NCBI GenBank assembly: GCA_036172245.1
Contig: JAYWIR010000008.1
Span: 4,960,001 to 5,024,000, forward strand
Reading direction: 5' to 3'
Source of the DNA: Raillietiella orientalis
Lineage: Eukaryota
DNA: 64,000 nt
Part shown: positions 1-64,000 of the stretch, one piece after another
Layout: each line of letters begins with the position of its first letter
Position numbering within the stretch: position 1 is the first letter of the stretch
Notes under the pieces: model-generated
What the model was told of the DNA's origin: nothing
Database searches by the model: none
What the model saw: the letters and a program-made list of their open reading frames with translations, nothing else
Program-made: the position numbers and the translations under genes

Positions 1-835
1 AATGGGATGCACCAATCTCACCGTATTTCGCTTGATATCCGCTTCGGGAAGGGGAAGGAGGGAACGGGAAGGCAAGACTGGCAAGACTGGAGACGAGGGC
101 ATCTCTCTAAAGAGGCCTTCTGAGGTGGCACCGTGGAAACGAGGCGCTTCGGCAATGTACTCCCATCCCTGACGCAGCTCCACGCATTCCCGCAGTACGT
201 GCAGGGTATTCCTGTTGCCCCCAAGAGTTCCTTGGGTCCACTTCCCGCTGGGGTGTGGAGGCGTTCTTCCTTTCGAGGGACTGCCCAGAGCACCAGCAAG
301 ATGGCGGTCTGTTGGTACCGAAGAAGAAGAACGGAGGCGTCGACCACGCTACCTCGAAGTTCCAGCGAGCGAATCCACAGAGACGCCACTCCGACCACTG
401 CGACCGCGAGGTCTTCGTGTGAACAGAAGGGATCAGCGGCGGCACAACCGCAAGAGGTTCGAAGGAACGGAAGAAGCTCTTGCAGCGTGGAGGCTCCGCG
501 AGGGGGACACGGGTGCTGGGCAGCCGCCGGTATCGCGGGAGCGGCAGTCGCTCCCGGAACCGCCAAACGGACAAAACACGTGTTCCGGCAGGCGACGCGA
601 GCGATTCGCCCGCCTGCTCCTTTCCCAGCGAACGGAGTCGGCTTCCGCCAACGCGCAGGAGGCAAATCACCGCGCGATTCGGAAGCAGAGACGACCACCT
701 CCCTCCTCGGGGAAAGAAATTCGAACGAGAAGCTGCGCGCAGATTCCGGTGACCCCGGATGCCATTTGAAGCGAGCAGCGATGCGTCCCCGCGCACGATG
801 AGGACCGGAGCGGCGGAAACCAGAGACTCCCCAAA
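1..835 (+). mobile_element. Decayed L1/Tx1-like LINE ORF2 fragment (end of RT and post-RT region)
   Basis: Frameshifted motifs SLDIRFG (~YLGI.FG), RFGNVLPSL and LLVPKKKNGGV (~L..PK..GGL); homologous to 18120-18956. Confidence 0.5.
228..823. repeat. Direct repeat copy 1 (partner 18361-18956)
   Basis: Constant offset of 18133; ORF-track translations 433..651 and 18566..18784, and 480..752 and 18613..18885, are identical. Confidence 0.97.
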
Positions 836-959
836 GACTTTCTTGGAGAAGCAGACTTCGCGGAGTCTGCGTGCGTCGTTACCATAACCACTGTTGTTTT
901 GTTTTACCCCTGCATAGTGTGCGCGTTTTCTTGAACCTGCGCTCTGACCCATTTCGTCT

Positions 960-1400
960 GCACTCTTCGTTCGCTCTTGGTACATTCAGAAAAATGTAAC
1001 AAACGTCTTTCGGTCAGCAGAAGCCTCTATTCTCCACTCGCCCACCATCGACCCTGACGACAGCGCAGCGCAGAACGCTCGGAAGTGCACACGAAACCTT
1101 CCTCCTCGCCATCCGGTACTGGAACGCATCATGAGCATCGGGAAATCGACCGACCTTCGTATTTATGCCTCAAAGGGCGCGACCCCGACCGCTGGTTGCA
1201 GAGGTGGACGATTAGCCGGCTGCAAGGGATGCGGATCTGCCCGAAGGGTGCCGATACAAACGAGGACGGGTCCTCAATCCGAGGAACGTGAAGGAGAGGA
1301 ACACTCAGCACTTCCATTCTCGTTTCGTCGGCTTCTGAGCTGCCTGCAGCCAACCCCAGGAAGCGTCCGCCGACGTGTGTCAAAACATGCATCCGGACTC
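960..1400 (+). mobile_element. hAT transposase relic (central region)
   Basis: VLERIMSIG..LRIY..PDRW and RVLNP..RRLL resemble the hAT L+R..L..W and ++..FW..LR blocks; many frameshifts. Confidence 0.3.
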
Positions 1401-1589
1401 AGGGAAATTCGCTTCCATCTTCTCCCAGCAAAACCGCCACGTCCTGCCACACGAACTGTAGCTGCTTTTCATTCTCCCGTCCCGCATCGATGACAGTCGT
1501 TTTCCGACCACCTTGGTGTTCCCTTTTTCCTTTTTTTTTTTATAGCAGTAGCAGACGTTTCCAAGCAGCCTCATTTCTGTCTCATTCAA

Positions 1590-2110
1590 CGATGGCACCT
1601 CGGCAGGCCCCAGGGACATTTTCAGACGCCTCTTCGTGCGTGGTGCCGCACTGCCGCCAGCTTGCAGCCGCGTCGCTTGCAGTTCTCTGCTGTCTTCGCG
1701 GGATCACAGAGGCGGCGTGCAACGCCCGAAGGAGAGGCCGAAGTGGCAGGGACGCCATCCACTGGCAGCGGATCTTCCTGATGAAGACCGCCTCGAGATG
1801 GCCCCACCTGGACGACATACGGATGGAACTTGCCGGCACATCCTGAACAGGATGCAGAGGACTCCGGGCAGCGTTCCATGATCCCTTCCCCGTGTATAAT
1901 TTCCTCTCCCCTGTTTTTGTGTCTTTTTATTTTATTCTATTTTTGTTTCGTTTTTGCTTTCCCTTCCCCGACGCTGCCGAAGCGGACCTCGCCGGTCTGC
2001 GCACCGCTCTTTGGCAGGTTCGCTGCAGGTGGTAGAACCAAGGGTTCGACCACACCAGTGCATTTTTATTGCTTTACGTAATACATGCCTCGGCATAAAC
2101 GGGTGAGAAT
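1590..2110 (+). mobile_element. LINE family A 3' end (ORF2 C-terminus plus 3' UTR)
   Basis: VLCCLRG..ARRRGRSGRDAI..FLMKTASRWPHL..RMELAG, then TGATCCCTTCCC, a T-rich tract and the conserved CTGCCGA..GGCAGGTTC module shared with 6 other copies. Confidence 0.8.
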
Positions 2111-2115
2111 CATCC

Positions 2116-2192
2116 TAGGCCAATAGTTAACAACCTTTTCCTGAGGTTGCTACTGACCCTTTTTTTGTAAGAAAAAAAAAAAAAAAAAAAAA
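2116..2192 (+). other. Retroposon 3' tail: stem-loop, T7 run and poly(A)
   Basis: Hairpin at 2118-2158 followed by a T run and about 21 A; homologous to 13836-13901 on the minus strand. Confidence 0.65.
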
Positions 2193-2899
2193 GATGCATG
2201 AAGGTTTCTCTCTTTTTACGATGCACCTTTGACCGCCATCTTGCACACAGAAGCTCCTTCTGATTTCCAGGAAAGAGGCCTTGAGGTCTTGAAATCTCTG
2301 AAAGAAACGAAGAGGGAAGCAACCAGTTGTTCGCATCCCGTGACCCAGAAGAAAGTAAAAATCCTCATCCTGAGATCAGATTGCATCGATCTCATATCGT
2401 TCCCGGTGTTGCTAATGACCAATTTCTCGTGTGACACGTGGTACTCAAAAAGCTTTTTTTGAGGGAAGGAGGGAGAGGGATATTCTTCCTCTATCTTCAA
2501 AGCGTATCTTTGCTATCATAAGTGGTGTAGCTGCATAAGCTTAGCAGCGTAATGAAGAAGGAAAACCAAATGACCGATTGTAGGACACCCAACACATCGC
2601 TTTTTTTCTTTTTTTTTTGGTTTTCCCGTCCCTTTCGTCCGTGGAGAGTACCAAACCGGCCAGCGGGTCGGTAAGGACAAGTGAAAAAACACTGCCAGAA
2701 CCATGGGTTCTGGAAGAAGCAATGCCCAAAAGGCTAAATTTAAATATAACAGATAATATAGAATTTTAAAAATAAAAACCCCGGTTTATCCGGGTGAAAA
2801 ACTCACCGCTTATGGCGAAGGCTTTCTGAGCAGACCCCATGATGTTATCAAACACATATCTACGCAAACAAGGTGGCTCCTGCGTGGAACCTGGGTTGC

Positions 2900-3500
2900 T
2901 CTTCGAGTGGAAATGGTCGACATCGGCGCTACCTGTTGCATGCTCATGAAGTCAGAGGATGGTCTCGATCGCTCCTTCCGTTATCCACCTCATCTTCACT
3001 CAAACTCTTCCCTCAAGGGTAGCTCTAGGCTCTTGGCTATCCTGATCCCAAGAGATGCGCAGGACAGCATCTTCGCGAAACCGATTTTGAGGGTTGCAGC
3101 GTGCACTCCATGGAAAAATTCCATCAGCAATCCAAAATTTTCCACGATTCCATCCACCTGGTCCATTTGCGATGCCAAACATGCAGACTGCCGTTACTTA
3201 AGTCGTGAAATCGTGTGGCTGCAGTGAGACGCAAGAATTTTCAATTCACAGAATCGCTTCCAGGGAAGATGAATGGATTCCGTTCGTGTTTCATTGGTCG
3301 TTGCCGGATGTTCTTTCTGGGTATTACAATCTCTAGGGATGGACACCACGAAAAAGTGAAACAGCAGCAACAGCGTTCCCATGACAATCCCTCCATTTTC
3401 AGGGAGACTCTTTTTTGAGTGGCAGGACTAATACTTCGAGAGACGGGAACGCAATGACAGTGATATACCCGTGCGCAAACAATCAAAGACACCAAAACAT
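2900..3500 (-). mobile_element. hAT transposase relic (central region)
   Basis: NETRTESIHLPWKRFCELK (~ETRF.S..L.RL.ELK) followed by DQVDGIVENFGLLMEFFHGVHAATLKIG (~FW..V..I...PL..LR.VD....IG). Confidence 0.45.
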
Positions 3501-3699
3501 GAAGTCTAAGCCAGACTTTCAGAGATGTAGGTCATCTGGACCGAAAAGTGATCTAGTATTCCATCGAATACTGAGGCCTTTTCCCCCGCAGTGTTACCAT
3601 TCGTTGTGAAACCAGTTCTGCGCTCCCCTTCAGTGAAGTCTGAACCTCGATGAAGTCAGATCTTTAACAGGATCTTCGAATTAGGCGCACTGAGATTTT

Positions 3700-4620
3700 T
3701 GCGTGATTTTGGGTGATCACGAAAGCATTCAGCGGAGTTTCCTCTTCTTCTTCAATAGGGTGGAAACCGATAATGCTAGCTGAGTCTCCGAAGCATTACC
3801 TCAGTATTTTATGTTTGACGAGAAGTGTGAAATCTTCGAGGCTTTCTAATTTCTAATTAGGCTTCAAGGCAAGAGGAGGAGATGGCATCAGCTAGGTTCC
3901 AGGAATCTATTCCGTCGCGAAAGTCACCCGTCCGAGTAACCCGTGAAGTCAGAAAGAAAAACGCGGAGCTACATCGGTTCGAATCTTGAAGCCTCCCGGT
4001 GATTCGCACCCTGAGTTTCTGCTTTGAATCTTCATCCCCTCTGTAAAGGTGCTTTCTTTTCATGATGCATTCAGCAGCTGTCAGCTGCCATGCATAGCAA
4101 TGCCAGTAGACGCCCGTTTCGGAGGAGCAAGTGGTCGTTCTTTATTATTCCAGGACCGCTCCTCGTTTGGACTCTTCCCGGCCTCTTGGTCTCTGGACAG
4201 TGATTGGGACGAAGACAGCTTCAATCTCAATCCAACATTCACCCCAATATCAAGGGGTCAAATGAACAGGATGAAACTAAATTTGGGCGGTCTCTTGAGA
4301 AGTGGATCAAAGACAGCCTCTGGTATACACAAGTGTGGAGTGTGTTCCGCGTTTATAGGGCAGGCCACTAGGAAGTCGGTAACAGGGAGGCCAATGGATC
4401 CTTGATGCCAGACAATACCAGCCTCTGATTTGAGGGTAACACTGTGTCCAGCTTTAGAGTACCCTTTATGTTGCAGGAGGCCGTGTGCTGTCCCCGTGGT
4501 TCGCAGGTCGATGCACTCCATATCCTTACGAAGGCTGTCAGCTTAGCGACCTCGGGCCGTTGGGCCATTATTCTTGATACATGACAATGCAGGTATTCAA
4601 ATTTCCTTCTTTCCAATTGT
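3700..4620 (-). mobile_element. hAT transposase relic (central to C-terminal dimerisation region)
   Basis: Colinear degenerate blocks: PEVAKL, YWGECWIEIEAVFVPI, AMHGS*QLLNA (~LHAAGYLLNP), RTGDFRDG and TLLKKKRKL (~IH.KKRNRL). Confidence 0.5.
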
Positions 4621-4659
4621 ATTTAGAGTCTTCTGTTCTGGAAGCTTCTCCAAAGTGGT

Positions 4660-5569
4660 TCGCAAAGTCCTCAAGAACCGTTCGCCCAGGGGCTCACGAA
4701 GCTGTCCACACCACCAGAGGGTGCATGTTACTCTACAAGTTAGAAGACTCCTCATGAATCCAGGAAGACTCCAGAGAAAGGAGCGCGCTCGCTCGCCCTG
4801 GTTGTCTCCGAAGAAAACCCCGAAGGGAGCCTCTTCCTTATTATCTCCTTTTTTTTTTCTTTCTTAAAAAATAGGTGGAAGGGGACCTCTGTGCGAAGAG
4901 GCCGTGTGGGCACAAATCACACGTAGGTTGGGGCTTAAACAGGCACCGTCACGAAAAAAAAAAAAATACATCAACTGCAGGGGAATGAGGCTGAGTTGAG
5001 GATGATCTCCGTCCAGCAGAGGCAATTGAGGACTTCGCGGCACGTGCAGTTGAGGCCCCAGCCCTTGGCAAAGGGGACGCGCACCGAGTTGTAATTGCGA
5101 GGTCCATCCAAGTCGCGGGTCTGGAGCGTAGGCGACGGCTAGAGCCCGGAGCAATTCGTTAACAACCTTATTCTCTCCGGAAGGACCCCCCGAAGGGGGA
5201 GATGAACCGCTCATTTCTTCTCCGGAGGGAACACGCAAGGGTACCGCTCCTTGCATTCTATTCTGAAGAGAACCCGAAGGAATGTTTCCCAATTTCTCTG
5301 AAGCGTCTCTTTTCGAAGGAAGCCCAGAATGGTCAGCGCGCTTCTTGCATACTGGAGAGGCAACCCTGCGAAAGGGTTATCAACCAGCTCCATGGTACGC
5401 GATGGAGGGTCGTCCTTCGAAGGGAAAGGGGCTCTTTTTCACAACCGGAGAAATTCCCTAAGGAAACCGGCTCCTCGACTCCTGGAAGGACCCTGTAGGG
5501 TCGACTTCCAATCCCGACCGGTCAACGGGGCCATCAGAGGGGTTCCGGACGACGCACCCGACGCCGCAC
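4660..5569 (-). mobile_element. Body of the tRNA-headed SINE-like element (subrepeat region), interrupted at about 4870-5150
   Basis: Homologous to 23560-24180 (reverse complement) and 27020-27540; shares ATGAATCCAGGAAG, CTGGAGAGGCAACC and CAACCAGCTCCATGGT. Ends at the target-like CCCGACGCCGCAC (5557-5569). Confidence 0.75.
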
Positions 5570-6150
5570 GGATGTGTTTGTCGTTCTCTCCACGGATGCT
5601 GTATCGACTTCTTTTTCTTAAGTGGTCTACGTGGATTCAGTGATGGCGAAGGCACTACCGAATCTACCCTTCGTTGGTGGCGCTGTCTCCGGAGGGAGTG
5701 CTGTCTCCGGTGTCAGGCATCGCCGTCTTCGCTGCGATGCTGACACCGCCACCAACGAAGGCTGGGGGGAGATGCCCGCATCTCACCCTGAGACTATGGA
5801 GGTGGAGGGCGTCCGCCCCCACAGAATCGTCCCTTGCACCAGCGCGGGCTTGGAACGCCGTGTCCGCGGACCCGCCGCCGTCAGCCATGGCTGAACAGAA
5901 GGAGGGCTACAACCCAGTCCTCTTCTGCATGGTAGGTCACTTGTACGGTCCGGAGAGCACGGCCGCCTTCTCGAAGGCAATGTACGCTCACGACATCCTA
6001 CAAGAGGAGCTGTGCACGATAACCGTCCGGAGCGGGTGTCAGTAAATTGAGGTGGTCTGCAAGCAGGCAGACCTTGCCCAACGATTGCTGAGAATCCCCG
6101 TTGCGATGGGAATCAAGGGGTTCCTCCCGACCACGGTGGACCGCTCGGTG
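5570..6150 (+). mobile_element. Probable LINE 5' UTR and ORF1 N-terminus (RRM-like), pseudogenised
   Basis: Pro-rich leader, then MAEQKEGYNPVLFCMV..EELCTITVRSGCQ*IEVVCKQADLAQRLLRIPV, resembling a Tx1/L1 ORF1 RRM; internal stop. Confidence 0.4.
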
Positions 6151-6154
6151 GTTT

Positions 6155-7060
6155 AACACCGGGGTGTACCGGGGCGTTTAGTTTCAAGATAAACAAACAT
6201 GTGTAGGGCCATCGTCCCTACAACGTCCGAAAGAGTTCGGAATTTGCCGAGTAACCAGCACGCAGGCCGGCAAGCTTCGCCTCGGCAGCGGATGGGAAGG
6301 GGACAAACAGACATAAAAATAAAAACAAAAACACTATTTACAAAAAAATGGGAGGGTTAGGGAAGGGATCACATTCCGCTGGAAGTCGTCCTCTGCATCC
6401 TTTCCAGGATGCCGGCAAGTTCCATCCGAGTATGCCCCAGAAGGGGCCATCTGGCTGCCGTCCTCAGAAAGCGCAGGGCGAAGCAGATGGCGTCTCTATC
6501 GTGCCGTCCATCTCTGGAGTAGCTCCAGGCCGCTAAATCCTGCGTAGGAAGCACAAAGCTTCTATGGATGCAGCAGGCGCACGAGGAGGCTCATCGTCAC
6601 GTCCCTGGGATTGTGCGTTGGTGCACGTTGAGTAGAGCAACCACAGGAGCTGGAGGGCAAGACAGTCCACTAACAGGTGGGGCAGGGATTCATGTTCCCC
6701 GCACCTGCTGCAGTTCGGGTCCACAGCTCCCCTCGTCCAGTGAGACCAGCGGGCGTTGCACGGGAGACCCCAGTGCAGCACCAACAGCAGCGCCTCCTGC
6801 CACTTCATGAGGACTCGGTTGCCCTTCAGCGCTGTGGACCTCTCGAGGTCTTCCGGCGGGATTCCCAGCGGCTCGCCCAGAGCAATAGTCCTCTCGGTGG
6901 GGCACTTCGGGTAGCGGCGTTTGTCAGCTGACCCGTGGTCCTACCAAACTCCTTCGGTGTTCCACCGACCTCGCAATGAACCTTCCATTTTTGTCGCAGC
7001 AAAGCGTTCCCATAGGGACCGGATGGCAAGACAATCCAACGCTGGACTTGCATCCTTCCC
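6155..7060 (-). mobile_element. LINE family A 3' portion with CCHC knuckle
   Basis: KWQEALLLVLHWGLPCNAR..DPNCSRCGEHESLPHLLVDCLALQLLW (zf-RVT-like), the family A C-terminus and the 3' UTR module. Confidence 0.88.
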
Positions 7061-7079
7061 TGAACTCCGTTGCTGCCAC

Positions 7080-7360
7080 ATCTGCCACTGCTGATTGAAT
7101 CTGCAATTCGCGGGCGGCCAATCTGACGAAGAAGAACACGGGATGGATCTCCTGCCGCCCCGTGAACGGTAGTACCTGGTTAGAGGAAATCGTTCGCATA
7201 TGGGCCCAGAACATGGAAGCTAGCCCAGAGTTGCGGCAGCGATTGCTGTGCTCCTTTTGCAACAACCGCTCGCTGCAGGACGTCATCGTGCAGCCCGCCA
7301 CGCGTGCGTGGAATGAAAGAACCATGGCACTACCTTTCCTCAGGGATCACCTGGGCAGCA
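7080..7360 (+). mobile_element. LINE ORF2 post-RT fragment, inverted relative to its neighbours
   Basis: GWISCRPVNGSTWL..ALPFLRDHLGSS matches GWISCRSANGSAWL..ALPSLREHMGSS at 11255-11470 on the same strand. Confidence 0.7.
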
Positions 7361-7364
7361 GCCA

Positions 7365-7640
7365 GCAACCCGTGGCTCCCGGGAGGTTCAGCCAGTGGAG
7401 GAGACGCCACGCATGCGAGAGGGGACTCCTGTCTCCTTCCAACTCGATCCGGTAATGATCTGACAGCGTCGACGGCACCTTGCCGCGCCTGTCCACACGG
7501 GAGCACAGGTGCTGATCGAGGATGACATGGTGGATGCTGGTCTCCATACCTGGTTCCCCGATCAACAAGTTGCGCGTGTACATCGCCACGCATACCTCGT
7601 TGACCAGGTCTCGTTCAGTGTCCGGCGCACCTGGCACCAG
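7365..7640 (-). mobile_element. LINE APE endonuclease C-terminal fragment
   Basis: TSIHHVILD..VPSTLSDHYRIEL (SDH motif) then PLSHAWRL..WLNLPGAT, homologous to 10060-10130 (+). Confidence 0.6.
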
Positions 7641-7699
7641 GCGTACATGAAAGTTTCTTACCCGGTCACGCTGGGACGTTTATTCTCATAAACCAGCTG

Positions 7700-8520
7700 G
7701 AAACGGTTGTTTCCAGCCGGCGACTACAAAAAAACAGCGGAAATACACCACTGGCACGCAGGCCAAGAAAACGGAAGGTCCGGAATAGGTGGGGAAGGAG
7801 AGGACTACAAACAAAAAGAACAGTCTAAACGGGAGGAAGGGCCAGGGATCTTAGGTGACGCTCCGCAGTCATCAGAATAGACCAAGAATGAAAGCACTAA
7901 AAGCACTACGGAGGGAATGGGAAGTGGGGCGCGAAAACAAAAATGAAATTGAATGGGAATGGAGGTGGATCACCGGGATCGTCGTTCCAAACCATAGGTA
8001 ATCCGGCCATGGATGTCAGTGAGCTCCTCCGTTGCGTTTTCGGTCAAGTGTCGCCACCCAGCAGCCGCACTGATGAAGTCGGCTGCCTTCCTGGTGACAC
8101 AGCATCGCTGACCAGTGTTCTCCAGCACGTCTCGGACCGTGACGATGGCGCGTATGCAACCAACTGTGGAAATCATCGCAGCCGTCGAAAGTCCTTGCGG
8201 TTGGAAGAACCGTCGCAGCACACTTCTCGAGCGGTGTGTCCCGGTGACAGGAGTGCTACTGCCAACCTCCGCCTGAGTTCCTGGAGGGCACCGCAGTCCA
8301 AAACAAGGTGCGGGAACGACTCCGTCGCCCGCACCGGGCACAGTAGGGAGGAGCCACCCCACCGGAAACTCGGTGCCGCCCCTCATTGTGGCGCAGACCC
8401 GAAGAGCAAAACGTCCTGCTTCCAGGCAAGGGGAAACACCGAACCGTCCAAACAGCATGGAGGGACTATCAGTTCCTGGGGGGCAACACCAAGAGCTTCT
8501 TCCAGTGGGCGATGGCTGAG
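7700..8520 (-). mobile_element. LINE family B ORF2 C-terminus and 3' UTR
   Basis: FPLAWKQDVLLF, YCARCGR..SFPHLVLDCGALQEL and STVGCIRAI; homologous to 9410-9920 (+). Confidence 0.8.
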
Positions 8521-10030
8521 GCGAAGGGGAGAGCCGCGATGAGGTGGACTTCGCCAAAGCCACCGACGAGCTAGCCCCGTGGTACGGCAGCCCCTCAAGG
8601 CCTCCAAGAAGGCCGTCAGTAGTCCTGTCTCCGGGAAAGGGACCGAGATCTCGGACTCCGACCTGGAGGCCGGACGGGCACCATCCGCGTCTGCACCTCC
8701 GCGGAAGTCCGGACGGAAGTCCCGGAATCCAAGGACGATCGTCTCTTCCGAGACAGGGGAGTCCTCCGAAAACGAGCGTAGGAGCGTAGGACTCGCGTCC
8801 TGGCATTCTCCCAGGCACGGGCGCGACGGATCCGATGGAGGCGGAAGCGGTCGCCACGGTGCCCCCAGCCGCAGGGTCCCCAAGCAGCATCCCGCGCGAG
8901 CAGGAGGCGGGAGCCGAAGCATGAGTTTCCCAGCAGTAATGCCACCTGCCGTTAACTACGCGTTGCCGGGTTGGAACGTCAACGGACTGCGCGATGACGG
9001 CAGCAGACGAGACATAGCTGCCACCCTGCAGCCCCTCGACCTCGTGCTCCTGCAGGAGATCCATCAGATCTCCGCAGAACACGCTCAGGAGATCGAGAAG
9101 ATAGAGGGTGGTCAGCTGCTCTGGCGTTCAGGCTCTCACCGTTCGTGCGGGGTAGCTTAGCTGCTCAAGTCTGCCGTGCAAGCGCGGTGCGGAACGTACG
9201 TTTCGACGAGGCAGATCGGGTCGGGCAAATCACCCTCAGGTGGTCCGACTCGATCAACCTCGTTGTTACGAACCTGTACGCGCCGAGCGGTGGTCACTTG
9301 CGCACAGCACGGACGGCATTCTTCCGTGCCCTCAAGCGCGACTGGCTGGCGGAGGTAGGCGCGCGCAAGACGCACCTGACTGCCGGTGGTTTAAATATTG
9401 TGTGCACAGCTCGTTGTTCCCCCTCGCCTGGAAGCAGGCTGTACTGCTCTTCATTCACAGGGGATTTCAGTTTAACGAGCGACGGCATCGAGTTTCCGGA
9501 GGGGTTGTATCTTCGAAATGTGCCAGGTGTGGATCGACGAAGTCCCGCACCTGTTTTTGGACTGCGGCGCCCTCTAAGAACTGTGGCAAACGCTGGAAAC
9601 TGCACTCCTGCACCAGGAGGACACCGTCCAAGACGTGCTGTGGCGCTCTTCGCTCCGAGAGGACTCTCGACGGGCGCGGTTATTGCAACCGTGGGTTGCA
9701 TCCGTGCCATCCTTGGTGCCCGACTAGTGCTGCAAATCGCCATGCAGCCAAGGGAGGTCATCAGGATGGCAGCCACCTATCCGTTCCGTGACTTCACTGT
9801 CCACTAAGGTTATTTCTACATCAGGGCGGCTGCAGGGTGGCCTCGGCTGGAAGAGGAAGCCAAGGGGAGATCACCGGCATTCACCTCCGGTTAATGAACG
9901 GCTTGGAACGGCGTACCCGGTGTTCCTTGTTCCCTCCCTCCCTCTATATTAATTTTTTCCCCTAATCCTCCGTTCCCATTCTCTCCGTTACTGCATTGGT
10001 GCTTTTTTTTTTTCATCCTAGTAAATATGG
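8520..10030 (+). mobile_element. Internally deleted L1/Tx1-like element: ORF1 tail, APE endonuclease N-half, then directly the ORF2 C-terminus
   Basis: Ser/Arg-rich ORF1 tail and EN motifs, immediately followed by HSSLFPLAWKQAVLLFIHRG..KCARCGS..VPHLFLDCGAL; no RT between them. Confidence 0.8.
8921..9400 (+). pseudogene. APE-like endonuclease domain of LINE ORF2 (frameshift/stop at about 9157)
   Basis: GWNVNGLR, DLVLLQEIH, CGVA, VVTNLYAP and AGGLN (~GDFN) in canonical order. Confidence 0.9.
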
Positions 10031-10264
10031 AGTGCACCAAAGATCACTGTCAGGACCCCACAACAGGGGTCCCCTCTCGGATGCGTGGAGTCTCCCAGGG
10101 GACTGGCTGAACGTCCCGGGAGCCACGGAACACCTCCGCACGTTCTTACGGGATTTCAGATTGCAGACCCTCGATTCCCACCCGGGTGCGCCGAGGCGTT
10201 TATTCTTTCAAATAAGCATTTACAGAATCCATGGATGGACCACTGGTCCAGCCGCGCGCTAGAT

Positions 10265-10760
10265 GTTCAAAGCCTGCCGGGTCAGCGGTTCGCAGATCGG
10301 TGCGGTCCACCTAGGCAACAGGGGGGAGGAGACAAAAGCAAAAAGAAAAACAAAAATCAAAATAAATAAAAAAAATTGGGAGGGCGCGGGAAGGGATCAC
10401 AGTCTGCAGGGCGGGTGTGTCAGATCCTCTGGAGGATGCCGGCAAGCTCTTCCTGAATATTGGATTCCAGGTGGGACCAGCGCATTGCCATCCTCAGGAA
10501 GCGGACGGCGTATTCGCTGGCATCGCAATCACTGTCCCCCCGTCGCGTTGCTCCTCCATGCAGCGACCATCCCGCGTAGGCAGCACAGGGCTGCTAGCTA
10601 GGCCGCTGGTGGGAGGACGTCGCGAACGAAGAGGGATCTGAGAGCGTCTCTGGAGTGCCTCAGGGGATACCTTGGGTCGCAACAAAGCGTTCCCATAGGG
10701 ACTGGATGGCAAGACGATCCAGTAACAGGTGGGGAAGAGATGCCCGTTCCCCACACCTGA
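10265..10760 (-). mobile_element. LINE family A 3' fragment
   Basis: WIVLPSSPYGNALLR shared with 6990-7050; family A C-terminus, TGATCCCTTCCC, T tract and 3' UTR module. Confidence 0.75.
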
Positions 10761-10839
10761 CACAGTTGGGGCTCACACTCCTTCGTGTCCTCCCTCAGCC
10801 TCCTGAAGGCAGCTGGACCACGCCTCCGAAGGGAGATAA

Positions 10840-12376
10840 TCCCCCAACGGTACACCGAGGTACTTAAAGTATCGCACCGGGGGATACCCTTCGCCCCTTG
10901 CTTTTTGTTTGCCCACCGCTATACAGCATTAGGAAGAGGACAAAGAACCTCCTCCGGATCGCCCTCTGGGGCAAAGGGAGTCCCCGAGTCCGCCTAAAGG
11001 AATTGTGTGTTCCGCTCCGGGACGGCAGCCCAAGGTTCCTCCTGACACTGGAGCGAATGGAGCTGCAGACCCAGTTTCGAACACTCACCCTCGTGGCAAA
11101 GCTCTGGAGCACCACCTGGTGCCAACTTGCACGCCTTCTAGTCCAGCAAGCCACCGGCAGAGTGGAACTCGCGTCTTTTCTTGAGTACCGTCCACGCAGT
11201 CTCATCCATGGAAGGCTGCACCTGAGGCAGGTGATCACGCTGGCGAGGAAAAGCGGATGGATCTCGTGCCGGTCCGCGAACGGTAGTGCCTGGTTGCAGG
11301 TGGGCGAGGATCCAGGAGTCAAGCGCGGAACAGGGGCGACGTTTCCTGTAGGCGCGTAACAACAGCTGCACGCTCCGGGAGATCCTGGAATATCCCGCGG
11401 AGAGTGCATGGGGAAACAGAACCCCCCTCGCCGCTGCGTTGCCCTCCCTTAGGGAGCATATGGGCAGCAGCCTTACAGCTAGATGGGAGGTTACTGTAGA
11501 AATCTCTGGAAGGAGAAGAGGACTGGGAGAGTGGACGACGGGCCAGCTCACCGTCGCTGCGATCCCGAGTGCTCGTCCTCGTGGACTTTTGCGCTGGAGC
11601 ATGCTACTGGGAATTCCGGCGGAAGTCTTGCAGTGGACCCCGGTGCTCATGAACACCCGCACCCTCCCTTCAAAGTGGCAGTAGTCGGCATTGATGCTGC
11701 TTCATTGGAGCCTCTCGTGCAACGCCCGTCGGCACCTGCAGACACGGGTGTATGTGAACCCAAAGTGTGCAAGGTGAGGGGGCGGGAGTCCTTCCCGCAC
11801 CTCCTGGTAGACTGTGTTGCCCTCCGGCCCCTTTGGGGACACTCGGTCACGGTCCTTGGAACCCCCGGAGGCAACGCCAGAAACGTTTGAAAGCGCATCT
11901 TCCTGCGCGACGCCCTCTCGCCGGCTGCATCCCTAGCAGCACTCTGCTACCCACGTGGCGGGACCGTGGCGGCTGCATGGAGCAGCAACGCCAGAGGAGG
12001 CCAGGACGACAGGGACCTCATCTATTCTTCTGTCCTCTTCATGAGGACAGTGCCAAGATGGCCCCATCTGGGAGTCTTAAAACAGAAACTTGCCGGCCTC
12101 CTTACAAGGATGCAGCGGGAAACCTCCGACACACAGTGATCCCTTCCCGAAACCCCCCACCCCTCCCTTCATCTTTTTTGACAGCAGTTTTTTTGGTTTA
12201 TTTTCCTCTTTCTGTTTGTCTCCCTTTCCCCTGTGCTGCCGAGGCGAACCCTGCTGACCTGGGTGCCAGATCCCGGCAGGTTCCTTCTTGTAGTTATGAG
12301 TAACGTGGTGGGATCAAACGTCCTGCCACAGACGTTTATTTTTTATAGATAAAGGTCCAGGAGTGACCGGGTGTCA
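10840..12376 (+). mobile_element. 5'-truncated LINE family A (post-RT to 3' end)
   Basis: LWGKGSPRVRLKELCVPLRDG, LPSKWQ, PKC..RESFPHLLVDCVALRPLW and the 3' UTR ending GTGACCGGGTGTCA. Confidence 0.88.
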
Positions 12377-12560
12377 ACCAGTACCCCCACTCGAATAGAC
12401 CAACCAGTGTCATCCTGCGGGAGGGGGACTCGAAACCCACGATGCACCGCCCATTCTCTGGCGTCTGTCCTTCCCCGGGTGGAATTAAGAAACCACGCGT
12501 GGAAGCTGCAGCCACACGCCCGCGTTGGTGGTCTCCAAACCGACAGCAAAATGCTGTCCT
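12377..12560 (-). mobile_element. tRNA-related head of the SINE-like element (right flank of the LINE insertion)
   Basis: Reverse complement of about 25390-25515 (CCAGTGTCATCCTGCGGG..GGGGACTCGAA..); degenerate B boxes. Confidence 0.75.
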
Positions 12561-13439
12561 TTGCTCCAACAGGGGTTCCCGCGTAACAAGAAATTCGAAG
12601 TGCCACCCGACTGCAAATGCAGCAGCGCCCCGGCGCACAATTAGAATGCGATGCGTGCCACGTGTGAATCCTTCCGGGCCGCTGTGCAAACAGAAAGCGC
12701 CGCTGCTGGTCTCGGCCCGTAAATAACCAGATAGTTCCCAAAGATATTTGTTATCACTGTGTTTCTTTCTTTCCTTTATTTATTTATTTTTTTTTCTTTG
12801 GGGGGGGGGGGGGGAGAGAGCTCGTCTGTGAGAAGGCGCAAACAAAAGAATGGCCGTGGTAAACACGAATCCACTCGTGTACAAATATATCTGTAGATAT
12901 GTATTTTGTAAACGGCTTGCCTGCGTTCGAGTGCGTGCATGTATAGTTTATTATTACGATTATTATTATTACACGTTGTTTCCAATAAAGAGGAACGCCA
13001 CCGTCTGTAACGAACGTGGTACTGATTAGATAGGGGATTGTAATCAGTTTTATCAGTACAATCCTCAAAGTGTACTCTGCTGAAAATTCAGCGCGATCAT
13101 ATGCAAGGAGCCTTGGAATTTGGAGTCGCCTCTACGAAAGGATAATCCCCAGCTTCCCGAAAATGCTACCATGATCGGGTTGGCTCCGACAGAGGAGCGG
13201 CCCTTGCTCTACGGGACGAGGTGTCCTGGTTGTCCGCTCTGGGCAGCCTTTCTGACCTCAAGAGGCCGCGGGCCCTGCTCCCCGCTGCTCCATCCTTAGG
13301 CAGGGAAGATTTCCTCCGAATCCTATTGCTCCCGTCTTTCCCCGCGACCGAAACTGGGGGCGAGCCTTCCCCTTGCAAGGGAGGGGTGTGTGGAGTAAAC
13401 CTTGAAGCAGTTACGGTTCGGTTGCTACCTTCTCAGCAT

Positions 13440-13800
13440 TTCTTCATTCTTGGTCCCCAGCTTCCAGGAACTCGCTGAAAAGGAAGGAGTGTGCTTGTAG
13501 GTCGTGTCTTCCAAACGCCACACCCTGAGGCGTGTGTGGAGCCTTTTTTCTGATGTGGGAGGCGAGCTGCTTCGGTTTTTTGAAACCGAACTTGGAATCT
13601 TGACGTCTCCTTGCTTCACGCAGTGCTTGTCCAATGGTGGCCTTCTGAGCGCTTAGAACGAATGTATTGTCATCTGAAAATACCGAGTACCAGATGGCCA
13701 AGAGGATCAGAAAAACGAGGTGGCAGAAACCACGAGGCGGCAGTTCCGCAAGCTCTTCTATTTTCAGCAGCCTGCAGGGAACGTCAAAAGAGATCCGCCC
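13440..13800 (-). mobile_element. Possible LINE ORF2 C-terminal relic
   Basis: AIWYSVF..QALREARRRQ..FG..LASHIRK(R)LHTRLRVW resembles the L1 C-terminal W.AR...F pattern. Confidence 0.3.
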
Positions 13801-13835
13801 CAGCGCGATTTGGATTCAAGTCGCCGTGGTGTTGA

Positions 13836-14175
13836 TTTTTTTTTTTTTTCTAAAAAAAAGGTCAGTAGCGACCCCACGGGGAGATCGTAACCATTGACCT
13901 AAAATTGATGGACTTCCCTTGGAGTTCTTCTGCTCTCCCTGCTTTCCTTCCAGCTTTTTTCTTTTTTTTCGGTTCTCGAGGGGTGCTGGAGAACCGATGG
14001 TCACCTTGCGGGGAGCTCGCGAAGCTCTTTAGCACCGTCCGCGCCATTCGAAGGTGAGTGTAGTAACTCTTCAAATTAGGGGACAACCCCGGAAGGACCA
14101 CCCTATGAATCCAGGAAGGGCTCCGGAGGAAGGAGTCCGTTCACACTTGGCAGCGGACTCCGAAGGGAACTTTGA
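13836..14175 (-). mobile_element. 3' part of the SINE-like element with terminal hairpin and poly(A)
   Basis: 14010-14170 is homologous to 24000-24150 and 27030-27180; ends in a hairpin, T8 and about A14. Confidence 0.7.
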
Positions 14176-15049
14176 CTTTGAACATGACTTTTCTGTCATC
14201 ATGGCATTCGGGATACAACAGAGGACTGGCATGCACAATCTGGTAGGTTTTTAGTTGCAGTGATGCGCGGCTGCGGAGTAATTTGAATGTTCAGGGCGTA
14301 TCCCTCAAGAAATCTCTTCACAACGGATGCGGGGAGCGGAACGCGATTTCTCTTCAAGATTCTCCGCAGACGTCTCCGGAACGGCCGCAGCGCTGATGAG
14401 ATTCCTCACACAAAGCACGCGTGAGGGAGGCTTTCGGTCGTGATAGAATCCGGCGAATGATCTCAAAGGAACCTCTCGGAGTCATCTGAGGAGCGAAGAT
14501 ATGCGACGAGGCCGGCTCAAAGCTTCGCTTTGTGGCTTTTGCCTCGGCAAGCCTCTCTGTTCCGCTTCCCCCCATTTTTCCGCCTGACCCCGAGCATCCT
14601 TGCGATTGCAAAGCCCCATTTCGAGAGAACATGGCAGGAGGACGGGAGGGGCCAGGGGCAGGTTGCAGTACGGGGCGCGGAAGTGGGAGCGATCTGCACA
14701 GCACGAAGTCACGCAACCGTCAGCAGCGAGGGGAGGGCTCTCTCCTCCTCGCACCGGACGGGAACGTCAGCGCTGTCGCCATTTCTCTGGGAGCTCGCAA
14801 CAGACCCTCGGCTCCCGCGAGCAGCTTCGGGTTTTCAATTAAACGGGAGCAGGGTGGCGCGGGACAACTTTGTAAAAGATCCCAGGCATCCGGTTAAATT
14901 TCGCCGTTCAGCTCGCTCGCTCGGGGAAGCTGTCAGCAGCATCCTCGGGAAACACTTTACAACGCAAAGTTATTCATTCTTTCTTCTTCTTAACACCAGT
15001 TGTGCATCCTGTCTTTTTTTTTTTTTCTTGTTTCTTCTTTGGCTGTCCT

Positions 15050-16200
15050 TGTTATTGCTATTAACTTTGTTTCAATAGAATTTTCTCGTGCGACCCCCGC
15101 TTCCAGCATCAATAAAAGTGTTGACTTCCGGCTGATCCATGAAAAGTTCATCTCTGGAAAGTTCTCGCACTCCTCATGTGAGCGAGCACGAAATCGAGCA
15201 GCGAGAGTTTTCCAGAAGATTGATGTGAGGAGTTTCGATGCTGAGGAACACGGCAGTTTCACCAGCTGATTTTGTCTTGGTTCCATAAATTGACCTCTCT
15301 CCCAACCAGTACGATCCTTTTTTGGACTAGCCATGGTTGAAATTTGCTGATCTGGAGCCGAACGGAAGATTGCATCCCTGCGTCTGTTCTGCTGGAAAAG
15401 GGTGAATGTGGTCTACAAGAACTTTCCTCAAACGTCGTATCGCGTCTTCCTTCGTTTCCACATTTTGTATGCAAACTGCGTATACAAAGTGTACACTGTG
15501 GATATAGAGTGTGCACTGTTTCGAAGTGTACGTAAAAGCTGATATATTTAAGGCCGCACAACGAACAGATACCTGCTTGTGCAATCAACATTGAAAAAGC
15601 TTCCTGATGGCGCCCGTTACGCACACTGTGACCGCCACTTGTCCGCATCCAGACCAGGATGCAGAGGACCACTCACGGCGAACTGTGATCCCTGCATTCA
15701 GGCAGAACCACGTGTTCCGCCTGAAGACTTCATTATAAAATTTTGTTTTCTTAAAATTTCAATAAGTGCCCCCGGTTGAAAAACGTGCTTGTGGAGTAGG
15801 CGTGATACTTTCACAATAGTAGCAGAATTATTGATCATGTCAGCACTTGGCATCCCTGTAACGGAAAAACCACGTGAACGCGCAATTGCGCGAACCCCAG
15901 CACGAGTGCGCGTACGCAAAATTCGGGTTCTGAATTTGGAATTGAATGGAAAAAAGGCAGAGCGAGAATTTTCTGCAGCTGCTTCCTGCCGAAGAAACCA
16001 GCCGGTGTCAGCTGGCAGCAGAAGACCAAGCTCCCGTCTCAACGCCACATCCGGAGGAGCTGCGCTGATCCTTTCGATAAAACAGGCATCGCGAAGCGTT
16101 TCCCAAGGGATGTTGGGATTCTCTGAAGCTGAAGCGGAGGGGTCGCGCAGCTACCTCCGAAGTCCGACCACCGAAGAACGGACAACCTCCGTTCTCCACC
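15050..16200 (-). mobile_element. hAT transposase relic (N-terminal region and DUF659)
   Basis: NIPWETLRDACFIERI (~IPF..++S..F), KRIVLVGRE..SAGE, PHI/IFWKTLAA..LDFVLAHM (~PHIFWTPCAAH.LDL) and PEVNTFIDAG. Confidence 0.5.
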
Positions 16201-18360
16201 AGTGTTTTCGTAGGAGGGGAAGCCAAAGAGCTCTTTGGCTTCCCCTCCTAGGAAAACATGAGTGCTGAATTTCGTGCGTACACTGCGCAGCACGTTGCAC
16301 CTCACAGAAAAACGGGTGGCAACAGTGAAGGGGAAGAACTGCAAGAACTGTTCTTCCTGTAGAAAAGAATCCACTGGCTTCTCAGCCTTTCGCTTTCTGC
16401 TTCTGGAACCCAGTTTTCTCCGGGATGGTCTGATCGAGAATCAGCACCCCACTCTGGGAACGTGTCCCGCTTCCCGTACCGGAATTCCTTTTACGGGACG
16501 GTTATGCCGATCGGATGTAACCATGGGAACACCTTACGGATCTCTGGTTCCTGTAAACAGCACCTGCTGTTCCGTGCGAGGACCGCGATGATTTTCTTGT
16601 CCTTTCCTCTGTCTCACGGGTTGCATCCTCACAGGAGATGACGCGGAGGAGGTGACTGCCGGTTTGGGAAATTGAACCTGGAAAACTCGAAACTGGAAAT
16701 TTCTTTCGAAACTCTTTCACCGATTCTTCGCATCCCGCGCAGCTGCCTCCCTCAGCCTTTCGGGACTCCTCTCCAGTCTCGTCTCGTCTCCAGAATCCCA
16801 CATGAATTTTCAGATCAACTGTTCGTGTCATGTTTACTGGTTGCTCTTACGATGCAAATCAAGGGTCGCTCTCGGAGTCATCCTCGGAACTCCCTCGGAA
16901 GTCACTTTGCATTCGAGCCGTGTCGTGCTGCTGAGCTGTAACCAGCTCCCATCGAGGTCCATCGAGCCAGCTCCCTGCCCGTCCGTATCCCGCACATTCC
17001 CATATATTTCTCCCTGAAATCCTCCTTCTCCCCAAAGCGCGGCCTCTCTCTCCGGCTTCTTCTTCTGATCCCTTAAATGGGGGGTGTGCGAGCCACGAAT
17101 TTGTCTTTTCCTTCGCGTTCGTCGTGGGATTTCGGCTCCGCGTTTATCGGCGCCGTAAGCGGAGCCGCGGTTCTTCCGCGGCGAGGAAGTTCCTGCAGCC
17201 GCGGTGGCTTCCTCGCGTCGCGGCTCGAACACATGAATTTTTCATCGCGCATACCTGCCCACGCCTTTCCCTTCCCATTCGGATCCTCACGTATGAAAGT
17301 GGATACCCGTACTTTGATCAGCATCTTGCCGAATCCCGCAGCACTTGTCGGGAGTGACTTCTTTCCTTGATACATTCCACGAGAGGGGCGTTCCCCATTT
17401 TTTAATGTTTCATCTCGCCTTTTTTTTTTCTTTCTCTCGTTTAAAAATACTTGGGACCGTTTCATTCCAAGAAGCCATCCTGAATCTTCCTCGGGACAAG
17501 AAGGTGCATAAAGACAAAGTGATTGATTCATTCCAGCGGAAGACGCAGATTTCCTTAGACTGCAATCCACTCGCAGGTATTATTAGCCATCCACTGTGGC
17601 TCTTCGGAGATGAAGCTCTTCCCTCCGAGTCGTAGCTGTGCTTCGGGAAAACCGTGACAAAAACTAATTACTTTCCTTCCTCATTAGGACATCCGTATTC
17701 GAAATCAGCGCAATGAGCACCACAGTTCTTTGGAACGAAGCGGTTCCTGACCGGTGAGACCGGAAAATTCCTGAGAGCCAGGAACGAGGAAAGGGAACGC
17801 GCGCGGATCCTTCCAGGATAGCAATCCCAGCTTGCCCAGTCGCGCCCTGCCGCCCCAGGTTGCCATGATAACGATAGGGGCTTGCTACCGGGGAGAGAGG
17901 GAGGATGCTGCCCGGACGCCCTGTGTCTCGACTCTTTCGCGCACTCCCGCACGTGTATCCATACAGACGTGCGTACATGAGTGCTCGTGTTGAAGTCTGC
18001 AGGTCCACAGGAGCACTCCAGGAGGGTGATTCCTACTTCGCTGTCACAATTCTCTGAGGGAGGGACCAATCTGGCTGCTTAAGTCATCGCTGAGAAACGA
18101 TCGTTAAGATGAACTTTTCATGGACCCTTCGGGTAGTCGTGAGGCTGAGCTGATGGCTATACGCATGAAGCGAGCCACTCTACCAACAGGAGAACTGGAA
18201 AAGACACGCGAAGAGAGCGATCGGTCGCTGCGCAAGAGGAGACACTCCAAGCTCCCAGGAGGCAACGGAAACAACGCCCACGCTTGCTCCTCCTCCATCA
18301 GGCGGAACGGGCTTCCACCCATGTGTGGATTGAAATCACCACTGTCTCACAGCGGGAACG

Positions 18361-18956
18361 TTCCTTGGACCCTCTTCACGCTGCGGTATGGCGGCATTCT
18401 TCCTTTCGGGGGACTGCCCAGAGCACCAGCAAGATGACGGGCTGTTGGTACCGAAGAAGAAGAACGGAGGCGTCGACCACGCTACCTCGAAGTTCCAGCG
18501 AGCGAATCCACAGAGACGCCACTCCGACCACTGCGACCGCGAGGTCTTCGTGTGAACAGAAGGGATCAGCGGCGGCACAACCGCAAGAGGTTCGAAGGAA
18601 CGGAAGAAGCTCTTGCAGCGTGGAGGCTCCGCGAGGGGGACACGGGTGCTGGGCAGCCGCCGGTATCGCGGGAGCGGCAGTCGCTCCCGGAACCGCCAAA
18701 CGGACAAAACACGTGTTCCGGCAGGCGACGCGAGCGATTCGCCCGCCTGCTCCTTTCCCAGCGAACGGAGTCGGCTTCCGCCAACGCGCAGGAGGCAAAT
18801 CACCGCGCGATTCGGAAGCAGAGACGACCACCTCCCTCCTCGGGGAAAGAAATTCGAACGAGAAGCTGCGCGCAGATTCCGGTGACCCCGGATGCCATTT
18901 GAAGCGAGCAGCGATGCGTCCCCGCGCACAATGAGGACCGGAGCGGCGGAAACCAG
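18361..18956. repeat. Direct repeat copy 2 (partner 228-823)
   Basis: Near-identical from about 18443 to 18956; more diverged over 18361-18440. Confidence 0.97.
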
Positions 18957-19032
18957 CAACTCTCCAAGGAATAAAGAAAAGTTGGCGAAACCTGCGTGGG
19001 AAGGAACTCCTGAATTGGACTTTGCAAACGAT

Positions 19033-19863
19033 GACTTTCCAGGTACACAGCGGCAACGCGAACACCGCGAACCACTGAAACACCAACAGCCCTTCTCCTT
19101 CCGGTCTCGCTACCTTCCGCCGCAGAGCCAGGGTGAAGTGGACCCATGTTGAGCAGATCGCCCTCAACCGGGTGGGTTGCGGCGGGGTCTCTGCGAAGGA
19201 TGGAGCGCTCGGTTTCAAAGTACCCGGTGGTCATCCGCCTCGGGAGTGTGTCCCCAGTCCACCCGCGGGGAGGGGCGGGGGAGGCAACAAGGCGTCTTTC
19301 CACCGCGCTGTGCACCGTGGAAGTACCACCGAGTTCCGGTGGTTACTCTGCGCGAGGAAACGCAGACCGCTCTCGGGTCCGAGCGGGGTTTCCGATGCAC
19401 GCGACGGCTGGGAGAGAACAGCACTTGGCGGGGTGGACAGTTGAGGAGAGAGTCAACTGCTCCCCACAAGGATGTCTGTAATGCCATATGAAAGGAGGCT
19501 CCCGAGGCGGGTGGTCCATCCCACCACCGAGTCCGGGAGGAGGAAAGGACGAACTTCCTCTCGCATGCAAAGCACCCACATGAAAACCAAAGCTCCACAC
19601 CCGGTCGGGGGACGAAGAAGCCCAAGGGGGCACTCGTTTTCGAAGCGGTGACTCCGCACTGGATAAAGAGTAGTCGAATGTTTTTCTTCATCCAGCAGCT
19701 GCAGCACCTTCCCTACGACAGCGCAGTCGGGGAAAGCAGCGATAGAGGACACGCCGAAGAGCCGTCACCTCGTTGCGGAACTGCAGTGCAATCGACGGCG
19801 GCGCCAGAAGACGCCCGCATCCTCAGGTGCCATGCAACAGCGGCAACGGAGAACTCCGTGTTT
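19033..19863. repeat. Inverted repeat, left arm (831 bp)
   Basis: Reverse complement of 21686-22516; paired coordinates sum to 41549 throughout; mirrored ORFs are identical. Confidence 0.98.
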
Positions 19864-21099
19864 TGTGAAGACTCAGAGGGCTTCGCTTGCCCTTCGGCCA
19901 CCTGGTCGTCGAGTAGGCTGCAGGAGGTGTTTCGTACTTTGGGATTCGGGGAAAGCGGCGTCGAGGGGAAGAGAGCCGAACTTCCGTAGCAGCAGTCGCG
20001 TCTACGCAGGGAAGCGAACGGGAAGGGCTGGGCGACGGCGCTCGTTCCCGGATTTTCACAGGGAGGAGGGAACTTCCTTTTCGTTGCCCTCGGCGGACTT
20101 GCCGGCAACGAAGGCCGGCGGTCGGCCTAGCAGAGGCAGCAGGTCTCGGAAGGAGCGCTCCCGCATCTCGGCGCTGCTCCGGGCGGCTCTGACTGAAGGC
20201 TGAAAAGAGTTGCTGCTTCCCTTTCTTGCTCTTCTACCCTGCGTCCCGGCGCATTCTCTACTGCGGCCCGTCTCAATAAAGAAAAAAAAAAAACTCCAGG
20301 ATCCCAAGAGGGTCCAATCAAAAAAGAAAAGAAGAAAAAAAAAAAAAGAAGAAGCGAAACACGAACGGGAACCACCGCCGTTTCGCACTCCCCCCTTTTT
20401 TCCCCCACCCTCTCTTTGGCAGAGCCAGGGTTCGGATCACGGAAGGGACCCTCCGCGTGTTGCGCGCGAGCGGCACCCGAGCCATCCTCCCCCGCGTGTT
20501 TCAGCTCCCTGTTTTACGAGGAGTCAGGTGGCGTCTGGATGCACTCCCCAGGGGGCGTTAATTATCATGCCATCTGAGAGCTGACGAACGGTGCCCCCGC
20601 GCCGAGAGCCGCACGGTACTTTTGCTGATTCCTCTGATAAAGAAAGTCTTTGCGTGTTGCAGCGTATTCATGCGCGGGATTTGTGGTGGGTAAAGAAAAA
20701 AGAGAGATGCAAAAAACAAAAAAAAAAGATGGCGCGCGTAGCGACGATTCCCACACATTGGAGAATTTCCGGCCGTCGCATCTTCCCATTATTTTTCTTT
20801 CCGAGCCCAGCAACGCTGCTCCCATCCCCTCTGAGTTCCACGCAGGGGCCTACGATGAGCCGGTCGATCCTTCCAGGGCGCTGTTAAGAGAGCGTTTCGC
20901 AAAGGGAGCCATTTTGGGAGACCATCAGATAAGCGGATGGATGAATCGTTTACCCTCGGTGCTTCAACGCGAATTCGTCTGCTTCGTAGGACACTCCTCC
21001 GCTTTCACTTGCACTTTTCCTCCGCGACAAAAAGAGAAGAGGAGAGAGAGAGACTCTCGGGCTGCAGTGTTTGCGGAATGAGGGTCGTTTCCCGTCCAC

Positions 21100-21685
21100 A
21101 ACACCACCATCAAGCAGCAGCCTTCCTTCGAACGGGGATGCTTCAGTAGCAGATGAGTGATCCCATCCAGGAGGGTCGGCTGCACAGAATGGAGTGGAAA
21201 GAGTAACTGCGACCAAGAATACAGGGAAGTTAATTGCCTAAGGGAGGGAATCGTCACGGCCACCCAATCCGGATTTCCAATTTGCTTCCACGGAGATGTT
21301 GCAAAGAGGGTGGTCACTGGGATGCGCCGTCCTCGCAGCTCATTTGCAGCGCGTGAGCACTCTTCGTTTGCGGTCTTCGCCGGAGCATTCTGTATACGAA
21401 GCCGTCTTCCGCTTCGCATCCCACGTGTACACGGAGATCGAATCGTACCGCACGTATTGCTCACTGGAGATAAGGGAACGAACTGTGGATGTTCCCGGCC
21501 ACCTGTGACTGTTCGAGCACTGTTCGAGTCAAACAAACAGGTTGCAAGGAATCCACAAGTTTCCTTGTGTTTGTCTGGGGGCTATTGCATCTCACCCAAG
21601 GAGGTCATCCTTCCTCCATGGCAGCACAACTCGGTTAGAGGACACACTCCTACAACTGTTAGCTTCTCTCTCCTCCCTGTCCCGG
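21100..21685 (-). mobile_element. hAT transposase relic (DUF659 end to central region)
   Basis: EKLTVVGVC, NLWIPC, RIPVTTLFATS (~RP..TRFAT) and LRQLTSLYSW, in order. Confidence 0.5.
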
Positions 21686-22516
21686 AAACACGGAGTTCTT
21701 CGTTGCCACTGTTGCATGGCACCTGAGGATGCGGGCGTCTTCTGGCGCCGCCGTCGAGTGCACTGCAGTTCCGCAACGAGGTGACGGCTCTTCGGCGTGT
21801 CCTCTATCGCTGCCTTCCCCGACTGCGCTGTCGTAAGGAAGGTGCTGCAGCTGCTGGATGAAGAAAAACATTCGACTACTCTTTATCCAGTGCAGAGTCA
21901 CCGCTTCGAAAACGAGTGCCCCCTTGGGCTTCTTCGCCCCCCGACCGGGTGTGGAGCTTTGGTTTCCATGTGGGTGCTTTGAATGCGAGAGGAAGTTCGT
22001 CCTTTCCTCCTCCCGGACTCGGTGGTGGGATGGACCACCCGCCTCGGGAGCCTCCTTTCATATGGCATTACAGACATCCTTGTGGGGAGCAGTTGACTCT
22101 CTCCTCAACTGTCCACCCCGCCAAGTGCTGTTCTCTCCCAGCCGTCGCGTGCATCGGAAACCCCGCTCGGACCCGAGAGCGGTCTGCGTTTCCTCGCGCA
22201 GAGTAACCACCGGAACTCGGTGGTACTTCCACGGTGCACAGCGCGGTGGAAAGACGCCTTGTTGCCTCCCCCGCCCCTCCCCGCGGGTGGACTGGGGACA
22301 CACTCCCGAGGCGGATGACCACCGGGTACTTTGAAACCGAGCGCTCCATCCTTCGCAGAGACCCCGCCGCAACCCACCCGGTTGAGGGCGATCTGCTCAA
22401 CATGGGTCCACTTCACCCTGGCTCTGCGGCGGAAGGTAGCGAGACCGGAAGGAGAAGGGCTGTTGGTGTTTCAGTGGTTCGCGGTGTTCGCGTTGCCGCT
22501 GTGTACCTGGAAAGTC
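21686..22516. repeat. Inverted repeat, right arm (831 bp)
   Basis: See the left arm; lies between two minus-strand hAT relics. Confidence 0.98.
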
Positions 22517-22559
22517 TTTGGTGTTCTCAGCATCGGAGACCGTAAGGTCCAGGTAGCCT

Positions 22560-22800
22560 TCCTTTCTTGCGCTGCTAGGCAGCCCAAGTGAATCGTTTCG
22601 TTTCTCAGTTGGTTCGAAAACATTTTTGAGCAATCGAGAGTCGCACTCGAGAGAGTTTCCGGTTTCCCGAGCAACTTCGCGGTCTCTGAGTGGAGGTGGT
22701 GGAGCGATCCTCCGAGTGCTTTCGTTTTTGCAGCATTGCCGAATGTCCTCGAGGACTCATGTGGCGGATGACCTTCGGAATTAAAACGTCTCAAAGAACG
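22560..22800 (-). mobile_element. hAT C-terminal dimerisation-domain relic
   Basis: RTFGNAA..HSETAKL..TLSS..NVFEPTEKRNDSLG resembles G.FG..A/P.L..LS/F....KRNRL. Confidence 0.3.
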
Positions 22801-23559
22801 ACTTTTAATAGCTGCCTCAGTTAACAGCTGCCGGATGATCTCTAGCCCCACAGTTTCTCACAGTCCCTCGGAAATCTCTTAGCATCGAGATCGTCCTTGG
22901 TCCTTTGGTCCGCCATTGCAGTCTTTTGCTCCTCTTCTATTCTGGCGGAGGCTCCTTCCTATTCGATCACGGGATGCTGTAGTATAATGACATGTGGGGA
23001 TCAGAAGTAGTCAGGAACGAAGGAATGGAAATTGCTCATCAAGACTGATGGGACGTTTCCTTGGTGACTATGCTATGCACGTGTTTAGATGGTTCGGTTG
23101 ACAAGAAGGATGGTGCAAAGGTGAAACAGAGATGTTTCCAAGCGCCAAAGCAGAGTCATTTTTTGACCACAACGTATGCTCTGACCAGGGATGATGCCTG
23201 AAGCAATCCATCTATTCTGCCTCGCGTCGCATTTCGGTTCCTTCGACCCGCGAGCAAGGACTTACCGGTGCGTAAGACATGCCTGTTCGAGTTGCGTCGA
23301 GGAACTAACGGACGGACTTTTCCCGTAAGAAGCAACTTATCTCCCTCGTCTCGATCCCCTTGAAAGGCAGAGCCACCTTGCGGAGTAGTTCCACGGGCAG
23401 AAAAGGTGGTCCTGAGTGCTTTTGCGGAAGAGCGACGCGAGGACGTTTTGGCTGTTTCGTCTGCAAGGATTCTCAAGAGCCACGCCTAGGACGATGCGCG
23501 AGAGGGGAAAAAAAAAAATGTTTCAAAACGCGACTCTCGAAGGAGGGAGAAAAGACACG

Positions 23560-24180
23560 AAGCATTGGTGGGAGGCAGATGCCTCCGTTGACTGTCCGAG
23601 GTCCTTTCAGGAATCCAGGTGCCTGTTCCTTTCGGGGTTGTTCCTCTCCAGTTGTGAAAATGAAGCCGTCCATATCCTAGGGGAGGGACCCTTCATCTCG
23701 TACCATGGACCTGGTTGATACCCGCCACGGGAGGTCGCCTTCCAGTGTGTAAGGAGCGCGCTGCTCCCTCCGGGGAGCGCCCTTAAGGAAAATTTGGAAG
23801 CATCCTTTGGGGGTTCTCTTCAGAGGAGGAGGAAATATGAAGCGAATCCTTTCCAGGGGTCCTTCCGGAGAAGAAATTCCAGGAGCGGATCCTTTCCGGG
23901 TTCCTTTCAGAGAAGAAATGAGGAGTTTCTCCCCCTTCCGAGGAGTCCTTTTTTGGAGAGAATAAGGAAGAGGTTCCCTTCGGGGCTCCCTACCAAGAGT
24001 GAGAGGAACAGACTCCTTCCTGTAAAGCCTTCCTGAATTCATAGGGTTGTCCTTTAGGGGTTACCTCCTAACTAGAAGAGTCACACGCACCTTCGGGTGG
24101 CGTGGACACCGTCAAAGAGCTTCGTGAGCCGCCAGGAGGACGGCTCTTCGGTACTCAGCGAACTAAAAAAAAAAAGAAAG
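23560..24180 (+). mobile_element. Body and A-tail of the SINE-like element
   Basis: About 40-bp diverged tandem units (..CCTTTCCRGGKTCCTTCCGGAGAAGAAA..); GTCACACGCACC..GTCAAAGAGCTTCGTGAGCCGCCAGG shared with 27020-27085; A run at about 24164-24179. Confidence 0.8.
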
Positions 24181-24849
24181 TCCTCGTGCTTTCCATGGAA
24201 ACGGCAGCTAATCTCTTTCCTTTTCCTTTCTTTCTTACAGGCAGCACGCGGTCCCTCCATCTGCCGTGGCTGAGAAGTCTCTTCCGTCTCGGAGAGCAGC
24301 ATAGCGATCTGTTACTGCCGTGCTGGAGGAATCTGTCCCCGTCAACGACCTACACCGAGCGCCTCGTATCCTTCCAAAGTGCTCCCACTGATGGAATCTG
24401 TGCGCGCACTGCCCGTCTGCCACCCTCTGATGTAACCTCTCTCCGCGCTCGTAATTCCTGAACGCTAATTAGACGTCTCGTGAGATTTCGCTCCCCTTTC
24501 GGGTCAGACGACCAAATCAATCAGGGCATCATCGTTTCTGACATCGCACCGTTTCCAGCGCGATCCCGGAAGCAGCTGGAGATGCATCTCCGTGAGGTGC
24601 TGAGCAAGATGGAGCCCGTCAGACGAACTACGAACGGACGCGCTTTTTTTGGCGGGAAAGGTGGGACGGAAAAATGCCTCCGGGAATTTTAAGACACTCT
24701 CTTGCGAGGAAACCGACTCTTCGTGGAAGTTACCAAACAGCGCGAAGCTTCGCTTCTAAAGAGACACCCTGCTCTGCCATGGAAATGGGAAGCAGACCAG
24801 TTCAGGCACTGCGGGCGGGAGGTGACGACGGTTCGCTGCTTCCGTGAAC

Positions 24850-25190
24850 TGATCTGAGACGTCTGAGTGTGCTCCTCCGCGTTCCACCTCGTGCGCCTCT
24901 GTGAATCTCTTGGGCCAATTTTCCACGCCCTAGCATTAGATGTGACGTGCTTTCCAATTCTTGAAGCCTTTTCTCTCACCCGGTCAGCACAACGCCTTGG
25001 TCAAGAGACCGTGACGAAGGTGTCCCGTTTTTCAAATCGTCCCGTCATGCCTTCGCTTCGGGAGCGCAATCCCGAATCCTCCCAAACTCAAGCACATCGC
25101 CCATGTCACTCGCTCCTGTCCCAAGGGGCGACCTTTTCTGAAACTGCAGATGCGCTCCTCATCATTCAGCTTACTCTCACGAGGAGCGGG
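24850..25190 (+). mobile_element. Possible hAT relic
   Basis: HALALDV..ILE..VTKVSRFSN..LRE..HRPCHS (~AH.LDL..I/F+.NH/RP..TRF). Confidence 0.28.
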
Positions 25191-25289
25191 AGATGGAGAA
25201 CTGTCTCCTATGCACCTCCCAGGGCACAGTCTGGAGGCTGACTTTGCCGTCAGTGGTCGAAACGGTACATAATGAGGCGGTATATCTTC

Positions 25290-25612
25290 GACCATCGCTG
25301 GTGGCTGCGCCGTCAACTCTGCGCCAAAGGGACACGATTCCTTGATCAGCCACGCTGGGGTCGGGGTTCGAGCCCGCAACGCTTGGCGCCGCGGGTTCGA
25401 ACCCCACACGGGGAAGGACCGACTCCAGAGAAATGGGGAGGTGCGTTGTGGATTTCGAGTCCCCTCCACCCGCAGGATGACACTGGGTGGTTGGCTTATT
25501 TAGGTGCGGTACTGGGGGAAGCCGGATGACCCCCTTGACTGGACGGAATATCAAGGAGCCGGTTTCCTTCGGGGTTCCTCTCCGGTTGTGCAAATGGAGC
25601 CGTCCTCCCCTT
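25290..25612 (+). mobile_element. tRNA-headed SINE-like element, 5' part, with empty LINE target
   Basis: B-box-like GGTTCGAGCCC (25365), GGTTCGAACCC (25394) and GATTTCGAGTCC (25451); target GGTGCGGTACTGG at 25503-25515. Confidence 0.75.
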
Positions 25613-25997
25613 CCGAAGGGCCGACCTGAAGGGAGCAGCGCGCTTCTTACACTCTGGAGAGGCAACCGCCTTGGGATGACTCGCTTCGGGGTTCCTCCAA
25701 CGGAACCCCGAAGGGAACCGGCTCCTTGATACCTGGAAGGACCCCAGGGGATCTACTTCCAATCCCGGCCAGTCAATGGGAACATGCGGGGGTTTCCGGC
25801 TTTCACCAGTGCCGCACTCGGAGCCTACAGCTTAACCAGCATCACCCTGCAAAACCTACGACGCATCCCCCGTTTCTCTGGAGTCGATCCTACCCCAGAC
25901 GGGATTCGAACCTGCACCACTTGGCGCCGCGCGCGGATGCCGCAGCCACGCGGAGGCCAGAGCGCACGTGTGGCTGCGGTCACCAGTAGAATTGGCC
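25613..25997 (-). mobile_element. tRNA-headed SINE-like element, opposite orientation, with empty LINE target
   Basis: Canonical B box GGTTCGAATCC on the minus strand (25902-25912); target ACCAGTGCCGCACT at 25805-25818. Confidence 0.75.
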
Positions 25998-27019
25998 TAT
26001 GGTCACGTCCAGGAAGAGTTCGTGTCCCATCTTTAAAATCTCCTCCTCTCATTCCCCTCGCAGCTGCCAAGGATTCCAGCTTCCCGCTCGGCGCCTTTTC
26101 TTTGTTTCCTGAGCCAATGAGGCAGAGAGGCTCAGGGTGAACGGCCGGTGCGCGTCTCGGCGTTCCTGGCGTTCCGTCGGTGGGAGCTCTTCAAGTTTGT
26201 CCCCTCTCAAGTTGCTGTTCGCCTGCGTCACGGGAGCCGCGCGAGGCGCCGAGGCCACGGTCGGTGCTCAACGAACGCAGGATGAAACGGGAAGATTCCG
26301 CGGAATCGACGGTTCCTCGAGCGACGAATCCCGTGGGCGGCTGGCGCGACGAGAGCAACCAGCTCTCCCGCGTGCGCGCGTAGCTGCGGCAAGAGCCTTG
26401 ACGTCGACCAAGACATGAGAGTCGGGTCCATCCGTTCTCAGGCGCGAGCCGAGCTCTTGCAACCGACGGACCCTCCCGCAAGATTCCCCGCGGAATTCGC
26501 TTCTTCGTGGGCGTCGATACTCCAAACTCAGTCTCTGAAAGCCTCTGACGGATGACTCAGGGAGCAGGGAGCGGTCGCGTTTGATGGCGCCGTCTTTGTT
26601 TTTTGTTTTTTTTTCCCATCCGGCTGTTCCCATTTCCTTCCTTCGTGCTCTCGGGAGGAGTGCGACGCACAGAGGAGGAAAACAAATCCTCGCTCTCCGA
26701 CTGTCACGAGGAAAGCGTTCGGGTCACCTGGACTCTTTCTCACAGGTCTGCTGGCCTCTACAGGCGACCGGCCGCCCCTTCCCGTGGATTTCGATCCCCG
26801 CTGCGTGAGGAACGCGCAAGTGACACGGCACCGTTGCTAGCCAGCGAGGCCCGTGTCAGAGGAGTCCGCCTCCATCTAGTCTCCTGAAAGTCTTTCCTTA
26901 AAGCAGCCCCGAGGTTCACTTAGCTGTCTGCTCACCTTCAGTCGCAGGTGAACGTAATGTACCAGGGCGAAGCACCTGAGAAAACACCTTCCCGGGCTTC
27001 ACCAACCACTCCCGAACCG

Positions 27020-28275
27020 TCCGCCTGGCGGCTCACGAAGCTCTTTGACGCTATCCACGCCGCCATCCTAGGGTGCGTGTGACTCCAAGTTAGGGGGGGC
27101 GTCGCCAGAGGGACCGCCTTTCGAATCCAGGAAGGTTCCGGAGCAAGGGGTCCGTTCCTCTCACGCTTAGGAGGGAACCCTGAAGGGAGCCACCTCTTCC
27201 TTATCCTCTCCGGAAGGACCCCCATAGGAAGGGAGGAACTCGTCGTTTCTTCTCCGGAGGAATCCCCTGGCAAGCATCCGCTCCCTGTTTCCTCCTCCTC
27301 CGAAGGGAACTTCGAAGGGACGCTTTCCCATTTCTGTAGAGGGCCTCCTCGAAGGAAGCAGCGTGCTTCTTCACATTCTGGAGAGGCAACCCCCCGAGGG
27401 GCATCAACCAGCTCCATGGTATGCGATGGGGGATAGGGGTGGCTCCTTGGTCCCTGGAAGGACCCCAGGAGAATCAACTTCCAATCCTGGCCACTCAACG
27501 GAGGCATCCAGGGGTTCGCGGCTTCCACCAGTGCCGCACCGACCCCTTTGGGGACGCTTGGCCAGGACCCTTGGAACCCCCGGAGGCAACGCCAGACATG
27601 TTTGAAAGCGCCTCTTCCTGGGCAACGCCCTCTCACCGGTCGCATCCTCAGCAGCACTTTGGTGCCCACGCGGCGGGACCGTGGCGGCTGCATGGAGCAG
27701 CAACGCCAGAGGAGGCCAGGACGACAGGGACGCCATCTATTTTGCTGTCCTCTTCATGAGGACAGCGTCAAGATAGCCCCATCTGGGGACCATAAAACAG
27801 GGCATCCTTACAGGGATGCAGAGGACACCCTCCAGCACACAGTGATCCCTTCTTGAACTCCCCTCCCCCATTTTTTGGCCTCATGTTTTGTTTTGTTTTT
27901 TTCTTTTTTCGTTTGCCTCCCTTCTGTGTGGCCAAGGCGAACCCGTCTGTTCTGCTTGCCGGTTCCCGGCAGGTTCCTTTTCGTATTCATAAGTAATGTG
28001 ACGGAATCAAATGCCCTGCCACAGGCATGTAGGTATAGAAAGAAACACCCCGGCGTGACCGGGTGTCAACCAGTGCCGCACCCGAAGCCAACCGAGGCCA
28101 ACCAGAGGCATCCTGCGGGGGGGGAGGGGGTGACTCGAACCCAAGGTTCACAGCCCATTCTCGACGTCGCCCCTTTCCCGGATGGAATTCGAACCTGCGA
28201 AGTTTGGTGCCGCGCGCGGAGGCCGCAGACACGCGGCTGTCAAGCCGGACTTCGCCCATGAGCTACCAGTAAGTA
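27020..28275 (-). mobile_element. Near full-length tRNA-headed SINE-like element split by a LINE insertion
   Basis: A-box-like TGGTAGCTCATGG (about 28257-28269), B boxes at 28184-28195 and 28131-28142, body 27020-27540; removing 27541-28082 restores the empty-site sequence. Confidence 0.8.
27541..28068 (+). mobile_element. 5'-truncated LINE family A insertion with 14-bp TSD
   Basis: Homologous to 11825-12376; flanked by ACCAGTGCCGCACC at 27527-27540 and 28069-28082. Confidence 0.9.
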
Positions 28276-29999
28276 GGGCCTTCTCTGCTTTAGAATGTCG
28301 CTCTTAGGATGGGTTGAAGGCGCAGCATCAACCATCATCTTCGAGGCTGAAAACCTCATTGCTCTTTGCGCGAGCATTGGAATCCTGAAACAGCACCAAT
28401 CAGACTTACAAGGAGGAATGCAACGGATAATCCAGAGACTCCGACATGTACCATTCGGTCACGTGATTGAGAGATCACGTGGGCGCGAAACAACCGAGCT
28501 CGCGTTCTTTGCCCCTCCCCCCCGATGATCGGAATCCCCACTGCTGTCCTCGAGGAAATTCACCATCAGCCGATCCATGGGGACGACGAACTGAACATGA
28601 AAGAGAAACGGAGCAGCTACGGTGATGGTTGCTGCATTCTTCGCTGCTTCTTCCACCGGAACGGGCTTGCCGGCAAACTGGTGTGGTGGGCATCCCCTCC
28701 ACAGAAGCGAAGGCCCCCTCTCCCCATGTCTTTTCGGCAAGCATAACAGCTGGTGGGGACGGAAAGGAGCAGCACTTGGCTTGGAAGATGCCGAGCGTTC
28801 GAGAGGAAAGGGGGAGGGAGGGGGGGGGGGCAGCCGCCGTGAAGAGGCAAACACGGGCGGTCGTGCGCGCAACGGCGGCAACACGCGGACGACGGAGCGA
28901 ACGCGAGAAACGCCCGCACGCGCGATATGGCGGATGTCGCGAACCTCGAGGCTTTCCCGCGCGGACTTTGCCAGAGAAAACGTGGCGTGAAAGCGTCCAT
29001 GCTCTTCCCGATCGCCAAAGAGCAGCAGAAGGCTATCCGACTTTCCCTTTGTAACGCAAGCCCATTTCCTTTGATGCCCGCAGTATTCACTCCGCCCTCC
29101 CTCCTTTCGGTGATTGAATACGTTTAGAAAGGAAGAAAGAAACGGTATCGAGGAGCGTTGCAAAGTTTCCTCTTTCTGGAAAGGAGTCACGGTCGCGTCT
29201 CTGGACCGAATGATGGAAACGGTGATCGAACACGGTCGCACGCATACACAGCAGGCACGCCGCGACGGCCCGTTGCGCGGGTTGCTATGGAGGCGGAATT
29301 CCCGCGCAACAATGCTGATAGCCTAAAACGGAACGCTCCCCAGCCTCAGTCTTCGTGTTTCCATGAGCACGCGGTTTGGGGTGCTGCAAACAGCTCGGTG
29401 GCTCTGGAAACGCCTTCTCTCCCTTCCGTCCTATTCCAAGCACCGCGCCAGAATTTCACCCCGTGCGCAGGCATGATGGATAGAGCTGTTCCCGAGTTCC
29501 AATGGAAGAATTTCCCTGCTGAACAAAAGTGGCTGCATTTAATTTGTAGACCTCAGGTTGAACTCGGGTTTTCGGAAGAATGATCAATCTCCTCAAGATT
29601 TGGTTTGCTAGGAAACGGAACGATAGCGGGGCAGGGCGCGATCCGTTCACACGTCGTACCCCCCCCCCCCTTCTGCTCTCCCCCTACCGCGTTCCGTTTC
29701 TTTCCAAAGTGAATTTTTGCTTGCACTTCCGATAAGCAAATACACGGATGAAGAAGAATTTTCCGGCTGCGCATCCTGCTGGGCACGGATCCGGGTTTGC
29801 TGTTCCTCCTGCGTTCTCTTACCAGAGAGGAGCAGTAGAGAGTCCGAGATGCGTTTCCGCGTCGGCTTCTACTCGTGCAGGCACATCTGTCGCCGGAGCG
29901 AAAACGATGTGCGAAAATATGGCACCATTATTATTCTGCCATCCTGACGTATTTTTCGTTACTCCAGGTGTATCGCTACTGAAAATTCAGCTTCCATAT

Positions 30000-30620
30000 G
30001 CTGGCAGTACAGAATTCTCCGTGCAGCTCTGCTCCGTGTTAAGAGGACTCCCGAGAAATTCGAGATTGCTTATTGGATTATTCTCGTTAATGGAGGGGCT
30101 CAGGTCTTGCCAGTTCTGTATGTTGTAAGCGATTCGTTTTCTAAATCGAGGTTTCCCATGGTCTAAGGGTGCGGACACACGGAAACACTCCTGAGCGTTC
30201 ATGGGTGCGCGAGTGCATCGGACACGACATCTCAGAATAATGTGGAAATCGTACTGCTGGGGGCACCATTCTTTGCTGGACATTGTGAAGAACATTTTAT
30301 CTTCGTTTCCAGGGTCTGCGAGGAACTGGCTGCTCAAGCGATAGAGAGATGTCTCTGCCTTTTGAGCATTGGATCCAGAATTGCCCCTCGAAGTCTTCCT
30401 CGTGAACAGGAGCAGTTCGTTTGGAGATCTCTTTTCTTAGCCAGAGTCCAAACGACTCGGATACTGTGTGTCCTCTCGGCTGTTGCCAAGCACGTGACAG
30501 TAGCGATGGAAACGTCTTCTCGTCGAAAAGAAATCCCCCTTGCCACCTGAATGTGGTTCATGGAATTACGGTGGCCATCAGAAGACCGAAAACAAATTCA
30601 TTGCTAGGCAAACTAAAATA
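30000..30620 (-). mobile_element. hAT transposase relic (central region)
   Basis: FTMSSKEW followed by RIAYNIQNWQDLSPSINENNPISNL (~M+.S.EW ... FW.D+......PI..L). Confidence 0.45.
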
Positions 30621-30947
30621 AGGAAGCTGAGTGGTCCTTTGTGGGCGAGGACGCAGCGGCGACCCAACCGCAGAGAATGACACTTTTCGAAACCAAAGAT
30701 GCAGAGCTCGTCGAGCGACCATCTCAGGAAAACTTGAACAGAACGCTCCTTATACGTCCTTATGCATCTGATCCTCGAGGCCCGGACCGTGAAAAATGTT
30801 TGCGCATCGTAAGACCGGAGCTCTCAGTTTTGGTCGCAGTGCATGCCAAGCTGCATGAAGCATCTGGCAACTTAGAGCAGCTCCGGTTCCTTAGCCTTCT
30901 CCCAGAAAACTCGAATGGACTCAATCAGAACCCAGGCCGTCTCGCAT

Positions 30948-31095
30948 GCTTTCCTCCAGGACTACTGCCCCTCTGTTCCTCCACGAGTTTTGTTCCTCCA
31001 GGATTTCTGTTCCTCTGCTTTCCCAGGATTGCTGCCCCCCTGTTCCTCCAAGGGTTTTGTTGCTCTGTTCCTCCAGGATTTGTGTTCCCTTGGAT
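30948..31095. repeat. Imperfect minisatellite, core TGTTCCTCCAGGATTT
   Basis: About 7-8 degenerate copies of TGTTCCTCCA(G/A)GG. Confidence 0.8.
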
Positions 31096-31559
31096 ATCAC
31101 ACGGAACCACCTCTCCTCGTCTCAGAACACGATCTCTTGTCTGGATTCTTTCACTGAAGGGGGCACCTTCAGTGAAGAAGTCCCTTCTGTGAAAGAACGT
31201 CGGAGCGATCCGTCTGAGGACGACGAAGCTCAAGCGTTCGTCGAACGCGCCGCCCTCATCCCTGTCTTCCTGAAGTTCCCCTTTTTCACGTCTGCAGCAA
31301 ATTTTCGAATCTTCAGATCACGACGATGGTTTAGATCCTTCCTTATTCTGGGGGTCGTCGTCCCGTGAACCTCGATGGTGACTTGAAGTTCGGAGTAGCC
31401 TCTCCCGACCGCCTAAAAGTCCAGATTTGGAGAACGCACGCGAGCATTCTCTTTCCGGAGCCTTGTCGGGAGTAGGAGTAGCGGAAGCAGCAAGGAAGGC
31501 CGGAGTCTGCGGAGTCTGCGGTGCTGCGGAGTCTGGGTGTTCCCCGCGGTGCAGCCTCC

Positions 31560-33250
31560 ACGAGTTCCAAGACGCGAAGCCTTGTAACTCGTGGGGGTCG
31601 GACTGAGCTTCCGTAACGCACCTCTCCCCTCCCTTCGTCCTCTCGACAGGACGCAGGAGTGGTTCCCATAGCAGCACGCACGAGTTCTCCAATGTCCTCT
31701 GCGGACGGGAAATTCAACTTCCGGAATCGAAGGCACACGCGTTTGTTGACCCACTGGGCAACCTTCTCCGTGACTGCCAGTTCTTGTTGTAGCTCCTGGC
31801 GAACTTCGGACACAACTGTTTCATCCGCGAATTCAGAGTCAGGTGACGGTCTGGAGACTGTGAGGAGCCTATTCCTTGCATGCCTGCGGGATACATGGAC
31901 ACACACGGGGGCGCTTCGGCTCCCTCCGATCCCTTTCCAATAATCCTCTCCGTCTTGGGTGACCAAGCGAAGCCGCAAGGGGTTCTCTCGATCGTCTCTT
32001 GTTCGTCCCGTCCCGCGACCTCGTCCTCATGCGCAACGCTATGGGCTTGGGCAGCTCTGCCACCACCACCGCCATTACCCTGTCAGCCGCCACCACAAGA
32101 CGGGTGAGCGAGGGACAGAGCAAACAGGCCGGCGCCCTCATCGGGAGGAAACGGTCTGTTTGCCTTGAGGTATCCAGGACGACGACGGCAGAAGCTGAGG
32201 AAGGCGAGTGATCCGTCTAGTGGCACCCGGGTCCCTCATTGTGGGCCGAAGCCAGGATCTGTGGGATCTTCAGGCGTTACCGCCGGCACTTGACCCCACG
32301 CGAAAAGGAGGAGACCGTAAGGCGTCCACAAGACGGAAACTAGCAGCATCGGATTGACCTCAGCGCCCCCCTGGCGGTCAGGCTGCCCGTATCCCTCCTT
32401 TGCGGACTCGCAGGGAAACCTTCGAGCCCTTCGGGGAAAGTCTCCCACCTCGGCCCTTCGTCCAGGCCGGCCATCTTGCTGGTTCGTGGCTGTTCTCTCC
32501 TGCGGAGCTGCTGCTTCCCAGCACTCTGCGCCATCACCAGCACTCCGGGAGCTCAGTCCCCCTCCCCGCGTCCCTGCGTCCCACTCCCTACCAAAGGCCC
32601 ACTTAGGCAAGCCCCGCGAGACGTCGTCTGGTCGCTGGTTCCATTCGCCGCACGTCTTCTTCCTCTTTCCTTCTGAATTGCCGTCCGGACTCTTCCCGCT
32701 CATCGCTCTGCGGATCCCGAAGTCAGCGTCCCTTCCAGAAAGCATCGGTTCTTCCGACTCCTGTACGGTTTCTTCGTCCCCTATGGGTTGATCAGTGCCG
32801 GGAGCAGCAGTCACCCGTCCGCTGCAAGCTGCTTCCGACGGTCCTCCACTCGACTCTGAAGGCTCCCTTAGGTGGGGCTCCTTCACTTGAGACACGTCGC
32901 ACGCGGTCTTCCCTCGACGCGTCCCTCAGTTCTTCTCATGCGGCGACCTCGAGGTTCACTTTCTTGCCAGTCCGCTGTCTCCGGAAAGACCATCTCTTCC
33001 TCTCCATCCTTCTTGCCCTTGCCGAAGAGGCCATGCGTGTGGAGAGCCGCGGCACCCGGGGAAACACCGCTCTTCCATGCCTCACGGGCTTCATGCACAG
33101 AGTCCCTCTAGTGACTCTGAGAAAACCTCGTGCGATGACCCTCGGTCGAGGAGGAGGAGGAGACTTCCTTCCAGCGTCCCCTCGAACGCAAATCCTCGCC
33201 ATCCCCTCCAATGCGAGCGCTCTATCGATTCCCGTCGCACCGAGGCAGCT
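31560..33250 (-). mobile_element. Possible LINE ORF1 (gag-like) relics
   Basis: RLRLVTQDGEDYW..RNRLLTV..DETVVSEVRQEL has an RRM-like pattern, next to disordered E/S/R-rich frames; no knuckle seen. Confidence 0.3.
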
Positions 33251-33319
33251 CCCCGGGTAGCTTGTCGCCAGGAGGGCGGGAGCCGGCCGCTCCCCGTTAG
33301 CCTCCGCCACTGACATGCA

Positions 33320-34330
33320 CCCTCGGGGACCGCCGCGTCTCGGATTTCCCAGGCTCTTCGCAGGCGATGCTCATTGCAGCTCTCAGAAGGACAGCAAAGA
33401 ACATCTGTGCAAACCTTCCGATCTCCCGTCGCCCCCAGAACTGGGTTGCCTGGCAACAGGCGCCATTGGAAGCCGCTCTGGAAGTGGGCCCAAAAGAACT
33501 GCGTACGCTGCAGGAATCTCTAAGCGAACTGCTAGGAGACCTCCTGCAGGACTCCTGCGGAGCAAGGACTGCCAGATCCTCCCGGAGAAGAAATGGTCCT
33601 TCCCCGGATCCAGCGCGTGGCAGCTCGTGAAAGGGACTCAGAGAAAACAATGGCAGCAGCCAGTGGGCGGGGTGCAAGGCCTCCTGCAAAACTGCAGAAG
33701 TCCAGAAGCTCCTCGACGGCTGCGAACCGAGCGCATCGGTGGACGGCGACACTTCTCGTTCCCGGGCGAAGGGACTCCTTCGGTGGAGCGACCTGCTAGG
33801 TGTGCCTCCCCTCGGAGAATTGCGCTCTCTCTCCCCTTCCTGTGTGCGGACACCTCCGTGTTCCCGCTCCGCTGGAAACGGCCAGGATGCTCTGCTGTCT
33901 CTGCAGCGAGCGGATTCTGGTACACCCGGCGCAGGCACCTGCTTCACCGAGACAGTCGCCTCCCCGAACCGTTCCAGCTGAGGGAGCGATCCCGCATCGC
34001 CCGCTGGACTGCGGAGCCTTGGAGCAACACGTGACGGAGACTCGCCTCGGCGGTCCGCCAGCCTCAGGGCACCGCCGTGGACTTGCCGCGAGGCTTCTTC
34101 ATGCAAGGTGGGCAGGCGATGGTACCGCTGCATCCGCGACATCGCCGCAGCCCGCTCCGTGGCGGGGTCTCGTTTGAGACGGAGGGAGGAGGTTAATCCG
34201 GCCTGGCGTCCGCCTCGACGAAGACGGCTCTACCAGGTGGACTCGCCTGCGAGGAGGAGTCGGCAAGGAGACCTCCACCACAGAGTCGGTTTTAGGAGCC
34301 ACGACCTTTCGCTACCCCCTCCTGCTGCAC
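33320..34330 (+). mobile_element. LINE family B post-RT to C-terminus
   Basis: SVFPLRWK, IPHRPLDCGALEQ and RCIRDI, homologous to 9410-9900. Confidence 0.65.
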
Positions 34331-34589
34331 TCGCTCTGCCTTCCCGATAAAGGACGGACGGTTTCACAGGATTCTACCACCACCATTCTACCACTGTGGT
34401 GTTTTGTTTTGTTTTTCGAAGGGCTGCTGCAACTGCCACGACAATTCCGAAGGCAAATTTCTTAAAGAGTTTTCCCGGGAATTCCCTCTTGCTTGCTCGT
34501 GTGACGCGAGCCCTGGCACTGGCATTCAGCGGCGCTACTGGGAATTCCCGGGGGAAGATCTCGAGTGGCCCCCAGTGCTTCGGAACATT

Positions 34590-35260
34590 CACACCCTCAG
34601 TCTCAAGTGATGGGAGTCGGCTCTTTTGCTGTTGTACTGGGGCCTCCCATGCAACGCAGCTGCCGGCATCGCGGACTCAGGGGGGAGGGAGAGAAGTGAG
34701 CTCCGAGCTGCAGCAGGTTCGGAGAGCGAGGACCCTGTCCGCACCTGCTTGAGGACTGTGCTGCTCTTCGGCCCTTTCGGCCCCCTGCGGATGCAACTCC
34801 GGAGACTCCTCTTCCTGCGCGATGCCCCCCCAGAGGCTCTCTGCTGCCTCCGTGGGACTGTGGCTGCCTGGAGCGCCGCGAGAGAGGCGAGAACGACAGG
34901 GATCCACTTTTTGGTGCGTTTCATGAGGGTGGCATCGAGGTGGCTCCATCTGGGAAGCACGCAACCCGAACTTGCCTCTGATGGGTGCAGATGATGCCCC
35001 AGAGCTGACACCGGCCCCTTCCCCAAGCTCCCCGAATTTTCTTCTATTTCTTTAATTTTGATTTTTTTCTTATTTCACTTTTTATTTTGTTTGCTCCTCC
35101 CCAAACTCTGCTGCCGAGGAGACCCCCGCCGGTCTGCGTTCCGGCATCTCGGCAGGTTCTTCAACCAGTGGCCGTGGCAGGAGCTGCAGTCCTACCACAC
35201 TCACTGCCTTTTCATGTTTATCGTTTGCAACAAACGTCCCTGGGACAATCGGTTGAGAAG
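34590..35260 (+). mobile_element. LINE family A 3' end
   Basis: LLYWGLPCNA, PHLLEDC, ALCCLRGTVAAWSAAREAR..VASRWLHL, T tract and 3' UTR module (35111-35159). Confidence 0.8.
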
Positions 35261-36779
35261 GCGCTCGACGGTCCCTCTGCGCTCGGCAGATTCGCCGGTT
35301 CCTGAGATGGCGAGAGGATGCGTTCCTTCCTCACAGAGTTCGCTCTCTTGGTGGGAGTGAGGTCATCTCCAAGCAACAGTTGCGTGTTGACTCCCAAGTG
35401 GATACGGACTTTGATGAATGCGCGCACTGCTTGACTGGACCCCTCTGGAGGAGCTGGCCGTTCGAGGCAGTAGTGGGGCAAGCCGTTCGGGAAGAGGAGG
35501 AAAGCGGAAAACAGAGGAACCGAAGAGCGATGCGGGGGGTGAAGAGCCCAGTATCTTCGTCCATCACCGTCCTCTCGTGCCTGCGCGGAAGCGGAGTATA
35601 GGCAACAGACGCGCGTGCGTTCTTTCTCGCGCTGCTGTTGCGCACCGACCAGGATGGGTGTAAGAGATAGCCTGCCTCCCCAAAAAGAGGAGGAGGGAGA
35701 AGAAACGCGTGATCTCAGCTCAGTATTTTATGCTGATAGCCTAAAGGATGAGACCAACCCTTATTTTGTCTCCGTCATCCTTCTCTTCCCCCCCCCCCCC
35801 TCGTTGCCTAGCACGCTCCTAACAGCAGTTCCTCCTCAGCAGTCACCGTTAAATAAAGGGGTAAACTCCGTGTTGTTTATTTAGCTCGTGGATTATTTAT
35901 ACGAGTGCAGGAATCCACTTCCGGGTACAAAAAGGATTACGCGACGCCGTGCACCCGTGGATTTGGGTTCGAAGGATGCGGCGCTAACTCGAAGGGACCC
36001 CGAGGGAAGGACGGGTGCGAATGCGGCGCCTTGGCTGGGAAGCCGACGCGGAGCGCGTCAGCAGCTCACACCATTAATCCGACGGGATCTCCGCGCTCGG
36101 CGGAGTGACAGCAGTTCAGGAAAGGGCAAAGACGGAACCCGGAAATCTTGCGGTGACGCGGCCCGGCTGCACCTCAGCTGCCAGAGAGAGAGGAGGAGGG
36201 CGGCGGAGGCGTCTGCAAGTCGCTTCCTCCTTCACGCGGCTGCTGCCGGCGGCCGCGAGCAGAGGCTGAACACGGCGGACGCTTCGACCGACGCGAGAGA
36301 CCCTTCCCCCCGCCCTCCTCCCGTGGCAAGACCTGATGGCTGCGTGCCGGTCTGCGATCACGCACGGATGGCGTCCGCCCGTGGGAATGCCCCGTTGGCT
36401 GAAAGAAGGCGCCTCGTTCCCAGACGCTCCTTCTTCACCTACCCGGTAGTCCCTGGCATTTGCCGACTCCCCACGACCCGGAACTCGCGCCGCGCAGCGA
36501 ACGTTTCGGGACTTGGTTCCCTTGATAGGGGTCGCTCCTCCCCTAAACGGGAGAGGGCCGCTCGCCATCACGAAGCAATCCACCTCCTGTTGGATCCCGA
36601 AAAGCAGCCGGTCGTCTTCAGCTACCCTTCGAGCATCCTCGCCAGACATAAGGAGGGCAGTGTCCGCCGGAACAGATCGGAAATTCGCGGGAAGCAGAAC
36701 GTGGGGAAGTTTGTCCGCCCCCCTCCCTGGAGAGATTCAGCTGGGATGAAGGTGGAGTCACCCTCGGACTTGTAAATTC

Positions 36780-37190
36780 CCTCAGCTGCAGCATATGGTC
36801 GCTAAGACTTGCTGCTGGGATTTCATTCCTCTCTCCTCCGAAGTTCACGCGGTCGAAATTTCCGGGATGCCTGACCGTAGGGTCCAGCGCGTCGGGCACG
36901 CGTTCGGGGTGCAGGGAGTGTCTGTAGAGGTTCGTTTCACTGAGAGCTCGAGGTTAGGTGCCCGAGGGCCGTGACCTCGAGGCGAACTTCCTGCTGGGGC
37001 TGCCCGCGGGCGCAATGGCACTCGCAGCAAGTGACCAGATGACCCGGATGGCGCTCATGGTCACTGCTTGCTCACAGCTCCTCATTCCATCCACCACCGT
37101 GTGATTTACCAGCCGCGTCCACTGTCTTTCATCCAGTCTTCCGGGGCCTAACGATTACTTATCCCAAGTGTTGCGGAAGGGGAGTCTTCT
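36780..37190 (-). mobile_element. Possible LINE ORF2 relics
   Basis: IPAASLSDHMLQL (SDH) and SAIRVIWSL; mixed fragments. Confidence 0.28.
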
Positions 37191-37257
37191 GGAAGTCAGG
37201 TCGGGTCAGGCCGACTAGAAACACGTGTCGGCCCAGATGCAGGCAGAGACAGACCAC

Positions 37258-38024
37258 AGGGTCTCTCTGCGCCTCTTTCACTCTTCGGCTGCGTCCGTCC
37301 TCCGGACACGGAGCCGCCAAGAATGTGGTCATCGGGAGGCAGGAAAAAATTCACTGCAAGCCAGGTCGCCTCTGCCTCGAAGCGACACTGCTTGGTCCTT
37401 GCCTCCCTCCTTCCTTTTTTTTTTTCCCTTCTTTTTCGGGGGGATTCCCGGGAAGCGACGTTCCTGACACTCGAGGGCCACTGTTCTAGGAGAGTAGGTT
37501 TGCCCCCCCCCCCACAGACTTCGAGGCGCCCCGTGCACCGCCTTGGGGAGCAACTCATTCGATCCCGGCACAACGTCCCCACGGTTGCGCAAGAATCTCC
37601 GCCGAGACAGGGCTCCGCAGGAAGATTTCCGGTCATCGCCAGCCCTCGTTCTCCTAGTCTCCGCCAACATCCCATCTTTGTTCCTGTGGCTCTCCCTCAG
37701 TCGACGTCCACCCAGAAGACCGCACTCATCTCTTCGTTTCGCTGCGTCCGCAGGATCCGGGAAGTGATCTGGAGAGAGTGCCGCCTCCCTCGTTCACCCC
37801 CTCCCGCAGTCCTAACGCGCCGACTCTGTGTGCCCGACGAGAGTCCCGCCGCGTCGGCCAGGCCCATCGGCAGGGCTCCCAGGACGGCGCCGGCAGGGCC
37901 AGTCTCTGCTTTTCATTTGCGGTCGCGTTGAATTTTTTCCTGGCTCCCGGTGACCACATCCTTGGCGGCTCCATGCCCGGCTGACCGACGCGGCTGAAGA
38001 GTGGACGAGGCTCAGGGGAGTCTT
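37258..38024. repeat. Imperfect ~95-bp inverted repeat pair (37258-37355 / 37928-38024)
   Basis: GGAGCCGCCAAG(A/G)ATGTGGTCA(T/C)CGGGAG(G/C)CAGGAAAAAATTCA present on opposite strands. Confidence 0.9.
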
Positions 38025-41000
38025 TGAGAGGGACAGGATTTGGAGCCAGATTGCAGCTTCATAATCTGCAGAAGGGGAGATGGGAGGAAACCCCTCTGGT
38101 AAAATCTTTCTTGACCCATGGCCGGCGGCCCAGGCGGTTCCTGGAAAAGGAGCTGGCAGTCCTGGCGGGATCGAATTTCCCAAACAATGAGCAGCCCTCA
38201 TCCCTCCCAGACCGCAAAGTTGGGGGGCGGACCTTTTCGTCCCGGGACTGCCAGGACGTGCGTTCAAAACGAAGAATAAATAAAATTTGGGGAAATTTCG
38301 GGAACGCGCGGGAAGAACGAGGGCATGTCGGGGTGAGGGAGAGGTAAGAACACGTGTACAGTGACGAAAGGGCCAGACCTCACTAGGGACGGAACTAGGG
38401 CGGGGGTACAGGGTGGGAAGGGAAGGTCAACGAGTGCACAGGGACTGGAGCAGACCGTCCTAGCCGTAATGATCGCGATGATTTCCCGAGGGTCTGCTTC
38501 CGGAAGGGACGGGAGAAGGGGAGTAGGAGGCGTCTTCACCGGCCGAGTCCCTCAGTCCGCCTGCAATTGGCCCGAGGCCTTCTCTCGTCCCACCTGCCAG
38601 TTTGGAGCATCCTCCATGAGAGCGGTGGCGGTTGCGAAAGGCTCCCTGGGACTGCCGGCCACCCCCCATCTCGAAGATCACCCTCTGGTTAATGGCCAGA
38701 AGGGGCGGAGCTGGCGAGTTCGAGGAGGTGGGCCATTTTCAGCAGAAGGTCCCGGGGCTCCACGTCCCTCGCGCGCGCTCGCTGGGGCTCTCGACTTGCC
38801 GCTGGAAGTTCGAGAATTCCTGGATCCTTAGAATTCCCGCTGCATGCAGGGAGAAAAGGACAGGAGTGTCGTCTTCCTTCGAGAAGGTCTGCTCCCCAAA
38901 GGGGGGGAGGAGAGGGAGGTCGGTCTGCATGCGATCTGAAGAAGGTCGAATCCGAAGGCAAAAGATCCGCGTTCGTCTCCTAGCAGCCGGCGGAATGCCG
39001 ACAGAGAAAGCGCCGCACGACCGCGTTTCGGAAGTCCTACCGACAGGGAGAGTCGGAGAGTAGAGGGGTCAGGGAGCGTCCCCGACCGGGAACTGGGCTC
39101 CGGGTTTACGCCCGAGGAGAAATTCGCCCTCCTTCGGGAACGCGGTCTCGGGAGAGTCAAGCAGTCAGTTGAGGAGCGGCCGAGGTCGAGCACGCGAAGG
39201 CCGCGTCCCGAGTAGGAAGCGGCGCCCGCAGCCAGAGGGCATGACCGAGCGTTCGAAAGGCCGACCGCGCTTCCGGTCTCCCGCTTCCGGTCATCCGCAA
39301 CCGTCAGCCGGGACATGCGCCGACCGTCCTTTGGAGGCCAAGGACCGGTGCCGGCGACCTCGAGCGGAGGAGAATTCTTCCGGGTCGGCTTACTCGCCGA
39401 TGATCTTTCCGGGTCCGAGTCCCCAGGGCAAAGAGACGCAGGGAAGATCGGAGCTGCCGGAAGGAGGGAAGGACAAACTCTGGACGCGGTCCTCAATGAA
39501 ATGAGCCGCCACCCTGTCTCGTCACGTCAATCGTCTACCAGCAGCTTCCGGGTCTCTGGACCCGGATTGCGAGCACGCCAGCGAGGCTCTCTCTCTCGAA
39601 GGGCGTCTCCTGTGCTGACATCCTGGTCGTGGAACCAGTCGTCAGGACCGGATTTCTTCCTCCCGCCTTCTCCTTTCGTTGCAACCGCCCCCGCGCGGAT
39701 GACGGCGAGGGCACCGCGCGGGCGCACGTGCCATCCTTTCCGTTTCGATGAAACTGAAAGTTCTGAAGGCGGAGGTGGCGACCGCCGCGAGAAGGAGGCG
39801 TCCTTCCTCCCTCCCCCCTGACAAGCGGAAGCCGGCGCGGTACATGGCGTGCGGCCCACGGGGAAAGCGTCCCGCGAAGCCAGGACGAGACGCGGGAAGC
39901 GGGAGAGAGAGGGGGGCGCAGCCGCGCGGGCGATGGCCTCCTCTTCGGACGCAGCCGAATGAGTAGTGCCCCCTTCTCAACTGTCCCTCCTCCCCAGCCT
40001 GGCCAGGCCGACACCCTCTCCCGAGTTGCCGACCATCGGCCCTGCACGTTCGTCCTACCCGGCGGGTTTTTGTATGTCTTTTTTTTTTTAAAAAAAAAAA
40101 AAAGAAAAACTTCCCCCAACGCACGAACGTGCAGCCGGCGCCAAAGTGGCCGAACGGGCTCGCTCCGTCACCTTGGCATGCTGGTTGGGGAAGGGGGGGG
40201 GGGGGGATTTCCTGCCAAAGCAGCGACGGCAGCAGCGCGCGAGCGCGTCGTTTGCTCGAACTCTCGGGGAGCGTTGGCACCGGCCGCCGTCGCCAGCGGA
40301 GCTAAGCGGCGTCAGAGCGGGCGCCGCCGACGTCGCCAGGGAAAGGAAGGGACCGGCCTTCCTCCTCGGAGTCCGCGCCACGGCCGGCTCTGCCGCCGCC
40401 ATTTTCATTTTTTCCTCCCAGCAGTCGTTTCGTCTTCGTTTCCGGAACTTTCGTTCCTTGGCACTTCCGCCCTCTTTCCGTTTTGCGCCTTTCATTTCAT
40501 GTTGATTTTTTTTTTGCTTTGTGTTTTGTTTTAGCAGAAAGTAAATGCGCGGATCGGGTTACTTATAAATCGGATTATAAATAAATATCCGCCACCGCAT
40601 TCCCCCCCCCCCCCATACACACAATCACCGAACGGTTAGGAGCGCGCAGAAAATTCATGCTTTTGTACGGTTCCTCTCCCCTCTCGGAGAAGAGGGAGAA
40701 AATTGGGACCGCTGGGGAGAGGCAGAGCTTCGATGGCGCATAATTCATGCATCATTGCCCGAGGTACAGCAGTTTGCTGCGGATTTCGATGATGCGCCAG
40801 CGAGATCGCTTCGCGAAACGACTGTGACCTTAGTCGGGGGAACGCCATTTTTCTTATCTGTGATATTGGATTTGTTCTCCCGGAAGCGTAATGTCTTTCC
40901 GCGCTCTTCACGCGGAGGCCGGCACTCCAGCCTCATCCCTGATTAAGAGGAAGGACGGAACGAGCTCGGAAGTGGGAAGGACAAGGTGAACGCACTCTTT

Positions 41001-43299
41001 ATCATCGAATTTCCATTCCGGAACAATGGGGCCTTCTCAGAGGGAGAGCGGGCGCGCTCCCCCCCCCCACCCTGGAATCCTTTTCCTGTCTTCTCGCCTA
41101 ATCAGATTTCTCCTCCGCGGGCGCTTCGGGGTCTCCGAGGGGAAAACTTCAGGTCTGCCGCATCCGAGGTCTCGCGCGACCCTGCCTCTTGTTTCGGAAG
41201 ACAAGGAAGGCGGAAGTCGCTCCCACCGCCGGGAGGCGAGCCGGGAAGTACCAGAGAGGAGGTTCTGGAGAGCGGGCAGGAGGCCTGCCGTACTGTTCCC
41301 GGCGACCTCGCAGAGGTGTGGGTTTGCTGCGCCCACATTGCCGCGAGCGACCCGGGAGCCCGCGAGCCTGTCGTTAGCAGGCTCGCGTCGACCTACAAGG
41401 TCAGTGACGACCCCGCGTACGCGAGCGAGGAGGGAGGCTGACTCTTCAGTGGCAGCCGGAGACCGCGCTCTAGTTCTAAAGGAACGCCTGTAGGGAGCGT
41501 TGGGCGCAAGGGGGCAGCGCACGCGCAGCTTCTCCGCTCGACGTGAATGGGGGGCGGCGGGCGACCTGCGAGGACTGCCCACCGCCGTTGCCGCCGAAGG
41601 TTCCCGGGAACTTTACGGGGGGAGGGAGGGGGGGAGAGACCCGCCAGCTGCTTTTCTGCAGCACCTCGGCGTCCGCGTCCTTTCCCGGAACGGATGGGCG
41701 GGCTGCTCGCCGTTCGACTCCGGACGGCGGCGAGATGACGCCGCGTCATCACTTCTAGTTCTTCTAGTCTGCGGCAGCTGAACGCGTCATCGCGTTCAGC
41801 TGCCGCAGACCCGTCGCGAAGGCGCACGAGGGAAAGAAGGCGCGCATCTTCCGCGCTACCGTCGGCGCGCAAACGAAGAGAGCGCGGAAAAGGCGAAACG
41901 GAAGCGCATACGAACATCGAGGGCTGCAGCCAAAGCTTCTTCTCCGAATCTCTGGACGTTTACTTCCCGCTGCTTCCGCTGCCAGAATCATCTCAATGGA
42001 CCTGTTTACGTTCTTCCGCTCGTCTGTTTATCTTCCAGCGATCTCCTCCTACCATCTCCGGGCGGGTGCTCTCGAGGAAGAGCGGCCATCCTTTGATTAA
42101 TGGGGGCGCAAGGTCCCCGAAATCGCGCGCCTTCTTGTCACTCCCGTCTCACCCCCAGATGTCAGTGCTCTCGTTCCCCGAAGCCGGGACGCAGGTTCCT
42201 CCAGGATGGCGAAATCTTCGAAAGTCGGGCGAGCGATTCTCTGAAGCTCGTGCACGCGCGATCCGCCCGGGGGCGGGGGGGCAAGCGGACGCCTCCTCCG
42301 CCTTGCCGCCGCCGACGGGAGGGGAGTGGCGGCCCTGAGTCTGCTTCCCCCTAACGATGAGCAAACAACGCGTTTCCTTTCTGCTGGTCGTATCCGTCAA
42401 ACGAGTTGCCAGCCCCCCCCCTCCTCCTCCCCTCCTCCCTTTCCCCGCTCCCGCCGTTCGGTGCCTGCGAAATGGGCGCGTGCGTGTGGTTCCCTCACCG
42501 GAATGCCGAGGGCAAAAGCGTCGAGGCGTGCCGGGGTGGCCGGTAGCGGGGCTCGTTCGGGTGATCGACGTCCGGCAGACTTTCCGATCGGTCCGGGACA
42601 CCGCATCGAGACGGGTTGCAGAGGCCGCGCGGCAGCCACCGCGGACGGGGAGAAGTCCGTGAGAGAGGGAGGCACGCGGCGGGGTGGAGAAGGGGGAGAG
42701 GTGCGGTCGTCCCTTCCCTCCCTCATCTCAGCTCTTTCCGAGAGCGGGCGCGCCGCTACTCACTAGGCCTCTCTACTGCGCCCTCCCCACCAGCCCCGCT
42801 CCGCGGAACGCGCGGTCGTGGGCGAAAACCCCTTGCAGCCCCCGACGAGATTGCCATTCTTCCGCTTTCCAGCAAGCCGGTCCAGATGCCGGGTTTTACG
42901 ATCTTTAAAGCCCATAAACCTCCGACTGCTTTTCCACCATCTAAAATTGAACGATCTTAATGAAATACAATGTGCACGGTTTGCCTGGGGGAGCCTCTGT
43001 CCCATTGGGCGAAAGACATGGCGTTCAATAAACGCGAGCTGTCTTGGACCGCCAGCGACTTGGTTACGGAGGAGGGGACGATTCGATGAAGTGGCACGGC
43101 GCTCGGAAGTCCCTCGGGCGCCTGGCAGTCAGGAAGAGGGTCGCTCCGCTGTTCTCCGCTGGCTCCGACGCCCGTTCGAGATGGTTCGCCACCGCATGAC
43201 CACCGCATGAAGAGAGGCTGGGCCGCGGCGGAGCGTTCCGGTAATTCGGAGGCGCGCGCGCTCGCACGCTGGTGTTTCCCGCGTTTCTGGCCCTGCTGG

Positions 43300-43530
43300 A
43301 GGAGGAAGACGAGGACGAGGAAAAAGTCAATCACCGCGCGCGCGCGCAGTTCACTTCGTGGAAGCCGAAGGGAAAATTTCGAAACCAGGGCAAAGGTTAA
43401 AGTACCAATTCGTCTGCAGTGCACGTTGGAAGATGTGGCTCCTCCAGGATCGGTTTTCACTGCACATTGGATAAGTCGTGCACGCAGCGTGCGTGCGTGC
43501 GCGCGCGCGTCGTTCCCACCCACTCCGACG
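43300..43530 (+). mobile_element. Possible hAT C-terminal relic
   Basis: QFTSWKPKGKFRN..TLDKSCTQRACVR (~Q+..+K..G.F ... LS+.CS.S.CER). Confidence 0.25.
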
Positions 43531-44399
43531 TGCGTGCACTTGTTGCAGATCCTCGCTCCCTGTTTGTCACTGCTGCCCAGGGCACCTGCTCGGCACGCTC
43601 GGAAAAGACACGACACATGCGTGATGTCCCTGCGCCTCGCAGCAGAGTGCTAAGGCAGACCCGATGCGAGGGCTCCCGGTGGGGGTTCCTCGTCACGCAG
43701 CACCCGCGCTCACGCACGCACTCGTTGGGCGGGATAGTGTGTCAACTGGACACAAGAAACGTCTTCCGTATCTCCAGAGGATCGCTCTAGAGTCCTCTTC
43801 CGTTCCTTTCTTGGATGCAGGCAATGCAGGCTGGCAAGCAAACAAAACGTGTCAACACACGAGGAAGAGACGGCTGCAGGAAGAGTCGCCGCGTTATGAA
43901 GAGGAGGAGAAGGATCTGCAGTAAGATCCCCCCTTCCCCCCTCCCTTCCAAAAAGGGCAGTCCGTCCGGGCGTGCTGACTTCGCACGCCCACAAAAACTT
44001 GCGATGGTGGCTGATGCGAAGAACGAAGCACCGGGGTCACAAACTGTAAGAAGGAGGTTCGCAAAGCACTTGCGCGCAAGCACACGGAGAAACTCTCGAC
44101 CCGAGGATGGCCAGCTGTGTTCCCTGCTGCGAGCCCTTTCCCGGCTGCAGGAAGAGACCCTTTTGTCGTCTGCGGTCGCCGTGCCAGCCGAAACCCACGC
44201 TGAGGATGAGGAACTTCTAGCCTTCTTGCTCGCCGGGACAGCGCGGACGTGTGCGGCGAGGAACTGCTGCATCCCTTCGCGTAGGAAGCGCTGCCAAGTG
44301 TCACGTGTTGACTACTACTCAGCAGTCACTATTCTGTGGATCTGCTCAAGTATCCGCATATGTCATCATCAAGTCGTGGAAAAGCTCCGGTAAGCTCCC

Positions 44400-45560
44400 A
44401 CGCACCATTTGCTCTTCGCACCCTGCGGAACTTTTGCGATTGGTCAGCCGAGGGAACACATGCCAGCCTGACGGACAAATCGTTTCGATTGATCTCCCAG
44501 GGTGGAGTGGGCGAGACCGCTTCCATCTGCGGGAGTGGTTTTTTCCCCGAAAGGAATTTTCTCTGCTCCGTGACTTCTTAAACCTCATCTTCCAAGGCAG
44601 GCTCGCTAAAGACAACTCAAACCAGCAAGACAGGATTCATTGGTCTGGAAAGGCTTCAAAGAGGAGAGGGAGAATTCTGATCGCTTCCCTTGCAGGTCGT
44701 GGTGGAGGTCAAAGAGGAGACGACATCAGTAAGAGAGTCCCTGGCGCTCGCCGGATCAACGAAAGAGATCTTGCACAGATCGCATGAAGGCAACCTCTTG
44801 AAGACGGGAATGGGTCCCCTCCATCAAACGGGTATCCTGCGGTGGACCCAGGTCGCGAGATTTTTAGGGGATTTGCGGAAGTGTGGCGGTTCACAGGGAG
44901 AGGCTGAGAAGGATTTTAAACCGAGGTGAGTCGCAAAGAGCAATTTTTCTTCCGTGGGAGAACGCGACATTTACGACACCGAGCGGCGTATGGTCAGCGG
45001 ATGTTATTTGACTCAGAGTCAGCAGAATCTGACCTTCTCGAAAAAGCCCCCATTCAATCCCACATCTTTCCCCTCCCTTGAGGCGAACCATCCGGTCCCG
45101 AGATAGAGAAGGAACAAACTGAGATCCAGTCCCGACTGCTTGCCTTTCTGCAAAGGAACTTTTCCCAACTCGAGGTGCCGCTGCTCTTGAATGATTCCCT
45201 TGCCAAATTACTGAAGCGCTTCGTGACCCCAGGAATCATTCCGGATCCATTCGAGAAAGAAAAAAAAAAAGCGCGGGCTGCGTAGAACTGCAAAAAAAAA
45301 GAAAAAGAACACATGCGATCCTCTGCACAGAACAAGTGTTAACACTTGCGTGTTGGTTTCTGCACGAGGCATGACGAACGAGAGATTCCTCCATGGGCTG
45401 CACAAATATTGCGAAGAATGGGCTTGCGGAAGTTTGAGATCAGAGACTTCTTCCAGGGGTTTGAACAGCCTTCCTCCTGGTAACCAGGGAACGTTGGAAT
45501 CAGGGAAAATCGTTCCTTGAGGAGGAGGAACGGAGAGATCTGCGGGAGAATGGAGCAAAC
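44400..45560 (-). mobile_element. LINE endonuclease and linker relic
   Basis: LRNICAA (~NIYAP), QSGLD (~SRLD) and SADHTPL (~SDH.P), in order. Confidence 0.4.
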
Positions 45561-45789
45561 TGTAAGAAACGACTGGAAATGACTTTCAATGAATGAACCG
45601 GAAAGTAAAAGAAAAAAACTCTTCGGTGCAGCCGCCCCAATCCTCGAGTCTATTCTTTTCCTCGTGGGGCCATCGGTAAAGCAGGCGACGCCTAGCAGAT
45701 CACGGGCTCCACCAGGAAGCTTCGGTGGTCGCTCCGAGGATGGACGTGGAGTGGAAACCTGGTCTGGGGAGCACGGGAAGAGCGCGTGC

Positions 45790-47030
45790 CGAGGACTAGG
45801 CTACCACTTTGTCCCGTCTTTCAGCAATACTGGATTCCCTACCGACGCTCCAGTTGAGGATGTGCCCTGGCGTTCTCCACACATTCCGAACCTTCTGCGC
45901 AAGAGAAGAGAACCATCCCTGGCCGGAGGTGCCAGCACATATGGAGGAAGGTGAGGTCATGCCACGTAGATGGATCCACCACGCGCAAGTCGGAAAGGGG
46001 TTACCGCCGAACAGGTGGCGTGCCGCCGACACGGGATGCCGCCCAGCTGAGGGTGTGGTCCGTCCTTGACCTGGGCGTTTGGCGGCAAAAGACTCGCCGA
46101 GTGGATTCGTGGCTCGCTCCACTGAGCGCCACTGACCACCAAACCATTCCGAAGGGCGGCACGCAGGAAGCCATTCGCTCCCCCTTGGGGTGCTCCGATA
46201 ACTCGGATCCCATGCTTTCGGAAGCTTCCTGTGCTTTCCAGGGTGCTTCCCTCTTCGTCAGTCTCGTTCCTTCCTTTCTGCGTTCCCTCCCTGATCTCAA
46301 TGGTCCCAACGCCCGCTACTGTTATCTTTCCATCTTCCGGTTGTCGCTTTTATACTCACCAGCATCGCGGGGGAATCCTCTTCTCAGTTGACCGCTGGGA
46401 ACTTCAGGGTGCCCCTCGGCGTTGTCAGCCTGGCGCTGGGGCGATCCCCCAGTGCTTCGACCAAAGGGCTCTTCCGGAGGGAGCAGCTTCTGGACATTCC
46501 GACAACGGAACTGGTGGTGCCCTCCGGACAGCTCCGTGATCCTCGTCTAACCAGCAGCACGCGGTGCCCCCTTCCCTGCTCTCCTGAGCGTCCGCGTGCC
46601 ACGAGCGACCAGCACTGCCAGTCGAGAGCAAAGAGTATCTCGAGAAGCGTTGCCAGGTGCGGGGAGCAACTGGAAACGCTCCCGCACCCTCCTCTGGTTT
46701 GCGGTGACATCCAGGGAAGTTGGAAACGCCTCGCCGACACCCTGCTTCGCCATGGTGGACATCCCGAAGGATCCGGGAACGGAGGCGCTGCTCCGCACTC
46801 GATGACCTTTCGCCCGCCGCCCCTGACGCAATCCTGCGTCTCGCCGCTGCGCGCGCGAGGGGCGCTAGCAGGGACGGTGGAAAGCCATTCCCTTCTCTTG
46901 GCAGGCGACAAGGAACGTGGCCGGGAGGACGCTGTCAGCATTGCACTCGGGCTGAAGAAGACGCGGCGAGTCCATCTCCTTTATCTCTTATTTATTTATT
47001 TTTCCCTTATTTATTTATTTGTTAGGGCCA
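45790..47030 (+). mobile_element. LINE ORF2 post-RT and CCHC-knuckle relics ending in a T-rich UTR
   Basis: ARCGEQLETLPHPPLVCGDIQGSW knuckle; 45806-46085 is homologous to 48690-49300 (-). Confidence 0.6.
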
Positions 47031-47989
47031 CGTCCCCTTCGCCGTCCCGGCCTTGTGCCTCGACCGAGCTGCGAGTCAGTGGCTTACCGCTCCCCAGTGT
47101 TCCCCGTCCTTCGTTCCCGGTGGATTTGGCTGACAGGTCGACAATTCCACTGCTTCTCAGTGTTACCTGGACAACTACCAGGGGATGGACAGTGGGAGGG
47201 AGAGGGGAGGAGGCAGTCCAAACTCAGTTCCGGTCCATTTCCACGGTCCGAAGCCGCACACCTCTCACGCGCCCATCACGGACGCGCAGCTCCTCGTATC
47301 CTGCTCGGTTCCTTCAGGAGAAACCCGTCGGTCGGACTGCTAGAGTGGCGGAGCGGGAGAGGAGGAAGCCCTCGCGGGCCCCGCATAGGGCTCGTGTCGT
47401 TTCGCGTTCCCTCGTCCCGTTTCTCGGGAATCTCCCTCGGAACGTCCGATCCAGCGCTTTCTCGCCTCCTAAGACACTTAGGATTTTGTTCCGCTTCGTC
47501 CCGCTCATGTCACCTGGGCCCTCCGCCGAGCAGCGTCCCACGGTCAGTAGGTAGGAGTCCCAAACGCATGCATGCCACCCCTGCCCGTGGCGAACGTACG
47601 AAACCGGAGGTCCAAATCCACGATCCTCTTCTAGGATGGACAAGAGAAAAGAAAATCTGCACACCAGAAAGGGGGAGTGGACGGCAGGCAGCGTCCCCTT
47701 TTGCCTGCTCGCGCGCACTCCTGTCCAGGGTATTCCATCGTGAGGCTCTCGCATAGATCGCCTCTGGCTATTTAATCGAAGGATCCGTTGAGATGCGAAA
47801 GTTCTGCGGCCGCCACCACGCTCGGGGAAAGCTCGTGCGCGGCGTCCCTTCTCGAGTGACAGCAACGAAGGAACCATCCCCTCGCACCCAGACACTCGAC
47901 TCCGGGGAATGCGCCGAGAGAGCTTCCCCTGGACGGGGAGGTCTTGGATCCTCTGTGCATCGTGAGGCAGTTGAGCGCTTTAGTGATCC

Positions 47990-49310
47990 GGTCTCAGCAT
48001 CTTTCTGCATCCACCGACCGTTTCTGGACATTGACCGGGGCTGCAGAGTCCGTGGGTTCCAGCTAACCCTTTGAAATGCATCCGAAGCTGTCGATAATCG
48101 GAAGACCCCTTGGACCTCTTGCGATGGAACCGAGCCTCCCAAACAAGAAATGAAAATTTCCTCCTAGCTGCTGAAGAAAAAACCCTTGAGATGGCTTCCC
48201 TGAACTGGAATGGACGCTTCTGAAGAGCGGCATCGGGCAACCCGTCAGAAAACGCCATTACCAGCCAGGAAGGCTGTGACTGACTACGCGCATGCCGACA
48301 GGTCAAAGGGATGTCTCGCGGCCCACCTAATTCATCTGAAGAAGCCGGCAGCTTTGTGATAAATGGTCACCTGAAACTTTGAACTTCTCCGGCCGTGCAA
48401 GAATCATCGCGGAACACTTTACGACCGGCGACGAAAGAGATCAGAGGCGTCGCCAGCGGATGGAGATTTAGGGAATCTCGTGTCAGCTGCAACCGAAGGA
48501 AGATGAAGCAGACCAAGTAGAGACCCAGGAGTGTCCGCTCGCGGTAAGAAGGCAAGCAGAACCAGAACGGCTGAGGCAAAGTGGGCGTTCGAAAAAACTG
48601 CCGGATTCGGAGAAACCACTCTCGATGCACACGGCAAAAAGAAAATCTCCCCCTCCCTATTCTGTGCATGATTCAGCGCAGCGCATTCCTCGCCACCAAA
48701 TGTTGAGATCAAGGACGGACCACGTCCTGGTTCTTTGTTTGCTTTTTTTAAAATCCTCGAAAAGGCTTCCCCGAAGGAAGGAACGAACTGGAGCGGAAGC
48801 CCCAGAGGGGGAGGTCCACTCCAAGACTCCATGAAGGATCCCCGAAGGGGAGGTCCACTTCATGACACAAACTGGAGGGATTCCTGCAAGTACCCCGGAG
48901 AGTCTACTTCCTCTTCCGGCCAGTCGACGGGGCCATCCGGTCCCCAGCGCACACAAGCGTCCCTCCAGCGCCACACCCGAAGCCTGCGAGACAACCAGCT
49001 TTCTGCGGGGGGAATCGCAACCCACGATGCATCCATCGCAGACGTCGATCCTTTGCGGGGTAGGCGAATTCGGTGACGCGAAGCTTGGCTGGTGCCGCGC
49101 ACGCGCAAGTCGCAGCCGCAAGTCCTGAGCTGGGCGGCATCCCGTATCAGCTCACCATTCGTACAGTGGTGGACACTACCAGTGGACCTGCACTTCGTGG
49201 ATCCATCCACGCAGCACGAACTCACCTTCCCCCACCTGTGCGGAAGGGGGCACAAAGGACGTCAGCACGCGTCTATCCAGGATTGCTGAAAGACGGGACG
49301 AGCTCCTTGT
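47990..49310 (-). mobile_element. LINE ORF2 C-terminal relic, interrupted by a SINE-like insertion
   Basis: SRLSAILD, RDAAQLR|TWSVLDL (split by the insertion), DHLSQSC and FLVWEAR. Confidence 0.55.
48730..49121 (-). mobile_element. Short copy of the tRNA-headed SINE-like element with TSD and A-rich tail
   Basis: Flanked by GTCCTG (48724-48729, 49122-49127); minus-strand tail AAAAAAAGCAAACAAAGAAC; empty target CCAGCGCCACACC at 48965-48977. Confidence 0.75.
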
Positions 49311-49499
49311 CCCTGGTGGCGCCGTTGCTGGGCGTCCCTGGTTGCAGGCGAAGCCTAAAGCATCGGGTAAGTTGCCGCAGGCACCCTCAAGAATCCAGCT
49401 ACTTCGTGAGGGAGAGCTGAAGACACGGGCAGAGAAGATGCTGGCAGAATGCTCCTTCTCGCATTTGTCTGTGCCTTCACTTCGCTCGTTTTGACGTGA

Positions 49500-50250
49500 T
49501 GGTAAACGAGAAAATGAGGATGAAGATCGAACTGGTTGGAGATGAACATCCAAACTATCTGGTCTCTGAGTGATGATCTCCTGATGTCTTCTCCATTCAT
49601 CCTCGGCTATCGCGTGCACGATTCTCTCAACTGTTACCTCCAGAGCATAGAATCGACTTCCAAACACCTTTCGTGTCGTTGTCTGGATTCTTCGCGGCTG
49701 ATGGCTTGGTATGCTTTGCTTAGGAATCGTTTGCGATTCTTCTTGAAGAAGTGATTTCAAGCTTTTCCTTGAGCACACTGCTCTCTCCTTCGGGAGCAAC
49801 ACTTATGTCCTCTCTTGTCTGCCACCCATAACATTCTTCTTTAATTAAAAGATCAGGGAGGCTGTTTCCGACCTCTCAACCAGGAAAGAACGAAGTGTTC
49901 TGAATGACAATCATAGTTGAAGGAGGAGTAACTAAGGAGTAACTAGGATCAGCCACGAAGCCAAAGCAAAGGAGGAACAGATGTCCCTGAGGATTGTCTC
50001 TGTGCTACCAAGCATTGACACTTCAAGCTTTTCAGAGACTCCATGCATTTGAAATTCAAATTTGATCTAAAGATGAGAGTGCCTTACAATCCTGAACAGC
50101 TAAGCAATGTTCCTGGTGCCCAACTTCACTAACGCACGAGGTGCTGCTGATGAAACTCTTTGAGGTCGCAGTTCGTTTCTTTGCCATCTTTCCTCCTCCA
50201 AAGCAGCAACCGGGACCGTCGACAAATATCACACAACACTGTTAGCACAG
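49500..50250 (-). mobile_element. hAT transposase relic (DUF659 to central region)
   Basis: KKRTA..VSEVGTRNIA (~EVG..NVVQ), TILRDI and FGSRFYAL..AIAEDEW. Confidence 0.45.
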
Positions 50251-50649
50251 TCTGTTGTAGTTTTAAACTTGTGGGCGAGGTTTTGCATTGGCTTTCCCTT
50301 TTCGTTCTTTAGAAAAGGGGTATCTATTTGTGAAGAAGACTTCACCATCCACCTGGGACTTTTCTGGGTGCTGCATGCGCGCAGTTTGATCTCTGCGGAT
50401 TTACAACACTTTCTATGCAATGAACGAACGCCGACGCACAGCAAACGCAGACCTAATCCACAAGCACGGAGTCTGAGGTCTTCTAAGACTTGATTTCTTC
50501 CTCTCTCTTAGGGCCTACTTCTATTCAAGCCAAATGGTGTCCTCTGTTTCATTTCTCGTTGTTTTGTTTGCTTTAACCTTAGGCAGAATCATCATATGCG
50601 CGGCTAGAAAACTGTCTCTTCTCGGCTGACCTCGACACTTTGAGTACTC

Positions 50650-51590
50650 CCGGGAGAGATCATTGGCGCTGGTGGATGGAAACGATCTGGTAGGGCACAC
50701 GAAGGCTTGCTGCTGACATTAAAACTTCGTTTGTCACACCACTTGCTCAGAAGGGCATTGAACAGCAGCACAATGAAGTCTCCTACGCGGGAAACTGTTT
50801 TCACCGAACCACTGGCGGAACTAATGGCCTTTTGTGCTTAAGACATGTGCACAAATGGTGCCAAGAAGAGAACAGTGTTTCTCTAAGAAATCGGTGCTGC
50901 TCCACCAGGGGTTCTTTTTCCGGTAATGGTTTGTTCCACCATTGCTGCAAACCATCATTTGGTTGAAGATACTCGTGAGCATTTATTCCCTGGATTAGTA
51001 TACTTAGCCAATGTTGATGATTGCTGTACAACGATCCTTAAGGATATGGTCATACGGCCACGTATGCCATGCAATTAGGATCATCCCTAAGCAACAAATT
51101 TCACGAAATTCTGCCAACGGCTTTCCGCTGATTCAACAACCTGCTGATTCTGCAGCGCTAAGAAATCCGATGCAGTCAAATTCCTCTCTCATTTTCCTGA
51201 AGTTCTCGAAAAATCTGCATCAAAATAAATCCAACTCCCAACCAGTACTAAAGCGACATGCTAGGAAAAGCAAAGTTGGATGACACACTATGATGCATCC
51301 GCATGGACAGATGGGTGGCGCGTTCTGAAATCCATGCTTTCAAACAAACCCGAAAGATAATGAATGCCGTTGTCCACGAACATAAAATCGTTGTTTCACA
51401 GCACTCTGAGATGTAATCAGTTTGCTTCGCTGCAGTAATCGCATATCTTGCCCGCTTCCTTTACCTGTGATAACGCTGTGTTCGCCCTTCTGTGAGGATA
51501 TCGATAACTTATTCGAAACTCTACAGTTGTAAATCAAAACAGAAGAGATAACGCCGTTCTCCATGAATTTTCCTTTCAATTTGACACGCA
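50650..51590 (-). mobile_element. hAT transposase relic (C-terminal half)
   Basis: ESRWQNF..LHG..AKYTNP, QQWWN and HVLS..SSASG/GENSF (~LS..SASGCERN.S). Confidence 0.45.
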
Positions 51591-53099
51591 TTTTTCACTC
51601 CTCTTTCTAAGCCTTTAAGGACCGTACCTGTAAGCTGCCACCGCGCATCTGCTTGGGATGTGTAAACAAAAACTTTTAGGGTTTACGAAAAAGAGTTGGA
51701 AGGGTTCGCTGAGATGGGTGTTACCCGGTACATGCATTGGAATGAAAGCGGAGGCTGCAAGAGCAGCAAGCATTTTTTTTTTTTTTGTTGCTGTTTTGTT
51801 CTGTAGGGACGGGCAAACTCCGAGTATTCGGAAAACAGGTCTTCACCATTGAAGATTAGCTGCAAATGGGAGGAGAAAAGATTACGTTGGTGTGTGGCTG
51901 CGAATGACTATGAACTGAAACGTAAGAATTAACTCCAGGAATGTGAATCTGAGCGTGAATGTACTGCAAACATGCCTTCTGTGCATATGGATACATCATT
52001 TCAAAATCGTAGTGGCGGTGTTTAGAAATGATGAAACTGAAAGTGGCGAAGGAAGAAAAAAAAATGCCTTCCCCGACGGACGGAAACAAAATATCCTGCA
52101 GATGAGTCAAAATGTTGAGAGGAGGAGGGGGAGGGGGGCGGTGGAGAACCACAAAAAGTCTTCTCCGACCATCCTTGTCAGCATGGGATGAGTGCAGATG
52201 AACTCGAATGCGTATCTCAAGAGCATTAAAGGTTTCAATTAACACTTTACGCTTTCTTTCGCTATCTGAGTCTGTTTTAAATTGAAGAGGTGTCGCACCT
52301 GTCGGCAATACTCACGGGATTGCTTTTCTCGCCTCTGCATCAGGTTTTTTGATTTTTTTTTTTTGCTGTTGTTCCTCCCCCCCCTTCCCTCCCCCCGATT
52401 TAAAAGCTGGCGATGCCTTGTACGTAAATGCCTTTTACATTTCTTGCCGCTTCTTTCTTTATCTAACAAAATATGTGTTAATTTATTTATTGGAAACTTT
52501 GAACTGAAAGTGATTTATCCAACAGGAAAGTGAAACACTGTTCGAACCCCCCCCCCCCCCCCCAAAAAAAAAAAAAAAAAACATTAAAATTATAAGTACC
52601 TAGTCACGAAAGGAAATGGCGCTGCCAACACAAAAAATTCCGAACACAAAAGCATCATTTCCGAATCGGAAAGAAAATTGAAACTGTAGAGAGATTGCGA
52701 AAAAGGAACGAAGGGAGAATTCATTTGTTTTTGTTTTTCCCCTGCGCGACTTTGCACTACATTTTCCTGAATGCAGTTTACTGCTTGATCCACTGAAGTG
52801 GACCAAAGAGTGGTCCTCCCCGTGACGCGTCGAGAGAAGCGCGGAGGCTGGACGGGAAAAATTAAGAGATCGTAAACTGAAATCCTTCGGACTGCGAAAT
52901 GCCCACCGTTGAAAACGCAAGAGATTAATGCATCAGCACGCAGGATCTAAAAGGGATAACTTTTAAAGGCAAGGGGAAGGGAAAGATGTCTTCAAGGGTA
53001 TCAATTCATATATTTTTATATGTTTGGGCTCGAGTGGCTCCCGTATTTTTTTTTTTGCTGCGATGCGTTCCTCTCCGCGAGCAACGGACAGAACCCAAG

Positions 53100-53550
53100 G
53101 GAGAATGAAATTTCATCATTAAAGCAATGCGATGGAAAAAACGGAGTCATACAAAATACGAGTCCGCCCGCATAAAGTGAAGTCATCCAAACACGCACGC
53201 ACCACGCACACGCAAAAACCTTGCCTGCTGCGGATGCTGTTCTTTCGAATTCGGTGGATCCTGCCGTTCTGCACAAAAGTTTTCTTTCCAGGCACCCACC
53301 CAGGCCTGCAGAGGTCCAGAACCGCCGGATGTGCGACGAAATCCGTGAACTCCAAAAATGCAAGCCCGCCATCTTGGGACACGGAGAGATTCGAACGGTA
53401 GGCCTGCTTCCAAGATGGAGCCTGCATTGTTGCCTGCATTTCCCGCTTCCTGCCTGGCTTGGCGTTTCGCCTTCCAAAATGGCTTCCCAGGATAGATGCA
53501 GCGTCCGAGACGGTTTGCATCCGATTTTCTGCCCGGCGATTTATTAATCG
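53100..53550 (-). mobile_element. hAT transposase relic (region preceding DUF659)
   Basis: ILEAGLPFESLRVPRWR (~FY..G+PF..++.P.+), then LERKLL and CLDDFT (~DGWT). Confidence 0.4.
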
Positions 53551-56500
53551 CGCGGATTCCTTGTGGTTTGGCTCGCTTTGAGGAGCGAAGATGGGGATCG
53601 AGCGTTACGAGATCTCGGACGAGCTCTTCCTCGGTGTTCTCCGTGCTCTTCGATTCCCTTATCTGGAGTAAACAAGCAAGGTCTGGTTTCGCCTTCCGTA
53701 CTTTCTTTCCGGACAGCACGATAAACACGAAAGAACTTTTTCATGTCTCCCGGCGGAGAGCTTCCTCCTGCAGAAACGATGCCACGAGGCAACTCGGGCC
53801 TCAAATCCAAATAAATTCTGCGAGCAGAGACACCTCTCCGCTCATCTATAATTAACCTTTCAGCTTAGAGGAGTCTCGTACGGAAGAAGAAAAATCGCTT
53901 AGATGAAAGTCGAGCCACTCGAAAGCGACGAGGGAAAATACTCCGCGACGAGGAACCCCCCCCCCCCCCCCCCTTCCTACCCATTCAAGACACTTATTCC
54001 AACCGCCTTCCAAGCTCCGACCACGTTCCTTTATTCCAAGACTGTTAAAAAAAAAAAAAAAGGAGCGCTGCGAGCAGACAGACCCCTATCCCAGGCCGAG
54101 ATCAAATCAACACACTCAAGTCGAAACAACGTCAAACAGGAAGAACCATCACGAGTGGTCGATGGTTGTCTTCGCCTGATTGCCGAGACGACAAGAACTG
54201 GGAGGTTCACCGTGCAGGGGAGGGCCTGGTCGTCTTGATGCGCGGCGCGGCGGTGCGAGACCGCGCTCCCCGGGGATTCGCCGCCCCCCCCAAACTATGC
54301 TGCAGCCTACCCCTTTTGGAGAAGGGGGCGCTGAACGGAGAGGTGCAGACTTTGCTTTCCAGCTCGGCTGCAGAAAAGAACTGTCGCTTCGTGCGCTCCC
54401 GCTTTCGCGGTGTGTGCCTCAGGGACCTTTCAGTCCTGGGGCAGGAGGCGCGTAACGATGGGCTAGTGCTGGACAACGAGAGCCGTTAATTGCTGTCCTT
54501 TGTCGATTCCGTGTAATGATCTCACGGGTAGGGGGAGGGGGATGAGGGGGAGGGAAAGGAAAAAAAAAAAAAACAGCATCTGTCCATTAGGGTCGCCTGC
54601 AGGAAGGGGATGAAGGCGACCCAAGCCAGTGGCAGGGCTTGCGCCGAGAAGGCACCCTTTCCCACGTCGGTCTTTCGGAGCGGAAGATAAAAGGCCCACG
54701 ACCTGTCTCTGATAGAGAACCTGAGTGTTCTTCCGAGCTCCGGCAGCAACCTCCGGCAGTTGCTGTTCAAGGAAAGTAGCATCAGTATACTTGTTCCCTT
54801 ATCAACCTAGTTACCGCCCCAAACTCCCTGTTGTCTTCCTAAAAAGATGGGAAGAGGGAGGAGAGCTGGCGGAAAAGGCGAGTTTTTCCTCTCGGTGAGG
54901 GGGAGCGAACGCCAACAAACCGTGGCGAAGGATCGCCCGCGTGCCGTCTCTCCGACGTCCGGGACGGAGTGCTGGCGGCTGGGTGCCTCAGGAGAGCAAG
55001 GTAGCGCGGGTTCCTTGGGAGGAAGGGAGGAAAGGTGGGAAGAAGAAGAGGAAGCAATCTTCTCCTGTACCTCCCCCCCTCACCGCTTTTCGGACACGGT
55101 CTCTCTGGCTGCTGCCGGAGAGGGACCCATCCCCAGCATCGAGCGAGAGCTTCCACTCCGTTCCGCTGGAGGCGCTACCGAGCTCGTGCCGGTCTGGCCT
55201 GCGCGCGCACGCGCTGATTTACAGCCGTGTCGCTGACGACGGCTCGTTGAAACGCGACACTTTCTGCACGGCCGTTTCGGGAAGGCGTCCTGGGCGGAAG
55301 AGCCCCCAGCATCTGCCGTGCGGATCAACCCCGGAGGTTTCGGGAAAAAGCACTCCCCCAAATTTGTCTGCAAGTGCTGTCTGTTTGAGCGTCGGAATCG
55401 GTCACGCGTTAATATATGACCCTTTTTTTTTTTTTTCAAAGCAAAAAAAAAAAAAAAGGAGGAAGTAAAACTTTCTGATTCGAGCACGGAAATCCCCGAG
55501 ATCTCTCTGACCTCTCCGTTATCGCCATAACGACGCAGCAGTAGCAGCGGACGGCGTTTTTTGGCGAGTATCTCGCAAGATGGCGCCGTCACCCCGCGCG
55601 CGTCGCCGCAGGACGTGACGATGCGGTTGTCCGCGAAACTGAAGGGAGGGGGACGCGTTCGTTCCTTCTGGTAGTCGCCTCCTCCCAGCCTCTGCGCGAG
55701 CGCGCCCTCTTTTTCGGGAAAAGGGGGGAGAGGGGGGGAACAGGGAAAAACGCTCGACGGGAAAGTGGAAGGGGGGGGGAGGAAACGGCGTTTCCCCCCT
55801 CGAACTCCCTCGCCCCGGGAACGCTTCCCGTTCTCCCCAGAAACTTCGAAAGGCCTTTGGCGCGGGAAACCTCGGTCGGTCCCCACCACCCTATCGACGA
55901 AAGCCCCGTCGCTTCGAAGGGAAGGGAATCAATATAAGCCATCTGCACCCTCTCGGGACCGAACGGCCGCAGGCGTCGGGGAGGATGGGGGGGAAGAAAA
56001 AAAAGGCGCTCCTGCCGCCCCACGACTATTGCCATTCCCGCGGAATGGCTGGCTGGATGCCCTTCGCTGTCGCACGCTGGTGGGAGCCGAGGAGTCCGCC
56101 GGAGGGGCGAACGGGCGGGAGGGGGCGCTTCCGGGTGGTGATCGGGTGCGCAGCCATGGCCGCGGTCGTGTTGCGGAGGAGTTCCCCGCCGTCACTTCAG
56201 TACCGTCGCAGGGAGCGCAGCCCGGGGATGCGCAATGCCAATCATAAAAAACCATCACGGCGAGAGGCTGCCGCGACGCGCGCCATTTTGTTTTTGTTTT
56301 TTTTTTTTTTGCTTTCGGGTGCGCACGCGCTTTCTGGTTTCAGGGAATCCATGGAGAAGGAGGAGGAGGAGACGGAAGACCTTTCCTCCCCCTGCTTCAA
56401 GAGGGCGCTCCTGCTGCCAGGGAGACGTTGCTGGGAGACCGCAGGAAGAGCTCGACCGGCGAATAAGGGTTTTTTTCGCACCCGAACCCTGGAGGCGGCC

Positions 56501-56599
56501 ACCGCAGATTTCCACGGGCGCTTTCCCAGGAAAGGAGGAAGGCGAGGTCCCGGAGACTAAGATCTCTGCGGGGTTCTCCGATATTCTCGTCTCCCGACT

Positions 56600-56662
56600 C
56601 CACGGCCAGAGCTGGGCACGGGACGATGCGCTCACCCCTGGAGTGTGGGTTCGAACCCCGTG
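56600..56662 (+). pseudogene. Degenerate tRNA-Leu-like sequence
   Basis: ACGGCCAGAGCTGG (A-box-like) then TGCGCTCA CCCCTGGAGTGTGGGTTCGAACCCC, resembling the eukaryotic tRNA-Leu variable arm and T arm; no complete cloverleaf. Confidence 0.5.
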
Positions 56663-56751
56663 GCCCCGGATAGCTCGGCGCGCGCGACCCCCAGATCGGA
56701 GGACCACATTTGGCGCTCGGCCCCGGGGCAACCGTGGAAGCGCGCTGCGGA

Positions 56752-56800
56752 CATGGGATTAGAACCCGCACTCCGAAGGTCAAACTGCGGCCTCCCGTGA
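56752..56800 (-). pseudogene. Degenerate tRNA-Leu-like 3' half, convergent with the previous feature
   Basis: Minus strand GGCCGCAGTTTGACCTTCGGAGTGCGGGTTCTAATCCCATG; 19/23 match to 56640-56662. Confidence 0.45.
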
Positions 56801-58149
56801 GGGTCCGCGGTAAACGCGTGAAGGCCGTGCAGCGGAGCTGCCGCCGGGAGTCGTGGCTTCGCTTGCCCAACTGCAACCCGTCCCTGGATAAACGACACCA
56901 CCGTCGCCCTCCCGGTGGGAACGGGGCCCTGCGTGCGCTCGTCAGCAGGGAGAGAAGAGAGAAAGGGAGGAAGGAGAGAGACGAAAGGACGAAGGACACG
57001 AACGAACCCTTGCACGGTCCCTGGTTCGTCCGTGAGATTCACGGGGATCTACGTTCCCCCCGTTCCTTCTCGTCGGTCCCAGCGCCCCCTCCGGCTCCAT
57101 CGGCGGGAAAGCTTCGCTGCTTCCGTTGCTGGGGAACGCGGGCGACAGGCCGTCGCAGCCTGGCACTCGTCGCAGGCTGCTCGCTCCGTAGCCCCCGCTC
57201 GGCGATCGGCAGCAGCATCTGCGGATCGCAAAGCCTTTTAATCCTGGACGCAACCCTTGCAAGACGCCCTGCGGGGTCTTTCGCTCGTCTCCTCCGCCGC
57301 CTTCCGAAACCGGGAGCGAGGAGAGGGGTGGACGTATTCCCGCGAGCACGGGAAGACGCTGGGGGCGAAACCTCTTGGGCCGCCGCTGCCGCGAAAGAGT
57401 AGGAACAGCCCAGAGAAAGCGAGAGCTCCTGTTCGTTTCAGCGGGCTGGCGGCGAAGGTCCGCGTGGCGAAGGACACTTTCACTTTCCCCGCCAAGGAGC
57501 GGAGGAGGGGGGAAACGCGGCCTCCGCGTCTTCCGGTCGCCGCGAAAACCCGAGGGTGTGGTTCGGGAACGAGGAACCGGAGTGAGCGTACGACGCCTCT
57601 TCGTCTTGGCGGCGCGCTGGCGGGGGCGGCGGCAGCGTGTGCCCCCGCTGGGAGGGCTCCACTGGCAGGCAGGTCGAAGGAAAGGTGGCCCTCGGGAAAA
57701 CGGGAGATGGGGGAGCACGAAGACCATGTCGGCCGGGCGGCCTCCTCGGTCCGGCGAGGGCTCTTTCCGAAAGGTGGATCACACCGAGGTCGTGGCACGG
57801 GAGGCGACCGGCGACCCGTGTTCCGAGACGGAACGCCCGGCTCCGAACGATGCTTTCTGGGAAAAGAGCATCAGATGATTTCGGGGGGAAGGAAGGAGGG
57901 GGGGGGGACGTCCAATACCGTCTCTCAGCGCCATTCCTCTCGGCCATAGAACCATGGAACGGAAAGCATTCTAACCCTTTTTCAGAAGTTAAGCAGCGTT
58001 TCGGTCTGCCCTCACACCAGATGGAGTGCAAGCATTTTTTTTTATTTTTTTCAAAAGAGAGAAACTGCCATTCATTTTTCGTTTTGGGATCTTTCCATTT
58101 ACGAGCAGTGCTCCCTCTGTTTTTTCTTTTCTTTTTTGTATCTATTTTT

Positions 58150-58760
58150 CACATGCACGTAGTGATCCCAAAGCAAATTCCATCCTGAAGGTTGGATTCT
58201 GGGAATTAATTGCATGGATTCTTGGAGCTGAGAATTCTCCGAGGAAGATCAGGCGTTTAATTATCCGCATAAACTGTTTTGCCAAAGCAGGAAAAGGAAA
58301 TGGAAATATGCAAATCGTCAGCAATCTTGGGAACCATCGCAACGGAAGCGTAATTGGACAGTTTATTTTTGCGTCGGTTTTAAAATTCTCAATGCTTTTC
58401 CAGCTCACGACCGCACATCGGAGATGTCAATCATGACCTTTAAGATGTAGCTAATCGCAATCGCGAAAGATTTCCAGTATTTATGAAAGTATCTGAGGAA
58501 TTTCCATCACGGGATGAGGATTCGACAGGGATGGAAAACTCCTCGGAACAGGGCGCGGGTTTCATTCAGTCGGAGCAAAACATCCCCGAAGGACGTCACG
58601 CGAGCGCTGAAATTCCGCGCGATCGGTAGCCTGAAACGATTCCTGTTCCAGGGAAACCAAATAAAGACGGCTCATTGGGTTGAGAGTGTGTTCCTCGCTT
58701 GTATGAAGTGGTTCCTTCCGACGAAATACGACTCTGGGGTACCCACGGGGAGGCAAGGCT
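58150..58760 (+). mobile_element. hAT transposase relics
   Basis: SILKVGFWELIAWILGAENSPRKIRRL (~+L...FW..+..+L...P+.K+LR), and later KHPR..IKTAHWVESV. Confidence 0.4.
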
Positions 58761-59473
58761 AGGATGGGGGGAGCCGCTCGTCCCTTTAGCAAGCAACCTC
58801 GGAAGAATGAAAAATTCCAAGGGCGAGAGGCAAAGCAGGGAAGGACGTCATCAAGCAAGAGAAGCTGCTGGCCAACACGCGCGCGTTTTGTCCTTTTGGT
58901 GCGGCGGCGTAGCCGCAGCAGCCGCTGAAAACCGGAGTGGCTCTTGGCAGAGAGGATTGAGGATTGAAGCTCTTCAAGATGAAGGCAAATCGCTCCCGGT
59001 GGAATCCTAGGAAGGAAATAGAATATTCGAGATTTCACGAGCGGCTTTCTCCGGATTCCGAAAGGTGCGCTTCCCTTTTGTTTCGTTTTGTTTTTTTTAC
59101 TGATTTTTGTTTTTGTTTTTTGGCCGACTGAAGCAGCTTGAAAATCATCGCTGCCAACAACAAACCCGGGGGACGCACCTGCCGACGACTTGCGCTACTG
59201 TGGATCTGTCGGGTCCGGCCTTGAGTCTGCTTCCCTCTTCCCCCTCTCGAGCAACCGAGTGATCCCTGCTTTCGGCGGAGTTCCTTCTTCCCGGTTCGTC
59301 TCCCTCCGGGCTACCGGTTCAGCTCCATTCCGTTCTTCCTTGCGCTGTTTTCAGCTGTCATCCTCTGCGGCCCGGGGACGTATGGGAGGGCGGGAAGCTC
59401 CTGCCTTCTCATCCGTAAAGTTGAAGGTTGAAGGCGTTGAGATGCAGTGAAAGAAGATAGGGATCTTTGGATA

Positions 59474-59497
59474 GGGACTTTGGGATCCCAAAGTCCC
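59474..59497. repeat. Perfect 24-bp palindrome
   Basis: GGGACTTTGGGA|TCCCAAAGTCCC. Confidence 0.95.
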
Positions 59498-60099
59498 AGA
59501 GTTGAATGAGAAGTGCACCTGAGCAACCCCTTCTGAGGCATCTGCATCCGGTTCTCCGCCTCGGTTGGCCCCAACGCTAGCCTCCTATTTCCGCTTGGTC
59601 CCCGTCTCTCTTGAAGGACCTACCGACGCTCCGCGAGCGAGCAGCAAAGCGTCTTTCCCCCAGAACTCCCACGGGAACGCGCCCACCTCCATGGCCGCCG
59701 GCAGTGGAAAGTCCGCCGCGTTCCATTCTTCCTGTTGCCTCCCGCCTGCTTGCTCGGCACGCGCTCCGGACTCTCCCCCGCTCGCATCAGCAGCAGCATG
59801 ACCCGCGACCAGCGGGATCTGCTAGGTAGCAGGCAGAAGCCGCAAGGTTCCAGGGAACCTTGGGCTAGGGTTCCCGATACCTGCAGCGGTAGGAACTCTG
59901 GTACCAGGGATGAAGCGCGCGACTCCTGGTGCGCGCCCGAGGAAACCAAGCAGTCGTCCAGCGTCTGAGCCCTACTCGAACAACCCGCTTCCGTGCGGGC
60001 TTTTTGAATTTGTGCAGCTGAGGCTCCTGGGACATCTGAAGAAGCCCTTCTACTAGCTGTATAAAGGGAAGGGAACGGGATGACTCGAAACACTGCCCT

Positions 60100-60650
60100 G
60101 GGCAGTGGAAGCGCTTCCAATCCTCTGGAACGAGGAAAGTGGGACGGGGAGACAAATAGCGGACCAGAAGGGCATCCTCCTCCCTCCCCCTACTCTCATA
60201 GAGAGTTCCATAGTCTTTTTCTTTGTCCGAGATGATAGAGAGGAAGGGTCTTCATTGGACAGAGAAGGCGGCTGATCAGTTTTCCAGGACTCCGTTAAGC
60301 TTCCTTTCATTGGAACCGGAAGACCCCCCTTTTGAAGTCCCTCCCCTCCGTTCCCTCTCCGAGAGACAAGGGGAACTGGTGATCAGGAAGTAGGGGAGAT
60401 TCCATCACTGCTGACAGAGGTTCCTTTCGTCTGCTCCTAGGGCAGAGCGCCTCTCCTCTTTGTTGTCTTCAGAAGCTCCCGGTGTCCGTCTCTCTCCATC
60501 CCTCTGTACCATTTCTTCAGGACACCTTCTGCGTGTTCCGGAGGGCCTTACGCGATGAAATCCTCCCAGTTTCATGCTAGGATTTCCCAGAAAGAAATGG
60601 GTTAGCAAGGAATCGGGTGACCCAGAGTAGTTGTGCCTTCAAGGACAAGG
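60100..60650. mobile_element. Diverged subrepeat-body fragments of the SINE-like element, probably in both orientations
   Basis: GAGTTCCATAGT (~CAGCTCCATGGT) and CCTTC/GAAGG-rich units. Confidence 0.4.
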
Positions 60651-60699
60651 GAAGACCCCCGGGCCAAAGATGGCGGCGTGGAACTCAACATCGGTCTTG

Positions 60700-61330
60700 C
60701 ACGCTGCCTCCTCCTCGCGTGCAGTGTTCTCCGGTTTGCGTAACTGGAGGTTTGCCCTCGGATCCAGGTTCAGCAAGTTCTGGATGGTTGACGGGGCTCT
60801 TTCGGGAAGACGGGAACATCCACACGAAACACCGAGTTACGTACCTGCAACGGCCTGGACCTCAAAGGACCGTTCTATGATCTCGTGCCAGGAGTGAAGG
60901 ACAGGGTCATCCTGACATCTGCAAATGGCCTTCCATCTGTTCTAACCAAGTCATCATCGATCTGAGCCTTCTCCTTGGGCCGGGCTTCTTGCTTATGGGT
61001 CACGCGCTCACTTCCTGCCTGCTTGCGCCATCCGTAAATGGTCGTCGGGAGTCTTCGGCGAAACCGAAGCGTGAACACGTGCTCACCTATGGAACAATGA
61101 CCTGGCATCGAGTCGGGGTCACGCCCTTCTGCAAAGACCGCAGTGCCCGTCGGCGCTCGCAAGAATGGCGAACTTCCTGAGGAGACTCCAACTCCACCTG
61201 TGAGTCCCCCTAGTCCATCCCCCTGAAAAGAAGGGAAGGTGCATCCGGTCACCGAGTCGCGAGCTGCTGGTCCCGTCGGATCTTCAAGGGAGGCTGCGAA
61301 GTTATCTCTCGCTGCACCTGAAGCCGTTCC
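60700..61330 (-). mobile_element. Possible LINE ORF1 relic
   Basis: RRM-like HVFTLRFRRRLPTTIYG, VRNSVFRVDVP and a broken C..(C)GSEG knuckle. Confidence 0.3.
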
Positions 61331-62364
61331 TCTCCGATCTTCCCCTCAGCACGTACTTAGCGCCTAATTTCGGGGTTAGGGGGGGTGTTCTTTCGTTTTC
61401 CTTTCCCCTCTCCTGAGCCTGGATCTGGAAGGTGGTCGTCCCAGGCAACAGATAAACGCACTCGTTGAGCATAAATCCCCCTTCTCGATGACTTCCGGGT
61501 GAGGGAAAACTATTCAGGGAACCAAAACAAAAGCAAAGGGCCGGCGACAGCAGAGAGTTGATTGAGGATGTTGAAAAGGGCTGATAGCCCAGCTCCCCTC
61601 TTCAGCCCACCCTAGAGTGCGTCCGGAGGGCGCGAGAGGACGCTTCCGAAATCCCTAGGGTGGTTTTTCGCGGCTCTGACGCCAGTCTCTTGGAGAACCC
61701 CTTGGAGGCTCCTCAGCATTTCTCCAAGACAGGGAGGAGCAGAGTTTCCGCTGTATTGTTACGGAAATTAGAGAGCAGCACTGCTGCAGCCTCTCTAGGG
61801 TGCCCTCCATTCCCACCCAGCTTTCTCATTAAAGGTCCTCCATAGGTAGATCCCCAGGGATCATTGGTTTGTGGGGGAGAAAGACTCCTGAAGTTTGCGA
61901 CTAACAAGGAGCATCGGATCACCTCTCAGGGGAGTTTTCCAGCTTTCCACCGTTCCTGCACCTGGAAGCAGGTGCTCACGGGGAGAGCAGTCTCGCGGTC
62001 CCTTGGGAAATACCGGGCTCTGAGCTTCGAGGCAGGAGGAGCATGGAGGACGGTGGGAAAGGGTAAGGAGAAAGAAGTGGGGTAGAAATTCTCGAAATAT
62101 ATCCCCTCTCAGAGTCAGACAGTCGATTCGGGGACCTTTGCCACGGGTCACTCGGGTCATCCACTCTCTGCGCTTGACCCGCTCGCTCCACTCGCCAGTT
62201 CTCGGCCGCTGCGTCCTCCCCTTCCCTCCCCAAGCCACCTGCCTCCGAGGCCTCCTCGACTCCCGATCGCATTCCTCCTGGGATCTCAAGGTCCTCCCGT
62301 ATAATCGGAGGTGGGTTGCCCGGCCAACAGCACTCTCTAGAGCTCCCAGTGGCGGCGGCCAGAT

Positions 62365-62385
62365 TGTACTGTACTGTACTGTACT
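62365..62385. repeat. (TGTAC)4 microsatellite
   Basis: Direct reading. Confidence 0.9.
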
Positions 62386-62534
62386 CGAAACTGCACTCCC
62401 GCTGGAGTAAAGTTTCGGGCTGGTCGGGCCTTCGGGCAGGATGGACGTCCAAGTGAGATGCCATCGGGGTAACCAACGGCTGCCATCCGACAGAATGCGC
62501 TGTCGGGGACCATTCGCGACCATTCGCAGCTGGA

Positions 62535-63290
62535 ATTTTCACCCGGTTTCTCCAGAGCGTTTGTTTCATATATATGAAAAAAAAAAAAACGTTCACAATC
62601 TCTGTGGTTGGACCAGTCCAGCCACGTGCGTTTCAACGGGGCCCTGCTGGGTTACCGGTACACAGGCCAGAGAGCTTCTCCATGGCAGCAGAGAGGGGGG
62701 AGGGGATAAGCAAAAAGAAAAGGAAATAAAAATAAAAATAAGTAAATAAACTTTGGGGTGGTCGTAGTGCAGGAAGGGATCACGTCCTGCTGTAGGCGGT
62801 CCTGTGCTCCTCTGCAGGATGCCGGCAAGCTCTCTCTACATGGTGGGATCATCTTGTTGCCATCCTCAAGAAGCGGACGGTACAGTGGATGGCATCCCTG
62901 TCGATGCGCCCTCCACTTAGGTCGCTCCGGCAGCGATGATCCCCGCTAGCAGCTCCCTGCTGCTAGCGAGACTGCCGGTCGAAGGGGGTCGCGTAGAGGA
63001 AAGGTTTTAGAGTCCCTGGAGTTGCCGCCGGGGTCGCAGCAAAGTGTTCCCAGAGGGGCCGGAGGGCAACACAATCCGCAAGCAGGTGCGGGAGGGATTC
63101 ACGCTCCCTGCACCTGGCGCAGTTCGGGTCCACACCCCTCCCGTGCCCAGTGATGTCGGCGCCAGGATCCGCAGCTGGGAGGCAGGTACGCTGGTGCATC
63201 CCAAAGATCGAAATGCCCTGCGTGGGGATGCCGAACATCTTGCACGTCCGACAGGAGTCTCTGGCCGTGCCTGGGCTGCTCACTGACTCC
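62535..63290 (-). mobile_element. LINE family A 3' end with CCHC knuckle
   Basis: VDPNCARCRERESLPHLLADCVALRPLW, TGATCCCTTCC, T tract, UTR module and terminal CCGGGTGAAAA. Confidence 0.88.
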
Positions 63291-64000
63291 ATTCTTTCAT
63301 CCCTTAGGGGTCCAGGAGCTTCCGCCGGAGAGGATCCAGGGAAGCACCTTCTTCAGGATCCCCGTCGAGGCCATCAGGCGAGAGGGAAGCAGGTCGACAG
63401 TCCAAGGTCTCCTTCCTTATCACGCTTCCCGTTCTCCTCGAAGCGTGGGAGGCGGCGCGCGGGGAGAACGAGAGGGGGGATTTTATCGCGTTGGCTCTCG
63501 GCATCCACGACCGGTTATCTCCCTGGGGTTTCCTAGGCGCGACAGACGAACGGGAAGTCTCCGTGACGCCCGTGGCCACCGGTGCCGCAGTTCTTTCTCA
63601 GGTGCTGGGAGGGACAGCCGGGTGAGGGAAGCAGTAGGGGCGACAGCGCGGGCGACAATGGGAGCAAAGGGATCGAGAGGAGTGAAACAGGGGGTAGGGA
63701 AAGAAAACCGTCCTGGAGAGCTGGAGGCGTCCGTGCTCCGTCGGATGCTGCAAGGAGCCGTCCGCTGTCAAGGCTTACTTGAGTTTCCGAAGGGAGGCGG
63801 CACCCACGAAGAGATCGCCAGGATTTCCGGGGAGCGAGACGCTATCGGAACGTTACCAGTGGTTCATCTGACCTCTATGCATGCTAAAGCCTGAGGGGTG
63901 GGAAAAAAGGAGGCCGGAGTGGCTTCTTCACCATTGGACGCTGGTCCGTGAAGTGTGGAGGAGAAACAAAAGGGCGATTTCCTCTTCCTCCCTCAAGGAA

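Follow-up and report, generated by a model that had tools for sequence, protein, structure and literature searches.

The region analysed is a 64 kb stretch of DNA (the window in what follows, taken at its full length), which is repeat-rich and has a G+C content of 45-65%. Its central feature is a filled insertion site, in which a LINE fragment (copy A) lies within a second repeat, the host. From left to right, the site is composed as follows.

26995 to 27526, minus strand (host sense), body of host copy A, defined by nhmmer and alignment
27527 to 27540, plus strand, 5' copy of the 14-bp target-site duplication ACCAGTGCCGCACC, host sequence, read directly and collinear with uninterrupted host copies
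27541 to 28068, plus strand, LINE copy A, a 528-bp 5'-truncated tail found by tail-profile match and ending in ...GTGACCGGGTGTCA
28069 to 28082, plus strand, 3' copy of the 14-bp target-site duplication, read directly
28083 to 28262, minus strand, head of host copy A, containing a pair of B-box-like motifs and a single weak A-box-like one

A preliminary description of this DNA had placed a 528-bp LINE 3' fragment between perfect 14-bp copies, and both copies were indeed read at 27527-27540 and 28069-28082, so that the anatomy of copy A is a matter of direct reading. The fragment starts just behind the CCHC motif of ORF2 and covers positions 97-624 of the tail profile (profile match 27538-28069, E = 5e-145). 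Its duplication, identical at 14/14 bases, is the sole perfect one of at least 12 bp among nine LINE tails, and the host around it is collinear with three uninterrupted host copies. Considering the 14-bp duplication, the 5' truncation, the conserved 3' tail and the CCHC/zf-RVT frame common to diverged copies, the sequence supports reading the insert as the 3' part of a LINE that was placed by target-primed reverse transcription.

The base composition of the whole window differs from that of a methylated vertebrate genome: vertebrate genomes are CpG-depleted, and here the observed/expected ratio was 0.93 for CpG (no depletion) and 0.45 for TpA, a strong deficit. Many A/T homopolymer runs of 10-21 nt were seen across its whole length. 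ARAGORN found no tRNA gene in the window and Rfam gave no match at gathering score. Two further repeats were observed. The first is an inverted repeat with arms at 19033-19863 and 21686-22516 (831 nt, 99% complementary, 1822 nt spacer), which may be a young foldback, a terminal-inverted-repeat element or a recent inverted duplication. The second is a direct repeat of 611 nt with 97% identity, at 227-837 and 18360-18970, 18 kb apart, where several frames are open and have no Pfam match.

The host was studied with a profile consisting of host copy A with the LINE removed, which was used to scan the window with nhmmer. With orientation given relative to copy A, matches were obtained at 25591-26035, 25377-25605 (minus), 48745-49119 and 12356-12532, and further at 4655-4848 together with 5163-5565, 23562-24153 (minus) and 14009-14177. 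Apart from the fragment beside the second LINE copy described below, the copies that inform on the site are the following.

25591 to 26035, minus strand, host copy B, site uninterrupted at 25805-25818, with 13/14 bases as in A (nhmmer, alignment)
25377 to 25605, plus strand, host copy C, inverted beside B, site uninterrupted at 25503-25515 (minus strand)
48745 to 49119, minus strand, host copy S5, site uninterrupted at 48964-48977 (nhmmer, alignment)
4655 to 5569, minus strand, host copy S3, whose body stops at the distal edge of the duplication-homologous stretch
23562 to 24175, plus strand (sense), host copy S4, starting at the site or close to it (GCATTGGTGG) and terminated by A11

Altogether there are at least seven host copies or fragments, dispersed, 57-72% identical around the site and together filling several per cent of the window. 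Read on the strand antisense to the LINE, the order is head, site, body and poly(A); S4 ends in its A11 at 24165-24175, and another copy, S7, opens on the other strand with a T-rich run. In four of five heads a B-box-like motif was found with at most one mismatch to the 11-nt consensus, and it was exact in two of the five, while an A-box-like motif appeared in the heads only at two mismatches from its consensus. The host had been called tRNA-headed, but no tRNA was recognised in the head by ARAGORN, nor by Rfam at E <= 10 in 25250-28450. A tRNA origin of the head is plausible. Judged on two features, the B-box-like motifs and the poly(A) end, the host is to be read as a SINE-like retroposon, old and dispersed, with a poly(A) tail and a length of about 0.8 kb, which is long for a SINE. 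Its body (27000-27540, 4650-5570, 23560-24150) consists of small internal repeat units that are degenerate, ...CCGAAGGGAACC... and ...TTCTCTCCGGAAGGACCCC... among them.

The three empty sites that had been claimed, at 25805-25818, 25503-25515 (minus) and 48965-48977, all correspond to real uninterrupted host copies in the alignment, and they make up 3/5 of the host copies with sequence on both sides of the site. Such empty copies, one of them like A's target at 13/14 bases, are compatible with a preference for the site and lend it no support. Copies C and B form a tail-to-tail inverted pair that meets within the body at about 25591-25605, both with the site uninterrupted.

A second LINE copy of the same subfamily (copy D) was located in the left part of the window, again next to a host head.

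at least 11472 to 12376, plus strand, LINE copy D, subfamily of A (profile match 11729-12377, E = 1e-181)
12377 to 12532, minus strand, host head beside copy D, its first base homologous to 28069 (profile match 12356-12532)

Copy D retains a decayed CCHC frame (ORF 11483-11887) and the whole 3' UTR, and its LINE sequence reaches to 11472 at least, as judged by nucleotide and protein homology to copies E and I (listed below). In the multiple alignment of the tails A and D stand out as a distinct pair, 81% identical. The terminal 14-mer GTGACCGGGTGTCA has exactly two matches in the window, at 12363-12376 and 28055-28068; when up to two mismatches were allowed there were three matches against 0.31 expected, a number reached in 0/100 shuffles. 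Beyond 12376 the host flank begins with ACCAGTACCCCCAC, homologous to the duplicated 14-mer. The claim of a longer, diverged copy with an identical end that runs into the same host site is thereby confirmed, both in the exact 14-mer and in the homologous flanking base, and the identity of the 3' junction is again read directly. In a self-comparison the alignment of 11824-12486 with 27539-28189 (78% over 679 nt) continued from the LINE tail through into the host flank. The orientation relative to the host is the same in A and D. At the 5' side of D the host-profile scan of the window detected no adjoining host body.

Another junction, at 5569, had been proposed as a third case. There is a real break of the host at the site, since S3 ends at the last base but one of the duplication-homologous stretch and is followed by unrelated sequence, but the "probable LINE 5' UTR/ORF1" that was said to follow it is unsupported: 5570-6148, including ORF 5644-6042, has no Pfam match, no protein-atlas match and no second copy in the window. 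The interval 5570-12376 may conceivably be one 6.8-kb element, a reading that we set aside; it contains at least five LINE fragments in both orientations, and the would-be halves of its duplication, at 5569 and 12376, agree at 9/14 bases (P = 0.06 if one event). At most two elements (A and D) can be resolved, not three independent junction events. The patchwork between 5570 and 12376 was seen to contain the LINE fragments E, J, K (9499-9956, plus strand), F and D in both orientations, an inverted pair at 8081-8454 and 9399-9774 with 69% identity, and a 46-nt patch at 6993-7038 that is 93% identical to 10676-10721. It may have arisen by nesting of LINE into LINE or by template switching.

The inverted repeat at 19033-19863 and 21686-22516 sits just past the second head-less copy, S4. 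The sequences that follow the breaks of S3 and S4 are dissimilar (score 19 against a shuffle mean of 20.9). That both copies lack a head may be due to LINE insertions that were rearranged afterwards, to a boundary between host modules or to a point where host transcripts tend to start. Given that S3 and S4 break at or near the site with no demonstrable LINE, the site may be fragile or be a module boundary for some other reason, which counts against reading it as a LINE target.

To place copies A and D within their family, a nucleotide profile was built from six tails, and it recovered nine tail copies in the window (A, D, E, F, G, H, I, J and M). The seven tails other than A and D, all found with the tail profile and all with flanks that are not host, are as follows.

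6153 to 6749, minus strand, LINE tail E, distant subfamily
10175 to 10791, minus strand, LINE tail F, distant subfamily
62536 to 63159, minus strand, LINE tail G, distant subfamily
1593 to 2109, plus strand, LINE tail H, distant subfamily
34673 to 35258, plus strand, LINE tail I, distant subfamily
7657 to 8348, minus strand, LINE tail J, very diverged
2602 to 2797, plus strand, LINE tail fragment M

These seven tails are 39-66% identical to A/D and to one another, and their flanks are also mutually unrelated. All nine tails (9/9) end in ...AAACGYCCYGG-loop-ACCGGGTGnnAA, with no poly(A). A 5-bp hairpin is predicted at this 3' end, whose five pairs are conserved with no compensatory changes, and for the latter reason we did not retain it as a structure.

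In L1/Tx1-type LINEs a C-terminal CCHC zinc knuckle (zf-RVT) follows the RT. Upstream of the tails an open frame carries the motif C-x2-C-x7-H-x4-C, which is conserved in D, E, F and G and decayed in I, J and K. When matches were admitted up to E = 1, two of six CCHC segments matched Pfam zf-RVT (E = 1e-3, as in ORF 6536-6940 at tail E), below the gathering score, and in the protein atlas the best cluster for the best-preserved segment was zf-RVT, with a score of 0.97. The APE-type endonuclease domain (Exo_endo_phos), which in such LINEs stands at the N-terminus of ORF2, was matched by residues 144-186 of ORF 8543-9157 on the plus strand, at E = 2.4e-4 and 21.4 bits against a cut-off of 24.5; this ORF is part of a LINE copy other than A and D. 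Stretches resembling endonuclease motifs (SDH-like at 7440-7650, minus; NLYAP-like near 9250, plus) had no Pfam support and were set aside. In copies F (10790-10900, minus) and G (63160-63300, minus) there is a KYLG-like stretch only about 35 residues before the CCHC motif. The spacing between the two suggests an internal deletion shared by F and G, that is, a putative non-autonomous derivative.

The reverse transcriptase domain (RVT_1) was found neither in the 145 ORFs of at least 136 aa of the whole window, nor in 135 ORFs of at least 40 aa in 5400-12400, nor in 62 ORFs of 50-135 aa upstream of the tails, a scan that left out 333 ORFs of 70-135 aa elsewhere in the window. Since the copies present are tails or internally deleted, this does not exclude a LINE. 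Three ORFs and the CCHC profile compared with the PDB gave nothing relevant, and no homologues of the CCHC ORF or of the endonuclease-like ORF were found among longer proteins. The six-segment CCHC profile, compared with 1.84 billion representatives, gave two marginal matches (E = 6e-4 and 1e-3) with unrelated Pfam content. A metagenome scan with a 27-nt stretch of the LINE gave no match; with an 18-nt junction it gave three loci that had only 19-28 nt in common with the window, which we discarded as chance matches. Taking into account the CCHC/zf-RVT frame, the sub-threshold Exo_endo_phos match and the duplication and 5' truncation of copy A, an L1/Tx1-type LINE would be the only sensible reading of the insert family. 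Its endonuclease is probably of the APE type. To call the A/D LINE "Tx1-like" is a guess.

Whether A and D arose separately was judged from their alignments. At the 5' end one extends beyond the other by 377 bp or more. The identity between them is 440/524 (84%) in the LINE and 97/143 (68%) in the host flanks (Fisher p = 4e-5), a difference which implies that divergence of the host copies preceded the arrival of the younger LINE copies. The host copy nearest to D's flank is the empty copy C (71.5%), and that nearest to A's flank is the empty copy B (70%). These comparisons show A and D to be two independent insertions at the same base and in the same orientation of a second repeat. The preliminary description had named, as what would speak against its idea, a single 5' breakpoint and host haplotype shared by all filled copies; that is not the case for A and D, the two filled copies resolved in the window.

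If insertion were uniform, the probability that at least two of nine tails fall on one of seven host sites in one orientation would be about 1e-7, and given that both tails lie in host, that of the same base and strand would be about 6e-4 (calculated with a host length of 870 bp; a length of about 800 bp changes little), both figures referring to a sample of two events in one 64-kb window that was chosen as striking. At the host site are 2/2 tails of the A/D subfamily against 0/7 of the others, in this one window. As seven of nine tails lie in unrelated sequence, specificity is at best a subfamily trait (2/2 for A/D, 2/9 for the family).

A rival reading is that there is no real specificity and that the endonuclease follows a short degenerate motif, which the host, being abundant, would offer often enough to become a hotspot. 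The share of the window taken up by host copies, the seven tails of the wider family in unrelated sequence and the junctions themselves speak for this: all nine flanks follow an A-rich tail end ...NNAA(T/C) and AACCA at the junction is common to E, A and D. However, the seven other tails belong to subfamilies far from A/D, at the low identities given above, and the same base and strand were hit in host copies that are only 68% alike, a coincidence of about 6e-4 even with both tails in host. We consider a simple hotspot unlikely.

The absence of a host body at the 5' side of D, whose 5' end lies within a jumble of LINE fragments, could also indicate that D's host flank came with the LINE, through 3' read-through of a source copy resident in a host site, and that both then inserted elsewhere, so that A and the unseen source alone would be true insertions at a host site. 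Against this, D's flank takes in the head up to roughly the point where alignment of the other host copies ends too, as a resident copy would. Moreover, being only 68% identical to A's flank, it would still derive from a second independent insertion at the host site, so that the bookkeeping would change and the conclusion would stay. Read-through of this kind seems improbable to us.

It is also conceivable that the Pol III machinery (TFIIIC/TFIIIB), assembled on the B-box-like motifs, guides integration instead of the sequence. In four of five heads a B-box-like motif stands 51-66 nt from the site, and the two events do not differ in their orientation towards the head. It had been stated that the LINE lies antisense to the host head about 40-60 nt past the distal B box at three junctions; for A and D the antisense orientation holds, and the TCGAA core of the distal B-like box is 66 nt (A) or 53 nt (D) away from the nick, while the third junction is at most a candidate. 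Nevertheless, the homologous base was hit despite this 13-nt difference in distance, which favours sequence recognition over distance measuring, weakly as n = 2. No tRNA-like gene was found by ARAGORN or Rfam, and the Pol III activity of the head is putative. Guidance by Pol III factors is given a small probability. That one ancestral insertion was multiplied afterwards, through segmental duplication or gene conversion, for which the shared junction and the alignment running through it could be invoked, is very improbable in view of the different 5' extents, A's own perfect duplication, the host flanks more diverged than the LINE (p = 4e-5) and the different empty copy nearest to each.

The reading that we prefer, and to which we give somewhat better than even chances, is that the young A/D subfamily of an old LINE family would strongly prefer one site in an older SINE-like retroposon, where it inserts antisense. 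Two cases in one window point to a target-specific LINE, but cannot prove it. The site is ...TTCC^ACCAGTGCCGCACC^CGAAG..., 50-65 nt from the distal B-box-like motif of the host. According to this preferred reading, the LINE endonuclease would recognise the local sequence and nick the bottom strand at the 14-mer's left edge; the nicked 3' end would then prime reverse transcription of the LINE RNA from the conserved terminal motif, a cut of the top strand 14 bp further on would generate the duplication, and 5' truncation with 2-nt microhomology would close the event. In this scheme we infer that it is the endonuclease which recognises the site, which strand is cut first, and whatever part host sequence read through onto the RNA may play.

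A wider version may be formulated, which we regard as speculative and rather unlikely to hold in full. A LINE lineage in a genome with no CpG depletion, possibly outside the animals to which the Tx1 clade is assigned by Kojima (2015), would have acquired single-base specificity for a promoter-proximal site of a SINE-like retroposon, in antisense, and so would parasitise a retroposon that is itself mobilised by another LINE. Its precision would perhaps come from pairing of read-through host RNA with the nicked target. The cleavage might in addition shape the host family, given that the same site marks the end of the head-less copies S3 and S4.

Among the systems already described, many LINEs of the Tx1 clade show target preferences according to Kojima 2015 (PMC4494074), a preference being defined there as at least 20% of flanks and the placement in Tx1 being made by RT phylogeny (RTClass1). 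Tx1L of Xenopus laevis inserts in the piggyBac-type Tx1D (PMC4494074, citing Christensen et al. 2000). In crocodilians, Tx1-Mar families insert around two positions of Mariner-N4_AMi, with a fixed orientation at each, and Tx1-9_AMi integrates into Harbinger elements some 300 bp behind their 5' end; Tx1-8_Crp and Tx1-4_AMi prefer LTR retrotransposons, Keno targets U2 snRNA genes, and Kibi and Koshi target microsatellites (all PMC4494074).

The preliminary description went too far in presenting the pairing as undescribed: Tx1 families already occupy preferred positions in piggyBac, Mariner, Harbinger and LTR elements (PMC4494074), so that a LINE with a mobile landing pad is of a described kind, known from animals. 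A LINE that targets a SINE was not found in the literature searched, which did not extend to Repbase and does not prove absence. If the preferred reading is true, a SINE-like pad would extend the known list of rDNA, snRNA and tRNA genes, microsatellites, DNA transposons and LTR elements, and would represent layered parasitism among retroelements. Target-specific LINEs are a natural form of programmable, safe-harbour integration, and each new pair of endonuclease and target is useful to compare. The present value of the locus is that of one probable example, with two events and no enzyme sequence, and it serves mainly as a pointer to a genome-wide survey.

Dictyostelium TRE and yeast Ty3 insert near Pol III promoter elements, where they are positioned by distance from the transcription complex. 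The A/D insertions are likewise close to candidate elements of this kind, the B-box-like motifs, but they fall on the homologous base despite the 13-nt difference in distance. Dewa and Mutsu are APE-type LINEs with sequence-specific targets in multicopy sequences. Keno, Kibi and Koshi resemble these two in both respects, as the present LINE putatively does, and differ from the present case in that the targets of all five are genes or simple repeats, whereas here the target is a dispersed retroposon.

The closest likenesses are with Tx1 elements. As with Tx1L in Tx1D, the LINE lands at one site inside a non-autonomous mobile element of which many copies are empty; the pad is a piggyBac-type DNA transposon there and a poly(A)-tailed SINE-like retroposon here. 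With the crocodilian Tx1 families the case has in common a preferred position and fixed orientation in another transposon, and a specificity that varies between related subfamilies. In contrast, tens of copies and an RT phylogeny sustain the crocodilian cases, and two copies with no RT sequence the present one, which furthermore lies in a window that, unlike vertebrate genomes, is not depleted in CpG (observed/expected 0.93).
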